DNA from: Sphingomonas sp.
GTDB lineage: Bacteria; Pseudomonadota; Alphaproteobacteria; Sphingomonadales; Sphingomonadaceae
DNA length: 64,000 nucleotides
Direction: 5' to 3'
NCBI GenBank assembly: GCA_045810725.1
Contig: JBJMVK010000132.1
Span: 522-64,521, forward strand
In this document: positions 1 through 64,000 of the stretch, one piece after another
How positions within the stretch are numbered: the stretch's first letter is position 1
Layout of the letters: every line of letters begins with the position of its first letter
The notes under the pieces: generated by a model
What the model was told of the DNA's origin: nothing
The model's input: only the letters and a program-made list of their open reading frames with translations
Database searches by the model: none
Translations under genes and position numbers: made by a program

Positions 1-559
1 GATCATGGTGGCCGTCGAACGGACCGTTGTAGATGCGCTTGGGCTCGAAGAAGATGACGGGATCGGGGTCTTCGATTGAAGCGATCAGGAGGCCCTTGGC
101 ATCATAGGGCGTCGAGGGGATGACGACCTTGAGGCCCGCGATGTGGGTGAAGAGCGATTCGGGTGACTGGCTGTGCGTCTGGCCACCGAAGATTCCGCCA
201 CCGTAAGGCGTACGGATCACCATTGGCATCGTCCACTCGGCCGCCGTTCGATAGCGGATCTTTGCGACCTCGCTGACGATCTGGTCGTAGCCGGGATAGA
301 TGTAGTCGGCGAACTGGATCTCGATGACGGGTTTGATGCCGTAGCAGGCCATGCCCACCGCGGTCGCGACGATACCGCCCTCGCTGATCGGAGCATCGAA
401 TACCCGGGTCTTGCCGAACTGCTTCTGGAGCCCTTCAGTGACCCGGAACACGCCCCCAAAATAGCCGACGTCCTCGCCGAACACGACGACGTCCTCGTCC
501 CGCGCCATCATGACCTTGTGCGCGTCGTTGAGCGCCTGGATCATGTTCAAGGCTGGCAT
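1..559 (-). CDS. bkdA2: Branched-chain alpha-ketoacid dehydrogenase E1 beta subunit (runs off window start)
   Basis: Manual translation from ATG at 559: [45 protein letters not shown]...[11 protein letters not shown]...[10 protein letters not shown]; TGATG coupling to the E1 alpha stop. Confidence 0.93.
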
Positions 560-1827
560 CAGTCGCGGCCCTCGCTGAGCGCGAGATCGCGCTGCTCGGC
601 GAGGTGCCAGGGCAGGTCGCAATAGACGTCTTCGAACATGCTCTCGATATCATCCTTGCCCTGTTGCGGCAGGATCCCGAGCTTTTCCGCTTCCTTCTGC
701 GCTGCACGGACTTCGGCGTCGCACTCCGCGCTCATCGCGGCGTGGCGATCCTCATCCCATTCGCCGATGCCAACGAGGTGCGCCTTCAGCCGCTCGATGG
801 GGTCGCCGAGCGGCCATGCTTTGGCTTCATTGGCGGGCCGGTAGCCGGACGGATCGTCTGACGTAGAATGGCCCTCGGCGCGATAGGTGAAGAACTCGAT
901 CAGCGTTGGTCCATCGTTCGACCGGGCACGCTCGGCAGCCCATCTTACCGCCGCAAAGACCGCGAGCGCGTCATTGCCGTCGACTCGAAGCCCGGCGATT
1001 CCGTATCCGATGGCGCGCTGAGCAAAGGTCGCTCGCTCGGCTCCAGCGATCCCCGAGAAGCTCGAGATCGCCCATTGGTTATTCACCGTCGCGAGGACGA
1101 CGGGGACGTTGTAAACCGCAGCGAAGGTCATCGCGCTGTGGAAATCACCCTCGGCCGTGGCTCCGTCGCCTACCCAGCCCATGGCGATGCGGCTGTCGCC
1201 CTTGATCGCGGCGCCCATCGCCCAGCCGACCGCCTGTGGGAACTGGGTCGCGAGATTGCCGGAGATCGAAAAGAAGCCGTGTGCCTTGTCCGAATACATG
1301 ATCGGCAACTGGCGGCCTTTGAGCTTGTCGCCTTTGTTAGAGTAGATCTGGCACATCATTTGCGTCAGCGGATACCCACGGGCGATGAGCAATCCTTGCT
1401 GGCGGTACGTCGGGAAATGCATGTCGTCACGGTCGAGCGCCGCGGCCGCGGCGACGGCGATCGCCTCCTCCCCGGTGCACTTCATGTAGAAGCTGGTCTT
1501 TCCCTGCCGCTGGGCGCGGTACATCCGGTCGTCGAAGATTCGCACGGTCACCATGTCGCGAAGCATCTTTCGCACACTGTCGGCGTCGAGTTCCGGGTCC
1601 CACGCTCCAATCGGCTTGTTGTCTTCGCCAAGCACTCGAACGAGCATTGTCGCCAATTGATTGGTCTCGGCAGCGGGAGCGCTGGTGTCGGGCCGAGGAG
1701 CCTCACCCGCACGAGGGATTCCAAGCGATGAAAAGTCGGGCGTGTCGCCGGGCCTCAAAGCGGGCTCGGGAACATGCAACGCGAGCCTGGGCGCGTTGCG
1801 GCGCAGTGATGGGTCCTTGTCGCTCAT
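559..1827 (-). CDS. bkdA1: Branched-chain alpha-ketoacid dehydrogenase E1 alpha subunit
   Basis: TPP motif [10 protein letters not shown]...VNNQWAIS and [16 protein letters not shown]; start placed at MSDKD (1827). Confidence 0.93.
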
Positions 1828-1977
1828 GTTGCGCGAGCGCTTAGTCCCGACTCGCCGACGCAGCAACTGCTCAAGTAAAGCTTGCTTTACACGGCCCAAG
1901 CCCGTCATCGCCTTTTGAGAAGCCGCTCATCGAAAAGCGCTTGGAGTGACCATGCGAGGAGCGCGAAGCTCTGTCGC

Positions 1978-2490
1978 ATGCCAAGGTCGTTCATGCTCGT
2001 AGCAGCGCTGCTCGCCGCGACGGCGACGCCAAGCCAGGTCTTTGCAGCGGACACAGTCTTTGTCATTCGGCACCTGCAGAAAGCGCAAGGGAGCGATCCG
2101 CCGCTGTCGGCCGAAGGCGCCGCGAACGCGCAGGCGCTCGCCGGCATGCTCGCAAGGAGCGGGATCAGGGCGATATTCGCAACACCGACGCGGCGCGCGA
2201 TGCAGACGGCCGAGCCGTTGGCGACGAAGCTCGCAATCAAGGTGACAAGCTACGATCCGGCCCGCCCCGAAGCCCTTGCGGCAGCAGTAGGCGCAATCCC
2301 TGGCGCGGTCCTAATCGTCGGCCACAGCAATACCGTGCCCGATCTCGTCGCACGATTGGGAGGCAAGGGGCCGGTCAGCGTCGGCGAGCAGGACTACGGC
2401 ACGGTGTTCGTCGTTACCAGCGACGGCACCGTCAGTCAGGTCAAGGTGCAGCGCGTGCCCTCAGTTGCGGGTCCCGGAGGCGCTGGCTAA
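1978..2490 (+). CDS. Secreted histidine phosphatase superfamily protein (SixA/PGM-like)
   Basis: Signal peptide, VIRH motif, RAMQTA, VGHSNTVP. Confidence 0.8.
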   Translation: MPRSFMLVAALLAATATPSQVFAADTVFVIRHLQKAQGSDPPLSAEGAANAQALAGMLARSGIRAIFATPTRRAMQTAEPLATKLAIKVTSYDPARPEALAAAVGAIPGAVLIVGHSNTVPDLVARLGGKGPVSVGEQDYGTVFVVTSDGTVSQVKVQRVPSVAGPGGAG

Positions 2491-2499
2491 GGCGCGGCC

Positions 2500-2790
2500 A
2501 TGGCCGATCAGAACAGTGACATCCCGCCCGACCGCCTCTCGCTCGATCCCAGCAGCGATTTTTTCGACGAGGCGCTGCTTTCGCGCGGCGTCGGGATAAG
2601 GTTCAACGGCCAGGAAAAGACCAACGTCATCGAATATTCGATCTCAGAGGGCTGGATCCGTATTGCCGCCGGACGGAGCCGCGATCGCTATGGCCAGCCG
2701 ATGACGATCAAGCTTCAGGGCACAGTCGAGCCATATTTCGAGGACCGGCCTGAAGGCGAAGCTCAGGACGGCGAGGCGTCCGAAGGATAA
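2500..2790 (+). CDS. DUF3297-like conserved protein
   Basis: PDRLS...GVGIRFNGQEKTNVIEYSISEGWIR...KLQGTVEPYF pattern. Confidence 0.7.
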   Translation: MADQNSDIPPDRLSLDPSSDFFDEALLSRGVGIRFNGQEKTNVIEYSISEGWIRIAAGRSRDRYGQPMTIKLQGTVEPYFEDRPEGEAQDGEASEG

Positions 2791-2978
2791 ACGGCGCCTG
2801 CCCGCCGCCTGCCGCGCCATTTCCTGAACGCCCAGCCGCCTAACGCGACCGCGGCGAGCGTCGGTACGCTGCGCCTTGCAAGAGCTGCAGCCCCATAGCC
2901 GAGCATCGCGCCCTTGGCGCCTTCATGTTCACCCGCGACCTTGCCGCCCAGCCACGCACCGATGAGCTTCCCGATCAT
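2763..2978 (-). CDS. Small Gly/Ala-rich membrane-associated hypothetical protein (71 aa)
   Basis: MIGKLIGAWLGG...; AGGAG RBS at 2986-2990; glycine-zipper-like composition. Confidence 0.7.
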   Translation of the reverse strand: MIGKLIGAWLGGKVAGEHEGAKGAMLGYGAAALARRSVPTLAAVALGGWAFRKWRGRRRAGAVYPSDASPS

Positions 2979-3009
2979 CCCTGATCTCCTTGATTTGTCC
3001 TGGCGTAAA

Positions 3010-3035
3010 AGCGCTGGGCTGGCGGCGAATGTTCC
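3010..3035 (-). promoter_or_regulatory. Possible EcfG (general stress sigma) promoter for the 2978 ORF
   Basis: Minus strand GGAAC-N17-CGCT, one mismatch to GGAAC-N16/17-CGTT. Confidence 0.35.
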
Positions 3036-3045
3036 CAATGTGGCC

Positions 3046-3085
3046 TTGGCGGAATGTGCCAAGTCTTGGTCGCAAAATGCACCAA
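3046..3085. promoter_or_regulatory. Two inverted repeats, candidate upstream activator (PspF-type) sites
   Basis: TTGGC-N7-GCCAA (3046-3062) and TTGGT-N10-ACCAA (3066-3085) upstream of the sigma54 motif. Confidence 0.45.
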
Positions 3086-3125
3086 CCTTGGGCACAGCCC
3101 GGCACTTTTCCGCAGTTTTCCGGGA

Positions 3126-3142
3126 TTGGCACACTCCTTGAT
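3126..3142 (+). promoter_or_regulatory. Sigma54 (-24/-12) promoter of psp operon
   Basis: TTGGCACACTCCTTGAT: GG-N10-GA, variant -12; psp operons are classically sigma54-dependent. Confidence 0.7.
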
Positions 3143-3193
3143 TAGCTATTGGGGTCGGTCCTCGAACCAGGGGCCGGAAAAAGGAGAGATCAA

Positions 3194-3331
3194 ATGTCGT
3201 CGCAATCGCCATTCACCCGAACCCTCGTCGCGATCGCAGCAGCGCTCGCAATGAGCACCCTTGCGATCGGCGCGGCCGTCGGCCCCGCCCAAGCGAATGC
3301 CAGCACCATGAAGGTCTCCGTCAATGCCTGA
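3194..3331 (+). CDS. 45-aa signal-peptide-like leader ORF of psp operon
   Basis: AAGGAG RBS at 3181; hydrophobic core and AQA cleavage motif; overlaps pspA start (ATGCCTGA). Confidence 0.65.
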   Translation: MSSQSPFTRTLVAIAAALAMSTLAIGAAVGPAQANASTMKVSVNA

Positions 3332-4097
3332 ACTTGAAGTCCTTGAAGCAAGGGTCCCGGTCCGCACGCCTCGACTGATCGAGGTCGAGACCGAGCCGAA
3401 GAGCGGGCGTTTCGCCCCCGTCGCCGGCTGGCTCAGCGGTCCCGTGTTCAGCCGCGCCCGTGACATCTTCGCGGCGAACATGACCGAGCTTCTCGACCGG
3501 GCAGAAGACCCGGCGCGGATGATCCGAATGATCATCATGGAGATGGAAGAAACGCTGGTCGACGTCCGTGCAACAGCGGCCCGTTCGATCGCCGACATCA
3601 AGGAGATGGGACGCGCGGTCACGAGGCTCGACGAGCTCCAGTCCGATTGGACGGCCAAGGCCGAGCTGGCGCTCAGCAAGGACCGTGAGGACCTCGCCAA
3701 ATCGGCACTCGTCGAAAGGCAGAAGGCCGGCGAAATGGCTGACAGCCTCCGCGGCGAGCTCGACCAGATGGAGCAGCTGCTTCGCGGCTACGAGGCCGAT
3801 ATCGGCAAGCTCCAGGCAAAGCTGCGCGAGGCTCGCGCCCGCCAGAACGCCATTGCAGCACGCTTCGAAAGCGCCGTGACACGGGCCAAGGCTCGCGAGG
3901 CGATACACGGAAGCCGCACGCTCGATGCGTTCGCCAAGTTCGAGCTGCTCGAGCGCCACGCCGACTTCGCTGAAGGCCGCTGCGAGGCGCTGGGGATCAG
4001 CAGCCTTGAAGACGAGATTGACCAGCTGAATGCGTCCGACGCGATCGACGCCGAGCTCGAGGCAATGAAGGCCGCGCTGAAGACGCGAGTGAACTGA
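3324..4097 (+). CDS. pspA: Phage shock protein A (PspA/IM30 family)
   Basis: FSRARDIFAANMTELLDRAEDPARMIRMII...; coiled coil; start may instead be GTG near 3444. Confidence 0.92.
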   Translation: MPELEVLEARVPVRTPRLIEVETEPKSGRFAPVAGWLSGPVFSRARDIFAANMTELLDRAEDPARMIRMIIMEMEETLVDVRATAARSIADIKEMGRAVTRLDELQSDWTAKAELALSKDREDLAKSALVERQKAGEMADSLRGELDQMEQLLRGYEADIGKLQAKLREARARQNAIAARFESAVTRAKAREAIHGSRTLDAFAKFELLERHADFAEGRCEALGISSLEDEIDQLNASDAIDAELEAMKAALKTRVN

Positions 4098-4114
4098 CGG
4101 AAGGCAAGGGGAAT

Positions 4115-4519
4115 ATGACGATGGCACGCAAGATTTACCCATATTCGCTCGATCGCAAGGACGCGAAGATCGCGGGTGTCTGCTCGACGCTCGGCGGGAT
4201 CAGTGGGATCGACCCGACGTTCATCAGAATCGCTTTCGTAGCCGCGGCGATCTTCCTCAGCTTCAAGCTGACGCTGCTCGCTTATTGCGGCATCGGCATC
4301 TACCTCGCGGTCCAGAAGAAGAAGTCGACCCTCAGCGACAGCCGCATGAGCGACTTCGACCGAATGGACCTCGTCTCGAAGCGCAAGCCGACCGTGCACG
4401 CGATGCGCACCGAGCTCGACGGGACCGACCGCCGGCTGATGGCGATCGATCATCACATCAACAGTCAGAATGAAGAGCTGGCGCGCGAGATCGAAGCGCT
4501 CCGCCGGGAGGAGAAGTGA
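4115..4519 (+). CDS. pspC: PspC-domain protein
   Basis: DRKDAKIAGVC...DPTFIRI PspC N-terminal motif, TM helix, C-terminal ELAREIEALR. Confidence 0.85.
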   Translation: MTMARKIYPYSLDRKDAKIAGVCSTLGGISGIDPTFIRIAFVAAAIFLSFKLTLLAYCGIGIYLAVQKKKSTLSDSRMSDFDRMDLVSKRKPTVHAMRTELDGTDRRLMAIDHHINSQNEELAREIEALRREEK

Positions 4520-4749
4520 TGGAACCGCTGACGCTTGTAGTGCTGAGTGCGAGTATCATCGTCGGGTTTGTCGGGATTAGCCTGGCGGCGCTGAGAGCCT
4601 GGAACGGCTGGCTGGAGCTCAAGAAGATGGAGCTGAGCCAGTTCGCAGGCGAGCGGGGCCTGCCGCCCGCGACCGGCCGGATCGAAATGGCGGATCTGAG
4701 GGAAAGGGTCCGTAAGCTGGAAGCCATCGCAGCCGGAATCGACATCTAA
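4516..4749 (+). CDS. Small single-TM protein, PspB-like
   Basis: N-terminal TM plus LRERVRKLEAIA coiled coil; GTGA coupling with pspC. Confidence 0.65.
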   Translation: MMEPLTLVVLSASIIVGFVGISLAALRAWNGWLELKKMELSQFAGERGLPPATGRIEMADLRERVRKLEAIAAGIDI

Positions 4750-4788
4750 TTCCCCCAGCGCGCTTTGCTCCCCAGACGCGCTGCCACG

Positions 4789-4831
4789 AGAGGCGGTCCG
4801 GATCCCCTTCCCGGACCGCCTCTTTTCTTTT
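4789..4831 (+). terminator. Intrinsic terminator of psp operon
   Basis: 13-bp stem AGAGGCGGTCCGG/CCGGACCGCCTCT followed by T-rich tract. Confidence 0.85.
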
Positions 4832-4834
4832 GAC

Positions 4835-5185
4835 CTAGAGCTTCAACCCGAATCTCGGACCCGCCCAGGTCATCAAGAGATAGAGCGTGATGGTGAGCGC
4901 GCAGCCGATTGCAAGCGACGCCCAGAACCCGGCGCCGCTGCGAAGCAGTGCGGGCATCAGGAGGAACATCGGCAGCGAGGGAAGAACGAACCAGAAGGTC
5001 GCTTCGACATGAGCGGCCATGTTGGGGACGTCGGGCTTGTCGTGCCAAAGCCACATCATGCCCAGCACAGAGACGAGTGGAAGCGAAGCGATCAAGGCCC
5101 CGAAGCCGGGATAGCGTTTGGCGACTTCCGAGACGATGGCGATGAGGATCCCTGAAAGCGCGGCCTTGATCGCGAGGTAAAGCAT
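4835..5185 (-). CDS. DUF3147-like membrane protein
   Basis: IKAALSG...SEVAKRYPGFGALIASLPLVS...FWFVLPSLPMF; about 4 TM. Confidence 0.8.
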   Translation of the reverse strand: MLYLAIKAALSGILIAIVSEVAKRYPGFGALIASLPLVSVLGMMWLWHDKPDVPNMAAHVEATFWFVLPSLPMFLLMPALLRSGAGFWASLAIGCALTITLYLLMTWAGPRFGLKL

Positions 5186-5317
5186 TGGGTTGGTCCTGAA
5201 TTAGGGCTTTGCCGAAGCATTGGCCGTTAGCCGATCAAGCGTGGTTTTGAATATGAGGAGCGTCTCCCGCATCCTCGAAACGCCCCGCCGCGTGTCGAAG
5301 GCAATTTTTTGGGCGCC

Positions 5318-5349
5318 TTGACTCTGTACCATGGTACGCAGGGTATGGG
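5318..5349 (+). promoter_or_regulatory. MerR-family metal-responsive promoter/operator
   Basis: TTGACT -35 immediately followed by dyad CTGTACC-AT-GGTACGCAG; -10 weak. Confidence 0.6.
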
Positions 5350-5391
5350 GCGGCTGCCCCTCGCTCGAGGCGTCGCACGAAGGAGCAGCTC

Positions 5392-6930
5392 TTGTTTCCC
5401 CCTTTTCTTGTCGCCGGGCTTGCCGCCATTGCTGGACCGTCATTCGCCCAGTCCATGCCGATGAACATGCCTGGCATGACGATGCCGATGCCCGCGCAAA
5501 AAGCGCCAAAGAAAACCCAGAGGAAAATTTCGAAGAAGGGCACCGCGCCGAAGGCCGGGAGGGCGAAAGACCCTGGCCTTGAGCACGAGGCCCACCCCGT
5601 GCCTCCCCAGGGACCGATCGAAACCCCCGCGCCTACGCCCACGGAGCAGGCAAAAACGGCGCCGGGCCGAGCGCCCATGCAGATGCCGCAGCAAGCGCCG
5701 ACAGAAGGTGGCGAAGCGTCGCTCCAGATGCCGATGGGCCCGATGCAGATGGACGGGCGCGCCAGTCACCCGATGGCGATGTCGGGCGCTTTTGGCCGCT
5801 ATCTTGAAGAGCGCGAGACATCGGGGACTGCATGGCAGCCCGATTCGTCGCGCCACGCCGGGCTTATGGCCATGAGAGGCGACTGGACGCTGATGGCGCA
5901 CGGGCTCCTCAATCTCGTCTACGATCACCAGTCCGGGCCTCGAGGGGGCAACAAGGCCTTCGCGAGCGGCATGCTGATGGGCATGGCGCGGCGGCCTCTT
6001 GGACAGGGAACGCTGCAGCTGAAAGCAATGGTCAGCCCCGATCCGTTCATGGGAGCGAGCGGCTATCCTTTGTTGCTCGCGAGTGGCGAGACGGCGAACG
6101 GCCGCGATCGGCTAGTCGACCGCCAGCACCCGCATGATTTTTTCATGGAGCTCTCGGGTTCGGTGTCGCAGGACATCGGCCGAACCAGCAGCATCTTCCT
6201 CTACGCGGGGCTACCCGGCGAGCCCGCGTTCGGCCCGCCCGCATTCATGCACAGGGAATCGATTCTCGATTCGCCCGAGGCGCCGATCACCCACCATTGG
6301 CTCGACTCGACGCACATCACTTTCGGAGTGGTGACGGCGGGCCTGGTGCTCGATCGTCTCAAACTCGACGCGAGCCGATTCAACGCGCGTGAGCCCGATC
6401 AGCACCGGTGGAACATCGAGGCGGGACCGCTCGATTCGACCTCGATTCGCCTATCCTGGAACCCTAGTCGAACGCTTGCGCTGCAGGGCAGCTGGGCGCG
6501 TCTCAAAGATCCCGAGCAATTGGAACCGGGGGTGGATCAGGAACGGTGGTCGGCGAGCGCGCTATGGGCAGGCGAGTTCGGGCCGGCCTGGCACGCCGCC
6601 GCCACCATCGCCTGGGGACGCAAGTCGAGCGAGGGGCACACGGATGACGCCGTTGCCGCCGAAGCTTCGCTGAAGCACGGCCCTTGGACGATCTTTTCCC
6701 GCGCGGAGTGGACCGAGAACAGGGAGCTACTGGGACTTGTCGACAGCCCCGCCTTCCGTGTCGGCAAGATCTCGGTCGGTGCGATACGCGACTTTGCCAT
6801 TGCCCGTCATCTGTCGTTCGGTGCGGGTGGCCTCCTTGCCCTGGATTTCGTGCCGGAGGCGCTCCATCCGCTGTACGGCAGCGGCAGTCCAACGGGAGCG
6901 ATGGGCTTCGTCCGTCTCAAACTCGATTGA
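5392..6930 (+). CDS. Exported, probably outer-membrane protein with Met/Pro-rich N-terminus, putative metal-related
   Basis: AGGAG RBS plus TTG start, signal peptide, MPMNMPGMTMPMP, DRQHPHDFFMEL, HHWLDSTH, beta-strand-like C-terminus. Confidence 0.75.
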   Translation: MFPPFLVAGLAAIAGPSFAQSMPMNMPGMTMPMPAQKAPKKTQRKISKKGTAPKAGRAKDPGLEHEAHPVPPQGPIETPAPTPTEQAKTAPGRAPMQMPQQAPTEGGEASLQMPMGPMQMDGRASHPMAMSGAFGRYLEERETSGTAWQPDSSRHAGLMAMRGDWTLMAHGLLNLVYDHQSGPRGGNKAFASGMLMGMARRPLGQGTLQLKAMVSPDPFMGASGYPLLLASGETANGRDRLVDRQHPHDFFMELSGSVSQDIGRTSSIFLYAGLPGEPAFGPPAFMHRESILDSPEAPITHHWLDSTHITFGVVTAGLVLDRLKLDASRFNAREPDQHRWNIEAGPLDSTSIRLSWNPSRTLALQGSWARLKDPEQLEPGVDQERWSASALWAGEFGPAWHAAATIAWGRKSSEGHTDDAVAAEASLKHGPWTIFSRAEWTENRELLGLVDSPAFRVGKISVGAIRDFAIARHLSFGAGGLLALDFVPEALHPLYGSGSPTGAMGFVRLKLD

Positions 6931-6979
6931 TCTCATGAGGCGAGGTTTGAACTCGGCGGCCGGCCTCGGCTAGGGCTTC

Positions 6980-7882
6980 GTGGTGCACGCCCACACCCAT
7001 TCCCACGACCATTCCCAAAGCGAGGTGAGCTTCGGTCGAGCTTTCGCGATCGGCATTGCGCTCAACACGGGCTTCGTGGTGGCGGAAGTCGTTTTCGGCT
7101 TTCTCGCAAACTCCATGTCGCTGCTCGCCGACGCCGGGCACAACCTCTCCGATGTCCTCGGTCTCGTTCTCGCCTGGACCGCCGCGATCATGGCGCGCCG
7201 CGCCGCTCCGCCGCGGTTCACCTACGGCTTCAAGAAGGCACCGATCCTCGCTGCGCTCGCCAATTCGCTGCTACTGATCATCGCTGTCGGAGCGATCGGG
7301 GCCGAGGCTGTACGAAGGCTGTTCCATCCCGCCGCTACCGTGGGCGCAATGGTCACCATTGTCGCTGCTGTGGGCATCCTCATCAACGGCGCGACGGCCT
7401 TGCTCTTTGCCCGCGGCCGCGAGCGCGACCTCAATGTCCAGGGCGCCTACCTGCACATGGCGGCCGACGCGCTGGTGTCGCTGGCGGTCGTGGTCGCCGG
7501 CCTCGTCATCCTCTGGACGGGACAGCAATGGGTCGATCCGGCGATGAGCCTCGCCGTCGCGATCGTAATCTTGTGGAGCGGCGTCGGCCTTCTCAAGGAA
7601 TCCGTCTGGATGACGCTCGCGGGCGTGCCCAAGGGCATCGACGTCGACGAGGTCGCCGTCGCCCTTTCCGAGCTCGACGGCGTGGACGCGGTGCACGACC
7701 TCCACATCTGGCCGCTGAGCACGACCGAGACCGCACTTACGGCGCACATCGTCACGCAGCAGGCGGACGATTGCGACAAGCTGTTGGAAAATGCCCGGCT
7801 GCTCCTTCACGAGCGGTTCCATATCGAGCACTGCACGATCCAGGTCGAACGTCACCATCCTTCCCACCACAGTGATTGTTAG
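6980..7882 (+). CDS. Cation diffusion facilitator (CzcD/ZitB-like)
   Basis: His-rich termini, LLADAGHNLSD, YLHMAAD, VHDLHIW, HCTIQVE. Confidence 0.92.
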   Translation: MVHAHTHSHDHSQSEVSFGRAFAIGIALNTGFVVAEVVFGFLANSMSLLADAGHNLSDVLGLVLAWTAAIMARRAAPPRFTYGFKKAPILAALANSLLLIIAVGAIGAEAVRRLFHPAATVGAMVTIVAAVGILINGATALLFARGRERDLNVQGAYLHMAADALVSLAVVVAGLVILWTGQQWVDPAMSLAVAIVILWSGVGLLKESVWMTLAGVPKGIDVDEVAVALSELDGVDAVHDLHIWPLSTTETALTAHIVTQQADDCDKLLENARLLLHERFHIEHCTIQVERHHPSHHSDC

Positions 7883-7885
7883 CTC

Positions 7886-9082
7886 ATGAATGTAACCCAC
7901 CTCGAATGCTCGCTGACAGGCGAGCATTATGAAGCCGGCCGGCCGCACAACCTCAGCAAGGCGGGAAAGCCGCTCCTGGTGCGCTACGATCTTGAAGCGG
8001 CGAAACGGACGCTCACCCGAGACAGCCTGGCTGCCCGCACTTCGGGGATGTGGAAGTGGCGCGAGCTGCTCCCTTACGACGGCGAGCCGGTAAGCCTCGG
8101 CGAATCGCAAACGCCGATCGTCGGCTTGCCGGGAATCGGTGCTCGGGAGGGTGCCTCGGCTCCGCTCGTGAAGGATGAGGGGAGGCTTCCAACGGGTTCG
8201 TTCAAGGCGCGCGGACTAGCTATGGCGGTGACCATGGCGAAGCAGTTCGGGATCGAGCGGGTCGCCATGCCTACGAACGGCAATGCCGGCGCCGCGCTTG
8301 CGGCCTACGGCGCCCGAGCGGGCATTCATACGATCGTCATCTGCCCCGCAGAGACGCCCGCGATCAACCTGACCGAGACCGCCGCCTACGGCGCCCGGGT
8401 CTATGTCGCGGACGGTCAGATCGACGAATGCGGGGCGCTCGTCGGCAAGGGCGCCGCAGAAGGGCGCTGGTTCGACTTTTCAACGTTGAAGGAGCCCTAT
8501 CGGATCGAGGGCAAGAAGACGATGGGACTGGAGCTTGCGGAGCAGTTCGACTGGGAGCTGCCTGACGCGATCTTCTATCCGACCGGGGGCGGCACCGGGC
8601 TGATCGGAATGTGGAAAGCGTTCGACGAGCTGGAGGCGATCGGCTTCATCGGCCCGAAGCGACCCCGGATGTACGCGGTCCAGGCCGAAGGCTGCGCGCC
8701 AATCGTCCGCGCGTTCGAGCTGGGCGAGGAGTTCGCGCAGCGATGGGAGCATGCCGCCACCATCGCCACCGGGATCCGAGTGCCGAAGGCCGTCGGCGAT
8801 TTCCTCATCCTGAGGGCCCTTCGCGAGAGCGGCGGCGGGGCGATTTCCGTTTCCGACGAAGCAATCGTCGAGGCTGTTGAGGATTCGGCTCGGGAGGACG
8901 GGTTCCTGTTCTGCCCCGAAGGCGGAGCAGTGGTGGCCGCGTGGCGGAAGGCATTGCGCGACGGGCTCGTCGCGAAGGAGGAGCGCGTGCTGCTGTTCAA
9001 TTGCGCGAACGGCAACAAATACCCGCTGCCGGACCGCTCGAAGAGATTGAAGCTTGGCGAGGCGAGGCCCGAAGCGCTCTAG
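7886..9082 (+). CDS. thrC: Threonine synthase (PLP fold II)
   Basis: LPTGSFKARG PLP-lysine, YRIEGKKTMG, YPTGGGTG. Confidence 0.85.
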   Translation: MNVTHLECSLTGEHYEAGRPHNLSKAGKPLLVRYDLEAAKRTLTRDSLAARTSGMWKWRELLPYDGEPVSLGESQTPIVGLPGIGAREGASAPLVKDEGRLPTGSFKARGLAMAVTMAKQFGIERVAMPTNGNAGAALAAYGARAGIHTIVICPAETPAINLTETAAYGARVYVADGQIDECGALVGKGAAEGRWFDFSTLKEPYRIEGKKTMGLELAEQFDWELPDAIFYPTGGGTGLIGMWKAFDELEAIGFIGPKRPRMYAVQAEGCAPIVRAFELGEEFAQRWEHAATIATGIRVPKAVGDFLILRALRESGGGAISVSDEAIVEAVEDSAREDGFLFCPEGGAVVAAWRKALRDGLVAKEERVLLFNCANGNKYPLPDRSKRLKLGEARPEAL

Positions 9083-9096
9083 CCCACATACGAGTA

Positions 9097-9124
9097 GCCC
9101 CGGCAGGTTTGACCCTGCCGGGGC
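9097..9124. terminator. GC-rich hairpin after thrC, probable terminator
   Basis: 11-bp perfect stem GCCCCGGCAGG/CCTGCCGGGGC; no clean U-tract. Confidence 0.5.
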
Positions 9125-9281
9125 ACCATGCTTCGTTTGTCTTTCGACTCCGGAAGCACCAAACAACAATAGCCGATTCTGCTGCCGGCGCGAGTCAAAA
9201 AACGCCGGCGCGACAACAAAGTTGTGGACGGAGCAGTGGACGACTCGGTGGGTAACCTGTCGCGACTCGTGGTGCTGCCTC

Positions 9282-9320
9282 AAAAGAAGAGCCCCGACAC
9301 GCTCTCGCGTGACGGGGCTC
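9282..9320 (-). terminator. Intrinsic terminator on minus strand
   Basis: GAGCCCCGTCACGC-loop-GCGTGTCGGGGCTC then TTCTTTT. Confidence 0.75.
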
Positions 9321-9424
9321 CCATGCTCCTGATCCAGTGATCCGCGCCATCAACGAAGCCGATCCGCAGGCCTTTCAGCCCGGGTTCCGCCGCGGAGACG
9401 CGAGTCGTCGGTTCCGAAGCACGT
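9282..9424 (-). ncRNA. Candidate ~140-nt EcfG-dependent small RNA
   Basis: Bounded by a consensus EcfG promoter and an intrinsic terminator, no convincing ORF; 5' end approximate. Confidence 0.5.
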
Positions 9425-9430
9425 GGATAG

Positions 9431-9455
9431 AACGGAAGGCCAACTTCTTGGTTCC
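9431..9455 (-). promoter_or_regulatory. EcfG/SigT-type promoter
   Basis: Minus strand GGAAC-CAAGAAGTTGGCCTTC-CGTT (GGAAC-N16-CGTT). Confidence 0.7.
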
Positions 9456-9461
9456 TTCCCC

Positions 9462-10253
9462 ATGACCAAAAAACGACACCTGAGAGTCGCGACCTACAAC
9501 ATCAATGGGATCAACAGCCGATTGGGGGTCCTCACTCGCTGGCTCGAGGAGTTCCGGCCGGACATCGCCGGTCTGCAGGAGCTGAAGTGCACGGACGAGG
9601 CCTTTCCCCGCGAGGCCATCGAGTCGCTCGGCTATTCAGCGATCTGGCACGGGCAGAAGAGCTGGAACGGCGTGGCGCTCCTGAGCCGGGTCGGTGAGCC
9701 CGTCGAAACGCGCCGAGCGCTTCCAGGCGATCCCAACCTCGAGCAGAGCCGCTACATTGAGGCAGCGGTGTGCGGAATCCTCGTCGGAAACATGTACGCG
9801 CCCAACGGCAACCCAAAGCCCGGGCCCAAGTTCGATTACAAGCTCGCGTGGCTCGATGCGTTGGGCGCGCATGCGCAGGAGCTGCTCGACAGCGGCGTAC
9901 CGGCGCTCCTCATGGGCGATTTCAACGTCATCCCGACGGACGAGGACGTCTACAAGCCGGAGCGCTGGCTGAAGGACGCGTTGTTCGCTCCGGAGGCGAG
10001 GGAGAAATATCGGGCGCTGGTGGCTCAAGGTTGGACCGACGCGGTTCGCCACCTCTTTCCAGAGGAGCGGATCTTCACGTTCTGGCACTATTGGCGGAAC
10101 TCGTTCCAGCGCAATGCGGGAATTCGCATCGACCACGCTTTGTTAAGTCCCGGCGTCGCCAAGAAGCTCAAAGGGGCCGGAGTCGACCGCCGGCCCCGCG
10201 GATGGGAGAAGACCAGCGATCATGCGCCGGTCTGGATGGATCTCGAGCTTTGA
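9462..10253 (+). CDS. xth: Exodeoxyribonuclease III
   Basis: ATYNING, LQELK, GQKSWNGVA, YAPNGNP, GDFNV, RIDH, SDHAPV. Confidence 0.95.
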   Translation: MTKKRHLRVATYNINGINSRLGVLTRWLEEFRPDIAGLQELKCTDEAFPREAIESLGYSAIWHGQKSWNGVALLSRVGEPVETRRALPGDPNLEQSRYIEAAVCGILVGNMYAPNGNPKPGPKFDYKLAWLDALGAHAQELLDSGVPALLMGDFNVIPTDEDVYKPERWLKDALFAPEAREKYRALVAQGWTDAVRHLFPEERIFTFWHYWRNSFQRNAGIRIDHALLSPGVAKKLKGAGVDRRPRGWEKTSDHAPVWMDLEL

Positions 10254-10361
10254 GCTTTGACTCTAACGTCGGGCAAGGCTCCGTTCAGGCCCGGAGTGGT
10301 ACACCGGGCAGTTCGCACGCAGTGAAGCTCAAGGTTGCGGACCTTTTCTCGCAAGTGCATG

Positions 10362-10375
10362 TGATAGCGCTATCA
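10362..10375. promoter_or_regulatory. LacI-family operator, copy 1
   Basis: Perfect palindrome TGATAGCGCTATCA. Confidence 0.75.
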
Positions 10376-10392
10376 AGATTGGTGGATGAACG

Positions 10393-10860
10393 ATGCGAAC
10401 AGCAATCCAACTCTTCGTCGCGGTCGCTCTCGCTAGCGGCGGGGCAACCGTCGCGTTCGGCCAAGTTGCGTCGACCCCGGCCGGCGGCGGCGGGGCCGCT
10501 CCCGGGACGGGCGATTCAACAACGATCACGTCGGGCAATCGGCAGAACAATGCCGAGTACAATCACCTGATCAATTCCGGCAACGACAAGCCCAAGGCCG
10601 ACGACGAACGGCGGGTGCGGCATCGGCCCGCGGTCGCCGCCACGGCCGCCGATATCAAGGCCGGCGCCGCGTTGCGCGACATCAAGGGTGTGCCGATCGG
10701 GACTGTAGTTTCAGTTGATGCCGAGCAGGCGGTCGTGGACACGGGACAAACGAAAATCGGCGTTCCGTTGGTGGCGTTCGGCAAGGACGACCGCGGGCTC
10801 ATGCTCGCCATGACCGCCGACAAGTTCGGCGAGCTGGTGGCGAAAGCGCGCGCGCACTGA
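10393..10860 (+). CDS. Secreted hypothetical protein, possible PRC-barrel-like C-terminal domain
   Basis: Signal peptide; GAALRDIKGVPIGTVVSV pattern. Confidence 0.7.
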   Translation: MRTAIQLFVAVALASGGATVAFGQVASTPAGGGGAAPGTGDSTTITSGNRQNNAEYNHLINSGNDKPKADDERRVRHRPAVAATAADIKAGAALRDIKGVPIGTVVSVDAEQAVVDTGQTKIGVPLVAFGKDDRGLMLAMTADKFGELVAKARAH

Positions 10861-10865
10861 GCAGC

Positions 10866-11915
10866 TTGACGAGCCGGGCCGCTGACGCGCCAAATACAAG
10901 CGTGGATCTGTCACACTCCAGGCCCGTCGCCGAATATCATTCTGTCGACCGGTCGCGATTCGAGGAAATCGAAGCGGCTCACGAGCCGGCCATCTTGCGC
11001 GGGCTTGTTTCCGACTGGCCGGCGACCAGGGCCGCGCGCCAGTCGACGGGAGCGCTGGTCGATTATTTGATCGCGCGCGACAATCAGGAGCGCATCCGGG
11101 CCTATCTCGGCGACCCGGCGATGAAGGGACGCTATTTCTACGGTGCGGGCGCCGACGGCTTCAACTTCGCGAGGGCAGAGACGACGCTGAGCAACATGCT
11201 GAGGACGTTGCTCAACCCCGCCGAGAAGCAGCGGCCCATTTACATGGGATCGACTCCGACGAGCCAGATGCTGCCGCGGTTCGAAGCCGAAAATCCGATG
11301 TCCCTGGTCGATCCGGCGAAGGCCCCCCCGCGAGTCTGGATCGGCAACGATAGTCGCATCGCGCCGCATTATGATGAGGCGGACAATATCGCCTGCGTCG
11401 TGGGCGGCCGCCGGCGGTTCATCCTATTCCCGATCGAGCAGGTGCAGAATCTCTACGTCGGACCGATCGACCGAACGATCGCCGGCCAGCCGATCAGCAT
11501 GGTCGACCTCGCAGCGCCCGATTACGAGCGATTTCCAAAGTTCCGTGAGGCCGAGCGAAAGGCGCGTGTTGCCGATCTCGAGCCGGGCGATGCAATCTAT
11601 ATCCCCGCACTCTGGTGGCACGCGGTGCAGGCCCAGGGCGACGTCAATGTCTTAGTGAATTACTGGTGGACCGACCACGCTCCCGACGGGGGTTCTCCGA
11701 TGCACGCCCTCGGCCATGGATTGCTCACGATCAGCCACCTGCCCGAACACAAGCGTCAGGCCTGGCGCGTGCTTTTCGATCACTATGTCTTCCAGACGGA
11801 CGGCGAACCCGCGGAGCATATTCCGGAGCCCGCGCGGGGGATCATCGGCCGCTCGACGCCCGAGCTTCGGCGAATCATCAAGCAATATCTGATGCGGGCG
11901 CTGACGAGCCTCTGA
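10866..11915 (+). CDS. Cupin_8/JmjC-like Fe(II)/2-oxoglutarate dioxygenase
   Basis: WIG...APHYD...NIACVVGGRRRFILFP...LEPGDAIYIPALWWHAV...VNYWW; start TTG 10866 or GTG 10902. Confidence 0.88.
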   Translation: MTSRAADAPNTSVDLSHSRPVAEYHSVDRSRFEEIEAAHEPAILRGLVSDWPATRAARQSTGALVDYLIARDNQERIRAYLGDPAMKGRYFYGAGADGFNFARAETTLSNMLRTLLNPAEKQRPIYMGSTPTSQMLPRFEAENPMSLVDPAKAPPRVWIGNDSRIAPHYDEADNIACVVGGRRRFILFPIEQVQNLYVGPIDRTIAGQPISMVDLAAPDYERFPKFREAERKARVADLEPGDAIYIPALWWHAVQAQGDVNVLVNYWWTDHAPDGGSPMHALGHGLLTISHLPEHKRQAWRVLFDHYVFQTDGEPAEHIPEPARGIIGRSTPELRRIIKQYLMRALTSL

Positions 11916-11923
11916 CCTTGGAC

Positions 11924-13549
11924 ATGCGGCGCCGCGAATTCCTGATCTCAGGCGCCGCCGCAACTTGCGCCCGTCCCGTGCGGGCCCACGGCAGAGGTCC
12001 GGTCGCTCCGACCTGGGCCTCGCTTGCGAGCCATTACAGCGTGCCCGACTGGTTCCGCGACGCGAAGTTCGGAATCTGGGCGCATTGGGGACCGCAGTGC
12101 CAGCCCGAGTTCGGCGATTGGTATGCGCGCCTGATGTACATGCGGAGTCGCATGACCTGGCAACAGGGGGAAACGCCGTATGACGATCATCTGCGGCGTT
12201 ACGGTCATCCGAGCCGGACCGGCTTCATCGACATCATCGGGCAGTGGAAAGCCGAGCATTGGCGGCCCGAGGAATTGCTCACGCGCTACGTGAAGGCTGG
12301 TGCTCGTTACTTCATGGCGATGGGCTGCCATCACGACAATTTCGACCTGTTCGACAGCAAGCATCATCCCTGGAACTCGACGCGGATCGGCCCCAAGCGC
12401 GACATCGTCGGGACCTGGGCGCCGCTGGTCCGGGACGCCGGCCTGAAGTTCGGCGTTTCCAACCATTCGAGCCACGCATGGCATTGGTATCAGGTCGCCT
12501 ACGGTTATGACGCCGAGGGCCCAATGCGGGGCCATCGATACGACGCTTATTGGCTGAGGGCGCACCATGGCCACGGCAAGTATTGGGAAGGGCTGGACCC
12601 GCAGGAACTCTATGCGGGTCCTTATTACGTACCGCCGGCGGGGATCAGATCCGACGAGGAGATGAACGCCTGGCACGACAAGCGCGACGGCCAGTGGCCC
12701 GAGACGGCACCGCCTGGCAACGCCCGCTTCGTCGAGAAATGGCTGCTGCGGCAGAAGCAGCTGGTCGAGGATTATCGTCCCGACCTCATGTATTTCGACG
12801 ATACCGGGCTACCGCTCGGCCAAGCGGGGCTGGACGCGGCGGCGCATTATTATGACGCGTCGCTCGGCTGGCGCGGAGACATCGACGTCGTCATTTTTGG
12901 TAAGAAGCTGGAAGGGATTCAGCGCCGCGCCATTGTCGAAGACGTGGAGCGTGGCTGGGTCGACGAAATTCTGGAGGTGCCCTGGCAGACCGACACTTGC
13001 ATCGGCAACTGGCACTATGATCGGCGGCTGTACCGGGACAATGGCTACAAGAGCGCGAAGCAGGTGGTTCAGCGGCTTGCGGACGTCGTGTCGAAGAATG
13101 GCAATCTACTTCTAAACGTCCCCATCCGAGGCGATGGCACGATCGACGAGAAGGAAGAGCGGATCGTCGACCAGATCGCCGCGTGGACTCAGCGGAACGG
13201 CGAAGCAATCTTCGGGACCCGGCCCTGGCGGCGGTTCGGTGAGGGGCCGACCAAGCCGCCGCCGGGAATGCTGAACGAAGGAGAAGCCAAGCCCTTCACC
13301 GCGCGGGACGTGCGCTTCACGAGGAAGGAGGGCGTGATCTACGCGATCATCATGGATTGGCCCAATGGAGAAACGGCAATCGGCTCCCTGAGCATTTCGG
13401 CGCGGCCTGGCGCAGTGATCGAAAGGATCGAATTGCTGGGTGGACCGATGCTCGAATTTTCGCGCGACGCCGATGCGCTTCGGGTCAAATTGCCGAGCGG
13501 CGAGGGGCTTCCGCCCGTCCTTCGAATCCTCGGCCGCGGTTTGGCCTAG
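11924..13549 (+). CDS. Alpha-L-fucosidase GH29, Tat-exported
   Basis: MRRREFL Tat motif; WFRDAKFGIWAHWG, HHDNF, YFD, VSKNGNLLLN. Confidence 0.92.
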   Translation: MRRREFLISGAAATCARPVRAHGRGPVAPTWASLASHYSVPDWFRDAKFGIWAHWGPQCQPEFGDWYARLMYMRSRMTWQQGETPYDDHLRRYGHPSRTGFIDIIGQWKAEHWRPEELLTRYVKAGARYFMAMGCHHDNFDLFDSKHHPWNSTRIGPKRDIVGTWAPLVRDAGLKFGVSNHSSHAWHWYQVAYGYDAEGPMRGHRYDAYWLRAHHGHGKYWEGLDPQELYAGPYYVPPAGIRSDEEMNAWHDKRDGQWPETAPPGNARFVEKWLLRQKQLVEDYRPDLMYFDDTGLPLGQAGLDAAAHYYDASLGWRGDIDVVIFGKKLEGIQRRAIVEDVERGWVDEILEVPWQTDTCIGNWHYDRRLYRDNGYKSAKQVVQRLADVVSKNGNLLLNVPIRGDGTIDEKEERIVDQIAAWTQRNGEAIFGTRPWRRFGEGPTKPPPGMLNEGEAKPFTARDVRFTRKEGVIYAIIMDWPNGETAIGSLSISARPGAVIERIELLGGPMLEFSRDADALRVKLPSGEGLPPVLRILGRGLA

Positions 13550-16413
13550 CGCATCCTCACGGTTGTCGGCTTGCCGTCATAGGCCACTGTCGCGTCAGGC
13601 TTCGCGTCGAACGCCAGCGCGCGAGACGAGCCCGCCCTCACCCAGCGGACCTGGATCGTGCGTTTGCCGGCCATTCCGGAATAGCCGCTTCCCTCACGCT
13701 CCCCGATAGTCAGCGTCTTTGCAGCTTCGTCCCACTTGAGCGGGACGCGCGAATATTGGCCGTGCAGATATTGGCGACTCACTCCGTCGTCCTCGTAGAG
13801 CGAGAAGTTGCCGTCGGCGCCGGTGTAGACGTTGAGCCTCACGGGCGAGTGCGAGTTGTTCCCGGTGTGCTGGATTGCGGGACCAGTCGGCACGATCGAA
13901 CCCGCTCGAACGAAGAGCGGCATGCGCTCGTAAGGTGCGCTCGCCGTGATCGTCTGGGCGCCGCGGGTGCTCCGGCCGGTATAGAAATCATACCACGTAC
14001 CGGCCGGCAGATAGACCCTTCGTGAGCGCGCCATATAGCTGGTCACCGGCGCGACCAGGAATGCCGGACCGAACATATATTCGTCGTCGATGCCCCACGT
14101 CTTCCGATCGCCGCCGAAGTCCATCACCAGCGCCCGCATTATCGTCCCGTCGTCGAAGTAGGTGTCGGCGCCGAGCGTGTAGATGTAGGGCATCAACCGG
14201 TAACGAAGCCGATCGTACCAGACCATCGTGTTGTAGGTCGGTGACCCGGCCGCCGACATCTCGAAAATCTCGCGCTTGATGTTCTCGCCGTGACTTCGGA
14301 AGATCGGCGAGAAGGCGCCGAACTGGAACCATCGAGTGTTGAGCTCGCGCCATTCGGCAAGATCCGCGGGCGTCGGCTTCTGAAACCGCGGCTCCATCGT
14401 GTAGCCGCCGATATCGTGACTCCAGTTGGGATCGCCCGAGAGTGAGAAGTTGAGGCCCGCCGAAATCTGCTCGCGAAGATTGTCCCAGCGCGATGCGACG
14501 TCGCCCGACCAGACGGCGGCGCTGTCGCGCTGGATTCCACCGAAAGCCGAACGGGTCAGAATGAACGGGCGAACGTCGGGCTTGTCCGCGACCTGGTGCT
14601 GGTAGACGCCATCGACATGCACCAGCGGATATGAGTTGAAATATGGTTCTGCAGGGCCGAGCGCCGTGGGTCCCATGCGCCTCGCCGTCTCGGCAGGCGA
14701 GATGTTCGAGTGGAAGTCCGGCTCGTCGGAATCGAGCCACCACGCGTCAAAACCTTTGCTTTCGATGCCCTGCCGGACCTGGTTCCAGTAGACGTCGCGC
14801 GCCGCGGGATTGTAGGCGTCGTAGAATGCGTTGAAGTAGCCCGGTCCGACCCAGTCGAGATACTGCCACTTGATCGTGTCAGGGTCCTTCGGCTCCTCCG
14901 GACGCGGGTTCGACATACGCTCGTAGATCCCGTTGACGGCCTTCAGCGCATCATAGGTCGGAATGTCCTTGTAGTATTTCGCCCACACCGAGATCATCAC
15001 ATGCGCGCCGTTGGCGTGAATGTCGTTGACCATGCCCTTGGGATCCGGGAAGCGTGCCGGGTCGAAGCACTGACAGCCCCACTGGTCCTGCGGCCAGTAG
15101 AGCCAGTCCTGGACGATATTGTCGAGCGGCAGGCCGCGCTTGCGATATTCGTGAACGACTTGGAGGAGTTGGTCCTGTGTCTCGTAACGCTGCCGGCTTT
15201 GCCAGAAGCCGTAGGCCCATTTGGGCAGGATCGGCGCTTTGCCGGTGAGCGCGCGATAGCCGGCGATCACATCGTCCATGCTTCGTCCGGGAATGAAATA
15301 ATAGTCGACGGCACGCGCGTAATCGGACGACAGCGTCAGCGAATGTCGGTCGGCCTCCGGCCGCGGGTCATTGTGGAGAAGCGCGATGTAACCGGAGTCG
15401 GGATCCCACTCGACGCGCAACTTGTGGGGCTGGCCGGCGGCGAGCTCGACGTCGAAGTTGTGGTAGAAGGGGTTCCAGTTCTGCCGCCATCGGTCGAGCA
15501 TCTCGCGTCCGTCGACGAACACCTTGAAATAGCTCGAGCCATAGAGGCGGAAGCGGTGCAGCCCGCCGGAGTGCGGCGTGATCGTTCCTTCCCAGGTGAC
15601 GTGAAGACCGGGAACGGTTTGCTGCATGTCCGCAGACCGGGTGCCTGTCGGCCAGCGATTCACGTCTTCGAGATACTGGAGCTGGATCGTCGGCTCCTGG
15701 CGCGTGACGATCGTCTTGCCGTTGACAGTGTAGGTTGCATTCCAGCCTGAGCCGCCGTTGACCTGAAGGCCGTCAGCGGGGGCGCCGGCGTAGGTGTAGG
15801 GCTCGGGATCGCCGAAGCGCGTGACCGAGTTGTTATCCCACAGCAGGCCGTAATTGCGCGTCGAAACGACGAACGGGATCGCGACGTCCATGTTGTGCTG
15901 CGCGAGCTCGACGTCCTCGCCGTTGTAATCCATCTGCCCAAGCTGGTGCTGGCCAAGCCCGTAGAAGCCTTCATCAGTGCCGTGGTTGAACTGCTGCGAG
16001 ACGGACACCCACGGCTCGCCCTCGGCGCTGCTCGGCTTGAACGCAGGAGGACCGCTCTCCGTCAGCACCGGCCGCCCGGATGCATCGCGGAAGCTGACCT
16101 TTCCCGTCCTGAGATCGACGTCGGCGAACGCGTTTCTTGTGCTCAGCGTCACCGTTCGGGCCGTTTGGGTTATCGCGAAGCCGCCGGTGGCGGGCTTAGC
16201 CCTCACCATGAGGCTTTCGGGCATTGGATAGCCCTGTGTTGGCGCGAGCTCGGTCACCCGGATGATGCCGTCGTCGTAGGCCTGCAGCTGCACCGACACG
16301 GCGGGCACTTGCGTCGAATGAACGATGATCCCTGTCGAAGTCCGCTCGTAGTTCTGCGCAAGCGCTGCTGAGCTTGGCACAACCAACAAGCAGGCGAAGA
16401 GGGCAGGTCTCAT
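13546..16413 (-). CDS. Alpha-xylosidase GH31 with PA14-like insert
   Basis: Signal peptide; [19 protein letters not shown] nucleophile, WSGDV, HDIGG, FRSHG. Confidence 0.9.
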
Positions 16414-18029
16414 CGATACGTCCCCATCCGGATCTTCAGCAGCACGGGCCGCGTGAGGTTCAGTCCATAGTCAATCTGATCGCCGTTCCAGCGCCGCTTC
16501 ATCGTCCAGCGCCCATTCGCGAACGCGCCTTCTTCGACATCTATGAACTGCACGTTCTCGCCGGCGGGCTTGTCCAGGCCGAAGCGGATGCGGACATCGG
16601 ATCCGGCGAGGAGAAACTCGTCCGGGCCAAGTTGGATGACCGCTGCTCCTCCGACCGGTAGCTCCTTCTTCGGGTTGGGCGGCATGTCGATCCAAGTCCA
16701 GTCGCGCTCGCCAAACTCCCACAGTCCGTACATCGCGGTCAGCTTCCAGCGGCCGAGCGTTGCCGTTTGATCCGAGGCGTCCTTCGGCTTCGCGAATCCG
16801 ATTGTCGGATGCTCGAACGAAAGCCTTGCCCAGTCGCGCGCGGCAGGCGCGAGCAGGCGGTACTTCGAGGCAAACGCCTCGAGGGTGGCGGGATCGAGCT
16901 GCTTCGCGCCGAGCGGAAAGTTCGAATAGGCGGTCGAATCCATTCCAAACGGCGCCCAGCCGATGGCGCCTTCGCCCAACGCCAACCACAGGAAGCGGGA
17001 ATATTCGGGCGCGTTGCCGTTCTCGGGAACGAACAGGGCGTTGTCGGCGCGTCCGTAATTTTCGAGCTGCTTCAAGTAGGTCTTCTCGTCGCGGTCGTAG
17101 AGATCGGGAGCGAGAAGCGTCAGGTGCGGCGCAGCGGCTTTCCAGATGTCGATGACATTCCAGTTCGGGCCGCCGCTGGCGCCATATTGCGAGCCCTCTT
17201 CCTTGAACGGGTCGCTGAGCGCGGCGTTCGCATACATCGGCAGGTCGAGCTCGGCCTGTCCGGCGGCTGCGACTTGGTCGACATAGCGGGCTGTGTACCA
17301 AGCGTTGAAGGCTTGGTCGGCTTTCCAGCCGTAGACTTGCCCCCAAGTGCCGCTTTTGCCCTCCTGCAGCGCGAGAGACGCTGGGACAGTCTGGGCGAAC
17401 AGCCGATTGGCTTCGGCGGAGAAATCGCGCGGCGACTGGTAGCTTCCGGTCTCATTCTCGACCTGCACCGTAATGACGGTGTGCTGCGGGTCGATCTCTC
17501 GGATGTGGCGCATAAGAGCGGCGAAGGCACGGCTGTCGGCCCGCAAGGTGGATGGCGCGAGCGGCGTCAAGACATAATGCGCGTTCCCGTCCTTGGTGAC
17601 CATGCGCGGGAACCGCTTCGTGTCCGTCTTCACCCAGTCCGGAGCGTAGCTCGCGCTCGTGTTCTTGAACGCGCCGAACCACAGCAGTACGAGCCGGACA
17701 TCATGCTGCCTTGCTTGTGGAAGCAGCGCGTCGACCCAGGAGAAGTCGAACCTGCCCTCGACCGGTTCGATCTGTTCCCAGGCGACGGGAGTCTCGAGCG
17801 TGTTGGCATGGAGCTGGTCGACGACGGGCCACACCTGCGGAAGCATCGCGGGATAGTTGCTGCTGTTGTTGGTTTGCGCGCCGAGCATCAGAAATGGCCG
17901 CGCATCCACGAGGAGGGCGTGCCTGCCTCCGGACTCCACGACCCGGGGAAGGGGCGAAGGTTGGGCAAGCGCGCCGGCTGTGGCTGCGCACAGCAAGCTC
18001 CCGAGTACTAACGCCCGCACGCTTCGCAT
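16410..18029 (-). CDS. Beta-galactosidase GH35 (DUF5597-type)
   Basis: Start MRSVRAL; [30 protein letters not shown]. Confidence 0.85.
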
Positions 18030-18059
18030 GATTCTCCCCTCGCTGTTTGCATCGCCGGT

Positions 18060-18073
18060 TGGTAGCGCTAACG
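18060..18073. promoter_or_regulatory. LacI-family operator, copy 2
   Basis: TGGTAGCGCTAACG between divergent GH35 and GH27. Confidence 0.8.
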
Positions 18074-18101
18074 CAAGAGCCGAACAGGAGCGGGTGGGGC
18101 G

Positions 18102-19313
18102 ATGTCGCGCATCATTATATTGCTGGCCTGGATCGCGATTGCGGGCAGTCTCTTCGCGCTTCCCGCCCGCGCCGAAACGACGCAGGAAGTGATCAACAAG
18201 GCGCCCAACGCACTCGCGCTCACTCCTCCGATGGGCTGGAACAGCTGGAACAAGTTCGCCTGCGACGTGAACGAGAAGGTCGTGCGCGACACTGCCGATG
18301 CGATCGTCGCTTCGGGAATGCGCGATGCGGGCTATCAATATGTCGTGGTCGACGATTGCTGGGCGGGCCCGCGCGATTCGAAAGGCTTCATCAGCGCGGA
18401 CACGCAGCGCTTTCCGTCCGGCATCAAAGCGCTCGCCGACTATATCCATTCGCGCGGGCTCAAGTTCGGCATCTATTCTGACGCCGGCCGGTTCACCTGC
18501 GGTGGGCGTCCGGGAAGCCAGGGCCATGAATATCAGGACGCGCTCACCTACGCGGGGTGGGGCGCCGATTATCTCAAGTACGACTGGTGCAGCACCGGCG
18601 ACCGCAACGCCAAGGAAGCCTATGCCGTGATGGCAGACGCGCTCCGCCAAAGCGGACGCGAGATCGTCTTCTCGATCTGTGAGTGGGGAACGGCGAAGCC
18701 TTGGCTGTGGGCGAAGAACGTCGGGAATCTGTGGCGCACCACCGGCGACATCTTCGACAGTTTTTCAACCAAGGACCCCAAGCGCGACTGGGCGCATACC
18801 ATGACGGACATCGTCGATCTGAACGAACCGCTATGGCAATATGCCGGGCCCGGACATTGGAATGACGCCGATATGCTCGAAGTCGGCAATGGCGGCATGA
18901 CTCCAGCGGAATATCGCTCGCACTTTTCGATATGGGCGATGATGGCCTCGCCGCTGATGGCGGGGAACGACGTTGCGCAGATGGACGCAACGACGCGCGC
19001 GATCCTGCTCAACAAGGAGGTGATCGCCGTCGATCAGGATCCGCTCGGAGTCCAGGGCCACCGAGTGCGCAAGGATGCGAATACGGAATTGTGGGTGAAG
19101 TCGCTGAAGGATGGCGGCCTCGCAGTGCTCTTGTTCAACCGAGGCGATGGCCCGACGACGATCAGCGCATCGGCGGTCGAACTCAGCTGGCGGCTCAAAA
19201 GACGGGCGAAGGTCCGTGATTTGTGGGCGCACAAGGATCTGGGACGCTGGACGGGCACGATCGCCGCGACAGTCGAGCCTCACGGCGTCGCGATGTACCG
19301 GATCGAGCCTTAG
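18102..19313 (+). CDS. Alpha-galactosidase GH27
   Basis: [44 protein letters not shown]. Confidence 0.95.
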
Positions 19314-20644
19314 GCTCTCGCCGCCACTGCTGCGTAGTTCTTGATCACTGCCTGGGTGGATGCGTCGCGATCGAAGACGCTGTACCAGCCCTGCGGCTCG
19401 TGCGGCGGATCGCCGACATAGCTGGTGTCGCCGCGAACGAAACGGTGGTCGCGATGCTGAGCGCGGCCTTCGCCTCCCCAACCCCAGAAATTGCATCCCT
19501 GAAGCGGGCCGCCCGAGTGGATGCTGCGGAGAACCTCGGCATAGATGAGTTCGTAGAAACGGTCCTTGAAAATTGTCGAAGTGCCGGGATCGAAGCTTCC
19601 ACCATCGCGCGGGAATCCGAATTCCTCGATTATGAGGGGCTTGTTGAGCTTGCGCGCGATGCCGACCTGCTGCCCGATGTAGTCGTGCGTGTTGCGCTCG
19701 ACGGTCGGCCAGGTACCTGAAAGGTCATTGGGGTCGGCCCAGCTCCAGTTCTGCGGCCAGATATGCGCGTTGACATAGTCGACCGCCGGCGAGCTGTGCG
19801 CAGCAACGACGCATTGCGCGTCATTCAGGCAACCCTGCGTGCCCTCGCTGCCGGTCGACACCATGTGGTTCGGGTCGATCGACTTGATTAGGCGCGCCGT
19901 CCCGTCAATCCAGGCGAGATAGGGCTTCATATGCCGGCGGCCCGCTTCATCGCTTCCACCGGGCCGCGGCTCGTTGGCCAGTTGCCACGACAGAATTGCC
20001 GGGTCGTCCCGGTAGAACCTGCCCGTCACGCTATTGCGGCGCCCGACGAGCGCGCGGACATATTCGTCGAACATGCGCACCGCGGAAGCGTGACCGTAGA
20101 ATTCGGAACTCATGTCGGCGAACTCCGGCCACGGGTGGGCCGGGTCGTTCATGTTGATGTAGCGCCCGCCGTTGGTCCAGTAGAGATAGGTCATCATCCC
20201 GCCCGACCATTCCCAGAAGTTGGTCAGGTAAATCACCGCAGTGAGGCCTCTTTTGCCCATTTCGGCGAGGGCATGGTCGAGGCCGTTTAAAAGGGTTCCA
20301 TCGAAATGGCTCGAGCGGTTGCGGAAGGTCGGGCGCACGGAATTTTTGAGCGGCGAGAATTCCGAGCTGCCGAGGATTCGGACATTTTTGATGCCGAGCC
20401 CCGCGAGGCGGTCGAGCTCGCGCTTCAGCCGATCGCGGTTCCCGATCGGCGCCGCCGCTCCGAGATAAGCGGCGTACCACATGTTCGTTCCGACAACCCT
20501 GTAGGGAGCGCCGCCCAGGCGGAAGTCGGTCCCGCTCGCCCGCACGAAAGGCGACCGGCGCGGTGCACTCAAAACGGCGCTTCCTGCAAGCAATGCTGTC
20601 GTGCCGACTAGCATGTCCCGCCGAGCGATCGATGCGACCATCAT
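19310..20644 (-). CDS. Beta-mannanase/mannosidase GH5 (subfamily 7-like), Tat-exported
   Basis: RRDML Tat; NFWEWSGG, WQLANEPR, HIWPQNW, IEEFG, NFWGWGG. Confidence 0.9.
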   Translation of the reverse strand: MMVASIARRDMLVGTTALLAGSAVLSAPRRSPFVRASGTDFRLGGAPYRVVGTNMWYAAYLGAAAPIGNRDRLKRELDRLAGLGIKNVRILGSSEFSPLKNSVRPTFRNRSSHFDGTLLNGLDHALAEMGKRGLTAVIYLTNFWEWSGGMMTYLYWTNGGRYINMNDPAHPWPEFADMSSEFYGHASAVRMFDEYVRALVGRRNSVTGRFYRDDPAILSWQLANEPRPGGSDEAGRRHMKPYLAWIDGTARLIKSIDPNHMVSTGSEGTQGCLNDAQCVVAAHSSPAVDYVNAHIWPQNWSWADPNDLSGTWPTVERNTHDYIGQQVGIARKLNKPLIIEEFGFPRDGGSFDPGTSTIFKDRFYELIYAEVLRSIHSGGPLQGCNFWGWGGEGRAQHRDHRFVRGDTSYVGDPPHEPQGWYSVFDRDASTQAVIKNYAAVAARA

Positions 20645-20692
20645 TCTCTCCCCGATTTCGGCAAGGCTATTTCACTGACGAGGAGCTGCGCA

Positions 20693-20706
20693 AGATAGCG
20701 CTACCA
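20693..20706. promoter_or_regulatory. LacI-family operator, copy 3
   Basis: AGATAGCGCTACCA upstream of GH5. Confidence 0.75.
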
Positions 20707-20934
20707 ACGAGCGGCGAAACGTCGGCAAGTCGACAGCGCAGGGGGGCTGTTGCCGTTGAGCAACGGCGGCAGCCGAATTCGGTCGCCTTTCATGCGCGGA
20801 TTGACTGGCGTCAAACTTTGCATACGAATGCATGCCGCTCACGAAAGTGGGCAGGGGAGAGATTTGGAAGCAACGGGCCGGATGGCCGCGGAAGCATAAA
20901 AATATGCAGCGCGGCCAACGTTTCGAAGCTTTTC

Positions 20935-20948
20935 TGGTAGCGCTACCA
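20935..20948. promoter_or_regulatory. LacI-family operator, copy 4
   Basis: Perfect palindrome TGGTAGCGCTACCA upstream of the TonB receptor. Confidence 0.85.
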
Positions 20949-20996
20949 TCCCCTGCGACTCGGGAGCCCTGGTGACGGGAACGAGGGGAGAGAAGT

Positions 20997-23900
20997 ATGT
21001 TCGGATGCTCGGCACGGTCTGCGCGTATCTTGCGCTGTGGCGCATCGACGATGGTTTTGGGTGCAGCGCTTCTGCAATCCAACATGGCAATTGCCCAGAC
21101 GCAGACGGCGCAGCAGGACGTTGCGACACCGCTGAGCGGAAGCACTAGCACCGAAAAAACGTCGCCTCCGAGCGCCCCCGAGAAGAACGCCATCATCGTC
21201 ACGGGGCAACGCAGAGCGCTTCGCACTTCGCAGCAGATCAAGAGGAACGCGGACACGGTCGTTGATTCGATCACCGCGACCGACATCGGTGCGTTCCCCG
21301 ACAAATCCGTCGCCGAAGCGCTGCAGCGCGTTCCGGGCATCACCGTCAACCGGTTCGCCGCTACCAGCGACACGGCCCACTTCTCGGCCGAGCCTTCGGG
21401 CGTCATCATTCGCGGCCTTCCCCAGGTCCGCTCCGAATTCAACGGCCGTGACACTTTCAGCGCCAACAGCAGCCGTGGCCTCAGCTGGACCGATATCACT
21501 CCGGAGCTCCTTGCCGGCGTCGACGTCTACAAGAACCAGACTGCGGACATGATCGAGGGTGGCATTGCCGGTTCCGTCGATCTTCGCACGCGCGTCCCGT
21601 TCGACGCCCCGGGCCAGCTGATCCAAGTCGGAGCCCGCGCGAACTACGGCGATCTCGACAAGAAATGGACGCCGGACCTCAACGGTTTCTATTCGAACCG
21701 CTGGCAGACGGGCGCCGGCGAGTTCGGACTGATGGGCGACCTTGCATATTCGCACGTCAAGACGCGCTCACAGGGCATTCAGTACGGGCGCACGGCCATT
21801 ATCGAACATGGCGCGCCGGACTGGCCCGCGGAGGTATTCTGGCCCGCCTCGATCAACTTCCTGAACAACGAATATGATCGTAAGCGGTACGGCATCTCCG
21901 CGGCGGGACAGTGGAAGAGCAACAGCGGCAAGGTGCTCGCGACGGCTCAATATCTTCGCTCGCTTTACAAGAACAATTGGCGCGAGCGCACGCTGGGCAG
22001 TTTCGGCCTCGGGCCTGACCTCTACAGCCAGGACGTGTTCACGCGCGTCAATAGTGGCTCGCTCCCGGGGCAAATTCCGATCGAGGCGCCCGGAACGCCC
22101 GATTTCGTGTTCGATTCGAACGGCAATTTTGAAGCCGGCACGCCGAACAAGCAGGGCCCCATCTGGTGGGGCGCTCCACCGAACTGGGCCGGTTCCGGCA
22201 GTGCGCCCGGCATCAACGTCGGCTACGGCGTCAATGACCAGGGCCAGCCGATGTTCAATTCGTGCAACCCCGGCAACACCCAGGCGATCGGCTGCGTCAT
22301 CGGCCCGAATGGCCAGGCGAACTACGGAACCGACGTAGGTACTGGAAGCCGCATCAACCAGAACCGCAGCATGACGCAGGATGCTGCGCTCAATGTGAAA
22401 TGGGATCCCACGAACGACCTCCATTTCAATTTCGACGGGCAGTATGTGAAGTCGAAGGTCGACAATTACGACTTGTCGATGGAATTCCACTCCTTCGCCA
22501 ATACGACGCTCGACGCGACCGGCGAGCTTCCGCGAATTTCCTTCAGTCCGCCGACGAACATCAATCAATCGGAAGGCGGGCTTTCGAACCCTGACAATTG
22601 GTACGTGCGCTCGATCTCGGATCACCTCGAGGATAGCAAGGGGCACGAGTGGGCGCTTCGCGCCGACGGCCAGTACGATTTCCATACCGATTGGCTGAGT
22701 TCGCTCAAGTTCGGCGGCCGCTTTGCGGACCGCAAACAGCTGGTGCAGTGGAGCACCTACAACTGGCAGAATATTGCCAATACCTGGACCGACTGCGACC
22801 CTGGCGGAACAGGGACGAACCCGCACCCCTATTTCAACCTCGACAGTCAGCCTGGCGGCACCTGCATTTCCACCGGCGAGACGTTCAAGGGATATCCGAG
22901 CGGCTTCTACGAAGTCGACAACTTCGGTACGCCTTTCTTTGGCGGCAGCATGGGTAAATTCCCGTTCGTGCCGTTCAGTTTCCTGGAGCAGCACAAGGCC
23001 GACCTGTTCAGCTTCGATTTGACGGGCGTTGGCCAGTTCGTGCCGATCTGCCAGCGGAACGGGCAAGTCCCCGGAGTGACTCCGGTGGAAATCGACAATA
23101 GCTGCTTCACGCCGAACGAAATCGCCAACGTCGAAGAGAAGACGAAGGCGGGTTACGCCATGCTCAAGTTCGGCGGCCCCGACGCGATGCTCGGAAGCAT
23201 CAAGGTCAGCGGCAACATCGGCTTGAGATACGTCCAGACGGACGACAGCAGTTCAGGGGCGGTGCGTTACCCGACGATCTCTGGAGACAGGACGCTCTGT
23301 CCGCACGTCGCTGCGGTCCCCGGCGGCATCGTGGGCAATGCTCCGCTTCCGGGCGAACCTGGCTTCAACGATCCCAATCATCCGCGGCCGCCCGGAACGG
23401 CTTATTATCCTGCATATTGTTACCTGAATGCGGGCGACGTGGCATTCGCGAGCGGCGGGGGCACTTTAACCTCGGCGAGTAACAGCTTCCACAATTTCCT
23501 GCCGAGCTTCAACATCAGGTTTGACCTCACGCCCAAATGGCTGGTGCGGTTCGCCGCTTCCAAGGCGATTTCGAGGCCTGACATCGGGTTGCTCAAGAAC
23601 TTCGTCGATATAGGGCTCAGCTTGCCTGCTAGTAACCAGCTCTCGGATCCCCGGTGGACAATCGGGCCTGATGGGCAGCCGACCGGCGTCAATCCCACCT
23701 ATACGGCGCAAGCGTTCAATCCGTACCTGAAGCCGACATCAGCCTGGCAGTACGACCTTTCGATCGAGAACTATTTCGCGAATGTCGGGCAGTTCAGCTT
23801 CGCGATTTTCTACAAGAAGTTCAAAGACTACATCCAGTACGGCGTGTTCAACCAGAACATCGCCAATGGCGACACTACGCGAACCGTTCGGGTCACCGGC

Positions 23901-24644
23901 CCGGCGAATGGCAGCGGCGCGACGATCAAGGGCGCCGAGATCGATTATCAGCGATTCTTCGACTTCCTTCCGGGCGTGCTCAGCGGGCTCGGCATTCAGG
24001 CCAATGCGACTTACGTGAAGAACAGCGGTGTTCCGAACTCGGCGTTGACTCCAGTCGGCGCTACTGGCGAGGTGACCAACCCGGGCAATGCGCACACGGC
24101 GCTCAATCCGGGAACCCTCGAGGGCCTCTCGAAGTGGACCTACAACCTCGTCGGAATGTACGAGAAAGGAAGGGTCTCGGCCCGGGTCGCGTATAACTGG
24201 CGCTCGAAATACCTGGTCACAGTGGTCGACTGCTGCGTCTATCTGCCGGTGTGGCAGAAGGCTTCGGGCTTCCTCGATGCCTCGCTCCGCTACCGGCTGA
24301 ACGACGCAATCGAGTTCAGCATCGAAGGCAGCAACCTGCTCAACACCAAGACGAAGTTGCTGCAGCAGGTGACGGATACGACGAGCCCCGAAGGCAAGAT
24401 CATCCTCACTCCGAACGCCTGGTTCCAGAACGACCGCCGCTTCATTCTGGGCGAGCGCTGGAAGATGGCGGATGCTGCGGCGCCACCCCCGCCGCCTCCA
24501 GTGATGCTGCCTCCGCCGCCACCGGCGACGCAGACTTGCCCGGACGGATCGGTGGTTGACGCAGCGGCGGCGTGCCCCATGCCGCCTCCACCTGCGGCGC
24601 CTCCGCCACCTCCACCGGCAACGGTGCCCGAGCGCGGCTACTAA
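20997..24644 (+). CDS. TonB-dependent receptor (carbohydrate type) with Pro-rich C-terminal extension
   Basis: IIVTGQR TonB-box region, DSITATDIGAFPD..AEALQRVPG plug, NPYLKP, ARVAYNWRS, GSNLLN. Confidence 0.95.
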   Translation: MFGCSARSARILRCGASTMVLGAALLQSNMAIAQTQTAQQDVATPLSGSTSTEKTSPPSAPEKNAIIVTGQRRALRTSQQIKRNADTVVDSITATDIGAFPDKSVAEALQRVPGITVNRFAATSDTAHFSAEPSGVIIRGLPQVRSEFNGRDTFSANSSRGLSWTDITPELLAGVDVYKNQTADMIEGGIAGSVDLRTRVPFDAPGQLIQVGARANYGDLDKKWTPDLNGFYSNRWQTGAGEFGLMGDLAYSHVKTRSQGIQYGRTAIIEHGAPDWPAEVFWPASINFLNNEYDRKRYGISAAGQWKSNSGKVLATAQYLRSLYKNNWRERTLGSFGLGPDLYSQDVFTRVNSGSLPGQIPIEAPGTPDFVFDSNGNFEAGTPNKQGPIWWGAPPNWAGSGSAPGINVGYGVNDQGQPMFNSCNPGNTQAIGCVIGPNGQANYGTDVGTGSRINQNRSMTQDAALNVKWDPTNDLHFNFDGQYVKSKVDNYDLSMEFHSFANTTLDATGELPRISFSPPTNINQSEGGLSNPDNWYVRSISDHLEDSKGHEWALRADGQYDFHTDWLSSLKFGGRFADRKQLVQWSTYNWQNIANTWTDCDPGGTGTNPHPYFNLDSQPGGTCISTGETFKGYPSGFYEVDNFGTPFFGGSMGKFPFVPFSFLEQHKADLFSFDLTGVGQFVPICQRNGQVPGVTPVEIDNSCFTPNEIANVEEKTKAGYAMLKFGGPDAMLGSIKVSGNIGLRYVQTDDSSSGAVRYPTISGDRTLCPHVAAVPGGIVGNAPLPGEPGFNDPNHPRPPGTAYYPAYCYLNAGDVAFASGGGTLTSASNSFHNFLPSFNIRFDLTPKWLVRFAASKAISRPDIGLLKNFVDIGLSLPASNQLSDPRWTIGPDGQPTGVNPTYTAQAFNPYLKPTSAWQYDLSIENYFANVGQFSFAIFYKKFKDYIQYGVFNQNIANGDTTRTVRVTGPANGSGATIKGAEIDYQRFFDFLPGVLSGLGIQANATYVKNSGVPNSALTPVGATGEVTNPGNAHTALNPGTLEGLSKWTYNLVGMYEKGRVSARVAYNWRSKYLVTVVDCCVYLPVWQKASGFLDASLRYRLNDAIEFSIEGSNLLNTKTKLLQQVTDTTSPEGKIILTPNAWFQNDRRFILGERWKMADAAAPPPPPPVMLPPPPPATQTCPDGSVVDAAAACPMPPPPAAPPPPPPATVPERGY

Positions 24645-24690
24645 TCGGAGGCTTCACCAAGCTGCAGCCATTTGCCGGCGTGAACATGAG

Positions 24691-24727
24691 AAAAGGGTGC
24701 CGCTTCGAATGAGGCGGCACCCTCTTT
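24691..24727 (+). terminator. Intrinsic terminator after TonB receptor
   Basis: AGGGTGCCGCTTC-GAAT-GAGGCGGCACCCT then CTTT. Confidence 0.8.
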
Positions 24728-24800
24728 GCTGCGGAAAAGCGCGTGACGCGAGGGGGCGGCTAAAGTAGCTCCCGAAGAGGCGACGCGTGAAAGCAGGCTA

Positions 24801-26339
24801 GTGAATCAACCGCTTGAAATCGTGATTCTCGGGGGCGGCACGGCCGGCTGGATGGCGGCGGCCGGCTTGGTTTCGCTGATCGCGCCGAGCCGCTGCCGAA
24901 TCCGGCTGGTCGAATCAGACGAGATCGGCATAGTCGGAGTCGGCGAAGCCACGCTGCCGCATATCAAGAACTTCAACGATTCCATCGGCATCGACGAAGC
25001 CGAGATGATGCGAGCCACCAAGGCGACCTTCAAGCTTGGCATCGACTTTGTCGACTGGGGTTCGAAGGGGTCGCGCTATATTCACCCGTTCGGGGTGCAC
25101 GGTGGAGCAGAGGCGGGCCTCGGCTTTCACCAGCAATGGCTCCGGTCGGTGTCGGCCGGTCGCAAATGGGGCCTCGAGGAGTTTTCCTTCGCGTGCATGC
25201 TCGCGCGTGAAAATCGCTTCGATTTCCCGCCGCGCGGCAAGACGCTCAACTCGACCTTCGCCTACGCCTATCACTTCGACGCGAGCCTTTATTCGCAATT
25301 TCTGCGCCAGTTCTCCGAGCCGCGGGGAGTCACTCGCATCGAAGGCAAGGTGCGCGATGTCGAGCAGGATCCCGAAACCGGCGACGTCCGCGCGCTGCTA
25401 ATGGAATCGGGCGCGCGGATCGAGGGCGACTTCTTCATCGACTGCTCGGGATTCCGTTCGATCCTGCTCGCTGGCAAGTTCGGCGCCGACTGGGAGGACT
25501 GGTCGAAGTGGCTGCCTTGCGACCGCGCGCTGCCCGTTCCGACGGAGCGCTGCGGAGACCTCACGCCTTACACACGCGTGAGCGCGATGGACGCGGGCTG
25601 GCGCTGGCGCATCCCGCTGCAGCACCGCACCGGCAACGGTTATGTCTTCTCGAGCCGTTTCACGGATGAAGACAAGGCGCGCGAGGAGCTGCTCGCGAGC
25701 CTCGACGAGCCCACGCTCGCCGAACCAAGGCTGCTGAAGTTCCAGGCGGGACGGCGCAAGAAGTCGTGGCAGCGCAATTGCGTTGCGCTCGGGCTTTCGA
25801 GCGGCTTTCTCGAACCGCTCGAGTCGACCAGCATCTATCTCGTCCAGATTGCGATCATGCACCTTCTGCAGCTGCTTCCGACGCCGCGCCACGATCAGCG
25901 GCTAGTCAACGAATTCAACCTGCGGATGGACATTGAATATGAGCGCATCCGCGACTTCCTGATCCTCCACTATCACCTCAATAGCCGGGACGACACGGAG
26001 CTTTGGCGCTACTGCCGCTCGATGGAGGTGCCGGACACGCTCCAGCGCAAGATGGAGCTGTTCCGGCACTCGGCGATCGTGGAGCAATATAGGGACGGCC
26101 TGTTCACGCCGCCGAGCTGGCTGGCCGTGTATCTCGGTCAGGGCCTAACGCCTCAACATTATAATCCGATCGCAGACGGCCCGCCGCTCGAGCGGCTGCT
26201 CGGCGAGCTCGATGAGCTTCATTCGGACATCCGCGACCGGGTCGACGAAATGCCGCAGCATGCGACGTTCCTCGCGCGCTACGCCAATTCGGAGCAGGCA
26301 AGCGAGGCCCTGCTGCACGAAGCCGAAGTCCGGCTGTGA
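24801..26339 (+). CDS. Tryptophan halogenase family flavoprotein (Hal1)
   Basis: GGGTAG, VGVGEAT, TFKLGI (catalytic Lys position), WRWRIP, FLEPLESTS. Confidence 0.93.
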   Translation: MNQPLEIVILGGGTAGWMAAAGLVSLIAPSRCRIRLVESDEIGIVGVGEATLPHIKNFNDSIGIDEAEMMRATKATFKLGIDFVDWGSKGSRYIHPFGVHGGAEAGLGFHQQWLRSVSAGRKWGLEEFSFACMLARENRFDFPPRGKTLNSTFAYAYHFDASLYSQFLRQFSEPRGVTRIEGKVRDVEQDPETGDVRALLMESGARIEGDFFIDCSGFRSILLAGKFGADWEDWSKWLPCDRALPVPTERCGDLTPYTRVSAMDAGWRWRIPLQHRTGNGYVFSSRFTDEDKAREELLASLDEPTLAEPRLLKFQAGRRKKSWQRNCVALGLSSGFLEPLESTSIYLVQIAIMHLLQLLPTPRHDQRLVNEFNLRMDIEYERIRDFLILHYHLNSRDDTELWRYCRSMEVPDTLQRKMELFRHSAIVEQYRDGLFTPPSWLAVYLGQGLTPQHYNPIADGPPLERLLGELDELHSDIRDRVDEMPQHATFLARYANSEQASEALLHEAEVRL

Positions 26340-27838
26340 GCAGACGCGTCGAATCCGTTGCCGTTGTCGGAAGAGACGCGCCGGTGTGGCTTGCCGCCGC
26401 CGCTGTCCAGCGCGCGCTCGGCCGCACCGGCGTTCGAGTCCAGGTCGTCGAGCTGGATTCCCAACTTTCGACGGTAGACGTCTATGCAGCCATTCCCTCG
26501 CTCGCCGCGTTGCACCGACTGCTCGGGCTCGACGAACGCCTCGTGCTCAATGTTTGCGACGGCGTCCCGATGGTCGCGCAGCGGTTCTCCAACTGGGCGA
26601 AAGCTGCGCAGCCGTACTTCGTCGCCTATGACGACGAGCCGCTGCCGGGCGGCGATCTGACGTTCACCCATTATTGGTCCAAGGGCGCGCTCGAGGGTTT
26701 GCGCGCCAGCCTTCAGGATTTCTCGCTCGGCACCGCCTGTGCGCGGCTGAACAAGGTCCCAGTTCCAGGAGCCGAGCCTTCGCCGCTGTCGGCGAGCTAC
26801 GGCTACCACCTGGACGCAGCCCGATATTCTGAATTGGCGAAGCAGCTTGCACTCCGCCTCGGGGTGGAGCCCGGAGTGGGACCACGCAACATCCACGTCG
26901 ATGGCGATCGAATCGAGGCAATCGATCTCGCCGACGGCACGCGCGTTGCTGCCGACCTTTACCTCGACGCTTCTGGGAGCGAGGCGCGGCTGATCGGCCG
27001 ACTAGCCGGCGCGCAGCTTGAATCCTGGGCCGAGTGGCTGCCGTGCGACCGCTTGCTTGCTGCAAGCGGTCCGGAGCTTAAGACGCTGCCCGCGTTCAGC
27101 CAGGTTTCGGCTTTCAATCGCGGCTGGGTCGGCCTTTTCCCGCTGCAAACCCGAACCGGCATCGTCGCCGCTTATCGTTCTAGCGCGATCGGCGATCGCG
27201 AAGCCGCCGAGCTGGCGAGCGTCATTTCGCGCATGCCGATCACCGGCGAAGCGGTGGTGAGCGAGCTTAGCCCAGGCATCCAGTGCAGGCCGTGGATCGG
27301 AAATTGCGTCGCCATCGGCCGGTCGGCGATCGCGGCCGACCCTATCGGGGCGCTTGACCTTCACGTGACGCACGGCTGCATTTCGCACCTGATGTCGCTG
27401 TTTCCGGCCACTGCTGGCGATTTCCCGGAGGCGCAGGCCTACAACCGCTCGGTGCGATCATTCGGCTCCGACCTGCGTGATTTCCAGGCCGCGCATTATC
27501 TGCTCAATCGCCGCTTCGATGATCCGTTCTGGGATGCAATCCGTCAGGTCGAGATGCCGGCAAGCCTCAAGCGCAAGGTCGACATGTTCGACGCGCGCGC
27601 AGCGGTTCCGCTGAACGACGACGAATCGTTCTACGAACAAGGGTGGGCCGACCTGCTGGCTGGGTGCGGAGTTCATCCCAAGGGCTATGATCCGCGCGTG
27701 GATTCGCTCAGCGACGAAGCGCACATTCGCAAGGTCCAGCAGCGTTTGCGCGACGTCGCCGAACTGGCGAAGCGAATGCCGGGAGTTGACCAGTTTCTCG
27801 GCCTCGAGCAGCCGGCAAGTGCAGAGGTGAGCGGATGA
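26336..27838 (+). CDS. Tryptophan halogenase family protein with degenerate motifs (Hal2, pseudo-enzyme)
   Basis: Colinear with neighbours (YGYHLDA, DLYLDASG, WLPCDR, WIGNCVAIG) but lacks GxGxxG, the Lys, WxWxIP and FxEPxxS. Confidence 0.85.
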   Translation: MSRRVESVAVVGRDAPVWLAAAAVQRALGRTGVRVQVVELDSQLSTVDVYAAIPSLAALHRLLGLDERLVLNVCDGVPMVAQRFSNWAKAAQPYFVAYDDEPLPGGDLTFTHYWSKGALEGLRASLQDFSLGTACARLNKVPVPGAEPSPLSASYGYHLDAARYSELAKQLALRLGVEPGVGPRNIHVDGDRIEAIDLADGTRVAADLYLDASGSEARLIGRLAGAQLESWAEWLPCDRLLAASGPELKTLPAFSQVSAFNRGWVGLFPLQTRTGIVAAYRSSAIGDREAAELASVISRMPITGEAVVSELSPGIQCRPWIGNCVAIGRSAIAADPIGALDLHVTHGCISHLMSLFPATAGDFPEAQAYNRSVRSFGSDLRDFQAAHYLLNRRFDDPFWDAIRQVEMPASLKRKVDMFDARAAVPLNDDESFYEQGWADLLAGCGVHPKGYDPRVDSLSDEAHIRKVQQRLRDVAELAKRMPGVDQFLGLEQPASAEVSG

Positions 27839-29361
27839 CGTATCGAGCGCTTCGTGACATCGTGATCGTCGGCGGCGGAACCGCCGGGTGGATGGCGGCG
27901 GCCGCGCTCGCGAAATGCGCAGGCACTCAGCAGCACCGCATTATCTTGATCGAGTCCGAGGAGATTGGGACCGTCGGCGTGGGCGAATCGACGATCCCGC
28001 CGATCCAGACGTTCAACCAGCTGCTCGGGATCGACGAGGACGAGTTCGTCCGCGAGACCAGCGCGACCTTCAAGCTCGGGATCGAGTTCGTCGACTGGAA
28101 GCGGCTGGGGCACAGCTATTTCCACAATTTCGGACTGCTCGGCGCGGACCTCAAGACAGGCGTTTCGTTCATCCATTACTGGCTGCGCTGGGCGCAGTCC
28201 GGCGGCGATCCGGACCAGTTGCGGTTCAGTTCCGAGGCGCAGGCGGCCCGCCTCGGCAAGTTCGGAAGGGTTCCGCCGAGCCAGGGCGGCGCGCAGCCGA
28301 ACATCAATTACGCCTTCCAGTTCGACGCCTCGACCTACGCCGCCTACCTGCGCCGCTATTCCGAACGGCGCGGAGTTGTTCGGAAGGAGGGAAAGGTCGT
28401 TAATGTCCGGCAAAACGGGCAGACCGGCTACATCGAGGCCGTCGAGATGCAGGACGGGTCGACGGTCCGCGGCGATTTCTTCATCGACTGTTCGGGTTTC
28501 CGAGGTTTGATCATTGAGCAGGTCTATGAGGCCGGGTTCGAGGACTGGAGCCATTGGCTGCCCAATGATCGCGCGGCGGCGGTCCCGGCGCAGCGGATGG
28601 CGGAGCCGTCCCCCTTCACGCTCGCGCGCGCACGCGAAGCCGGCTGGCAGTGGCGCATTCCGCTTCAGCACCGCACCGGGAACGGCTACGTCTTCTGCAG
28701 CAGCTACATTTCGGACGACGAGGTCGCTTCCACGCTCGTGAAGTCTCTCGAGGGCACCGCATTGGCCGACCCGAAATTCCTTCGCTTCAAGGCCGGCAGG
28801 CGCAAAGCCTCGTGGGTGAAGAACTGCCTCGCGCTGGGACTCTCAAGCGGCTTTCTCGAGCCGCTTGAATCGACCAGCATCCATCTTATCCAGGCGGGGA
28901 TCACGAAGTTCCTGGACTTCTTTCCCGAGCGCGAGCCGGATCCGATCCTGATCGACCGCTACAATGAGGAAATGAGCTTCCAATACGAGACGATCCGCGA
29001 TTTCATCATCGCCCACTACAAGGTGACCGAGCGGGAGGACACCGAGTTCTGGCGCTACTGCAAGCACATGAGCATTCCCGACACGCTTGCCGAAAAGATC
29101 GAGCTGTTCATGTCGCGGGGAGAGGTGAAACCACGCTGGGCGGACATCTTCACGGAAGTGAGCTGGTTTGCGGTCCTCTATGGCCAGGGACTGGTTCCCA
29201 CCGGCCATCATCCGGTCGCGGATGCAATGTCCGAGGACGATCTCGAACTCACGCTTTCGAGGATCCGCAACGTCATCAGGCAGCGCGTTGAGGGACTGCC
29301 CTCGCACGGCGATTACATCCGCAGCTGCTGCACAGCCGAGCAGGCGACGAGTGCGGCTTGA
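27835..29361 (+). CDS. Tryptophan halogenase family flavoprotein (Hal3)
   Basis: GGGTAG, TFKLGIEF, WQWRIP, FLEPLESTS. Confidence 0.93.
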   Translation: MTYRALRDIVIVGGGTAGWMAAAALAKCAGTQQHRIILIESEEIGTVGVGESTIPPIQTFNQLLGIDEDEFVRETSATFKLGIEFVDWKRLGHSYFHNFGLLGADLKTGVSFIHYWLRWAQSGGDPDQLRFSSEAQAARLGKFGRVPPSQGGAQPNINYAFQFDASTYAAYLRRYSERRGVVRKEGKVVNVRQNGQTGYIEAVEMQDGSTVRGDFFIDCSGFRGLIIEQVYEAGFEDWSHWLPNDRAAAVPAQRMAEPSPFTLARAREAGWQWRIPLQHRTGNGYVFCSSYISDDEVASTLVKSLEGTALADPKFLRFKAGRRKASWVKNCLALGLSSGFLEPLESTSIHLIQAGITKFLDFFPEREPDPILIDRYNEEMSFQYETIRDFIIAHYKVTEREDTEFWRYCKHMSIPDTLAEKIELFMSRGEVKPRWADIFTEVSWFAVLYGQGLVPTGHHPVADAMSEDDLELTLSRIRNVIRQRVEGLPSHGDYIRSCCTAEQATSAA

Positions 29362-30236
29362 ACTACGCTGGAATTGAGCTTGGCGGCACCAAGTGCGTCG
29401 CGATCCTGGCGCGCGGACCTGACGACATTATCGCAAGGGAGACCGCGCCGACGACAGCTCCGGAAGCAACACTGGACGCGCTCGAGCGGATTCTTGTGCG
29501 CTGGCGGGAACAGCATGGGATAGATTCGCTGGGAATCGCCAGTTTCGGTCCGGTTGGTCTCCATTCGGACTCGCCGACCTGGGGCCATGTGCTCACGACG
29601 ACCAAACCGGGCTGGAGCGGGACCGACGTTGCGCCGCGGTTCGCCGAGCGCCTTGGCGTTCCCGTCGGTTTCGAAACCGACGTCAACGGCGCCGCTCTCG
29701 CGGAAATGCGGTGGGGCGCCGGCCAGGGCATGCGCGATTTCGCCTACATCACGGTTGGCACCGGCGTTGGCGTCGGTCTCGTCGTCAATGGCCATCCGAC
29801 CCGCGGCTTCCTCCATTCGGAACTCGGCCACGTGCGGGTCGCCGAGCGCGCCGGCGAGGAGTGGGACGGCGTATGTCCATTTCACGGATCATGCGTGGAA
29901 GGACTGGCATCGGGGCCTGCGATCAAGGCGCGGATCGCACCGCGGGACGTGGATCAAATCGGGCCCGACGATCTCGTGTGGGATGCCGTCGCCTGGGCAA
30001 TTGCCCAGCTTTGCCATGTCATTGTCTGCGCTGCGGCGCCCGGAGCCATTGCGATCGGCGGCGGAGTGATGGAACGGCAGCCGCACCTGCTTCGCCGGAT
30101 CGACGCGATGCTGAGGCAATCGCTGGGCGAGTATATGCGGCTGCCGCTTCAAAGCGGCTATGTTCGAGCACCCGCGCTCGGCAGCGACGCCGGGCCGCTC
30201 GGCGCCATCGCCCTCGCGATGACGGCTAGGCGGTAG
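29358..30236 (+). CDS. ROK family sugar kinase (fructokinase/mannokinase-like)
   Basis: GIELGGTK, TDVNGAALAE, VGTGVGVG, ELGH...CPFHGSCVEGLASG. Confidence 0.92.
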   Translation: MNYAGIELGGTKCVAILARGPDDIIARETAPTTAPEATLDALERILVRWREQHGIDSLGIASFGPVGLHSDSPTWGHVLTTTKPGWSGTDVAPRFAERLGVPVGFETDVNGAALAEMRWGAGQGMRDFAYITVGTGVGVGLVVNGHPTRGFLHSELGHVRVAERAGEEWDGVCPFHGSCVEGLASGPAIKARIAPRDVDQIGPDDLVWDAVAWAIAQLCHVIVCAAAPGAIAIGGGVMERQPHLLRRIDAMLRQSLGEYMRLPLQSGYVRAPALGSDAGPLGAIALAMTARR

Positions 30237-30999
30237 CGCCAATCAGGAGCAGCGCTCCCGCAGCGTCGATGCGCTCTCCCGGTCCGACGAGGAGGCAATC
30301 GCCGGGACGAGCGCGATCATTTCCAGAACGGATCTCGCCGTGCAGGGGGATCACCCAGCGCTCGCGATCGGTGAACGTGTCTTCATGCGTCTGGGCCAGG
30401 GTGAAGGGTGGTCCATCGACCAGCAGCATCTCGCCCCCGGGGGAGAGATGCTGCGCCAGCGAATGCGGATAGGGTTCAGGTCGAGCCACGGCAATTCCAT
30501 CGTCGAGATGAAGTTCGCGGGGACTGCCGTAATCGTAAAGGCGGTACGTCACGTCCGAGTTCTGCTGGAATTCGATAAGGGAGATTCCGCCGCCGATCGC
30601 GTGGATCGTTCGGGGCGGCACTAGGAAGAAATCGGCCGCTCTGACCACTCGCCAATCCATCAGCTCCTCGATCGAGCCGTCGAGCGCAGCGGCGCGCAGC
30701 CGCTCGCTCTCGACCTGTTCCTTCAACCCTAGGCCCAGCATCGAGCCCGGCTCGGCATCGAGGATGTACCAGCATTCGCTCTTGCCGCGCGAGAGGTCGC
30801 GCTCTTGCGCCTGCGCGTCGTCGGGGTGCACCTGGATGGAAAGCCGCTCGCTCGTGAAGAGATATTTGACGAGTAGCGGCTTGTCGCCCGCGCCGGTGAA
30901 CCAGACCTCCCCGATCCGCTTGCCGCGCGGTGCATCGAACATCTCGGGAAGCTCGGTTCGTCCCCACGGTTTTTCGACATAGCGGCGCTCGAGCTTCAC
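30226..30999 (-). CDS. manA: Mannose-6-phosphate isomerase class I
   Basis: EKPWG, GEVW, LSIQVHPDD, KSECWY, HAIG, EFQQNSDVTYRLYDY. Confidence 0.88.
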   Translation of the reverse strand: MKLERRYVEKPWGRTELPEMFDAPRGKRIGEVWFTGAGDKPLLVKYLFTSERLSIQVHPDDAQAQERDLSRGKSECWYILDAEPGSMLGLGLKEQVESERLRAAALDGSIEELMDWRVVRAADFFLVPPRTIHAIGGGISLIEFQQNSDVTYRLYDYGSPRELHLDDGIAVARPEPYPHSLAQHLSPGGEMLLVDGPPFTLAQTHEDTFTDRERWVIPLHGEIRSGNDRARPGDCLLVGPGERIDAAGALLLIGATA

Positions 31000-31742
31000 G
31001 TAAGGATCCGCTTCAGCACCGGCTCTATGACCGTCGCCATCACGTCGTATCCGGCTTCGGTCGGGTGAACTCCATCATAAGCGAGGCCAGGCTTCATCGC
31101 TCCGCTGCCATCGTCCAGTACCGGATGATAATCGACCCACGTCGCGCCGGTTACATGCGCAAGCTGCATCAGGCGGCGGTTGAGCTCGGCGATCGAGTTG
31201 CGCGTCTCGACCTTCGGCGCCCACGGGAAGCTCCCTGCAGGTGGAACCGATGCGATCATTGCCTCGATCCCGTGCCGCTGCGCAATATCGGTCATCGCCC
31301 GGATATTGTCCTCACTCATCTGCGGCGTCATCGGCCCGGTGTTTCCGGCAATGTCGTTGGTGCCGCCCATGATGTGCACCGCGCGCGGCTTGAGCGCGAC
31401 CACGTCGCTCATCATTCGAAGCACCATCTGGGAGGTAGTCTGGCCGCCGATTCCGCGGTCGATCCTGCCGGCTGTGAAGAAAGCGGGCCGCTTGTCGAAC
31501 CAGCCTTCACTGATTGAATCGCCCATGAAGACCACGTCCACCTTGGCCGTCGATGCGAGGAGCGCCCGGTTTTCATCGGCGTAATAGCCGGTCATCCCAA
31601 AATCGCGGCCGAACCAGCCATGGAACCAGCTGTTCCAGTCCGTTCCCGGCGGAATCTTCTGCTTCGGCCACGCAGCGGTCGGCACAAGCAGTGCGGGACT
31701 GGCCAGTGCGGCTCGGATCAGATGGCGGCGGTCCAGCCTCAT
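30996..31742 (-). CDS. SGNH/GDSL esterase, Tat-exported (putative acetylesterase)
   Basis: MRLDRRHLI; GDSI, RGIGGQT, GTND, DGVHP. Confidence 0.9.
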   Translation of the reverse strand: MRLDRRHLIRAALASPALLVPTAAWPKQKIPPGTDWNSWFHGWFGRDFGMTGYYADENRALLASTAKVDVVFMGDSISEGWFDKRPAFFTAGRIDRGIGGQTTSQMVLRMMSDVVALKPRAVHIMGGTNDIAGNTGPMTPQMSEDNIRAMTDIAQRHGIEAMIASVPPAGSFPWAPKVETRNSIAELNRRLMQLAHVTGATWVDYHPVLDDGSGAMKPGLAYDGVHPTEAGYDVMATVIEPVLKRILT

Positions 31743-33202
31743 AGCCGGTCCTCCAACGAGCAAAGTTGCGGTCGAAGCGGGCCTTCGACACTGACTCCCT
31801 TCGAATCGAAGAGCACGTGCTCTTGGCTCTCTGCGGTGAATCTGGGCCATTGCGGGACTCCAGGCCCGTTCGGGTCGCCCGTCTTCACGAAATTGATCCA
31901 GTAAGGCTTCATCGACAGCCCCGGTGCGAAGGTGGAATCCGAGAAGGCATAGGGAATTTCCGCCGCATGTGAGGTCTTTCCGCCGTTCGGTGCGGAATCG
32001 AACTCGTAGCGCCACACTGCCGCGCCGAGTTGCGACAAGAGCTGCGCGAGATGCTCCGTCGGACAGCGGAACACGACATCGGTCCCGATCTGCTGATCCA
32101 ACGATCCCAGCCGCGGATCCTCGGGCGGATTCGGCTGGTCGGCATGATAATAAGCACGTGCGGCGGCTTCCTTGGATCCGAACGTCCTGGCGATGATCGA
32201 ATCGCGGCGCGCGCGGTCCGAGCCAAACTCGATCTTGTTGGTGCCGGCGATCACCGGCCGTGGCGGTGCTTTTTGAAGCAGCGTCCGAGGATCGGTCGGG
32301 AAGACCTTCCCGTCGACGGTCGTGCGCAGCCACATCATGTCGTCCGACTGCATATTGTCGTCGTGAAGCTTGACGTCGACGGCGAGCAACGCCGCCACCG
32401 ACATTTGACGCATTTTCTCGATGCTTCCGCCTGCCTTCAACAGGTCGTCTGCCTGAAGTCCGATGCGCTCGGCATCGGCAAGGCTTCGAAAGGTCATTCC
32501 AAAGCCCGGCGTTCCGCTTTCCATGATCGCTTTTCCAAACAGCCCGTTCGCTTCTGGAGCAGCGAGCAGAAGGCTGACGTCCTGGGCCCCCGCGGACTCC
32601 CCCGCGATCGTGACATTGCCGGGATCGCCACCGAACCTGGCAATATTGTCATGAACCCAACGCAGCGCCGCGATCTGGTCCATGATCCCGTAATTCCCCG
32701 ATCCGCCCTGCTCGGCGCTGAGGGCGCGATGCGACAGAAATCCGAAGATCCCGAGCCGGTAGCGAACCCCGACGATGAGCACCTGGTTTCCGACATCCGA
32801 CAGGATGATGTCGTTGGGGCCCCCGGCGCGATTGCTTCCGCCGTGGATCCAAACCAGCACCGGGAGCCTCCCAGAAAAAGAGGGCGTTCGGACGTCGAGG
32901 GTCAGGCAGTCTTCCTTCCCGATCACATAATCGGAATAATTCCAGCCCTGGTCATTCTGGATGCAGGAGGCGGGCTGTCCCGTCGCATCACGCACTCCCT
33001 TCCATGGGATCACCGCCTGCGGCGGTTTCCAGCGAAGTTCCTCGACGGGGGGAGCGGCGAACGGGATCCCGCGAAAGAGAAAGCCGCCACCGGCCGCAGG
33101 AGCGCCTCGAACCGTCCCGCCCGCGACGGCAATGACCGGCGAAGCGGCGGGCGCGGGCGCTGCGGCAAGGACAAGGGCAAGAACCTCCAACGCTTTCAAC
33201 AA
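31739..33202 (-). CDS. Carboxylesterase type B
   Basis: GIPFAAPP, EDCLTLDV, WIHGG, FGGDPGNVTIAGESAG. Confidence 0.92.
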   Translation of the reverse strand: MLKALEVLALVLAAAPAPAASPVIAVAGGTVRGAPAAGGGFLFRGIPFAAPPVEELRWKPPQAVIPWKGVRDATGQPASCIQNDQGWNYSDYVIGKEDCLTLDVRTPSFSGRLPVLVWIHGGSNRAGGPNDIILSDVGNQVLIVGVRYRLGIFGFLSHRALSAEQGGSGNYGIMDQIAALRWVHDNIARFGGDPGNVTIAGESAGAQDVSLLLAAPEANGLFGKAIMESGTPGFGMTFRSLADAERIGLQADDLLKAGGSIEKMRQMSVAALLAVDVKLHDDNMQSDDMMWLRTTVDGKVFPTDPRTLLQKAPPRPVIAGTNKIEFGSDRARRDSIIARTFGSKEAAARAYYHADQPNPPEDPRLGSLDQQIGTDVVFRCPTEHLAQLLSQLGAAVWRYEFDSAPNGGKTSHAAEIPYAFSDSTFAPGLSMKPYWINFVKTGDPNGPGVPQWPRFTAESQEHVLFDSKGVSVEGPLRPQLCSLEDRL

Positions 33203-33245
33203 TTGCGCCTCCCACCTTCCCCGCCAGCTTGCGGCCCTTGATGAA

Positions 33246-33259
33246 GGTTAGCGCTAACC
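33246..33259. promoter_or_regulatory. LacI-family operator, copy 5
   Basis: Perfect palindrome (A)GGTTAGCGCTAACC(T) between divergent esterase and MFS genes. Confidence 0.85.
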
Positions 33260-33320
33260 TCATTGCTTGTGCGACCGATTTTTCGCTGCCAGTCTGCGGC
33301 CATATTCGAAAGGATGCGGA

Positions 33321-34613
33321 GTGCAGCAACAGCGCCAATCGGCCGGGGTGACCGGCGCCTATGTGATCGTCACCTGCCTGTTTTTCGCGTGGGGTTTCAT
33401 CACCTCGCTCGTCGATCCGCTAGTCGCTGCCGTCAAAGGGATTTTCCACCTCTCCGACGTCGAGGCGCAGCTGTCCGCCTTCGCCTTTTTCATCGCTTAT
33501 GGAGTGATGAGCCTTCCCGGCGCCGTGATCGTGGCGAAGCTTAAATCGGTGCCCAGCGTGCTCATCTCGCTTGGCCTGATGGTGGCGGGCTGCCTCATCA
33601 TGCTGCTCGCGGCGAACATGGCGGTTTATCCGGTCGTGCTGCTCGGCCTGTTCGTCCTGGCGAGCGGGATCACGGTGCTGCAAGTCGCCGCCAATCCGCT
33701 TTCTGCTGCGCTCGGCACTCCCGAACGGAGCCACTTCCGCCTCACCTTCAGCCAGGCCTTCAACAGCCTCGGCACCTTCATCGGTCCTTATCTCGGCGCG
33801 TCCTTGTTCCTGAAGGGCGTCGAGGTGAAGGAAGGCACGGTCGTCACGCCCGCCGTCCGCGCTGCCTCGCTCCATGGCATCGACCGTGCATTCTTCTGGA
33901 TCGCCGGTCTCATCATCCTCATCGGCGTCCTCATCTACGCCGGCCGCAAAATGATCGCTGCCGCTGCCCCGCCGCCTCCGCACGAGACCGCGGACATGGG
34001 CGTCGGCCGCACGATCCGCGAGGCGATTTCTTCGCCCTGGGCGCTGTTCGGCGGTCTCGCCATCTTCCTTTACGTCGGGGCGGAGGTGTCGATCGGAACG
34101 CAGATGGCGCTGTTCCTCAACAGTGCCGACGTGTGGAACGTCGCGCTCGAGCGCGCAGGCAAGTTCGTCAGCCTCTATTGGGGCGGAGCGATGGTCGGCC
34201 GGCTGGTCGGCTCCGCGCTGCTTACCAGGGTTCCGGCACCGCGCCTGCTTGCAGTCTTCACCGGCGCGGCATGCCTCCTGTGCCTGTTCGTCTTCGCGGT
34301 CGGCGGCGTGCCCGGCGGCTATGCGGCGCTGTCGATCGGGCTATTCAACTCGATCATGTTCCCGGTCATCTTTACGATCACCCTCGAACGGTCGACCGCG
34401 TCGGAAGAGGCGACATCGGGATTCCTTTGTTTCTCGATCGTGGGCGGCGCGATTCTTCCGCTCATCGTCGGCCTGGTCTCGCAGCGCAGCAATTACGTGA
34501 CCGCGTTCATTGTGCCCGCGCTTTGCTATGCGGTGCTGCTCATGTTCTCGCTGGCGTCCAGCCGGGCGCGAACCCACCTCCGCGACGAGCCGGCCGCCGC
34601 GACGATCCACTAA
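33321..34613 (+). CDS. Sugar MFS permease, FucP/GluP family
   Basis: FFAWGF, LQVAANP, QAFNSLGT, FLYVGAEV, NSIMFP; GTG start. Confidence 0.92.
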   Translation: MQQQRQSAGVTGAYVIVTCLFFAWGFITSLVDPLVAAVKGIFHLSDVEAQLSAFAFFIAYGVMSLPGAVIVAKLKSVPSVLISLGLMVAGCLIMLLAANMAVYPVVLLGLFVLASGITVLQVAANPLSAALGTPERSHFRLTFSQAFNSLGTFIGPYLGASLFLKGVEVKEGTVVTPAVRAASLHGIDRAFFWIAGLIILIGVLIYAGRKMIAAAAPPPPHETADMGVGRTIREAISSPWALFGGLAIFLYVGAEVSIGTQMALFLNSADVWNVALERAGKFVSLYWGGAMVGRLVGSALLTRVPAPRLLAVFTGAACLLCLFVFAVGGVPGGYAALSIGLFNSIMFPVIFTITLERSTASEEATSGFLCFSIVGGAILPLIVGLVSQRSNYVTAFIVPALCYAVLLMFSLASSRARTHLRDEPAAATIH

Positions 34614-36115
34614 ACCGAAGCGACACGCCGTTCGATGAACTCGCTCGCCAGAGGCAGCCGCTCTGCGGCCGTTTCGTAAGCGCGCCTCAACTCGGCCATG
34701 GCGCGCAGAACGTCGGCGTCGGGCATGGCCGCGGCGAGCGGGTCCGCCTCGCTTGGGAGAATGTCCTGCCCTAGCATCACCGCGATCCAGCTCGGCACGT
34801 CGAACAGCTCCTCATTGTATCGGAACACGCGGCCATGCTGGCGGAAAAGCTCGATCTTGTGCCGAAGCGTGTCGGGGAGCTCCATGTCGCGCATCTGCCT
34901 CCAGAACGGCTCCGGGCGCCGGTTCGCGAAATAGTGGAGGATGATGAAGTCGCGCACCGGCTCGTAGCTGTTCACCATGTCGCGGTTGTATTCGTCGCGC
35001 TCAACCGGATTGATGCCGCGCCCGGGGAAAAGGCTCAGAAGCTTCTGAACGCCGTGCTGGATCAGGTGGATGCTGGTCGACTCCAACGGCTCGAGAAAGC
35101 CGGACGAAAGTCCGATCCCGATGACGTTTGCTTCCCATGCCTTGCTTCTCCGCCCCGCGGTGAAGCGGAGCCGCTTCGGATCCGCGATCGGCTCGGCATC
35201 GAGCGTTTCGACAAGGATACGCTCCGCCTCGTCATCCTCCATGAACGCGCTCGAATAGACGTGGCCGTTGCCCGTCCGGTGCTGAAGCGGGATGCGCCAT
35301 TGCCACCCCGCCGAATGCGCCGTCGAGCGGGTGTAGGGGAGCAGCGGCTCCGAGCGCGCCGAGGGAAGCGCGATTGCGCGGTCGCAGGGTAGCCAGTGCG
35401 ACCAGTCTTCGAAGCCGACGCCCAGCTGCTGGCCGAGAAGGAGGCTTCTAAAGCCGGAGCAGTCAATGAAGAGGTCGCCGCGGACCCGTCGATCGTCGTC
35501 CAGCGCTACGGCAGTGACGAAGCCGCTCTCCCCGTCTTGCTCGACTCCGACGATCTTGCCTTCGATCCGCTCGGCGCCGTGCGCCGTGGCATATCTGCGC
35601 AGAAACTGGCCGTAAGCGGCGGCATCGAAATGGAAGGCGTAGGCAATCTGCGAAAGCACATCGGCTGGCTGCGGGGAGGGGTGGCCGAACCGGTGCAGCG
35701 CGGCCGCAACCGCGGACATCGAATAGCCGGCAAGCGGCCCGACCGAGGGATTGCCGCGATGCCTCAGCCAGAGCTGGTGAAGCGAAAGCCCGTTGAGTGG
35801 CCGGCCAATCTGCCCGAACTGATGGAAGTAGCGATGGCCCGGTTCGGTCCAGCCCGCGAACTCGATCCCAAGCTTGTAGGTCGCGTGGGTCTCGCGGAGG
35901 AACTCGGCTTCGTCGAGCCCTAGTTGATGATTGAACTCGAGGATCGGGGGGATCGTGCCTTCGCCCACTCCGACAGTGCCGATCGCTTCGGATTCGACGA
36001 GGACGATCCGGCGCCCATCGCCTTGCAGGAATTTCGACAGTGCGGCCGCGGTCATCCACCCCGCCGTGCCGCCGCCAACCACGATGATCCGCCTGATTGC
36101 CCCTGTCTCAGCCAT
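34610..36115 (-). CDS. Tryptophan halogenase family flavoprotein (Hal4)
   Basis: GGGTAG, TYKLGIEF, WQWRIP, FLEPLESTS. Confidence 0.93.
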   Translation of the reverse strand: MAETGAIRRIIVVGGGTAGWMTAAALSKFLQGDGRRIVLVESEAIGTVGVGEGTIPPILEFNHQLGLDEAEFLRETHATYKLGIEFAGWTEPGHRYFHQFGQIGRPLNGLSLHQLWLRHRGNPSVGPLAGYSMSAVAAALHRFGHPSPQPADVLSQIAYAFHFDAAAYGQFLRRYATAHGAERIEGKIVGVEQDGESGFVTAVALDDDRRVRGDLFIDCSGFRSLLLGQQLGVGFEDWSHWLPCDRAIALPSARSEPLLPYTRSTAHSAGWQWRIPLQHRTGNGHVYSSAFMEDDEAERILVETLDAEPIADPKRLRFTAGRRSKAWEANVIGIGLSSGFLEPLESTSIHLIQHGVQKLLSLFPGRGINPVERDEYNRDMVNSYEPVRDFIILHYFANRRPEPFWRQMRDMELPDTLRHKIELFRQHGRVFRYNEELFDVPSWIAVMLGQDILPSEADPLAAAMPDADVLRAMAELRRAYETAAERLPLASEFIERRVASV

Positions 36116-36155
36116 CAGCTTTCACTACGGCGTTTCGACCCGGATGAAAGCCCTT

Positions 36156-36536
36156 CTACGGCTGGCGATACGGAACCCAGTCCCCGAGGTTGCATCCGGG
36201 GCCGGCGATGATCGCGCCCGGCTCGAGCCCGCGGACCCGGTCGCCCCGGCAATATTGGCCGCCGACTCCAGCTTCGACGATGGTCGTGTTCGCCTCGTTG
36301 AGGCCGGGGCAATCGGCGGCCAACCGGTCGATCCAGATCGTGCGGCCGTAACCGTAGGCGACTGTCCGTGGATCGAGGACGTGGAGATTCTCTGCCGGAT
36401 TATTGGAGATGCAGGTTTGCGCAGGGCCCGCTGTGCGCCCCGCAATGACTTGGGCAAATCGAGCCTCCGGCGGCGCGACGGGGCGAGTGCAACTCGCCAG
36501 CAGGCCGGCAGTAGCGATGAGCATCAAACTGCGCAT
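36156..36536 (-). CDS. Cys-containing lipoprotein of unknown function
   Basis: AGGAGG RBS; lipobox LASC; four further Cys. Confidence 0.8.
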   Translation of the reverse strand: MRSLMLIATAGLLASCTRPVAPPEARFAQVIAGRTAGPAQTCISNNPAENLHVLDPRTVAYGYGRTIWIDRLAADCPGLNEANTTIVEAGVGGQYCRGDRVRGLEPGAIIAGPGCNLGDWVPYRQP

Positions 36537-36559
36537 GCAGGTCCTCCTTCAGGTGAAAC

Positions 36560-37051
36560 GCAGGATCGTTGGTGACCGCTGCCGGGAACCGGACTGCGTC
36601 GAAACAAATCGCCTTGTACCACGTGAGATCGTGCGGCGGCGATGCCGTTCCCGCGCATGGCGGGAGGTGGGACTCGCTCTGGAACTATGCGATCGAACCA
36701 TTGCACCACCATTTCGCTTCGATCGCCTGTCTCCTTCGTAAGCTGAACTTCCATTGCGACGCGCGTCCGGTCCATTGTTCCGCCAATGGGTGGAAAGGTT
36801 CACGCGGGGAAGTCGACCCGGCCATTTTTGACCTGCAGGATCACGTTCTTTGGAAACCCGCCGTCGAGCGTAAGTGAGTGCTGGTCCTGGACGATCGCCC
36901 GTTGCTCGTTCGACCTACCGGCGCGCCACTGCGCCCCGACGAAGCGATAGCGAAGCCACAGGTCGTATCCACCTTCGGCTGACCCATGGGCGGCCTTCAT
37001 CACGAGGAGGAGCGCAGCCGCGAGCCGGCGGAGAGGAACCGTTGACAACAT
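36560..37051 (-). pseudogene. aguA: Heavily deleted alpha-glucuronidase GH67 remnant
   Basis: Three ordered fragments: AEGGYDLWLRY; LDGGFPKNVILQVKNGRVDF/PREPFHPL/MEVQLTKE; EAKWWCNGSIA*FQS...HDLTWYKA, with frameshifts and a stop. Confidence 0.85.
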
Positions 37052-37068
37052 TCGCTTCAACCTAGCAT

Positions 37069-37082
37069 TGGTAGCGCTACCA
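37069..37082. promoter_or_regulatory. LacI-family operator, copy 6
   Basis: Perfect palindrome TGGTAGCGCTACCA abutting the GH10 RBS. Confidence 0.85.
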
Positions 37083-37091
37083 GGAGGAGTG

Positions 37092-38231
37092 ATGGAGCTC
37101 ACACGCCGTCGGGCGATCGCCTGCGGGGCCGCGGCATTGGCGACCGGGGCTGCCGCTCGTCCCCTCCCGCGCAAATCGCTCGACGCTCTGGCTCGCCGAA
37201 GCGGCCGGCGGTTCGGATCGGCCGTCGCATGGAGCGCGCGCGGCGCCGACCGCGGCAGCTTCGCCAATCCGGTCTATGCTCAAATCCTCGAGCGCGAATG
37301 CGAGTTGCTGGTGCCAGAGAACGAGCTCAAATGGCAGTGGAGCCGCCCCGGACCCGATCGCTTCGATTTCCGCCAGTTCGACGCGATCGCCGATTACGCG
37401 ATGGCCCGCAGCTTCAAGCTCCGCGGCCACACGCTCTTCTGGACGCCGGCGAAATGGTATCCCAAGTGGCTGGCTCAAACGCAGTTCCACTCCGCCGCGG
37501 AGGCCGAGCGGCTGCTGGTGACGCATGTGCAGACGGTCTGCCGTCGCTACGGCAAGCGCATCTATTCCTACGATGTCGTCAACGAGGCGGTGCAGCCGGA
37601 AACCGGCTCGATCCGCGACACGAATGTGACTCGTGCGCTTGGGGGCGAGCGGTTCCTCGACCTCATGTTCCACACCGCTCGTGCCGAGGCGCCGCATGCG
37701 CAGCTCGTCTACAATGACTATATGAGCTGGGAACGCAACCGCGAGGATGAGACGCACATCAAAGGCGTGCTCAAATTGCTCGAAGGATTGCGCAAGCGCG
37801 GGACTCCGGTCGATGCGCTTGGCGTTCAATCGCACATCCGCCTCTTGAAGCCACTTTCGGTGGCCGAGATCGTTCGCGAATCCGAAGGTCAGTGGCGGCG
37901 CTTCCTCGATGAGGTGGCCGGGATGGGGTACCAGCTTTTGATCACCGAGTTCGACGTCAACGATCGCCTGGCGCCGACGAGCATCGCGCGCCGCGATCGA
38001 ATGGTTGCCGATTACGCCAAGGCTTATCTCGACGTCATGCTGAGCTATCCGCAGCTGCGCGACATGCTCTGCTGGGGACTGTCCGACCGCTACAGCTGGC
38101 TGCAGGGATTCGATCCGCGAGCCGACGAGGCGCGCAAGCGGGGAACGCCGTACGACGCCGATTTCCGCCCCAAGCCGCTCCGGGCCGCGATTGCCGATGC
38201 TTTCGCGCAAGCGAAGACGCGCCATGCGTAA
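37092..38231 (+). CDS. Endo-1,4-beta-xylanase GH10, Tat-exported
   Basis: TRRRAI; PENELKW, RGHTLFW, DVVNEA, GVQSH, ITEFDV. Confidence 0.95.
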   Translation: MELTRRRAIACGAAALATGAAARPLPRKSLDALARRSGRRFGSAVAWSARGADRGSFANPVYAQILERECELLVPENELKWQWSRPGPDRFDFRQFDAIADYAMARSFKLRGHTLFWTPAKWYPKWLAQTQFHSAAEAERLLVTHVQTVCRRYGKRIYSYDVVNEAVQPETGSIRDTNVTRALGGERFLDLMFHTARAEAPHAQLVYNDYMSWERNREDETHIKGVLKLLEGLRKRGTPVDALGVQSHIRLLKPLSVAEIVRESEGQWRRFLDEVAGMGYQLLITEFDVNDRLAPTSIARRDRMVADYAKAYLDVMLSYPQLRDMLCWGLSDRYSWLQGFDPRADEARKRGTPYDADFRPKPLRAAIADAFAQAKTRHA

Positions 38232-39894
38232 TTGCATCACCGCTTTGGCGCTGCTCGCCGCTGCGGCGCCCGCTTCCGCCAAACAGGCTCCTGCGCAGTT
38301 CGACTGGTTCGAATATCGCGGGGACGACGGCATCGCCGCGAGCGGTCCAGACGAATATTCCAATCCCATCCTGCAGGGCTTCTATCCGGATCCCAGCATC
38401 GTCCGGGTCGGAAGCGACTACTACCTCGTCAACTCGACCTTCGACTGGTTCCCGGGCATGCCGATCTTCCACAGCCGCGACCTCGTTCGCTGGACGCAGA
38501 TCGGGAACGCCATCGACCGGCCGACCCAGCTGAAGTTCGACAAGCTCAACTCGTGGCAGGGCCTCTACGCCCCCGACATCAGCTGGCACGACGGCACCTT
38601 TTACATCGTCAACACCTGCGTCGGCTGCGGGGGGAATTTCGTGATCACCGCAAAGCGTCCGCAGGGTCCGTGGTCAAATCCCGTTTTCCTCCCTGACGTG
38701 GAGGGAATCGACGCATCCTTGTTCTTCGACGACGACGGAAAGGTGTGGATTGTCCACAACGGTCCGCCGCCCGAGAAGCCGCGCTACGAAGGCCATACCG
38801 CGATCTGGCTGCAGCCGTTTGATGCAAGGGCGCTCAAGACGTTCGGCAAGCCGCAAGTGCTTGTCGATGGCGGCGTCCACCCGGAACAGAAACCGATCTG
38901 GATTGAAGGCCCGCACATATTCAAGAAGGACGGATTCTACTATTTGATCGCGGCGGAAGGAGGCACCGAGCAGGGACATTCGGAAGTCGTCTTTCGAAGC
39001 GACAAGGTGACCGGGCCTTATGCCGCGCTCGCGAGCAACCCGATCCTCACCCAGCGCGACTTGGCCAAGGACCGGCCCCACCCGATCGCCTCGACCGGCC
39101 ACGCCAAGTTCGTCGACACCCCAGCGGGCGATTGGTGGGCGGTATTCCTCGCCGTCAGGCCCTACGATTCGGCCGGTAACTTCAACACCGGGCGCGAGAC
39201 CTTCATGATGCCGGTCCGCTGGAGCAACGGCTGGCCACGGATCACCGAGCCAGGACATGGCGTGCCGTGGACCGCGTCCGCGCCGAAGCTGGCGAGGCAG
39301 CCGGCGCCGCGGGTCCCGACCCACGGCGACTTCACCTACCGGGAGGAGTTCAATTCCCCCAAGCTTGCGCCTTATTGGATGCAGCTGCGCAATCCGGCCG
39401 ATCGCTGGTGGCGAATCGCGAACGGCGCGCTGCACCTCGATGCTCGGCACACCTCAATTGCGGATGAGGGGAATCCCTCATTGCTTGGTCGCCGACAACA
39501 ACATCAGAACGCGACGGTTACGGCAGCGATTCGCTTCGTCGCATCCGACGATGCGGCCGAGGCCGGGATCGTGGCTTATCAGAATGACGCGCATTGGTTT
39601 TTCATCGGGGTTGGAAGCGATCACGGAAGGCCGGTCGCGCGCGTTCGCCGCCGCAACAATGATACAGGCGAAGGGGTGATCATTGGACAGGCGCCGCTGC
39701 CCGTCTCCGGCTCGCAGTTGCAGCTTCGAATCGCAGCGCATGGCGCCAGCTACGATTTCGCGTGGAGCACCGAAGGCCGCCGCTGGCACACGCTCGTGGA
39801 AGGCGCGGACGGCACCATCCTCAGCACGCCCAAGGCCGGCGGATTCGTCGGCGCGGTGTTCGGCCTGTACGCCCACGACGGAAGCAGCAAATGA
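38224..39894 (+). CDS. Beta-xylosidase/arabinofuranosidase GH43
   Basis: NPILQGFYPDPSI, YAPDI, GIDASLF, WIEGPHI, GFVGA C-terminal domain. Confidence 0.93.
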   Translation: MRNCITALALLAAAAPASAKQAPAQFDWFEYRGDDGIAASGPDEYSNPILQGFYPDPSIVRVGSDYYLVNSTFDWFPGMPIFHSRDLVRWTQIGNAIDRPTQLKFDKLNSWQGLYAPDISWHDGTFYIVNTCVGCGGNFVITAKRPQGPWSNPVFLPDVEGIDASLFFDDDGKVWIVHNGPPPEKPRYEGHTAIWLQPFDARALKTFGKPQVLVDGGVHPEQKPIWIEGPHIFKKDGFYYLIAAEGGTEQGHSEVVFRSDKVTGPYAALASNPILTQRDLAKDRPHPIASTGHAKFVDTPAGDWWAVFLAVRPYDSAGNFNTGRETFMMPVRWSNGWPRITEPGHGVPWTASAPKLARQPAPRVPTHGDFTYREEFNSPKLAPYWMQLRNPADRWWRIANGALHLDARHTSIADEGNPSLLGRRQQHQNATVTAAIRFVASDDAAEAGIVAYQNDAHWFFIGVGSDHGRPVARVRRRNNDTGEGVIIGQAPLPVSGSQLQLRIAAHGASYDFAWSTEGRRWHTLVEGADGTILSTPKAGGFVGAVFGLYAHDGSSK

Positions 39895-40940
39895 TCGCCG
39901 AACCATATCTCGCGGATGCGCAGCGCTACGACGGGCGCATGACGTACCGGCGCTGCGGCCGGAGCGGGCTCGATCTGCCGGCGATCTCGCTCGGGCTGTG
40001 GCAGAATTTCGGCGGCGCAGACGTGTTCGAGACGGGCGGCGCGATCCTCCGCCGAGCGTTCGACCTCGGCGTCACGCACTTCGACCTCGCGAACAATTAC
40101 GGACCGCCATACGGCTCGGCGGAAGAGAATTTCGGCCGCTGGATGCATGCCGACTTCCGCCCCTACCGCGATGAATTGATCATTTCGACCAAGGCCGGTT
40201 ACGACATGTGGCCGGGCCCGTACGGCGACGGTGGGTCGCGCAAATATCTTCTTGCGAGCCTCGACCAGAGCCTCAAGCGGATGGGCCTCGACTACGTCGA
40301 CATCTTTTATTCGCACCGGGTGGATGAGACCACTCCGCTGGAGGAAACGATGGGCGCGCTTGCCCATGCCTACCGCCAGGGAAAGGCGCTCTATGTCGGA
40401 ATTTCATCTTATTCCGCCGAGCTCACGCGCAAGGCGCACGCTATCCTGACGAGCGAGGGGGTGCCGCTGCTGATCCATCAGCCTTCCTATTCGATGGTGA
40501 ACCGGTGGGTCGAGCAGGGGCTGCTCGGCACACTCGATGAGCTCGGCGTCGGCTGTATCGCTTTTTCGCCCCTCGCTCAGGGCCTGCTCACGAACAAGTA
40601 CCTGCACGGACTTCCGGAGGGCGCGCGGGCGACGAGAGAGGGATCCTTCTCGAAGGACTTCCTGACTGCGGAGAACCTGAATCACATCCGCGCGCTGAAC
40701 GAGCTCGCGGAGTCGCGAGGACAGACGATGGCGCAGATGGCGATCGCCTGGGTGCTTCGCGATCCGCGCGTCACTTCCGCACTCATCGGCGCTCGAACCG
40801 TCGCACAGCTTGAAGATTCGCTGAGCGCATTGCGAAAACTCGACTTCACCGACGACGAGCTTTCGCGCATCGATTCGTTGGCGAAGGATGCCGGCATCGA
40901 CATCTGGAGCGCATCGTCATCGATCGGCACGGTCGAATGA
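39891..40940 (+). CDS. mgrA: Aldo/keto reductase, MgrA/YghZ (L-glyceraldehyde-3-phosphate reductase) type
   Basis: SLGLWQNFG, HFDLANNYGPPYGSAE, ISTKAGY, DIFYSHR. Confidence 0.88.
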   Translation: MIAEPYLADAQRYDGRMTYRRCGRSGLDLPAISLGLWQNFGGADVFETGGAILRRAFDLGVTHFDLANNYGPPYGSAEENFGRWMHADFRPYRDELIISTKAGYDMWPGPYGDGGSRKYLLASLDQSLKRMGLDYVDIFYSHRVDETTPLEETMGALAHAYRQGKALYVGISSYSAELTRKAHAILTSEGVPLLIHQPSYSMVNRWVEQGLLGTLDELGVGCIAFSPLAQGLLTNKYLHGLPEGARATREGSFSKDFLTAENLNHIRALNELAESRGQTMAQMAIAWVLRDPRVTSALIGARTVAQLEDSLSALRKLDFTDDELSRIDSLAKDAGIDIWSASSSIGTVE

Positions 40941-41839
40941 AGCGCTGGATGGTCGCGGCGCCGCTTCTCGTCCTTTGTGCCGCTGCTCCCTCGAAGAAGC
41001 CTGAACCGCAGATCGCGATCACGATCGACGACCTCCCGGTGCACGCGCCATATCCGCCGGGCGTCACGCCGCTCGAGGCCAACCGCCAGATGATCGCGGC
41101 GTTGAAGGCTGCGCGCGTTCCAGTCACCGGCTTCGTCAATGCGGCGAACGTCAAGGATTTCGATACTATGGAGGCGCTGCGCGAATGGCGCGCGGCGGGC
41201 TTCGTCCTCGGCAATCACACATGGTCGCACCCGCATCTCAGCGAGCTCAGTCTCGACGAGTTCGAAGCCGACTTGGCCAAGGACGAACCGCTGCTCAAGA
41301 AACTCGGGGGCACGAGCGACTGGCGCTGGTTCCGATATCCCTTCCTCGACGAGGGCAAGGACGCGGCGCAACGGGTTGCCGCGCGGCAGGTGCTGGCCAA
41401 ACGCGGCTATCGTGTAGCCGACGTGACCACGGGATTTTCCGACTGGGCTTGGACCCCGGCCTATGCACGCTGCACGACGAAGCATGATCCGGCAGGACTA
41501 GCGGAACTCGAGCGTCTCTACCTTGCCGCGGTGAAGGAGAGCATCGTCGACGACCGCGAGACTTCGCGGCTGCTCTATGGCCGCGACATTCCTTACGTCC
41601 TCCTCATGCACGTCAGCGCGATGAGCGCGCACATGATGCAAAAGGTGCTGCTTATCTATCGCGGCGCGGGATATCGTTTCATCCCGCTTGCGGATGCGGA
41701 GCGAGATCCAGTCTATCTGGCCTACACCAACCTTCGCTTGCCGCCGCCTCCGACGCGCGGCGAGGCGGCGAAGGAGAGGGGAGTGAAGCTCCCGGCGCCC
41801 CCTTCTTTTTCCGCGAAGCTCGACGCGATCTGCGCCTAG
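40937..41839 (+). CDS. Polysaccharide deacetylase CE4, exported
   Basis: ITIDDLP, GNHTWSH, WFRYPF, LLMH. Confidence 0.88.
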   Translation: MKRWMVAAPLLVLCAAAPSKKPEPQIAITIDDLPVHAPYPPGVTPLEANRQMIAALKAARVPVTGFVNAANVKDFDTMEALREWRAAGFVLGNHTWSHPHLSELSLDEFEADLAKDEPLLKKLGGTSDWRWFRYPFLDEGKDAAQRVAARQVLAKRGYRVADVTTGFSDWAWTPAYARCTTKHDPAGLAELERLYLAAVKESIVDDRETSRLLYGRDIPYVLLMHVSAMSAHMMQKVLLIYRGAGYRFIPLADAERDPVYLAYTNLRLPPPPTRGEAAKERGVKLPAPPSFSAKLDAICA

Positions 41840-42978
41840 GCGGCGCCCGAGCGAACGCCGTCGATCCAGGTTTCTGCGACCTGTAGCTTATCGTCGAGCA
41901 GCACCAGGCTCGCGCGGTAGCCATCCGCGATGCGACCGAGCTCGTGGTCCAGTCCGAGGAAGGCCGCCGGGTTTGCACTTGCCATGGTTACTGCATCGGC
42001 GAGATCGAGGCCGAGCATCGACCTTGCGTTGCGGACCGCACTTGCCATGTCGAGGTCGGAGCCGGCGATGGTTCCGTCGGCGTTCGCGGCCTTGCCGTCG
42101 ACCACTGAGATCGTCTCCCGGCCAAGCATGAAGGTCTTGCTGCCCCCGACGCTCGGCATCGCATCGGTGACGAGCATGAAGCGGCTGAGCGGCGCTGAGC
42201 GAAGCGCGAGCTTAAGCACGCGCGGGTCGACATGGTACCCGTCGACGATGATGCCGCACCAGCTCTCCTCGTCGTAAAGGGCCGCGCCGACCACGCCGGG
42301 TTCCCTCGCAGTCAGCTGCGACATGGCGTTGAACAAATGGGTGAAGCCGCGAAGGCCGTTGCCGAGCGCTTCCGCGATGCAGTCGGCCGAAGCGTTGCTG
42401 TGCCCCGCGCAAACCAGCACTCCGGCATCGCTCAGCCTTCGGATCGATTCGGCCGGCACCTCTTCCGGGGCCAGCGTTACGATTGTCCTGCCCCCGGTGC
42501 CCCGGCTCACGATACCGATCTCTTCCTCGTCGATCGGCCGGAGCTTCTCCGCGTCGTGGATGCCCTTTTTCTCGACGTTCAGGAACGGCCCCTCGATGTG
42601 GATTCCAAGAAGACCCGGAACGCCGGCGGCGATCGCCGCACGCACGGCTTCGAGCGCTTCCTCGATCTTGCCGGCATCGTCGCTGATGAGCGTCGGAAGG
42701 AAACCAGTAGTCCCGAAACGCCGATGCGCCGCTCCGATCGCAGCGATAGTGTCCACGCTTGGATCGTCGTTGAACAGGTGATCGCCGCCGCCGTTCACCT
42801 GCGTGTCGATGAAGCCGGGGACGAGCATCTGTCCCTGGAGGTCCAGGGAAGCAATGTCCGCTGGCAAGTCGTCGTCAGCAAGGATCGTCGCGATTCGCTC
42901 ACCGTCGATGACGACCGTTCGGCCGGTCTGAAACTCGCCGCCGACAAGCACACGGCCGTTCACGAGCGCTTCGGCCAT
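41836..42978 (-). CDS. nagA: N-acetylglucosamine-6-phosphate deacetylase
   Basis: PGFIDTQVNG, GIHIEGPF, AGHSNA, THLFNAM, DGYH, VTDAM. Confidence 0.95.
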   Translation of the reverse strand: MAEALVNGRVLVGGEFQTGRTVVIDGERIATILADDDLPADIASLDLQGQMLVPGFIDTQVNGGGDHLFNDDPSVDTIAAIGAAHRRFGTTGFLPTLISDDAGKIEEALEAVRAAIAAGVPGLLGIHIEGPFLNVEKKGIHDAEKLRPIDEEEIGIVSRGTGGRTIVTLAPEEVPAESIRRLSDAGVLVCAGHSNASADCIAEALGNGLRGFTHLFNAMSQLTAREPGVVGAALYDEESWCGIIVDGYHVDPRVLKLALRSAPLSRFMLVTDAMPSVGGSKTFMLGRETISVVDGKAANADGTIAGSDLDMASAVRNARSMLGLDLADAVTMASANPAAFLGLDHELGRIADGYRASLVLLDDKLQVAETWIDGVRSGAA

Positions 42979-44015
42979 CAGCGGGTCTCCGTCACCTTCG
43001 CCAGGTGCGGCGGCCGGTCCGGATCGAGCCCGCGCGCGAGTGCGACGGAATTCGCTGCGCGGTAGAAGGACTGGATCTGGACGATCGGTTCCAACAGAGG
43101 CGCACAGCCAAGGGTCGGTAGGGCGGCGCAGCCGGCCGCCTCGCCTCCCGCCAGGAACACCCGCGCTCCACGCTCCGCAAGTATGGTCCCGGTCTCTTCG
43201 ACGCTGCGGCCCGTTTCGTCCGACTGGCTGAACATCAGCGCCGGAAAACCTGGGCGGACGAGCGCCATCGGGCCATGCCGAAGCTCGGCAGTGCTGAAGG
43301 CCTCGGCATGCAGTTGCGAGGTCTCCTTGAGTTTCAGCGCGGCTTCCTGCGCGATTCCAAGGCCGATGCCGCGCGCGAGAACATAGAGGCTGGTCGCGCC
43401 TTCCAGTCCGCCGACCAGGTGCGACCAATCGAGCTGCCAGCTCTGGTCCAGCAAGGCTGGCAAGTTGCTCAGGTCATTGCGCAGCACGTCATCATCGCTC
43501 CACGCTGCGACCAGGCGCGCGATCGCTGCGAGCGAGGCGATGAAGGACTTGGTCGCGGCAACACTTCTCTCGGGGCCCGCTGCAAGGGGGAACGCTTCGT
43601 CGGCTATGTCCGCGAGCGGCGATTCGGAGTCATTCATCAACGCGAGCACCCAGGCGCCGCTGGCCTTGAGGCTCGATACGGTTGCCAGCAGGTCGGGGCT
43701 TCGGCCGGACTGGGAGATTGCGATGCACACCGCTCCAGCTACGTTGAGAGGGGAGGCGTAAACCGAGGCGACCGACGGAGCGGCAGATGCGACCGGCACG
43801 CCGCAGCGCGTTTCGATCGCATATTTGGCGAAGGTCGCGGCGTGATCGGAGCTTCCCCGCGCGCAGGTCAGGACGAGCCGGGGCGAGCGCGCTCGAAGCG
43901 CAGCGGCGATGCGCTCCAGGTCCGCGGCGGCCGCGCCCTGCCGCGCCACGGCCTCCGCCGCCTCGGCGGCCTCGCGGAACATGTCCGTGACGCGATTGGG
44001 ATCGTCTCTCATCAC
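42978..44015 (-). CDS. SIS-domain glucosamine-6-phosphate deaminase (NagB-II)
   Basis: ARGSSDHAA, ISQSGRSPD, ERSVAATKS, EAALKLKE, HGP, LAKVTET. Confidence 0.9.
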   Translation of the reverse strand: MMRDDPNRVTDMFREAAEAAEAVARQGAAAADLERIAAALRARSPRLVLTCARGSSDHAATFAKYAIETRCGVPVASAAPSVASVYASPLNVAGAVCIAISQSGRSPDLLATVSSLKASGAWVLALMNDSESPLADIADEAFPLAAGPERSVAATKSFIASLAAIARLVAAWSDDDVLRNDLSNLPALLDQSWQLDWSHLVGGLEGATSLYVLARGIGLGIAQEAALKLKETSQLHAEAFSTAELRHGPMALVRPGFPALMFSQSDETGRSVEETGTILAERGARVFLAGGEAAGCAALPTLGCAPLLEPIVQIQSFYRAANSVALARGLDPDRPPHLAKVTETR

Positions 44016-44094
44016 TATTGACGCACGCTAACGATGTGCCGGATGCTCGCACAATGGCAAAGTTGAGAGGGGCTTGTCCTGTGGACTTCAGTCG

Positions 44095-46539
44095 ATGAGC
44101 CAAATTATCCTGGCCGCGCCCCTTGCGGGCTGGCTGACGAGCATCCGCGACGTGCCCGACCCGGTCTTTTCACAAGAGATGATGGGCGCCGGCTTGGCGA
44201 TCGATCCGACCGAGGGAAGCCTTTGTGCGCCATGCCCTTCGGAAGTGATCCTGGTCGCACCGACCAGGCATTCGGTAACGCTTCGAACCGACGAGGGAGC
44301 GGAGCTGCTGATCCACATCGGTCTCGAAACGGTCGCTCTCGCCGGGCGCGGCTTCGAAGCGCACGTGAAGGAGGGGGACCGGGTCGCGACTGGAGATCCG
44401 CTGATCAGCTTCGATCTCGACCTGGTCGGGCTCGAAGCCAAGAGCCTGGTCACGCCGATCGTGCTGACCAATGCGGACGAGTTCCGGCTTCTCCCCGAGC
44501 CGGCCGGTCGGCTGGTCGAGCGCGGACAAAAAATCGCCTCGATCGCGGCCGACCCGCGAGCAGCGAGAAGCGAGGCCGAAACCACCGCGGGCAACCAAAT
44601 GGAAGCGTTGGTCGCATTTCCGCACGGCCTGCACGCGCGTCCAGCAGCGCGGATTGCCGACCTCGCCAAGCGTGCGGCGGGCGACATCACGATCAGCGCG
44701 CGGGGGAAGACCGCAAGTGCCCGAAGTCCGATCGCGATCATGGCTCTCGACGTGAAGAACGGTGAGCGGGTCTCGCTCACCGGCGACGACGCTGCGGCGC
44801 TGCGTTCGATCGCCCAGCTTCTTGAGGCCGGTGAAGAAGCGGACCGGCCGCAGGCCGGGTCCGCAGCCGCGCGCTCGCTCGCCAAGAATGAGATCGCCGG
44901 CGTCTGTGCGCTGCCGGGCATCGTCCTCGGCAACGCCATCCACTGGCAACGCCAAACCCGCGAGATACCCGAGAACGGGGGAGGCGTGGACCAAGAGCGG
45001 ACGGCGCTCGACCGGGCGCTAACCGCGGTCCGGGCAAAGCTTCAGTCGCTAGGCGCCAGCGCGAGCGGCGTAGCGAGCGGCATTGCCAAGGCGCATATCG
45101 GCCTGCTCGACGACGTGGAGCTGAACGCTGCTGCCGACATGCAGATCGAGCGAGGGAAGAGCGCCGCCCGCGCATGGCAACTGGCCACCGCGGCTTCCGC
45201 CGACACGCTGCGTCAACTCGGCAATCCGCTGCTGCGCGAGCGCATTGCGGACCTTGATGATCTCTCCAATCGAGTCACGGCCGAGCTACTGGGGAACGGG
45301 GACTCGGCGCGGCAGGAACTCGCCGGGAACACCATCCTCATTGCCGAGGAGCTGCTCCCTTCCGAACTGATGTCGCTTCCCCGCGATCGTCTCGTCGGAC
45401 TTGCCACGGCGGGCGGCGGGGCGACTTCGCACATGGCACTGATCGCGGCATCGTTCGGAATCCCGACTTTGGTGGCCATGGGCCCACAAATCTCACGAAT
45501 TCCTGAGGGGTCTCAAGTCCTGCTCGACGCGACGGCGGGCGTGCTGGTGATCGATCCCGACAAGCGTGCGCAAGCACGGGCGCTCATTCGCGGACAAGGC
45601 GCGGGGCCAGTCGGCGAGTGCGTCACGCGCGACGGCGAGCGTGTTACCCTCCTCGCCAATCTCGGCAATGTCGGCGATGTCGAACCCGCACTTGCGGCGG
45701 GCGCGGAAGGCTGCGGGCTGCTGCGCACCGAGTTCCTGTTCCTCGAGAGATCCGAAGCTCCGTCCGAGGAGGAGCAGCGTGCGGCCTACCAGGCCGTCGC
45801 CGATGCCCTCGGTGGCCGGCCGCTGACCATCCGGACGCTCGACATCGGGGGCGACAAAGCGGTGCCCTACATTGACTTTCCGCCCGAGCAGAACCCGGCG
45901 CTCGGAGCGCGCGGCGTGCGCACGGTCCTGTTCAGACCCGAGCTGATCGACGAGCAGCTGCGCGCCATCGGCAGCGTCACCGGCGATTTGGTAAAGGTCA
46001 TGCTGCCGATGGTCTCGTCGGTCGCGGAGCTACGCTCGATCCGCGCGCAGATGAGCGACTCCGGAACGGAAGCCAAGCTGGGCGTGATGATCGAAACTCC
46101 TGCAGCGGCGCTGATCGCCGACCGCCTGGCCGCCGAGGCGGATTTTCTCTCCATCGGCTCGAACGACCTGGCTCAATATGTGCTGGCGATGGACCGCACC
46201 AACCCGCTCCTCGCGGCGGCAATCGATGCGCTTCATCCGGCAGTTCTGCGGCTGATGGCAATGACCGCTGATGCTGCACAGGCGGCAGGCAAGCCGGTGA
46301 GCGTTTGCGGAAACCTCGCCTCCGAGCCCGTGGGTGCCCTGGTTCTGGTCGGCTTCGGGATCCGCGAGCTGTCCGGCGTCCCGGCGGCTCTGCCGACGGT
46401 TCGCCGCGCGATAGCCCAGGTATCCGCTTCCGACTGCCGCGCGCTCGCCGCGGATGCGCTGCGCCTGGAATCCGCCCTGGAGGTACGCGCGCTCGCTGCC
46501 GAGTTGTTGAGCAGCTCGGGCGAAGGAGATGCATCATGA
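44095..46539 (+). CDS. nagF: PTS multiphosphoryl transfer protein EIIA-HPr-EI
   Basis: VPDPVFS...LLIHIGLETV (EIIA), GLHARPAA (HPr), TSHMA, GLLRTEFLF, RTLDIGGDK, SIGSNDL (EI). Confidence 0.92.
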   Translation: MSQIILAAPLAGWLTSIRDVPDPVFSQEMMGAGLAIDPTEGSLCAPCPSEVILVAPTRHSVTLRTDEGAELLIHIGLETVALAGRGFEAHVKEGDRVATGDPLISFDLDLVGLEAKSLVTPIVLTNADEFRLLPEPAGRLVERGQKIASIAADPRAARSEAETTAGNQMEALVAFPHGLHARPAARIADLAKRAAGDITISARGKTASARSPIAIMALDVKNGERVSLTGDDAAALRSIAQLLEAGEEADRPQAGSAAARSLAKNEIAGVCALPGIVLGNAIHWQRQTREIPENGGGVDQERTALDRALTAVRAKLQSLGASASGVASGIAKAHIGLLDDVELNAAADMQIERGKSAARAWQLATAASADTLRQLGNPLLRERIADLDDLSNRVTAELLGNGDSARQELAGNTILIAEELLPSELMSLPRDRLVGLATAGGGATSHMALIAASFGIPTLVAMGPQISRIPEGSQVLLDATAGVLVIDPDKRAQARALIRGQGAGPVGECVTRDGERVTLLANLGNVGDVEPALAAGAEGCGLLRTEFLFLERSEAPSEEEQRAAYQAVADALGGRPLTIRTLDIGGDKAVPYIDFPPEQNPALGARGVRTVLFRPELIDEQLRAIGSVTGDLVKVMLPMVSSVAELRSIRAQMSDSGTEAKLGVMIETPAAALIADRLAAEADFLSIGSNDLAQYVLAMDRTNPLLAAAIDALHPAVLRLMAMTADAAQAAGKPVSVCGNLASEPVGALVLVGFGIRELSGVPAALPTVRRAIAQVSASDCRALAADALRLESALEVRALAAELLSSSGEGDAS

Positions 46540-48215
46540 TCCAGCTTCGAGTCGACAAGCTGCAGCCGCTCGGCCGCGCGCTGATGCTTCCGATTGCCGT
46601 GCTTCCGATCGCCGGCTTGTTGCTCCGCCTGGGCCAGGCGGACCTCTTGAACGTGCCCTTCATTGCCGCGGCGGGAGACGCAATTTTCTCCCACCTCGGG
46701 CTGCTGTTCGGGATCGGCGTTGCCGTAGGCTTCGCGCGGGAGAACCATGGGGCAGCAGGCCTCGCCGGCGCGGTCTGCTTCTTTGTCCTCACCGAGGGCG
46801 CGAAGGCTCTTCTCACCGTGGCGCCAGACGCCACCGCAGGCTTCACCGACCAGGCTGCGCGCGATCTCGCGATTGCAGCATGGAAGACCAAGCAGCTGGA
46901 TAAGCTGAGCGTCCCAGCCGGAATCCTCTCCGGCGTTACCGCGGGAATGCTGTACAATCGGTTCAGTGACATCAAGCTACCGGACTATCTCGCTTTCTTT
47001 GCCGGCCGCCGCTTCGTTCCCATCGTCGCCGGCGCGGCCGGCCTCGTCTTCGCGGTCCTCTTCGGAATCGGCTTTCCCTATCTCGAAGCCTTCATCGACC
47101 AGCTGAGCCACTGGGTCGTCGAGTCCGGCAATTTCGGCCTGTTCGCCTACGGCTTCCTCAACCGCGTCCTCATTGTCACCGGGCTCCACCACATCATCAA
47201 CAACATTGCCTGGTTCATCCTCGGCGACTTCCATGGGACGACAGGCGACCTGAAGCGCTTCTTCGCGGGCGATCCGACCGCGGGCGCGTTCATGGCGGGC
47301 TTCTTTCCAATCATGATGTTCGGCCTGCCCGCGGCATGTCTCGCGATGTATCATTCGGCGCTGCCCGACCGGCGCAAGGCCGTCGCGGGGTTGTTCATCT
47401 CGCTTGCGCTGACCTCGTTCCTCACCGGAGTCACCGAGCCCATCGAGTTCAGCTTCATGTTCCTCGCGCCCGCGCTCTACGTGGTCCACGCGGTTCTGAC
47501 CGGCCTTTCGATGGTGGTCATGAACCTGCTCGGAGTGAAGCTCGGCTTCGGCTTCTCCGCCGGCCTGTTCGATTATGTACTCGGCTTCGGGATTGCGACT
47601 CGTCCGCTACTTCTGATCCCCGTTGGACTCGTCTATTTCGCGGTCTATTACTTTTCCTTCCGCTGGTGCATCCAGCACTTCGATCTCAAGACTCCGGGGC
47701 GAGACGCGAGCGAGGTCGTCGCGAGCCGCGCGACGGGCGCTGCAACGCGCGGAGGCGATTTCGTGCTCGCGCTCGGCGGAGCGGCGAACCTCGCGACGGT
47801 CGATGCGTGCATGACCAGATTGCGGCTGACGCTCAACAATCCCGCGGCGATCGATGAAGCGCGCCTTAAGGCGCTTGGCGCGCGCGGGCTGGTTCGGCCC
47901 GGCGGCAACGCGTTGCAGGTCGTCCTTGGCCCGATTGCCGATCAGGTCGCGGGGGAAATCCGCGCAAGTTTGCACGGAACTCCAGCCGCCGACGAGCGAT
48001 GGCTCGAGGCGCTGGGCGGCGCCGACAATGTCGAGGATGTGCGGCTTCGCTCCAGCCGCCTGATCCTCAGCCTCGCGGATGCCGCCAGGCTGGACAAGGA
48101 AGCGCTGAAGCGGCTTGGAGCGCGCGCGGTGGAGCGGTCGGATGGAGGCCGGATCCACCTGCTCGTTGATGAGGCCCAGGCCGCGGGGATCGCGGCCTTG
48201 CTGCAGCCGGCCTAG
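46536..48215 (+). CDS. nagE: PTS N-acetylglucosamine EIICB with duplicated EIIB
   Basis: LGRALMLPIAVLP, TGLHH, GVTEPIEF, DACMTRLR. Confidence 0.93.
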   Translation: MIQLRVDKLQPLGRALMLPIAVLPIAGLLLRLGQADLLNVPFIAAAGDAIFSHLGLLFGIGVAVGFARENHGAAGLAGAVCFFVLTEGAKALLTVAPDATAGFTDQAARDLAIAAWKTKQLDKLSVPAGILSGVTAGMLYNRFSDIKLPDYLAFFAGRRFVPIVAGAAGLVFAVLFGIGFPYLEAFIDQLSHWVVESGNFGLFAYGFLNRVLIVTGLHHIINNIAWFILGDFHGTTGDLKRFFAGDPTAGAFMAGFFPIMMFGLPAACLAMYHSALPDRRKAVAGLFISLALTSFLTGVTEPIEFSFMFLAPALYVVHAVLTGLSMVVMNLLGVKLGFGFSAGLFDYVLGFGIATRPLLLIPVGLVYFAVYYFSFRWCIQHFDLKTPGRDASEVVASRATGAATRGGDFVLALGGAANLATVDACMTRLRLTLNNPAAIDEARLKALGARGLVRPGGNALQVVLGPIADQVAGEIRASLHGTPAADERWLEALGGADNVEDVRLRSSRLILSLADAARLDKEALKRLGARAVERSDGGRIHLLVDEAQAAGIAALLQPA

Positions 48216-50752
48216 CGACTTGAAACCGTGACAGTTCGGCTGCTGCGGCGGCCGTCATAGGACAGCGTCCGCAGCTCAACGTGGCCGCTGACGGCGACCG
48301 GCCCTGCGTACCGAACCCACCCGCCGCCACTGAGACGGTATTCTATCTGCTGGCCCGGGAACTCGCTATTTGCCTCGAGCGTCCCGTTCATGATCCGGGC
48401 GCCGGGAGGTGCGATCCGGTACATGACCCCGGCGCGCTCGAGCGCTTCGAGTTGGGCCGGCATTTTCGCCGCGAAGCTGCTCCAGTCGTTCCTTAGCGCC
48501 GCCAGATCGATCATTCCGTCACCGTACGAGTAGCTCGTTCCTGCGCGGTACTGGGGCTCCCAGGGCGCGCGGTGCCACGATCGCTCTGCCAGTGCGAGTA
48601 GGCGCGGGAAGAGCATATAATCGGCGAGGGAATCCCGCCGCACCGTTTCGCTCCACATATTCGCCTGCTCGCCCGCGATCGATTTCCCAGCGCCGAGCGG
48701 CACGCTGTCGGTCATGGTCGTCGGCTTGTTCTTGAGGTCCGTCATCACCGATGCATTCGCCGGCAGGTTATCGGCCATGAAGCTGAACACCTTGAACGTA
48801 TCCGTCCCGCGCGACGGCCAGTCGTAGCCGCGTTCCAGCGGGTTCGGCGCGTAAGGGATGTCGAAATAAAGCACGTTCGGCACTGCGATCACCGTCTTCC
48901 ATCCCTGGTTTGCGGTGCGGTGCGCCTCGCCCGCGGCAGCGGTGAATAGGTCGCCCCAGATGTCCGACTGGACCGCCCTCGGCATTTTCGCCGGATCGAC
49001 GTGGTCGAGCCCATCGCTCCACCCGGCCGCAGTGATGCCGCGCTTCGCAAGCGATGCCGAGACACGCTCGATGAACATCGGGCCGAGCTGGTCTACGCTA
49101 CGGCCGGTCTTGGCCATCAAGGCCTTGCACGCCGGCGACCCAGACCAGGCGCCCGCGGTCTCGTCGGCGCCGATGTGATAGGTCTTGAGCGGAACTGCCG
49201 CAGCTTTGTGCAAGGCCGCGATATTGTCGACCACCGCATCGATGAAACGGTACGTGCTGTCGAGACAGACGTTCAGCGTGTTGTCGTTATAGTTCTGAAC
49301 GCTTCGATACTTGGTCGTGTCGCCGGGCTCGGCCAGCCGGAAACGCTCCGCCTCGGCCTTGCGGCCCAGCGCCATCAGCCGACGATAGCGTGCCTCCATC
49401 GATCGGATCGCCGCGCGTGAATGGCCAGGCATGTCGAACGAAGGGATGACCTCGATCCCGCGCGCGTGCGCAGCTTTCAGGATTTCGATGTAGTCGGCTC
49501 GAGAAAGATAGCCGTTGACCGGCGTGTCGCGGGCCGGCCCGGCCCCGAGCTGCGGAAGCAGGCAGCGCGTTTCGCCGGGGTCGAAGCAACGATAGGCGCC
49601 AACCGCAGTGAGTTCGGGCAGCCGCGCTATCTCGAGCCGCCAGCCTTCGTCGTCGCCAAGGTGGAGGTGAAGCTTGTTGAGCTTGTACCGGCCCATCTGC
49701 TCGATGACCTTGAGTACCTCCGCCTTGCTGTGGAAATTGCGGGCGAGATCGATGTGCAGGCCGCGAAATCCGAATAGCGGCGAATCCTCGACTTGCAGTG
49801 GCTGCAGGTGACCCCGGTCGTGACTTGCGACTTGCGCAAGCGATTCGAGCGCATAGGCGGCGCCGGACGAATCCCCGGCCTCGATTTCGATCGAGCCATT
49901 CTTCGCCTTCACGCGGTAGCTCTCGGGCCCGATCCCGCGCGAACGGCGGATACGGATGGGCACTCCGCTTGCGCTCTCGCGCAGGGCCAGATCCCTAACC
50001 GCCGCTTCAATGGCGGTGCGATCGATACCTGCCAACGTCAGGCGGATGCCTTGCGTCAGGTCGATCTGGGGACCGCCAAGCCGGCTGGCCGACAGCGGCG
50101 TTGGAATGACACTAATGTCCGCCGGTGCGGCGTCGGAGGCTCGGCTTGCGTAGACGTCGAATGCGCGTTCGGGCGTTTGCCAGCGTGTTTGGTCGTCGGG
50201 CGTCTGCGTTCCAAGGCGTGCTTCGTCGCTCATCAGAGCAACGAACGGAAGCACCTCAAGGCCGCTTCCAAGATCGGTCGTGGGCCGAGTGGCCGCTATC
50301 ACGACCGGGACAAGCTTGCCTGCGACCAGGAACATGTTCGGCATCGGATAATAAGCCGAAAAGAAGTGGCCCTGCGACCACAGCCGGACCGGATAGGTCT
50401 TGCCCGGCTCGAGGCGGATGCCCGGCTTCGCCTCCAGCACATGGAGGTCGCCGTTGACGAGGCGCACGCCGAAGACGTCGCTGTCGGCCTGGATGACAGG
50501 GCTTACTGAGCTGAAGTAGAGCTTGAAGTCGCCAGCAGCGAGATCGGGGTCCAGTCGATCGGGTATTTTAAGATCGAGCTCAGACAGGAAGCAGCCGTCC
50601 CCTTGGCTGGGACAATTCGCCGGTCGGTTGTCGAGGATCGCCAGCCGAACCCCCATTCGCGCGCCCAAATCGTTCAGCTGGGCTTGCGACGCCGCAATCG
50701 CAGCCGATGCCGAACCGAACGCGAACGGCAGCGCGATTAAACTCCAACGCAT
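48212..50752 (-). CDS. Beta-N-acetylhexosaminidase GH20 (chitobiase-like)
   Basis: Start MRWSLIAL; RGLHIDLARNF, HLGDDEGWR, DMPGH, HIGADE, NMWSE. Confidence 0.93.
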   Translation of the reverse strand: MRWSLIALPFAFGSASAAIAASQAQLNDLGARMGVRLAILDNRPANCPSQGDGCFLSELDLKIPDRLDPDLAAGDFKLYFSSVSPVIQADSDVFGVRLVNGDLHVLEAKPGIRLEPGKTYPVRLWSQGHFFSAYYPMPNMFLVAGKLVPVVIAATRPTTDLGSGLEVLPFVALMSDEARLGTQTPDDQTRWQTPERAFDVYASRASDAAPADISVIPTPLSASRLGGPQIDLTQGIRLTLAGIDRTAIEAAVRDLALRESASGVPIRIRRSRGIGPESYRVKAKNGSIEIEAGDSSGAAYALESLAQVASHDRGHLQPLQVEDSPLFGFRGLHIDLARNFHSKAEVLKVIEQMGRYKLNKLHLHLGDDEGWRLEIARLPELTAVGAYRCFDPGETRCLLPQLGAGPARDTPVNGYLSRADYIEILKAAHARGIEVIPSFDMPGHSRAAIRSMEARYRRLMALGRKAEAERFRLAEPGDTTKYRSVQNYNDNTLNVCLDSTYRFIDAVVDNIAALHKAAAVPLKTYHIGADETAGAWSGSPACKALMAKTGRSVDQLGPMFIERVSASLAKRGITAAGWSDGLDHVDPAKMPRAVQSDIWGDLFTAAAGEAHRTANQGWKTVIAVPNVLYFDIPYAPNPLERGYDWPSRGTDTFKVFSFMADNLPANASVMTDLKNKPTTMTDSVPLGAGKSIAGEQANMWSETVRRDSLADYMLFPRLLALAERSWHRAPWEPQYRAGTSYSYGDGMIDLAALRNDWSSFAAKMPAQLEALERAGVMYRIAPPGARIMNGTLEANSEFPGQQIEYRLSGGGWVRYAGPVAVSGHVELRTLSYDGRRSSRTVTVSSR

Positions 50753-50851
50753 GAAACGAAATCCCCTTTTCGAGTTCAGCGTGTCACGCAAGCATGGACG
50801 GGTCAATCGCGCTGCTGTTGCCTTCGCCGCCTCGTGGGCTAGGCTGCTTCG

Positions 50852-51892
50852 ATGCGGCGTTTTGCATCGTTCCTGATCGCGTCTTTCCTGGCGATATCGC
50901 CTGGGCACGCGAAGGATCGCGGCACGGTCGTCGGCTATGTCGCGGCGTTCAAGGGCCTCGCCGGCGAGCTTCGGCAGCGCGGGCTCGAGCGGTACACCCA
51001 GCTCGACCTGGCGTTTGTCAATCCGACCTCGAACGGCGACGTCGTCGGCGCTGGAGCGCTGGCCTGCGCGCCGGCGGGCGAAGGCGCGATGGTTTCCGAT
51101 ACGCAGCTTCGTTCGCTTGTCGATTCCGCTCATCGCGTCGGTACGAAAGTGGTCGCTTCCCTGGGCGGTGCAGTCATCCCGCCGTGCGGTGGCGATTGGG
51201 CGAAGCTGCTCGCGCCGCCAATGCGGCCGAGCGTAGTGGCGAATCTCGTTGCAATGGTCGATCGCTACGACCTCGACGGACTGGACATCGATCTCGAGGG
51301 CGAGCTGATGGTAGGCATCGACAAGGATGGCAATTATACGCCGTTCATTCGTGACCTCGCGAGCGCGCTTCACACCCGTTCAAAGCTGCTCACAGCCGCG
51401 ACGGGCTCGTACCCCGGCGGAATGGTGCCCGATTCCTCGCTTCCCTACTTCGACCTCATCGGGATCATGTCCTACGATGCGGTGGGATCGACGTGGGGAA
51501 CTCCGGGGGGCGAGCATTCGACCTATGATCAGGCTGAGGCCGATCTCGCGCTGTGGATCGGCAAAGGCGTTTCGGCGAGCAAACTCGCACTCGGGATGCC
51601 GTTTTACGGACGCGGGTTCGGCAGGTATCGCGAGGGCTGGAGCTTGGAGGACATTGCTGCACTGGGCGGGCGGCAGCTGGATCGTGACGTGGCGGGCCAA
51701 CGCTGCGGCGGGTGCAGCTACATCACCTACAACGGTCTGCCGACGCTCGAGCGCAAGGCGCAGCTCGCAGGCGCCTGGAGCGCCGGCGTGATGGTCTGGG
51801 AGGTCGGGCAGGACCTCGCCGACGGCGGCGCAATCAGGCGTGTCGTCAGCGGCTATGAGAGAGGACGATCCTATGCCGCCGGAACGCACTGA
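50852..51892 (+). CDS. GH18 chitinase-like hydrolase, exported
   Basis: SLGG, LDGLDIDLE (DxxDxDxE intact), MSYD, LGMPFYGR. Confidence 0.9.
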   Translation: MRRFASFLIASFLAISPGHAKDRGTVVGYVAAFKGLAGELRQRGLERYTQLDLAFVNPTSNGDVVGAGALACAPAGEGAMVSDTQLRSLVDSAHRVGTKVVASLGGAVIPPCGGDWAKLLAPPMRPSVVANLVAMVDRYDLDGLDIDLEGELMVGIDKDGNYTPFIRDLASALHTRSKLLTAATGSYPGGMVPDSSLPYFDLIGIMSYDAVGSTWGTPGGEHSTYDQAEADLALWIGKGVSASKLALGMPFYGRGFGRYREGWSLEDIAALGGRQLDRDVAGQRCGGCSYITYNGLPTLERKAQLAGAWSAGVMVWEVGQDLADGGAIRRVVSGYERGRSYAAGTH

Positions 51893-52985
51893 TCGGACTA
51901 AACCGCAGCGCCTCGTTTCGCTCGATCTGCTGCGCGGGCTGGCGGTCATCGGCATGATCATCGTCAACGAAATGGCCGGCATGCAGGGGCCGGTGTACCC
52001 GCTGCTGCTCCATTCACACTGGAATGGGCTGACGATCGCCGACGTCGTGTTTCCCGCGTTCCTGTTCATGGTCGGCGTGTCGATTCCGCTGTCGCTGCGG
52101 CGCAACGAGGACGCGGACTATTCGCGGATTCTGTGGCGGACTTTCCGCCTGATCTTGCTCGGCTTCATCCTTTCGAACCTGTTCTGGATGTCGCAGTTCA
52201 GCTCGGGTAGCTGGCGATTGTTCGGGGTGCTTCAGCGGATCGGCCTCGTCTATTGCGCCTGCGCGCTGATGTTCCTCAATTGCTCTTCGCGCACGCGCCT
52301 TATCGTCGCTGCGGCGATCCTAATTCTCTACTGGCCGCTAACCTATATTCCGACCCTCGACGGCGTAGCGACGGACCTGTGGGTTCGTGGGGGCAATTTC
52401 GTCGGATCGGTGGATCGCGTGCTGCTTGGAGCCGGCAACCACATCTACGTGCCGGGCCCGCAGGGATATGATCCCGAAGGCTTGCTCGGAACCCTGCCGG
52501 CGATCGCCCAGGGGCTGATCGGAGTCGCGGCGGGCGAGTTCGTCCTTCGCACTGAAGGCGCCAGGCGCTTGCGCGCACTCGCCATTGCCGGCGCAGCAAT
52601 GCTGGTCATCGGGATCGGCTGGGGGTTCGTCTTCCCCATCGTTAAGGACATCTGGTCCAGCACGTTCGTGCTCGTCACTTCCGGCATTTCGCTGCTGGCG
52701 CTCGCCGCGCTCGGCTATCTGTTCGACGGCAGGCCGATGACCGGGCTTCGCCGCATTGTCGAACTCATCGTCCTTCCCTTTGGGATGAACGCGATCGCAG
52801 CCTACACGCTGCACGAAATATGCTGGTCGCTGCTGGGCTGGGACCTGCTGCAGCTTCCCTACAAGCAGCTGCGGCCAGTGATCGGGCCCGAACTCGCCGC
52901 GTTTGCCCCGGTCCTGCTGTTCCTCGCGTTCATCTGGCTCTGCATGTTTTATTTGTGGCGGAAGCGCTGGCTGATCCGCATCTAG
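51873..52985 (+). CDS. nagX: NagX / HGSNAT-like membrane protein
   Basis: RLVSLDLLRG, H..WNGLTIADVVFPAFLF, GVLQRI, DPEGLLGT. Confidence 0.8.
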   Translation: MPPERTDRTKPQRLVSLDLLRGLAVIGMIIVNEMAGMQGPVYPLLLHSHWNGLTIADVVFPAFLFMVGVSIPLSLRRNEDADYSRILWRTFRLILLGFILSNLFWMSQFSSGSWRLFGVLQRIGLVYCACALMFLNCSSRTRLIVAAAILILYWPLTYIPTLDGVATDLWVRGGNFVGSVDRVLLGAGNHIYVPGPQGYDPEGLLGTLPAIAQGLIGVAAGEFVLRTEGARRLRALAIAGAAMLVIGIGWGFVFPIVKDIWSSTFVLVTSGISLLALAALGYLFDGRPMTGLRRIVELIVLPFGMNAIAAYTLHEICWSLLGWDLLQLPYKQLRPVIGPELAAFAPVLLFLAFIWLCMFYLWRKRWLIRI

Positions 52986-55357
52986 CCCCTGACCGTCAGC
53001 TTCGCGCTCTTTAGATCGACCGAGTTCGGTCCCGCGTAGATGGTGAAGGTTCCAGGCTCGACGACCTTCTTCATTTCCGCGCTCCACAACGCGAGATCGT
53101 CGGGCGTCAGGTCGAACGTGACCGTCCGACGCTCGCCGGGTTGAAGCGTAATTCGCTGAAACCGTTTGAGCTCCAGGACCGGCCGGGTGACCGATGCTTC
53201 ATCATCATGGACATAGAGCTGGACGACTTCATCGCCGACGCGTCCACCGACATTCGCGACGTCGACTGCGATCCGCGCACCCTGGTTCGCGGCGATGACC
53301 GGCGTCAGCACGCGCGGCGCTGAGATGTCGAACTTTGTGAAGCTCAGCCCGTAACCGAACGGATAAAGCGGAGCGGTCGTGTCGAACAAATAGCCGCGCC
53401 GCGACGTCGGCTTGTGGTTGTAGAACATCGGAAGCTGTCCGACCGAACGCGGGATGGTGACCGGCAGTTTGCCGCCTGGATTCACCTTTCCGAAGAGCAC
53501 ATCGGCGATCGCGTGGCCCGTTTCCTGTCCGAGATACCAGCCCTCCAGCATCGCCGGCGCGTGGGCCGCGAGATAATTCACCGACAGCGGCCTGCCGTTG
53601 AGGAGGACGACGATCGTGGGCTTGCGCAGGGCGAGGATCGCCTTGGCGAGATTCTCCTGCTGCCCGACGAGATCGAGCGACGAGCGATCGCCAAGATGGG
53701 TTTCCGCCCAAGCTTCGCGGCTGGTCTGCTCGTTGTCCCCGAGCACCATGACCACGACGTCGGCTTTCCGCGCGGTCCGCACCGCGTCGCCGATCAGCTT
53801 GCGGTTCACCGAGGCGGGGACGAGCTTTACTTCGTCGCATGACCAGCAGCGCGTCTCCGTTAGCCGCACCCCCTCGCTATAGTCGACCGCGAACCTTCCT
53901 CGTCCCGCCTCGCGGAGCCCCTCGAGGACGCTGACAACATGTTTCGGGACATCGGCATAGCCTCCGATCGGCGTGTCGTTGGCATGCGTTCCAAGCACTG
54001 CGATGCGGTGGATCTTCGCGGAATTGAGCGGCAGCAGGCCGTGATCGTTCTTGAGCAGGATGACCGCTTTGTCCGCCGCCTCGCGCGCAAGCGCGACAGC
54101 CTCGGGAGTTGCCGTCTTCGCTTCGGCGGTGGCGGGATCGGGGTAGGGACTTTCGAACAATCCTGCCTCGAACTTCAAAGTCAGCACGCGCCGGACGGCC
54201 TCATCCACCAGCGCTATCGGCACTCGGCCGTCGCGGACGAGTTCGGGCAGGTGCACATAGCCTTCGGGATCGGGAGTTTCGACGTCGACGCCGGACTTGA
54301 TCGCCCGCTCCGCCGCGTCCTTCACATTGCCATAAAGGTGGTGGCGGGTGACCAGCTCGCGGATGCCGTAATAATCGCTGACGACTGCGCCGCGGTAACC
54401 CCACTCCCGGCGCAGCACACCGTTCAAGAGCCAGCTGTTGGCGTGGCTCGGGATCCCGTCGATTTCGTTATACGAGGCCATCACCGACTGGATCGAATAG
54501 TCTTTCACGGCGGCCTCGAACGGTGGGAAGAATGCCTCCCGAAGCTCGCGCTCCCCGACGTGCGCCGGGCCTATGTTCGTGCCGCTCTCGGGCCAGCCGT
54601 GCCCCGTGAAATGCTTGAGCGTGACCAGCACTTTGTCCGGCGGCAGCGGCAATGTCGGCCCCTGGAATCCGCGAACCGCCGCGAGCCCCATTCGCGTCAC
54701 GAGATAGGTGTCTTCTCCATACGTTTCCTCGATCCGGCCCCAGCGCGGATCGCGGGCGATGTCGACGACGGGCGCGAGGACGAGCGTCGCGCCGCGTGCC
54801 CGAGCCTCCCGCGCGGCAACCGAGAAGACGCGGCTGACGACTTCGGGGTCCCACGTACTTGCCAGGGCAATCGCCTGGGGAAAGCTGGTCGCGTCGCGGG
54901 CGACATAGCCGTGAAGCGACTCCTCGTGCATCAGGATCGGGATGCCGAGCCGCGTGTGCTCGACCGCCCAATGCTGGGCCGCGCTCACATATTCCGCGGT
55001 GTCGCGGGCGCCGCGGTTGACGCCGGCGGACGCGCCCGCCGCGCCGTTCGAGACCGTCACTCCGCGCTTGTCCGAGGGACGGGCAAACCCGCCGATCCCG
55101 CTCGGAAAGTTCTTCGACGCGAGCTCCGGCGAGAAGCGCCCGTCCGGCGTCTGCAGCTTCGCCTTGCCTTCCCAGATCGTCTCGAGCTGCGCGACTTTCT
55201 CCTCGAGCGTCATGCGCGTGAGGAGATCGTCGACCCGCTTCTCGACCGGTTGGCGAGGATCTTTGTAGAGCGGCGCCTGGAGGGCCTTCGACTGTGCATG
55301 TGCGGCGACGAGCCCGGTCGAAATCGCGGCGATTACGATCCAATGCGTGAAGCGCAC
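52982..55357 (-). CDS. Beta-glucosidase/xylosidase GH3
   Basis: RMTLEEK, EESLHG, RDPRWGRIEETYGED, KHF, VVSDY, FnIII-like C-terminus. Confidence 0.93.
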   Translation of the reverse strand: MRFTHWIVIAAISTGLVAAHAQSKALQAPLYKDPRQPVEKRVDDLLTRMTLEEKVAQLETIWEGKAKLQTPDGRFSPELASKNFPSGIGGFARPSDKRGVTVSNGAAGASAGVNRGARDTAEYVSAAQHWAVEHTRLGIPILMHEESLHGYVARDATSFPQAIALASTWDPEVVSRVFSVAAREARARGATLVLAPVVDIARDPRWGRIEETYGEDTYLVTRMGLAAVRGFQGPTLPLPPDKVLVTLKHFTGHGWPESGTNIGPAHVGERELREAFFPPFEAAVKDYSIQSVMASYNEIDGIPSHANSWLLNGVLRREWGYRGAVVSDYYGIRELVTRHHLYGNVKDAAERAIKSGVDVETPDPEGYVHLPELVRDGRVPIALVDEAVRRVLTLKFEAGLFESPYPDPATAEAKTATPEAVALAREAADKAVILLKNDHGLLPLNSAKIHRIAVLGTHANDTPIGGYADVPKHVVSVLEGLREAGRGRFAVDYSEGVRLTETRCWSCDEVKLVPASVNRKLIGDAVRTARKADVVVMVLGDNEQTSREAWAETHLGDRSSLDLVGQQENLAKAILALRKPTIVVLLNGRPLSVNYLAAHAPAMLEGWYLGQETGHAIADVLFGKVNPGGKLPVTIPRSVGQLPMFYNHKPTSRRGYLFDTTAPLYPFGYGLSFTKFDISAPRVLTPVIAANQGARIAVDVANVGGRVGDEVVQLYVHDDEASVTRPVLELKRFQRITLQPGERRTVTFDLTPDDLALWSAEMKKVVEPGTFTIYAGPNSVDLKSAKLTVRG

Positions 55358-55377
55358 CCGGTTGTTCCCCTCAACAA

Positions 55378-55391
55378 TGGTAGCGCTAACG
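55378..55391. promoter_or_regulatory. LacI-family operator, copy 7
   Basis: TGGTAGCGCTAACG between GH3 and the LacI gene. Confidence 0.8.
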
Positions 55392-55463
55392 TAGCTTGCG
55401 CTCAGAGGTCGTCAACGCGCGTCTGATTGCATATCGGTATTGCCTCACCTAGCACTGCCGCCG

Positions 55464-56555
55464 ATGGCAAGGCCGAGCAGGCGCAGACGCGGAGTGACGA
55501 CGATCGAGGACGTCGCGCGCGCCGCGAGCGTTTCAGCGATGACCGTGTCGCGGGTCATCAATCACGGCAAGAACGTGCGCGAGTCGACGCGCGTCGCGGT
55601 GCTCGAAGCGATCGAGCGGCTCAACTATTCGCCAAACACCGCCGCACGAAATCTCGCCGCGGGTTCCGCGGCGCACATCGGCCTCCTCTATGCAAACCCG
55701 AGCGCGGCCTATCTCGCGCAGTTCCTGATCGGCGCTCTCGACGCCGCGCGAAGCGCCGGCGTCCACCTCGTCATCGAATCGTGTGAATCGGAGGATGCCG
55801 ACGAGCAGGCAGAGGTCATCAGGCGCTTTGCAACGAGCGACGTCGAGGGCGTGATCCTGCCTCCACCCCTGTCAGAGTCGGCCCCCATCCTGGTCGAACT
55901 GGAGGCGCTCCAGATCCCGGTCGTAACGGTTGCAATGGGCACACCGCGAGAGGACGGGCTCAACGTCAGGATCGACGATTACGCCGCCGCGATGGAGATG
56001 ACCCGCTACCTTATCGAACTCGGCCACCGAAACATCGGCTTTATCAAGGGCCATCCTAAAATTATCGCCAGTCACGATCGGTACCGGGGTTTTTGCGATG
56101 CGCTGAAGGAAGCGGGCATCGAACCCCAAGATGCGCCCGTCGAGCAGGGTTATTTCACCTATCGCTCGGGCCTGACCGCGGGCGAGCGGCTCCTGTCGCG
56201 CCGACAGGCGCCGACGGCGATCTTCGCAAGCAACGACGACATGGCCGCAGCGATGGTCAGCGTTGCGCATCGCCGCGGGTTCGATGTTCCTAAAGACCTC
56301 AGCATTGTCGGCTTCGACGACACTGCGCTTGCAACGAGCGTCTGGCCCGAGCTCACGACAGTCAAGCAGCCGATCGCCGCGATGGCCGAAGCTGCGGTCG
56401 AGCTCCTCATCGCCGACCTCAGGCGCCGACAGGGCGGCGCCGGCCACAAGTTTACCGAGCGCGTGCTCAGCCATGCGATGATCATCCGGGAATCGTCGGC
56501 GGCGCCCCCCGCGGCGAGGAGGCCCAAGAAAGTGAAAGCAAGGAGCGACGCTTAG
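55464..56555 (+). CDS. LacI family regulator (XylR-like)
   Basis: TIEDVARAASVSAMTVSRVIN HTH, YSPNTAARNL, NDDMA, GFDD. Confidence 0.95.
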   Translation: MARPSRRRRGVTTIEDVARAASVSAMTVSRVINHGKNVRESTRVAVLEAIERLNYSPNTAARNLAAGSAAHIGLLYANPSAAYLAQFLIGALDAARSAGVHLVIESCESEDADEQAEVIRRFATSDVEGVILPPPLSESAPILVELEALQIPVVTVAMGTPREDGLNVRIDDYAAAMEMTRYLIELGHRNIGFIKGHPKIIASHDRYRGFCDALKEAGIEPQDAPVEQGYFTYRSGLTAGERLLSRRQAPTAIFASNDDMAAAMVSVAHRRGFDVPKDLSIVGFDDTALATSVWPELTTVKQPIAAMAEAAVELLIADLRRRQGGAGHKFTERVLSHAMIIRESSAAPPAARRPKKVKARSDA

Positions 56556-56578
56556 GCGATTGCGCCGCCCCAATTCTC

Positions 56579-56592
56579 TGTTACCGCTAACA
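56579..56592. promoter_or_regulatory. LacI-family operator, copy 8
   Basis: (C)TGTTACCGCTAACA(G) upstream of sugar porter. Confidence 0.75.
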
Positions 56593-56615
56593 GCCGAGGG
56601 TCTTTGGAGAGGGAC

Positions 56616-58043
56616 ATGACGGAAGCTACTCGACAGCGTGCAAACATGGGTTTCATCGGCGCGATCGTCGCGGTGGCGACGATCGGCGGATTCCTGTTCG
56701 GGTATGACAGCGGCGCCGTGAATGGCACGCAGGATGGCCTGACCCACGCGTTCCACCTGGTCCCGGGCAGCTGGTCCCCCAGCAACGGCCTTGGTTTCAC
56801 GGTCGCATCGCTACTGATCGGCTGCTTCATCGGCGCCTTTTTCGCCGGGCGGCTCGCGGACCTCATGGGCCGCCGCAACACGATGATGGTCGCCGCCGCA
56901 CTTTTTCTCGCAGGGGCTCTCGTGCAGGGCGTCGCGACGTCGCATATGATCTTCGTCCTCGCGCGGATCTGCGGAGGCATGGCGGTGGGCGCAGCGAGCG
57001 TCCTCTCACCCGCTTATATTTCGGAAGTCGCGCCCGCTGAAATTCGCGGTCGCCTCACCACTGTTCAGCAGATCATGATCATCACCGGTCTAACCGCCGC
57101 ATTCCTCGTCAATTATTTCCTCGCGGCCGGAGCCGGCGTTTCGACGGCGACCTACTGGGGCGGCATCGAGGCGTGGCGCTGGATGTTCCTGATGCAGGCC
57201 CTTCCGGCGGCGATCTTCCTAGTCGCGCTCTTCATGATCCCGGAGAGCCCGCGCTATCTCGTCTCCAAGCGTCGGATCGACAAGGCCGAGAGCGTGCTTA
57301 CCAGCCTCTTCGGCGCCGACGCGGCGCGGGCCAAGCTCGAGGAGATCCGGGCGACCTTCAGCGAAGACCATCGCCCGCGGCTGAGCGACATCAAGGGGCG
57401 TGGGCTCCTTGGCATTCGGCCCGTGGTCTGGACCGGCATCATGCTGGCTGCCTTCCAGCAGTTCGTCGGCATCAACGTCATTTTCTACTACGGGGCGACG
57501 CTGTGGCAGCTCGCCGGCTTCACCGAGAGCCAGTCCCTCGCGATCAATATCGTCTCGGGCGCAGTTTCGATCGCGGCCTGTTTCGTGACCATCGCTGTGA
57601 TCGACAAGGTAGGTCGAAAGCCGCTCCTGCTGATCGGGTCCGCCGGGATGGCCGTGACCCTGTTCGCGATGGTCTATGCGTTCAGCCACGGTTCGCTCGA
57701 TCCCAAGGGCAACCTCGTCCTTTCAAGGGACCTCGGCACGCTCGCAGTCGTCGCCGCCAACCTTTACGTGATCTTCTTCAACTTCAGCTGGGGCCCGGTC
57801 ATGTGGGTCAAGCTGGGTGAGATGTTCCCGAACCAGATCCGTGGATCTGCGCTTGCGGTGTGCGGGTTCGTGCAGTGGTTTTCGAACTTCCTCATTTCCT
57901 TCAGCTTCCCGGTGATGGCGGCGAAGCTCGGGCTCACGATCAGCTATACCTTCTACGGCGTGTGCGCGGTGATCAGCTACTTCCTGGTGCAGAAGCTCGT
58001 GCATGAGACTCGAGGGAAGGAACTGGAGCAGATGGAGGGGTGA
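56616..58043 (+). CDS. xylE: Sugar porter MFS (xylose symporter by context)
   Basis: GGFLFGYD, PESPRYL, QQFVGINVIFYY, WGPVMW, ETRG. Confidence 0.85.
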   Translation: MTEATRQRANMGFIGAIVAVATIGGFLFGYDSGAVNGTQDGLTHAFHLVPGSWSPSNGLGFTVASLLIGCFIGAFFAGRLADLMGRRNTMMVAAALFLAGALVQGVATSHMIFVLARICGGMAVGAASVLSPAYISEVAPAEIRGRLTTVQQIMIITGLTAAFLVNYFLAAGAGVSTATYWGGIEAWRWMFLMQALPAAIFLVALFMIPESPRYLVSKRRIDKAESVLTSLFGADAARAKLEEIRATFSEDHRPRLSDIKGRGLLGIRPVVWTGIMLAAFQQFVGINVIFYYGATLWQLAGFTESQSLAINIVSGAVSIAACFVTIAVIDKVGRKPLLLIGSAGMAVTLFAMVYAFSHGSLDPKGNLVLSRDLGTLAVVAANLYVIFFNFSWGPVMWVKLGEMFPNQIRGSALAVCGFVQWFSNFLISFSFPVMAAKLGLTISYTFYGVCAVISYFLVQKLVHETRGKELEQMEG

Positions 58044-58059
58044 AGCCCCGGACGCTTCG

Positions 58060-59841
58060 ATGACGGATCGCAAACCAGCCCGGCCCTTCCGTTCGCGCGA
58101 ATGGTTCGATGCGCCGGGGCGGCCCGACATGACCGCGCTCTACCTCGAGCGTTACATGAACGATGCTTTCACGCGCGAGGAGCTTCGGTCGGGCAAGCCT
58201 ATCATCGGAATTTCGCAGTCGGGTTCGGACCTGGTCCCGTGCAACCGAGTCCATGTGAAGCTCGTCGAGCGCGTGAAGGCCGGGATCAGAGATGCCGGCG
58301 GAATTCCGATGGAATTCCCGATGCACCCCATCTTCGAGAATTGCCGCCGGCCAACGGCGGCCCTCGATCGTAATCTTGCCTATCTCGGCCTGGTAGAAAT
58401 CCTCAGCGGCTATCCGATCGACGCCGTAGTTCTGACGACCGGGTGCGACAAAACGACGCCGGCTTCGATCATGGCCGCGGCGAGCGTCGACATTCCCGCG
58501 ATCACGCTCAACGGCGGGCCGATGCTCGACGGCTGGCACGAGGGCGAACTGGTCGGGTCGGGAACGGTTGTCTGGCGCTCGCGGCGACTGCTCGGGGCCG
58601 GCAAGATCGACGAGGAGGAATTCATCCGGCGGGCGAGCGATTCCGCGCCCTCGCTCGGCCATTGCAATACGATGGGCACGGCCTCGACGATGAACTCCAT
58701 CAGCGAGGCCCTCGGCATGTCATTGCCGGGACAGGCCATGATCCCGGCGCCGTACCGTGAACGAGCGCACATGGCGTACGAGACGGGCAGGCGGATCGTC
58801 GACATGGCGTTCGAGGATTTGCGCCCTTCGAAGGTCCTGACGCGCGATGCCTTTGTGAACGCCATCGTGCTGAATGCCGCGATCGGGGGGTCGACCAATG
58901 CGCAGCCGCATATCGTCGCCATGGCTCGCCATGCGGGCATCGACATCGGGACCCACGACTGGATGGAGCACGGCTATGACGTGCCGCTCCTCGTCAACAT
59001 GCAGCCAGCCGGAAAGTATCTCAGCGAGCGGTTTCACCGCGCAGGCGGCGTGCCGGCGGTCATGTGGGAGCTCCAACAGGCAGGCAAGCTCGAGGGTTCG
59101 GCGCTCACCTGCACTGGCCGCACGCAGGCCCAAAACCTGGAGGGCCGCGAAGCGACCGACCGCGAGGTGATCTTCCCTTATTCGGCGCCGATCAGGGAGC
59201 GCGCCGGCTTCCTCGTGCTCAGTGGCAACCTGTTCGACTTTGCGATCATGAAGACGAGCGTGATCTCGGACGAGTTTCGATCGCGCTATCTGTCGCAAGC
59301 GGGGCACGAGGGCGCGTTCGAAGCGCGGGCGATCGTCTTCGATGGCTCTGACGATTACCATCAGCGGATCAATGACCCGTCGCTCGACATCGATGAAAAC
59401 TGCATCCTCGTGATCCGAGGATCGGGGCCTCTTGGCTGGCCGGGGTCCGCTGAAGTCGTCAACATGCAGCCACCCGATGCGCTGCTTCAGCGCGGCATCC
59501 AGAGCCTTCCGACGCTGGGCGATGGTCGCCAGTCCGGCACTTCGGACAGCCCTTCCATCCTCAACGCCTCGCCCGAAAGCGCCGCCGGCGGCGGGTTAGC
59601 CTGGCTTCGGACGGGAGACACGATCAGGATCGACCTCAACGCCGGGACCTGCGATGCGGTCGTCAGCGACGAGGAAATCGCTGAGCGAAAGGCGCAGGCG
59701 CCGCAGCCTGTTCCGGCGAGCAACACGCCGTGGGAAGAGCTCTACCGCGAAAAGACGGGACAACTCTCAAGCGGTGCCGTTCTCGAGTTTGCGGTGAAAT
59801 ATCGCGGCACGTCGAGGAAAGCGCCGCGGCACAATCACTGA
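58060..59841 (+). CDS. xylD: Xylonate dehydratase (IlvD/Edd family)
   Basis: PCNRVH, GCDKTTP, CNTMGTAS, DGRQSGTS, C-terminal HNH; pentose context. Confidence 0.88.
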   Translation: MTDRKPARPFRSREWFDAPGRPDMTALYLERYMNDAFTREELRSGKPIIGISQSGSDLVPCNRVHVKLVERVKAGIRDAGGIPMEFPMHPIFENCRRPTAALDRNLAYLGLVEILSGYPIDAVVLTTGCDKTTPASIMAAASVDIPAITLNGGPMLDGWHEGELVGSGTVVWRSRRLLGAGKIDEEEFIRRASDSAPSLGHCNTMGTASTMNSISEALGMSLPGQAMIPAPYRERAHMAYETGRRIVDMAFEDLRPSKVLTRDAFVNAIVLNAAIGGSTNAQPHIVAMARHAGIDIGTHDWMEHGYDVPLLVNMQPAGKYLSERFHRAGGVPAVMWELQQAGKLEGSALTCTGRTQAQNLEGREATDREVIFPYSAPIRERAGFLVLSGNLFDFAIMKTSVISDEFRSRYLSQAGHEGAFEARAIVFDGSDDYHQRINDPSLDIDENCILVIRGSGPLGWPGSAEVVNMQPPDALLQRGIQSLPTLGDGRQSGTSDSPSILNASPESAAGGGLAWLRTGDTIRIDLNAGTCDAVVSDEEIAERKAQAPQPVPASNTPWEELYREKTGQLSSGAVLEFAVKYRGTSRKAPRHNH

Positions 59842-61745
59842 ATCGGAATTTCGAAAACGGGCACGGGAAGCATGTCGAGATCGTAGAGGTTGACGATAGG
59901 ATAGTCCGCCCAGGCGTAGCGGACGCGCACAGCCTCTCCATCGGCCGCGATATGGACCGTGCTGCCATCCACGCGCGCATCGCAATAACGACAGCTTCCT
60001 TGCGATGGTCCGCACAGCTCAAATCCGTTGGCGCTCGAGCTGCTCAAGGCCTGCAGCGGCTTGGTGAAAGTGACGACGATATCCCTGCCTTGGCGAACCG
60101 CGCTCGAGGGCATTGGCCCCAAGGTGCCGCCGTCGTGGTAGACGAGTTCGTGCGCGGCAAGGGCGAGCCGGCGCCCGACCTCCTGCTTGTTCGCTGGGTG
60201 AATGTCGTCCGGTTCGCCAAGATCGATCGCGCTTGCAAGAGCAGCTCGGGAGTCGCGCTCGACGCCAAGCCTCTGCTCGTTGATCGTTGCCGCCCAGCCA
60301 CTCTCGGCCGGGTGCGAGACGGGCTTGCCCCAGCCAGCGAGCGCAACGATGAGGAAAGGCAATCGGGGGTCATGGAACAGGAGCCGCCAGTTCCGCATCC
60401 AGGCGGCGAGGCGCTTGTCGTAGCCGGCCTGTCCCACATCCGCTTCGCCCTGGTACCAGGCGACCCCCTTGATCCCGAGCGGTCCAAGAGGAGCAACCAT
60501 CGCGTTGTAGATCGTGGATACCCCCGACGATCCGTCCCACGGAGGAAACGGCGGGTCCGCGACAGCATCCGCGATCCTCGAATATTCCCACCCGCTGGCA
60601 AGCGGCTTCGAATGGCCGTCCGCAAACTTCAGCGCGAAATCCTCGGCCGGCCCGGCGAGCCCGCCACGGCCCCAGGCGTTTCGCGCGTAGACGAGGATCT
60701 CGTTCGAGCCAGGTTTGAGAGTGCCCCTTGGAAGGGGATAGCTCCGCGGGTTCAAAGGATCGTTCTTTCCCCCGACGGCGACGCCGTTCACGAAGGTCTG
60801 GTCCATGTCGTCGACCGCGCTCAGCGACAGCGCCGCTTCCTGAGCGGCCTCTGCGGGGGTGACGGCCACGCGTTTCAAAAGCCAGGCGGCGCCGATCCAC
60901 GCATTCCACTCCGGACCCCAGCTGTCCCAGTAAGCCAATGATGGAACGGGCTTCCATTTGACGCGGCGGCTCGAGTTCCAGGGTTCCGTCCCGGCCTTGT
61001 CGCCGCTCTTAGAACGCCACCATGCGCCCCATTCGTCTCCGAACTGGTGCACCGCTGCCGTCGGGTTCGAGCGGTAAAGGTCGACCATTTGCGCGGCCCT
61101 TTCACCGCCGCTCGCGCGAACGGCCGCTTCGTCCATCCAGGCGCGGATGGGAGTCCCGCCCCAGCTGTCGTCGATTGCGCCAACGGCCACTTTCTCGGTC
61201 GAACGCAAGTCTCGAGCGAGGAAATAGCACGCGGCGGAAAAGTCCTTTGCTGATTGCGGGTTCGCCGGCTGCCAAGACGGGATTTGATTAAACCGCTGCC
61301 TCTCGGATTGCGCGAGCTGGTGCGGCACCTTCATCAGGCGCAGGTCGGGATCTGCTGCGCTTTCGACTTCGCCGTCCCCGTTGAGCGAACGGCGGAGCGG
61401 ATATTCCATGTTGGACTGCCCTGAGCAGAGCCAGACATCACCGATGGCGACGTTCTCGGCCGTGGTTTCGCCGCTGGCCCCCTTGACGGTGATCATGAAC
61501 GGACCGCCGGCGTCACGCGGAGCGAAGCTCGCGTGCCAGCGGCCGTTGCCATCGGCTTTCGCGCTCTTCTCCTCTCCCGCGAAGCGAATTTCGAGTTGCT
61601 CGTTCGGCACTGCATCGCCGCTGAGCAGGATCGCTTTGCCACGCTGTATTACGGCATGACTGCCGAACTGGGGATCGATGGCCGGGGCTGCGCTCGCACT
61701 GGATGCGAGCAAGCCCGAGAGGATCAGTAGCGAACGAGCGGGCAT
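59835..61745 (-). CDS. SASA-domain O-acetylesterase (CE20 xyloglucan acetylesterase-like)
   Basis: GDVWLCSGQSNME, WGGT, WYQGE, DIHP; split SGNH with insert. Confidence 0.85.
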   Translation of the reverse strand: MPARSLLILSGLLASSASAAPAIDPQFGSHAVIQRGKAILLSGDAVPNEQLEIRFAGEEKSAKADGNGRWHASFAPRDAGGPFMITVKGASGETTAENVAIGDVWLCSGQSNMEYPLRRSLNGDGEVESAADPDLRLMKVPHQLAQSERQRFNQIPSWQPANPQSAKDFSAACYFLARDLRSTEKVAVGAIDDSWGGTPIRAWMDEAAVRASGGERAAQMVDLYRSNPTAAVHQFGDEWGAWWRSKSGDKAGTEPWNSSRRVKWKPVPSLAYWDSWGPEWNAWIGAAWLLKRVAVTPAEAAQEAALSLSAVDDMDQTFVNGVAVGGKNDPLNPRSYPLPRGTLKPGSNEILVYARNAWGRGGLAGPAEDFALKFADGHSKPLASGWEYSRIADAVADPPFPPWDGSSGVSTIYNAMVAPLGPLGIKGVAWYQGEADVGQAGYDKRLAAWMRNWRLLFHDPRLPFLIVALAGWGKPVSHPAESGWAATINEQRLGVERDSRAALASAIDLGEPDDIHPANKQEVGRRLALAAHELVYHDGGTLGPMPSSAVRQGRDIVVTFTKPLQALSSSSANGFELCGPSQGSCRYCDARVDGSTVHIAADGEAVRVRYAWADYPIVNLYDLDMLPVPVFEIPIQ

Positions 61746-62599
61746 GGCACTCCTGGAACGTCGACGCGGAACTCGAAGAGGTCACCGATCTGCGGCTGCT
61801 CGGAAATCTCCTCAGGCTTCAACAGCTGGCGCGCAGTGGTGGCGTAAGCCGTTCGTAGATCGTGACCGCCAAAGGCGATCTTGGTGATGTTCGCGACGGG
61901 AAAACGGATCCGCTCCACGAGATCTCCCGAAGGCGAATAGCGCAGCGCCTCCCATCCCGCATAAAGAGAGATCCAGACGTAACCGTTGCTATCGATCGTC
62001 GGCCCGTCGGGATGGCCATCCTTCGGGTCGATGCGCGCGAACGGGCGGCGCTCGCCAAGCGCCCCATCGTCGCGGATGTCGGCGGCCTCGAGCGTGCCCT
62101 TCAGAGTGTCCACGAAATAAAGGCATCGCCCGTCGGGCGAGACAGCCGGGCCATTGGTAATGGCGATGTTATCAATGCCTGTCGGCCTCAGACGTCCATC
62201 CGCGAAGCAATAAAAGGCGCCACTCTTCGCCGCCTCATTGTTGTCCATCGTTCCAAACCAGAGGCGGCCGGCGGGATCGACGACGCCGTCATTGAGGCGA
62301 TTGCCCGGCTTATCGGGTTCGACTTCGACGATGAGCTCGAAGGCGCCGCTTTGCTCATCGAAATGATAGAGGCCCGATTGCAGTCCCACGACGAAGCCGC
62401 CCCGTTCCGCGGGCAGGACAAAGCCGACCTGCTCTGGAGCCTCCCAGCTACTCTTGCCGCCGCTTGCGGGATGATAGCGGTGGATCTGTTTTTTCTTGAT
62501 ATCGACGAACCACAGGGCCTGGTCGCGTTGAACCCATACCGGTCCTTCACCGAGCTCGGCCGCGAGCTCCCAGACAACCTTGGGTTCATTTCCCATCAT
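61724..62599 (-). CDS. xylC: Xylonolactonase (SMP-30 family)
   Basis: LGEGPVW, RLNDG, NGPAVSPDG, PDGPTID. Confidence 0.88.
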   Translation of the reverse strand: MMGNEPKVVWELAAELGEGPVWVQRDQALWFVDIKKKQIHRYHPASGGKSSWEAPEQVGFVLPAERGGFVVGLQSGLYHFDEQSGAFELIVEVEPDKPGNRLNDGVVDPAGRLWFGTMDNNEAAKSGAFYCFADGRLRPTGIDNIAITNGPAVSPDGRCLYFVDTLKGTLEAADIRDDGALGERRPFARIDPKDGHPDGPTIDSNGYVWISLYAGWEALRYSPSGDLVERIRFPVANITKIAFGGHDLRTAYATTARQLLKPEEISEQPQIGDLFEFRVDVPGVPCPLVRY

Positions 62600-63354
62600 C
62601 GCCAGCCTGCATCGACGAAATGCTCATGGCCAGTCATTCCGCGCGCATCGTCCGACGCGAGAAAGGTGACGAGCGCAGCAACGTCCTTGGGTTCCAGCCG
62701 GCAGTTGATGCATTGCGCATCGACGATCGCGGCCTCGCCTTCAGGAGTGTACCACTGCATCTGGCGCGGCGTACGAATGTTTCCAGGGACAACGCAATTC
62801 ACCCGGATATTGTCCTCGCCGAGGTCGCGCGCGAGCGCCCGGGTGAGTCCTTCGATTGCCGCCTTGCAGGTCTGGTAAAGCACGAGGTCAGGCAAGGCGA
62901 GGTGCCAGCTGATCGATCCAAGGTTGACGATTGCGCCGCCCCCCGCCGAGCGCATCCCCGGCACCACCGCCTGAGCGCAGAAGAACTGGTGCTTGAGATT
63001 TACCGCCAGGCGATCGTCCCAATATTCCTCGGTGACGTCCGCGAACTTGTGGCGATCATCGTTCGCGGCATTGTTTATGAGGACAGTAAATGGTCCGTCG
63101 CGTTCGACGAGTTTCCTGATCCTCTCCGTCGCCGCCGGGATGTCCTTGAGGTCCACGCGCTCGAAACGCGCACCGGTGCTTTGCGCGAGCTCGTCGGATT
63201 GACCGTTCAGGATGTCCAAGAAGGTGACGTCCGACCCCTGGCGGACGAATGCCTCGACGATGCCAGCACCGATCCCCGATCCACCACCGGTGATGAGCAC
63301 GCGTTTGTCTCGCAGGCTCGGATAAACCGCCTGCAGATCGCCAGTGTCACCCAA
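62596..63354 (-). CDS. xylB: D-xylose dehydrogenase (SDR)
   Basis: YPSL, TGGGSGIG, NNAANDDRH, YQTCK; TTG start with GAGGA RBS. Confidence 0.88.
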   Translation of the reverse strand: MGDTGDLQAVYPSLRDKRVLITGGGSGIGAGIVEAFVRQGSDVTFLDILNGQSDELAQSTGARFERVDLKDIPAATERIRKLVERDGPFTVLINNAANDDRHKFADVTEEYWDDRLAVNLKHQFFCAQAVVPGMRSAGGGAIVNLGSISWHLALPDLVLYQTCKAAIEGLTRALARDLGEDNIRVNCVVPGNIRTPRQMQWYTPEGEAAIVDAQCINCRLEPKDVAALVTFLASDDARGMTGHEHFVDAGWR

Positions 63355-63359
63355 TATCC

Positions 63360-64000
63360 TCAACCCCCAACGTAGACCGTTTTCGTCTGTGTGTAGAATT
63401 CGACCGCCGCGAAACCTTGTTCGCGCGCGCCGTAGCTCGATTTGCGAGTCCCGCCGAACGGCACATGATAATCCACCCCGGCGGTTGGAAGATTGATCAT
63501 CACCATTCCTGCGCGGACCTGGCGGCGAAATGCCCGCGCGTGCTTGAGCGAATTGGTGACGATGCCGGCTGACAGGCCGAACTGGCCGCGGTTGGCGATC
63601 TCGAGTGCCTCCTCGAAATGCCGAACCTTGACGGTACTTGCGACTGGACCGAAGACTTCCTCGCAATTGATCCGCTGATCGGGTGCCGTGTCGGCGATCA
63701 CCGTCGGGGCCATATAATATCCGCGCTTCTCCAATTTGAGAGGTCCGCCGCCCGCAAGGAGCTTGCCGCCTTCGTCGCGCGCGATGGCGACATATCGAAG
63801 ATTTTGTTCGAGCTGCTCCTCGCTGACCGCTGGTCCGATCTGCGTTTGCGGGTCGAGCGCGTCGCCGACACGGAGCGAACGGGCACGTTCGGCGAGCGCC
63901 TCCACGAAGCGATCATGGATAGCTTCGGTGACGATGATCCGGGATGACGCCGTGCAGCGCTGGCCGGTCGCAAAGAAGGCGCCGTCGATAGCGCATGTCA
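63360..64000 (-). CDS. xylA: Aldehyde dehydrogenase, alpha-ketoglutaric semialdehyde dehydrogenase of Weimberg pathway (5' end outside window)
   Basis: TGQRCTASSR, EEVFGPV, VPFGG, YGAREQG; upstream of xylB and xylC. Confidence 0.82.
   Translation of the reverse strand, partial: TCAIDGAFFATGQRCTASSRIIVTEAIHDRFVEALAERARSLRVGDALDPQTQIGPAVSEEQLEQNLRYVAIARDEGGKLLAGGGPLKLEKRGYYMAPTVIADTAPDQRINCEEVFGPVASTVKVRHFEEALEIANRGQFGLSAGIVTNSLKHARAFRRQVRAGMVMINLPTAGVDYHVPFGGTRKSSYGAREQGFAAVEFYTQTKTVYVGG

Follow-up and report, generated by a model that had tools for sequence, protein, structure and literature searches.

What are halogenase genes doing inside a gene island for the degradation of plant fibre? 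A soil Sphingomonas sp. raises this question, since its halogenase block lies within a xylose-controlled, plant-fibre-degrading island in the 64-kb window (the whole stretch of 64,000 nucleotides analysed here), in which gene families were assigned with Pfam and NCBIfam profiles. The block follows a TonB-dependent receptor gene (20997-24644, forward strand), whose product carries a signal peptide, a Plug domain and a barrel and is of the TonB-Xanth-Caul type (TIGR01782, 606 bits where the cut-off is 310, matched over positions 3-867 of the 868 in the model). The receptor ends in an unusual Pro/Cys-rich tail of 58 aa, and its gene is covered by RNA-library contigs from four soil runs. Hal1 (24801-26339), Hal2 (26336-27838), Hal3 (27835-29361) and a fructokinase-like ROK sugar kinase (29358-30236) follow on the same strand, and the 4-nt overlaps described between them in a first-pass annotation are present as GTGA, ATGA and TTGA, the last joining the kinase to Hal3. 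The kinase is a local passenger and no conserved member of the cassette; it recurs in only 6 of 80 related loci, mostly in convergent orientation. Hal4 (34610-36115) lies about 5 kb from the Hal1-Hal2-Hal3 block on the opposite strand. Its unit is headed by the remnant of a GH67 alpha-glucuronidase gene (aguA; 36560-37051, reverse strand), which has the N-terminal GYDLWLRY and matches the GH67 middle domain weakly (E 1.8e-4, below the cut-off). Between this remnant and Hal4 lies an ORF for a lipoprotein-like protein of 126 aa (36156-36536, reverse strand), which matches no family and for which no homologues were found in the 80 related loci. This arrangement, too, is as first annotated, including the operator at 37069, where a perfect palindrome is located (37069-37082).

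All four halogenases match PF04820 over its full length (profile positions 1-2 to 454-458), Hal1 with 603, Hal2 with 278, Hal3 with 615 and Hal4 with 622 bits (cut-off 21 bits). Three copies had been said to keep GxGxxG, the lysine, WxWxIP and FxEPxxS, and this is true of Hal1, Hal3 and Hal4: each has the FAD fingerprint as GGGTAGW, and the alignment places in each the lysine of (F/Y)KLGI, GW(R/Q)WRIPLQ and GFLEPLESTS. Hal2 has none of them; it reads GRDAPVW at the fingerprint and, in the alignment, PMVAQ, GWVGLFPLQ and IAADPIGAL at the lysine, WxWxIP and FLEPLES sites. By this loss of motifs, Hal2 is predicted to be a catalytically dead paralogue. The nearest solved structures are BrvH from Brevundimonas sp. 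BAL3 (6frl, E 5.8e-149) and Xcc4156 from Xanthomonas campestris B100 (6y1w, E 2.7e-142), which have the same catalytic and non-tryptophan substrate-site motifs as the intact halogenases of the window. The substrate-site motifs of Hal1, Hal3 and Hal4 are ATLPHI, STIPPI and GTIPPI together with HPFG, HNFG and HQFG, respectively, and thus match the table of 'group C' non-tryptophan halogenases, in which the patterns A/S-T-x-P-x-I and H-x-F-G are given (PMC8269204). On these motifs, the three are classed as BrvH-type, group C flavin-dependent halogenases, and halogenating activity is predicted for them. PrnA, RebH and PyrH belong to the same Pfam family and share the fold, the lysine, the glutamate, WxWxIP and the crystallographic dimer, but they are far more distant from the halogenases described here (E about 1e-75 to 1e-85). 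They also have free-tryptophan binding motifs, biosynthetic neighbours and usually a dedicated reductase, all of which the window lacks. The FAD-binding fold begins at residue 6 and there is no signal peptide, hence the halogenases are likely cytoplasmic.

Among the ORFs of at least 220 aa in the window there is no flavin reductase, NRPS/PKS or Trp-tailoring gene, in agreement with the earlier reading, and no dedicated reductase, exporter, scaffold or carrier gene; contig C77, outside the window, carries the gene of one flavin reductase (PF01613). The block was accordingly placed outside a natural-product cluster, and the window indeed holds no scaffold-building genes. The module is not, as had been supposed, uncharacterised, because its neighbourhood has been in print since 2010, when Iyer, Abhiman, de Souza and Aravind described a TonB-class receptor with one to three tryptophan halogenases, SapC and JOR/JmjC in alpha- and gamma-proteobacteria (PMC2938197). 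To the extent of that description, the likeness is close: a receptor leads, several halogenase paralogues with intact Rossmann fold and lysine follow, and the spread is patchy and bears the mark of gene transfer. A JmjC-type cupin is part of the described set and has a more distant counterpart here. In contrast, the window lacks SapC (PF07277), whose sole match in the genome is on contig C40, one halogenase gene and the cupin gene lie apart from the block but under a common operator, and the conserved dead paralogue does not figure in the published passages on this neighbourhood. SapC is introduced there as something that the neighbourhood 'might additionally encode' (PMC2938197), so that its absence is no bar to membership. 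The cupin gene, encoding a JmjC/FIH-like dioxygenase (Cupin_8, 10866-11915, forward strand, 222 bits) with the iron triad HYD...WWH and no signal peptide, lies about 9-10 kb upstream of the receptor gene in a separate unit and is tied to it by the common operator only. Cupin_8 is found in 22 of the 80 related loci; it is the usual companion of the cassette, relocated here.

These 80 loci, of alpha-, beta- and gamma-proteobacterial origin, were chosen by halogenase similarity alone. The halogenase block is directly next to a receptor gene in 53 of them and at most three genes away from one in 61, while 16 have no receptor match, nine of these with the block at the edge of the locus. Neighbours of the cassette across genomes include GH43, GH97, GH9, GH13, GH67, GH31 and GH2 genes. 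The first-pass annotation had staked its proposal on such genes being enriched next to loci for TonB receptors and CAZymes, and this enrichment is clear, both in receptor adjacency and in the diversity of GH neighbours. In the Sphingomonas sp. genome, which is 77% complete, each of the seven halogenase genes either has a receptor gene no more than 10 kb away or is located at the edge of a contig, and Plug-domain matches number 12 in about 2 Mb; the pairing is more than chance. It also occurs there in a GH13 starch locus and in a GH30/GH16/GH3 beta-glucan locus, thus the module is not tied to hemicellulose, as had been thought, and its role is not hemicellulose-specific. Long receptors on contigs C79 and C85 of the same genome have no halogenase, indicating that receptors of this length need none in general.

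The order of the halogenase genes is itself conserved. In a FastTree phylogeny of 186 halogenase copies, a split with support 98 separates the dead copies from all others; of these 36 dead copies, 30 stand at position 2. The Hal1 clade (support 98) stands at position 1 in 41 of 44 cases, the Hal3 clade (support 98) consists of last-position copies, and the Hal4 clade (support 76) is mostly third of four. The lysine, WxWxIP and glutamate motifs are all kept in 141/186 copies and, within the window, in each copy assigned to position 1, position 3 or the last position. On this tree the four copies of the window fall into four old groups of paralogues, each with its fixed position, namely first, dead second, third and last, and Hal4, as the predicted orthologue of the 3-of-4 group, is placed as a displaced third copy that moved about 5 kb. 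The locus is an ordinary, complete, four-paralogue member of a family that combines a TonB-Xanth-Caul receptor with BrvH-type halogenases, together with Cupin_8 and sometimes SapC.

What joins the displaced members is a predicted operator. A perfect palindrome, TGGTAGCGCTACCA, lies at 20935-20948, 49 nt ahead of the receptor start codon, and differs at a single base from the xyl-box published as TGGTAGCGCTAACA, which is bound by XylR in Xanthomonas and Caulobacter (PMC10380989). With up to two mismatches allowed, the 14-bp palindrome has 6 sites, against 0.08 expected. The perfect copy at 37069-37082 lies between the GH67 remnant/Hal4 unit (reverse strand) and the GH10-GH43 genes (forward strand), while copies with two mismatches are found at 20693-20706, between a divergent GH5-like gene and the receptor gene, and at 10362-10375, ahead of a unit of a 155-aa secreted protein, Cupin_8 and GH29. 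Hence a xyl-box precedes the receptor, Hal4 and Cupin_8 units alike, which upholds the earlier idea of a functional module of halogenases and receptor that includes the cupin through a common operator. The box is also common to GH10/GH43, GH27 and GH3 genes, and a further copy (55378-55391) belongs to the gene of a LacI-family regulator (55440-56555, forward strand), which, from the similarity of the operator, is presumed to be XylR, with xylose likewise presumed to induce the xyl-box genes. As in the XylR regulon of Xanthomonas and Caulobacter, the operator stands before xylanase, receptor and regulator genes; the predicted sphingomonad regulon differs in extending to alpha-galactosidase and fucosidase units. 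By these predicted operators, the halogenase genes are wired into the sugar (xylose) regulon. We hold the identity of the cassette and its regulation, taken jointly, with high confidence.

Within the receptor unit, the enzyme genes are set apart from the receptor gene. Across the related loci, the median gap between neighbouring halogenase genes is -4 nt, with overlaps at 67 of 99 junctions; between receptor and halogenase genes the median is 102 nt, and the gap measures 156 nt in this window. A terminator had been annotated in this gap. A G+C-rich stem-loop of 13 bp is indeed present (24694-24723, forward strand), but the CUUUGC that trails it is a weak U tract, and a consensus terminator scan does not call it; the element is likely an attenuator or a transcript-end hairpin. 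A stable hairpin 3' of the receptor gene is conserved across loci, the best 50-nt hairpin in the receptor-halogenase gaps having a median of -29.3 kcal/mol compared to -17.6 kcal/mol in shuffled sequences (33 junctions, Wilcoxon p 1e-10).

Conservation of a dead second copy next to an intact first one raises the question of how the two proteins relate. The modelled pair of Hal1 and the dead Hal2 scored 0.90, the best of three controls 0.33; among solved complexes, 58 of 80 attain a score of 0.90, as do 2 of 110 mismatched pairs, counts that are only rough because own alignments were used. At least 93% of the contacts recur between model runs, the pLDDT of the partner is at least 91, and the geometry is the usual dimer of the halogenase family. 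Homodimers of the same geometry have been solved (PMC7336383), so that the model speaks for likeness and is not proof. The predicted interface has no extra conservation in the dead copies (0.51 compared to 0.50 elsewhere, p 0.41) or in the position-1 copies (0.50 compared to 0.70 for the remaining residues). On the strength of the model, Hal1 probably works as a heterodimer with the dead Hal2.

How might these parts act together? Xylose or xylo-oligosaccharides would switch on the receptor, Hal4 and Cupin_8 units. In the first of these, the receptor gene would be followed by the conserved hairpin and then by the translationally coupled Hal1 (intact), Hal2 (dead) and Hal3 (intact); the receptor would be abundant, and the hairpin would permit minor read-through into the enzyme genes, at a lower level than the receptor. 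The cytoplasmic halogenases would draw FADH2 from a reductase encoded elsewhere and tailor aromatic side chains of a co-produced protein bound for export, with Cupin_8 adding hydroxylations, a role that would be generic to the receptor class and independent of the glycan. For this explanation as a whole, a blend of identity, regulation and mechanism, we estimate a probability of roughly 60%. Its weaker part is the substrate: our leading guess, but a tentative one, is that a protein bound for export is tailored, and this may be the receptor precursor, which is considered because it is the sole universally co-encoded candidate. The more specific version, in which active/dead heterodimers and the JmjC-type hydroxylase modify tryptophan or other aromatics of the receptor precursor or another envelope protein before export, seems rather doubtful.

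The companions of the cassette belong to protein- and peptide-modifying families (JmjC/FIH-like, 2OG oxygenases), and the window is free of scaffold, carrier or exporter genes, both of which would suit a protein substrate. Against such a substrate, an outer-membrane barrel would be an unusual case of a Sec substrate modified in the cytoplasm ahead of its export, and the long receptors on contigs C79 and C85 do without a halogenase. A conserved gene for a small protein or peptide alongside the cassette was sought in the related loci and none was found, and no recognition leader is evident in the N-terminus of the receptor. In favour of it, BrvH does not accept tryptophan, has an open site and is poor on indole. 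QhpG is a halogenase-fold enzyme that hydroxylates protein-bound Trp before export. Hal1 matches the QhpG model weakly (37.6 bits, cut-off 240). MibH, a lantibiotic Trp halogenase, acts on peptide-bound Trp (PMC8269204). Both are precedents for a halogenase fold acting on Trp within a later-exported peptide or protein, but their similarity is distant, and the window contains no precursor-peptide gene, radical-SAM or protease partner.

The strongest competitor of protein tailoring, though still improbable in our view, is that a free cytoplasmic aromatic compound is brominated or chlorinated during feeding, for detoxification, as a signal or as an antimicrobial; candidates would be indole, a phenolic aglycone or a ferulate-type residue, either taken up together with plant glycans or freed from them. 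BrvH and Xcc4156 brominate indoles in vitro, and in vitro halogenation of indole derivatives is on record for BrvH and for three homologues from Xanthomonas (PMC8269204, PMC7336383). However, the indole activity is so low that the authors doubt indole as the natural substrate; receptor or glycan context is not discussed in these papers. Decorations could be released from the glycan by three further enzymes of the locus, a GDSL esterase, a carboxylesterase and a CE4 deacetylase, yet the cassette flanks receptors for starch (GH13) and beta-glucan (GH16/GH30), glycans that carry no aromatics. The processing of plant aromatics on hemicellulose, as once suggested, is unlikely as a general role for a cassette that spans many GH families. 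An exporter or further tailoring gene is absent, and one shared metabolite poorly explains seven paralogues, each with its own receptor.

Less probable still is that the proteins are flavin-dependent oxidoreductases, or structural or regulatory partners of uptake, with in vitro halogenation as a side reaction. One paralogue group has been kept despite complete loss of catalysis, as this would allow, but the lysine, WxWxIP and glutamate motifs are specific to halogenation chemistry and are all retained in the 141 copies noted above. Siderophore uptake is the classical role of TonB-dependent receptors, which favours a halogenated, siderophore-like metabolite, a chelator made from amino acids by halogenases, Cupin_8 and SapC and imported through the receptor next to them. 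This is also what Iyer et al. predicted for the neighbourhood (PMC2938197), but the receptor is of the TonB-Xanth-Caul type and stands behind a xylose operator, CAZymes, sugar transporters and LacI regulators lie nearby here and in other genomes, and the window has no peptide synthetase, chelator-building gene or iron-regulation element. The xylose/CAZyme context thus counts against the siderophore, which we consider very improbable. That the halogenase genes merely hitch-hike next to receptor genes, as the hairpin, the unproven co-transcription and a gene order expected of any linked genes inherited together might suggest, is barely credible given the adjacency in 53 of 80 loci from three proteobacterial classes, the conserved hairpin and the common operator retained by displaced members.

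Protein tailoring stays our leading, if tentative, reading. The arrangement itself has been known since 2010, and what is added here are the linkage counts, the paralogue groups, the xyl-box operators, the conserved hairpin and the Hal1-Hal2 model. They sharpen the question of the substrate, which has to suit a xylose regulon, no single glycan, four ordered paralogue groups and a lower enzyme level presumably set by the hairpin. In environmental proteobacteria, few 'orphan' halogenases are as common as those linked to TonB receptors, of which this Sphingomonas sp. genome has seven; they are routinely mistaken for antibiotic-pathway genes in surveys of halogen metabolism. If the receptor were the substrate, outer-membrane proteins would be subject to a new class of modification, and halogenated outer-membrane transporters would tune the capture of sugars in many proteobacteria of water, soil and plants.

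The receptor-halogenase locus is one more, ordinary representative of a known cassette. Iyer et al. (2010, PMC2938197) reported that, in alpha- and gammaproteobacteria, SapC, a JmjC-type gene and a TonB-class receptor form a conserved neighbourhood with one to three tryptophan halogenases. The interpretation offered by the first-pass annotation is only partly supported; its "uncharacterised module" had been in print since 2010. We collected 80 related loci solely by similarity to the four PF04820 flavin-dependent halogenase paralogues of the window, Hal1 to Hal4. They span Caulobacterales, Sphingomonadales, Burkholderiales, Cellvibrionales, Xanthomonadales, Alteromonadales and others, and their common layout is a receptor followed by one to five halogenase genes. 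The proposed enrichment beside TonB receptors is clearly visible: the halogenase block has a receptor as its direct neighbour in 53/80 loci and one at most three genes away in 61/80, both lower bounds because the receptor profile used is specific to the subfamily of the window receptor. A receptor match is missing in 16 loci, nine of which have the block at the locus edge. In the genome that contains the window (GCA_045810725.1), each of the seven halogenase genes either neighbours a receptor or sits at the edge of a contig, although the 2 Mb contain only 12 Plug-domain matches. We rate chance or hitch-hiking of halogenase genes beside receptors as low. SapC is not present in the window, and a single-sequence search with the copy on contig C40 recovered it in 2/80 related loci, which is surely an undercount. 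Full-text literature searches for a link of halogenases to TonB-dependent receptors, to polysaccharide utilisation or to glycoside hydrolases turned up nothing besides Iyer et al. (2010). The LacI-regulon paper of Ravcheev (2014) mentions neither XylR nor halogenases, and a paper on macroalgal halogens gives counts of such genes and nothing further. Anecdotally, one transposon insertion among colony-morphology mutants of a freshwater Sphingomonas hit a gene annotated as tryptophan halogenase (PMC11340318).

The genome is metagenome-assembled (2.09 Mb, 77% complete). A housekeeping dehydratase is 86-90% identical to those of soil 'Sphingomicrobium' and Sphingomonas genomes, and soil and rhizosphere metagenomes contain up to 64% of the sampled words of the window, which has a G+C content of about 63%. 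The window (contig C132:522-64521) is a sugar-utilisation island. Besides the receptor, halogenase and ROK kinase genes, it encodes GH29, GH31, GH27, a GH35/42-like enzyme, a protein with weak likeness to GH5, a PMI-like cupin, esterases of the GDSL and carboxyl types, an MFS transporter, GH10, GH43, an aldo-keto reductase and CE4. A GlcNAc block (NagA, SIS, PTS, GH20) comes next, together with GH3 and genes for a LacI regulator and a sugar transporter. The GlcNAc/chitobiose block (41836-52985) borders the hemicellulose genes; its PTS part comprises a fused EIIA-HPr-EI and an EIICB, and it also includes an HGSNAT-like NagX. The GH5 match (E 1.1e-3) is that of a 444-aa ORF (19310-20644, minus strand) divergent from the receptor, which may be a divergent glycanase. 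The JmjC/FIH-like Cupin_8 gene (10866-11915) has three strong paralogues outside the window (C132:71220-72323 on the same contig, C45:27784-28656 and C65:3950-4960) and a weak one on contig C93.

Every element of the locus described by the first-pass annotation was found by gene, family, junction and motif analysis. The receptor (20997-24644, plus strand) has a signal peptide, plug and barrel and matches TIGR01782 'TonB-Xanth-Caul' with 606 bits (cut-off 310). After a 156-nt gap 3' of it, Hal1 (24801-26339), Hal2 (26336-27838), Hal3 (27835-29361) and, directly after Hal3, the ROK kinase (29358-30236) follow on the plus strand, with GTGA, ATGA and TTGA at the Hal1/Hal2, Hal2/Hal3 and Hal3/ROK junctions. 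Hal1 and Hal3 keep GGGTAGW, the Lys, GWxWRIPLQ and GFLEPLESTS; in Hal2 all four motifs are gone, yet the protein has kept its full length and covers the family profile from one end to the other. Hal4 (34610-36115, minus strand), with all four motifs kept, lies downstream of a lipoprotein-like ORF and a GH67 fragment in a unit that begins beside an operator-like palindrome at 37069. The fragment, an alpha-glucuronidase remnant (36560-37051, minus strand) with the N-terminal signature and a short middle-domain match, is still first in this unit. A flavin reductase, NRPS/PKS or Trp-pathway gene is indeed lacking among the window's ORFs of at least 220 aa; the one PF01613 flavin reductase copy of the genome lies on contig C77. 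The 155-aa secreted protein before Cupin_8 and the 126-aa lipoprotein before Hal4 have no homologue in the 80 related loci, and a co-encoded small substrate was therefore dropped. The same search found no homologue of two orphans, the 444-aa ORF and the PMI-like protein.

A shared operator links the dispersed parts. The palindrome TGGTAGCGCTACCA occurs at six sites with at most two mismatches, against 0.08 expected: at 10362 before the unit of 155-aa secreted protein, Cupin_8 and GH29, at 18060 before GH27, at 20693 and 20935 before the receptor, at 37069 between the GH67-remnant/lipoprotein/Hal4 unit and GH10-GH43, and at 55378 between GH3 and the LacI gene (55440-56555). A single base separates it from the published xyl-box TGGTAGCGCTAACA, which is bound by XylR in Xanthomonas and Caulobacter and released on xylose (PMC10380989). 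Because of this operator identity, we predict that one xylose regulon contains the receptor-halogenase operon as well as the relocated Hal4 and Cupin_8 genes. The palindrome joins xylan, alpha-galactoside, fucoside and receptor units and the LacI gene in a predicted XylR regulon.

Xylan is not the only setting of the cassette. Other copies in the same genome lie in a LacI/receptor/halogenase/GH13/GH13 locus (starch or maltodextrin), in a halogenase/GH30/MFS/GH16 ... GH3/LacI locus (beta-glucan) and beside an Oar-like receptor and GH43. At locus L003 of this genome (C121:14577-19373), the halogenase gene is upstream of an Oar-like receptor (CarboxypepD_reg and OMP_b-brl_4), so that receptor class and gene order differ from the usual cassette. 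Over the genomes compared, the cassette is directly flanked by genes for GH43, GH97, GH9, GH13, GH67, GH31 and GH2, for sugar transporters and solute-binding proteins, and for LacI regulators; a 2OG oxygenase of a second type occurs in two loci. Since the cassette flanks such varied glycan loci, the role of the halogenases tracks the receptor class and not a single glycan.

The paralogues are ordered. In a FastTree tree of 186 halogenase copies, motif-intact and 36 degenerate copies separate with a split support of 98, and 30/36 degenerate copies occupy position 2 of their block. The Hal1 clade stands at position 1 in 41/44 cases (support 98), Hal3 falls within a last-position clade (support 98), and the Hal4 clade is mostly third of four (support 76). 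Single halogenases that form a simple pair with a receptor, among them the other three of this genome, make up a separate cluster. The window therefore holds a complete four-paralogue set, the third member of which, Hal4, has been relocated to another unit. The degenerate group has a higher rate of evolution (mean column identity 37%, compared with 57% in the position-1 group) and maintains full length across three classes, a pattern characteristic of a retained pseudo-enzyme. A complex model of Hal1 and Hal2 reached 0.90, compared with 0.33 for the best of three controls; this mark is attained by 58/80 solved complexes and 2/110 mismatched pairs, counts that are rough because own alignments were used. 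Contacts agreed to at least 93% between runs, partner pLDDT was at least 91, and the interface is pseudo-symmetric, with residues 26-31, 353-375, 413-432 and 452-462 in both chains. This dimer is found in all tryptophan-halogenase crystals, Xcc4156 included (PMC7336383). Given this family-wide dimer, the model indicates that Hal2 can still be compatible with it, rather than that it does dimerize. Interface residues of the model were not enriched in conservation over the remaining residues, and conservation was dropped as independent support.

The operon design recurs as well. Among the related loci, halogenase-halogenase gaps have a median of -4 nt (overlap at 67/99 junctions) and receptor-halogenase gaps one of 102 nt. 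The supposed terminator between receptor and Hal1 exists as a 13-bp G+C-rich stem-loop (24694-24723) with a weak U tract; as a terminator it was not called by a consensus scan, which performed at chance level overall. For the most stable 50-nt hairpin at each of 33 receptor-halogenase junctions, the median energy is -29.3 kcal/mol, whereas shuffled sequences give -17.6 (Wilcoxon p 1e-10); 91% of the junctions have one of -20 kcal/mol or below. This makes the hairpin a conserved design element. In the simplest reading it is an attenuator or a structure at the transcript end, yielding much receptor and little enzyme. RNA-library contigs from four soil libraries (three studies; 95-100% identity) cover the receptor (20845-24677), and one run contains two perfect pieces, in Hal1 (25794-25969) and Hal3 (28166-28352). 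Such contigs allow no ranking of expression and DNA contamination may occur; most of Hal1-Hal3, ROK and Hal4 is uncovered, which is uninformative on expression.

Multi-halogenase cassettes have longer receptors, of about 1000-1300 aa, with a terminal strand of the NDRRF...R..F type; the receptors in single pairs are shorter and have a different terminus. In a rough alignment, W590, W597 and W1068 of the window receptor (residues 589-597 and 1068; about 22761-22787 and 24198-24200) are conserved in 36-38/39 multi-halogenase-cassette receptors, and W590 lies within a stretch lacking in most single-pair receptors. This conservation may be purely structural and is a lead only. Beyond its last barrel strand (...RRFILGERWKM), the window receptor is extended by a Pro-rich tail of 58 aa that contains two Cys (24468-24644; ATQTCPDGS...ACP...PERGY). 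The same tail is present at the end of the receptor in this genome's starch locus (L001) and of one receptor in locus L009; in all the other receptors compared, the chain stops at the last strand or no more than two residues from it, in nearly every case with an aromatic residue.

What do the enzymes act on? A macromolecule produced together with the receptor fits best, because the proteins are cytoplasmic and their companions belong to protein- or peptide-modifying families, because scaffold, carrier and export genes are absent, and because there is one halogenase set per receptor with a glycan-independent role. The receptor precursor, as the sole universal co-encoded candidate, would be the substrate; we tentatively put the probability of the precursor or another co-made protein at roughly 0.3. 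MibH, with the same fold, is a precedent for action on peptide-bound Trp. QhpG, of halogenase fold, reportedly acts on protein-bound Trp and gave a weak match in the family profile search. A free small aromatic substrate is somewhat less probable. According to the halogenase literature, tryptophan is no substrate of BrvH and the Xanthomonas enzymes, which act poorly on indoles and show a preference for bromide. The starch, beta-glucan and other glycoside hydrolase contexts speak against the suggested processing of aromatics attached to hemicellulose. A role other than halogenation, for enzymes of which Hal1, Hal3 and Hal4 keep all motifs, appears improbable. The halogenated siderophore-like product predicted for the neighbourhood by Iyer et al. 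(2010, PMC2938197) is highly improbable, as the sugar context of the cassette speaks against it. The value of the locus lies in its clean regulon link and in the paralogue-order analysis, which make the substrate question testable.
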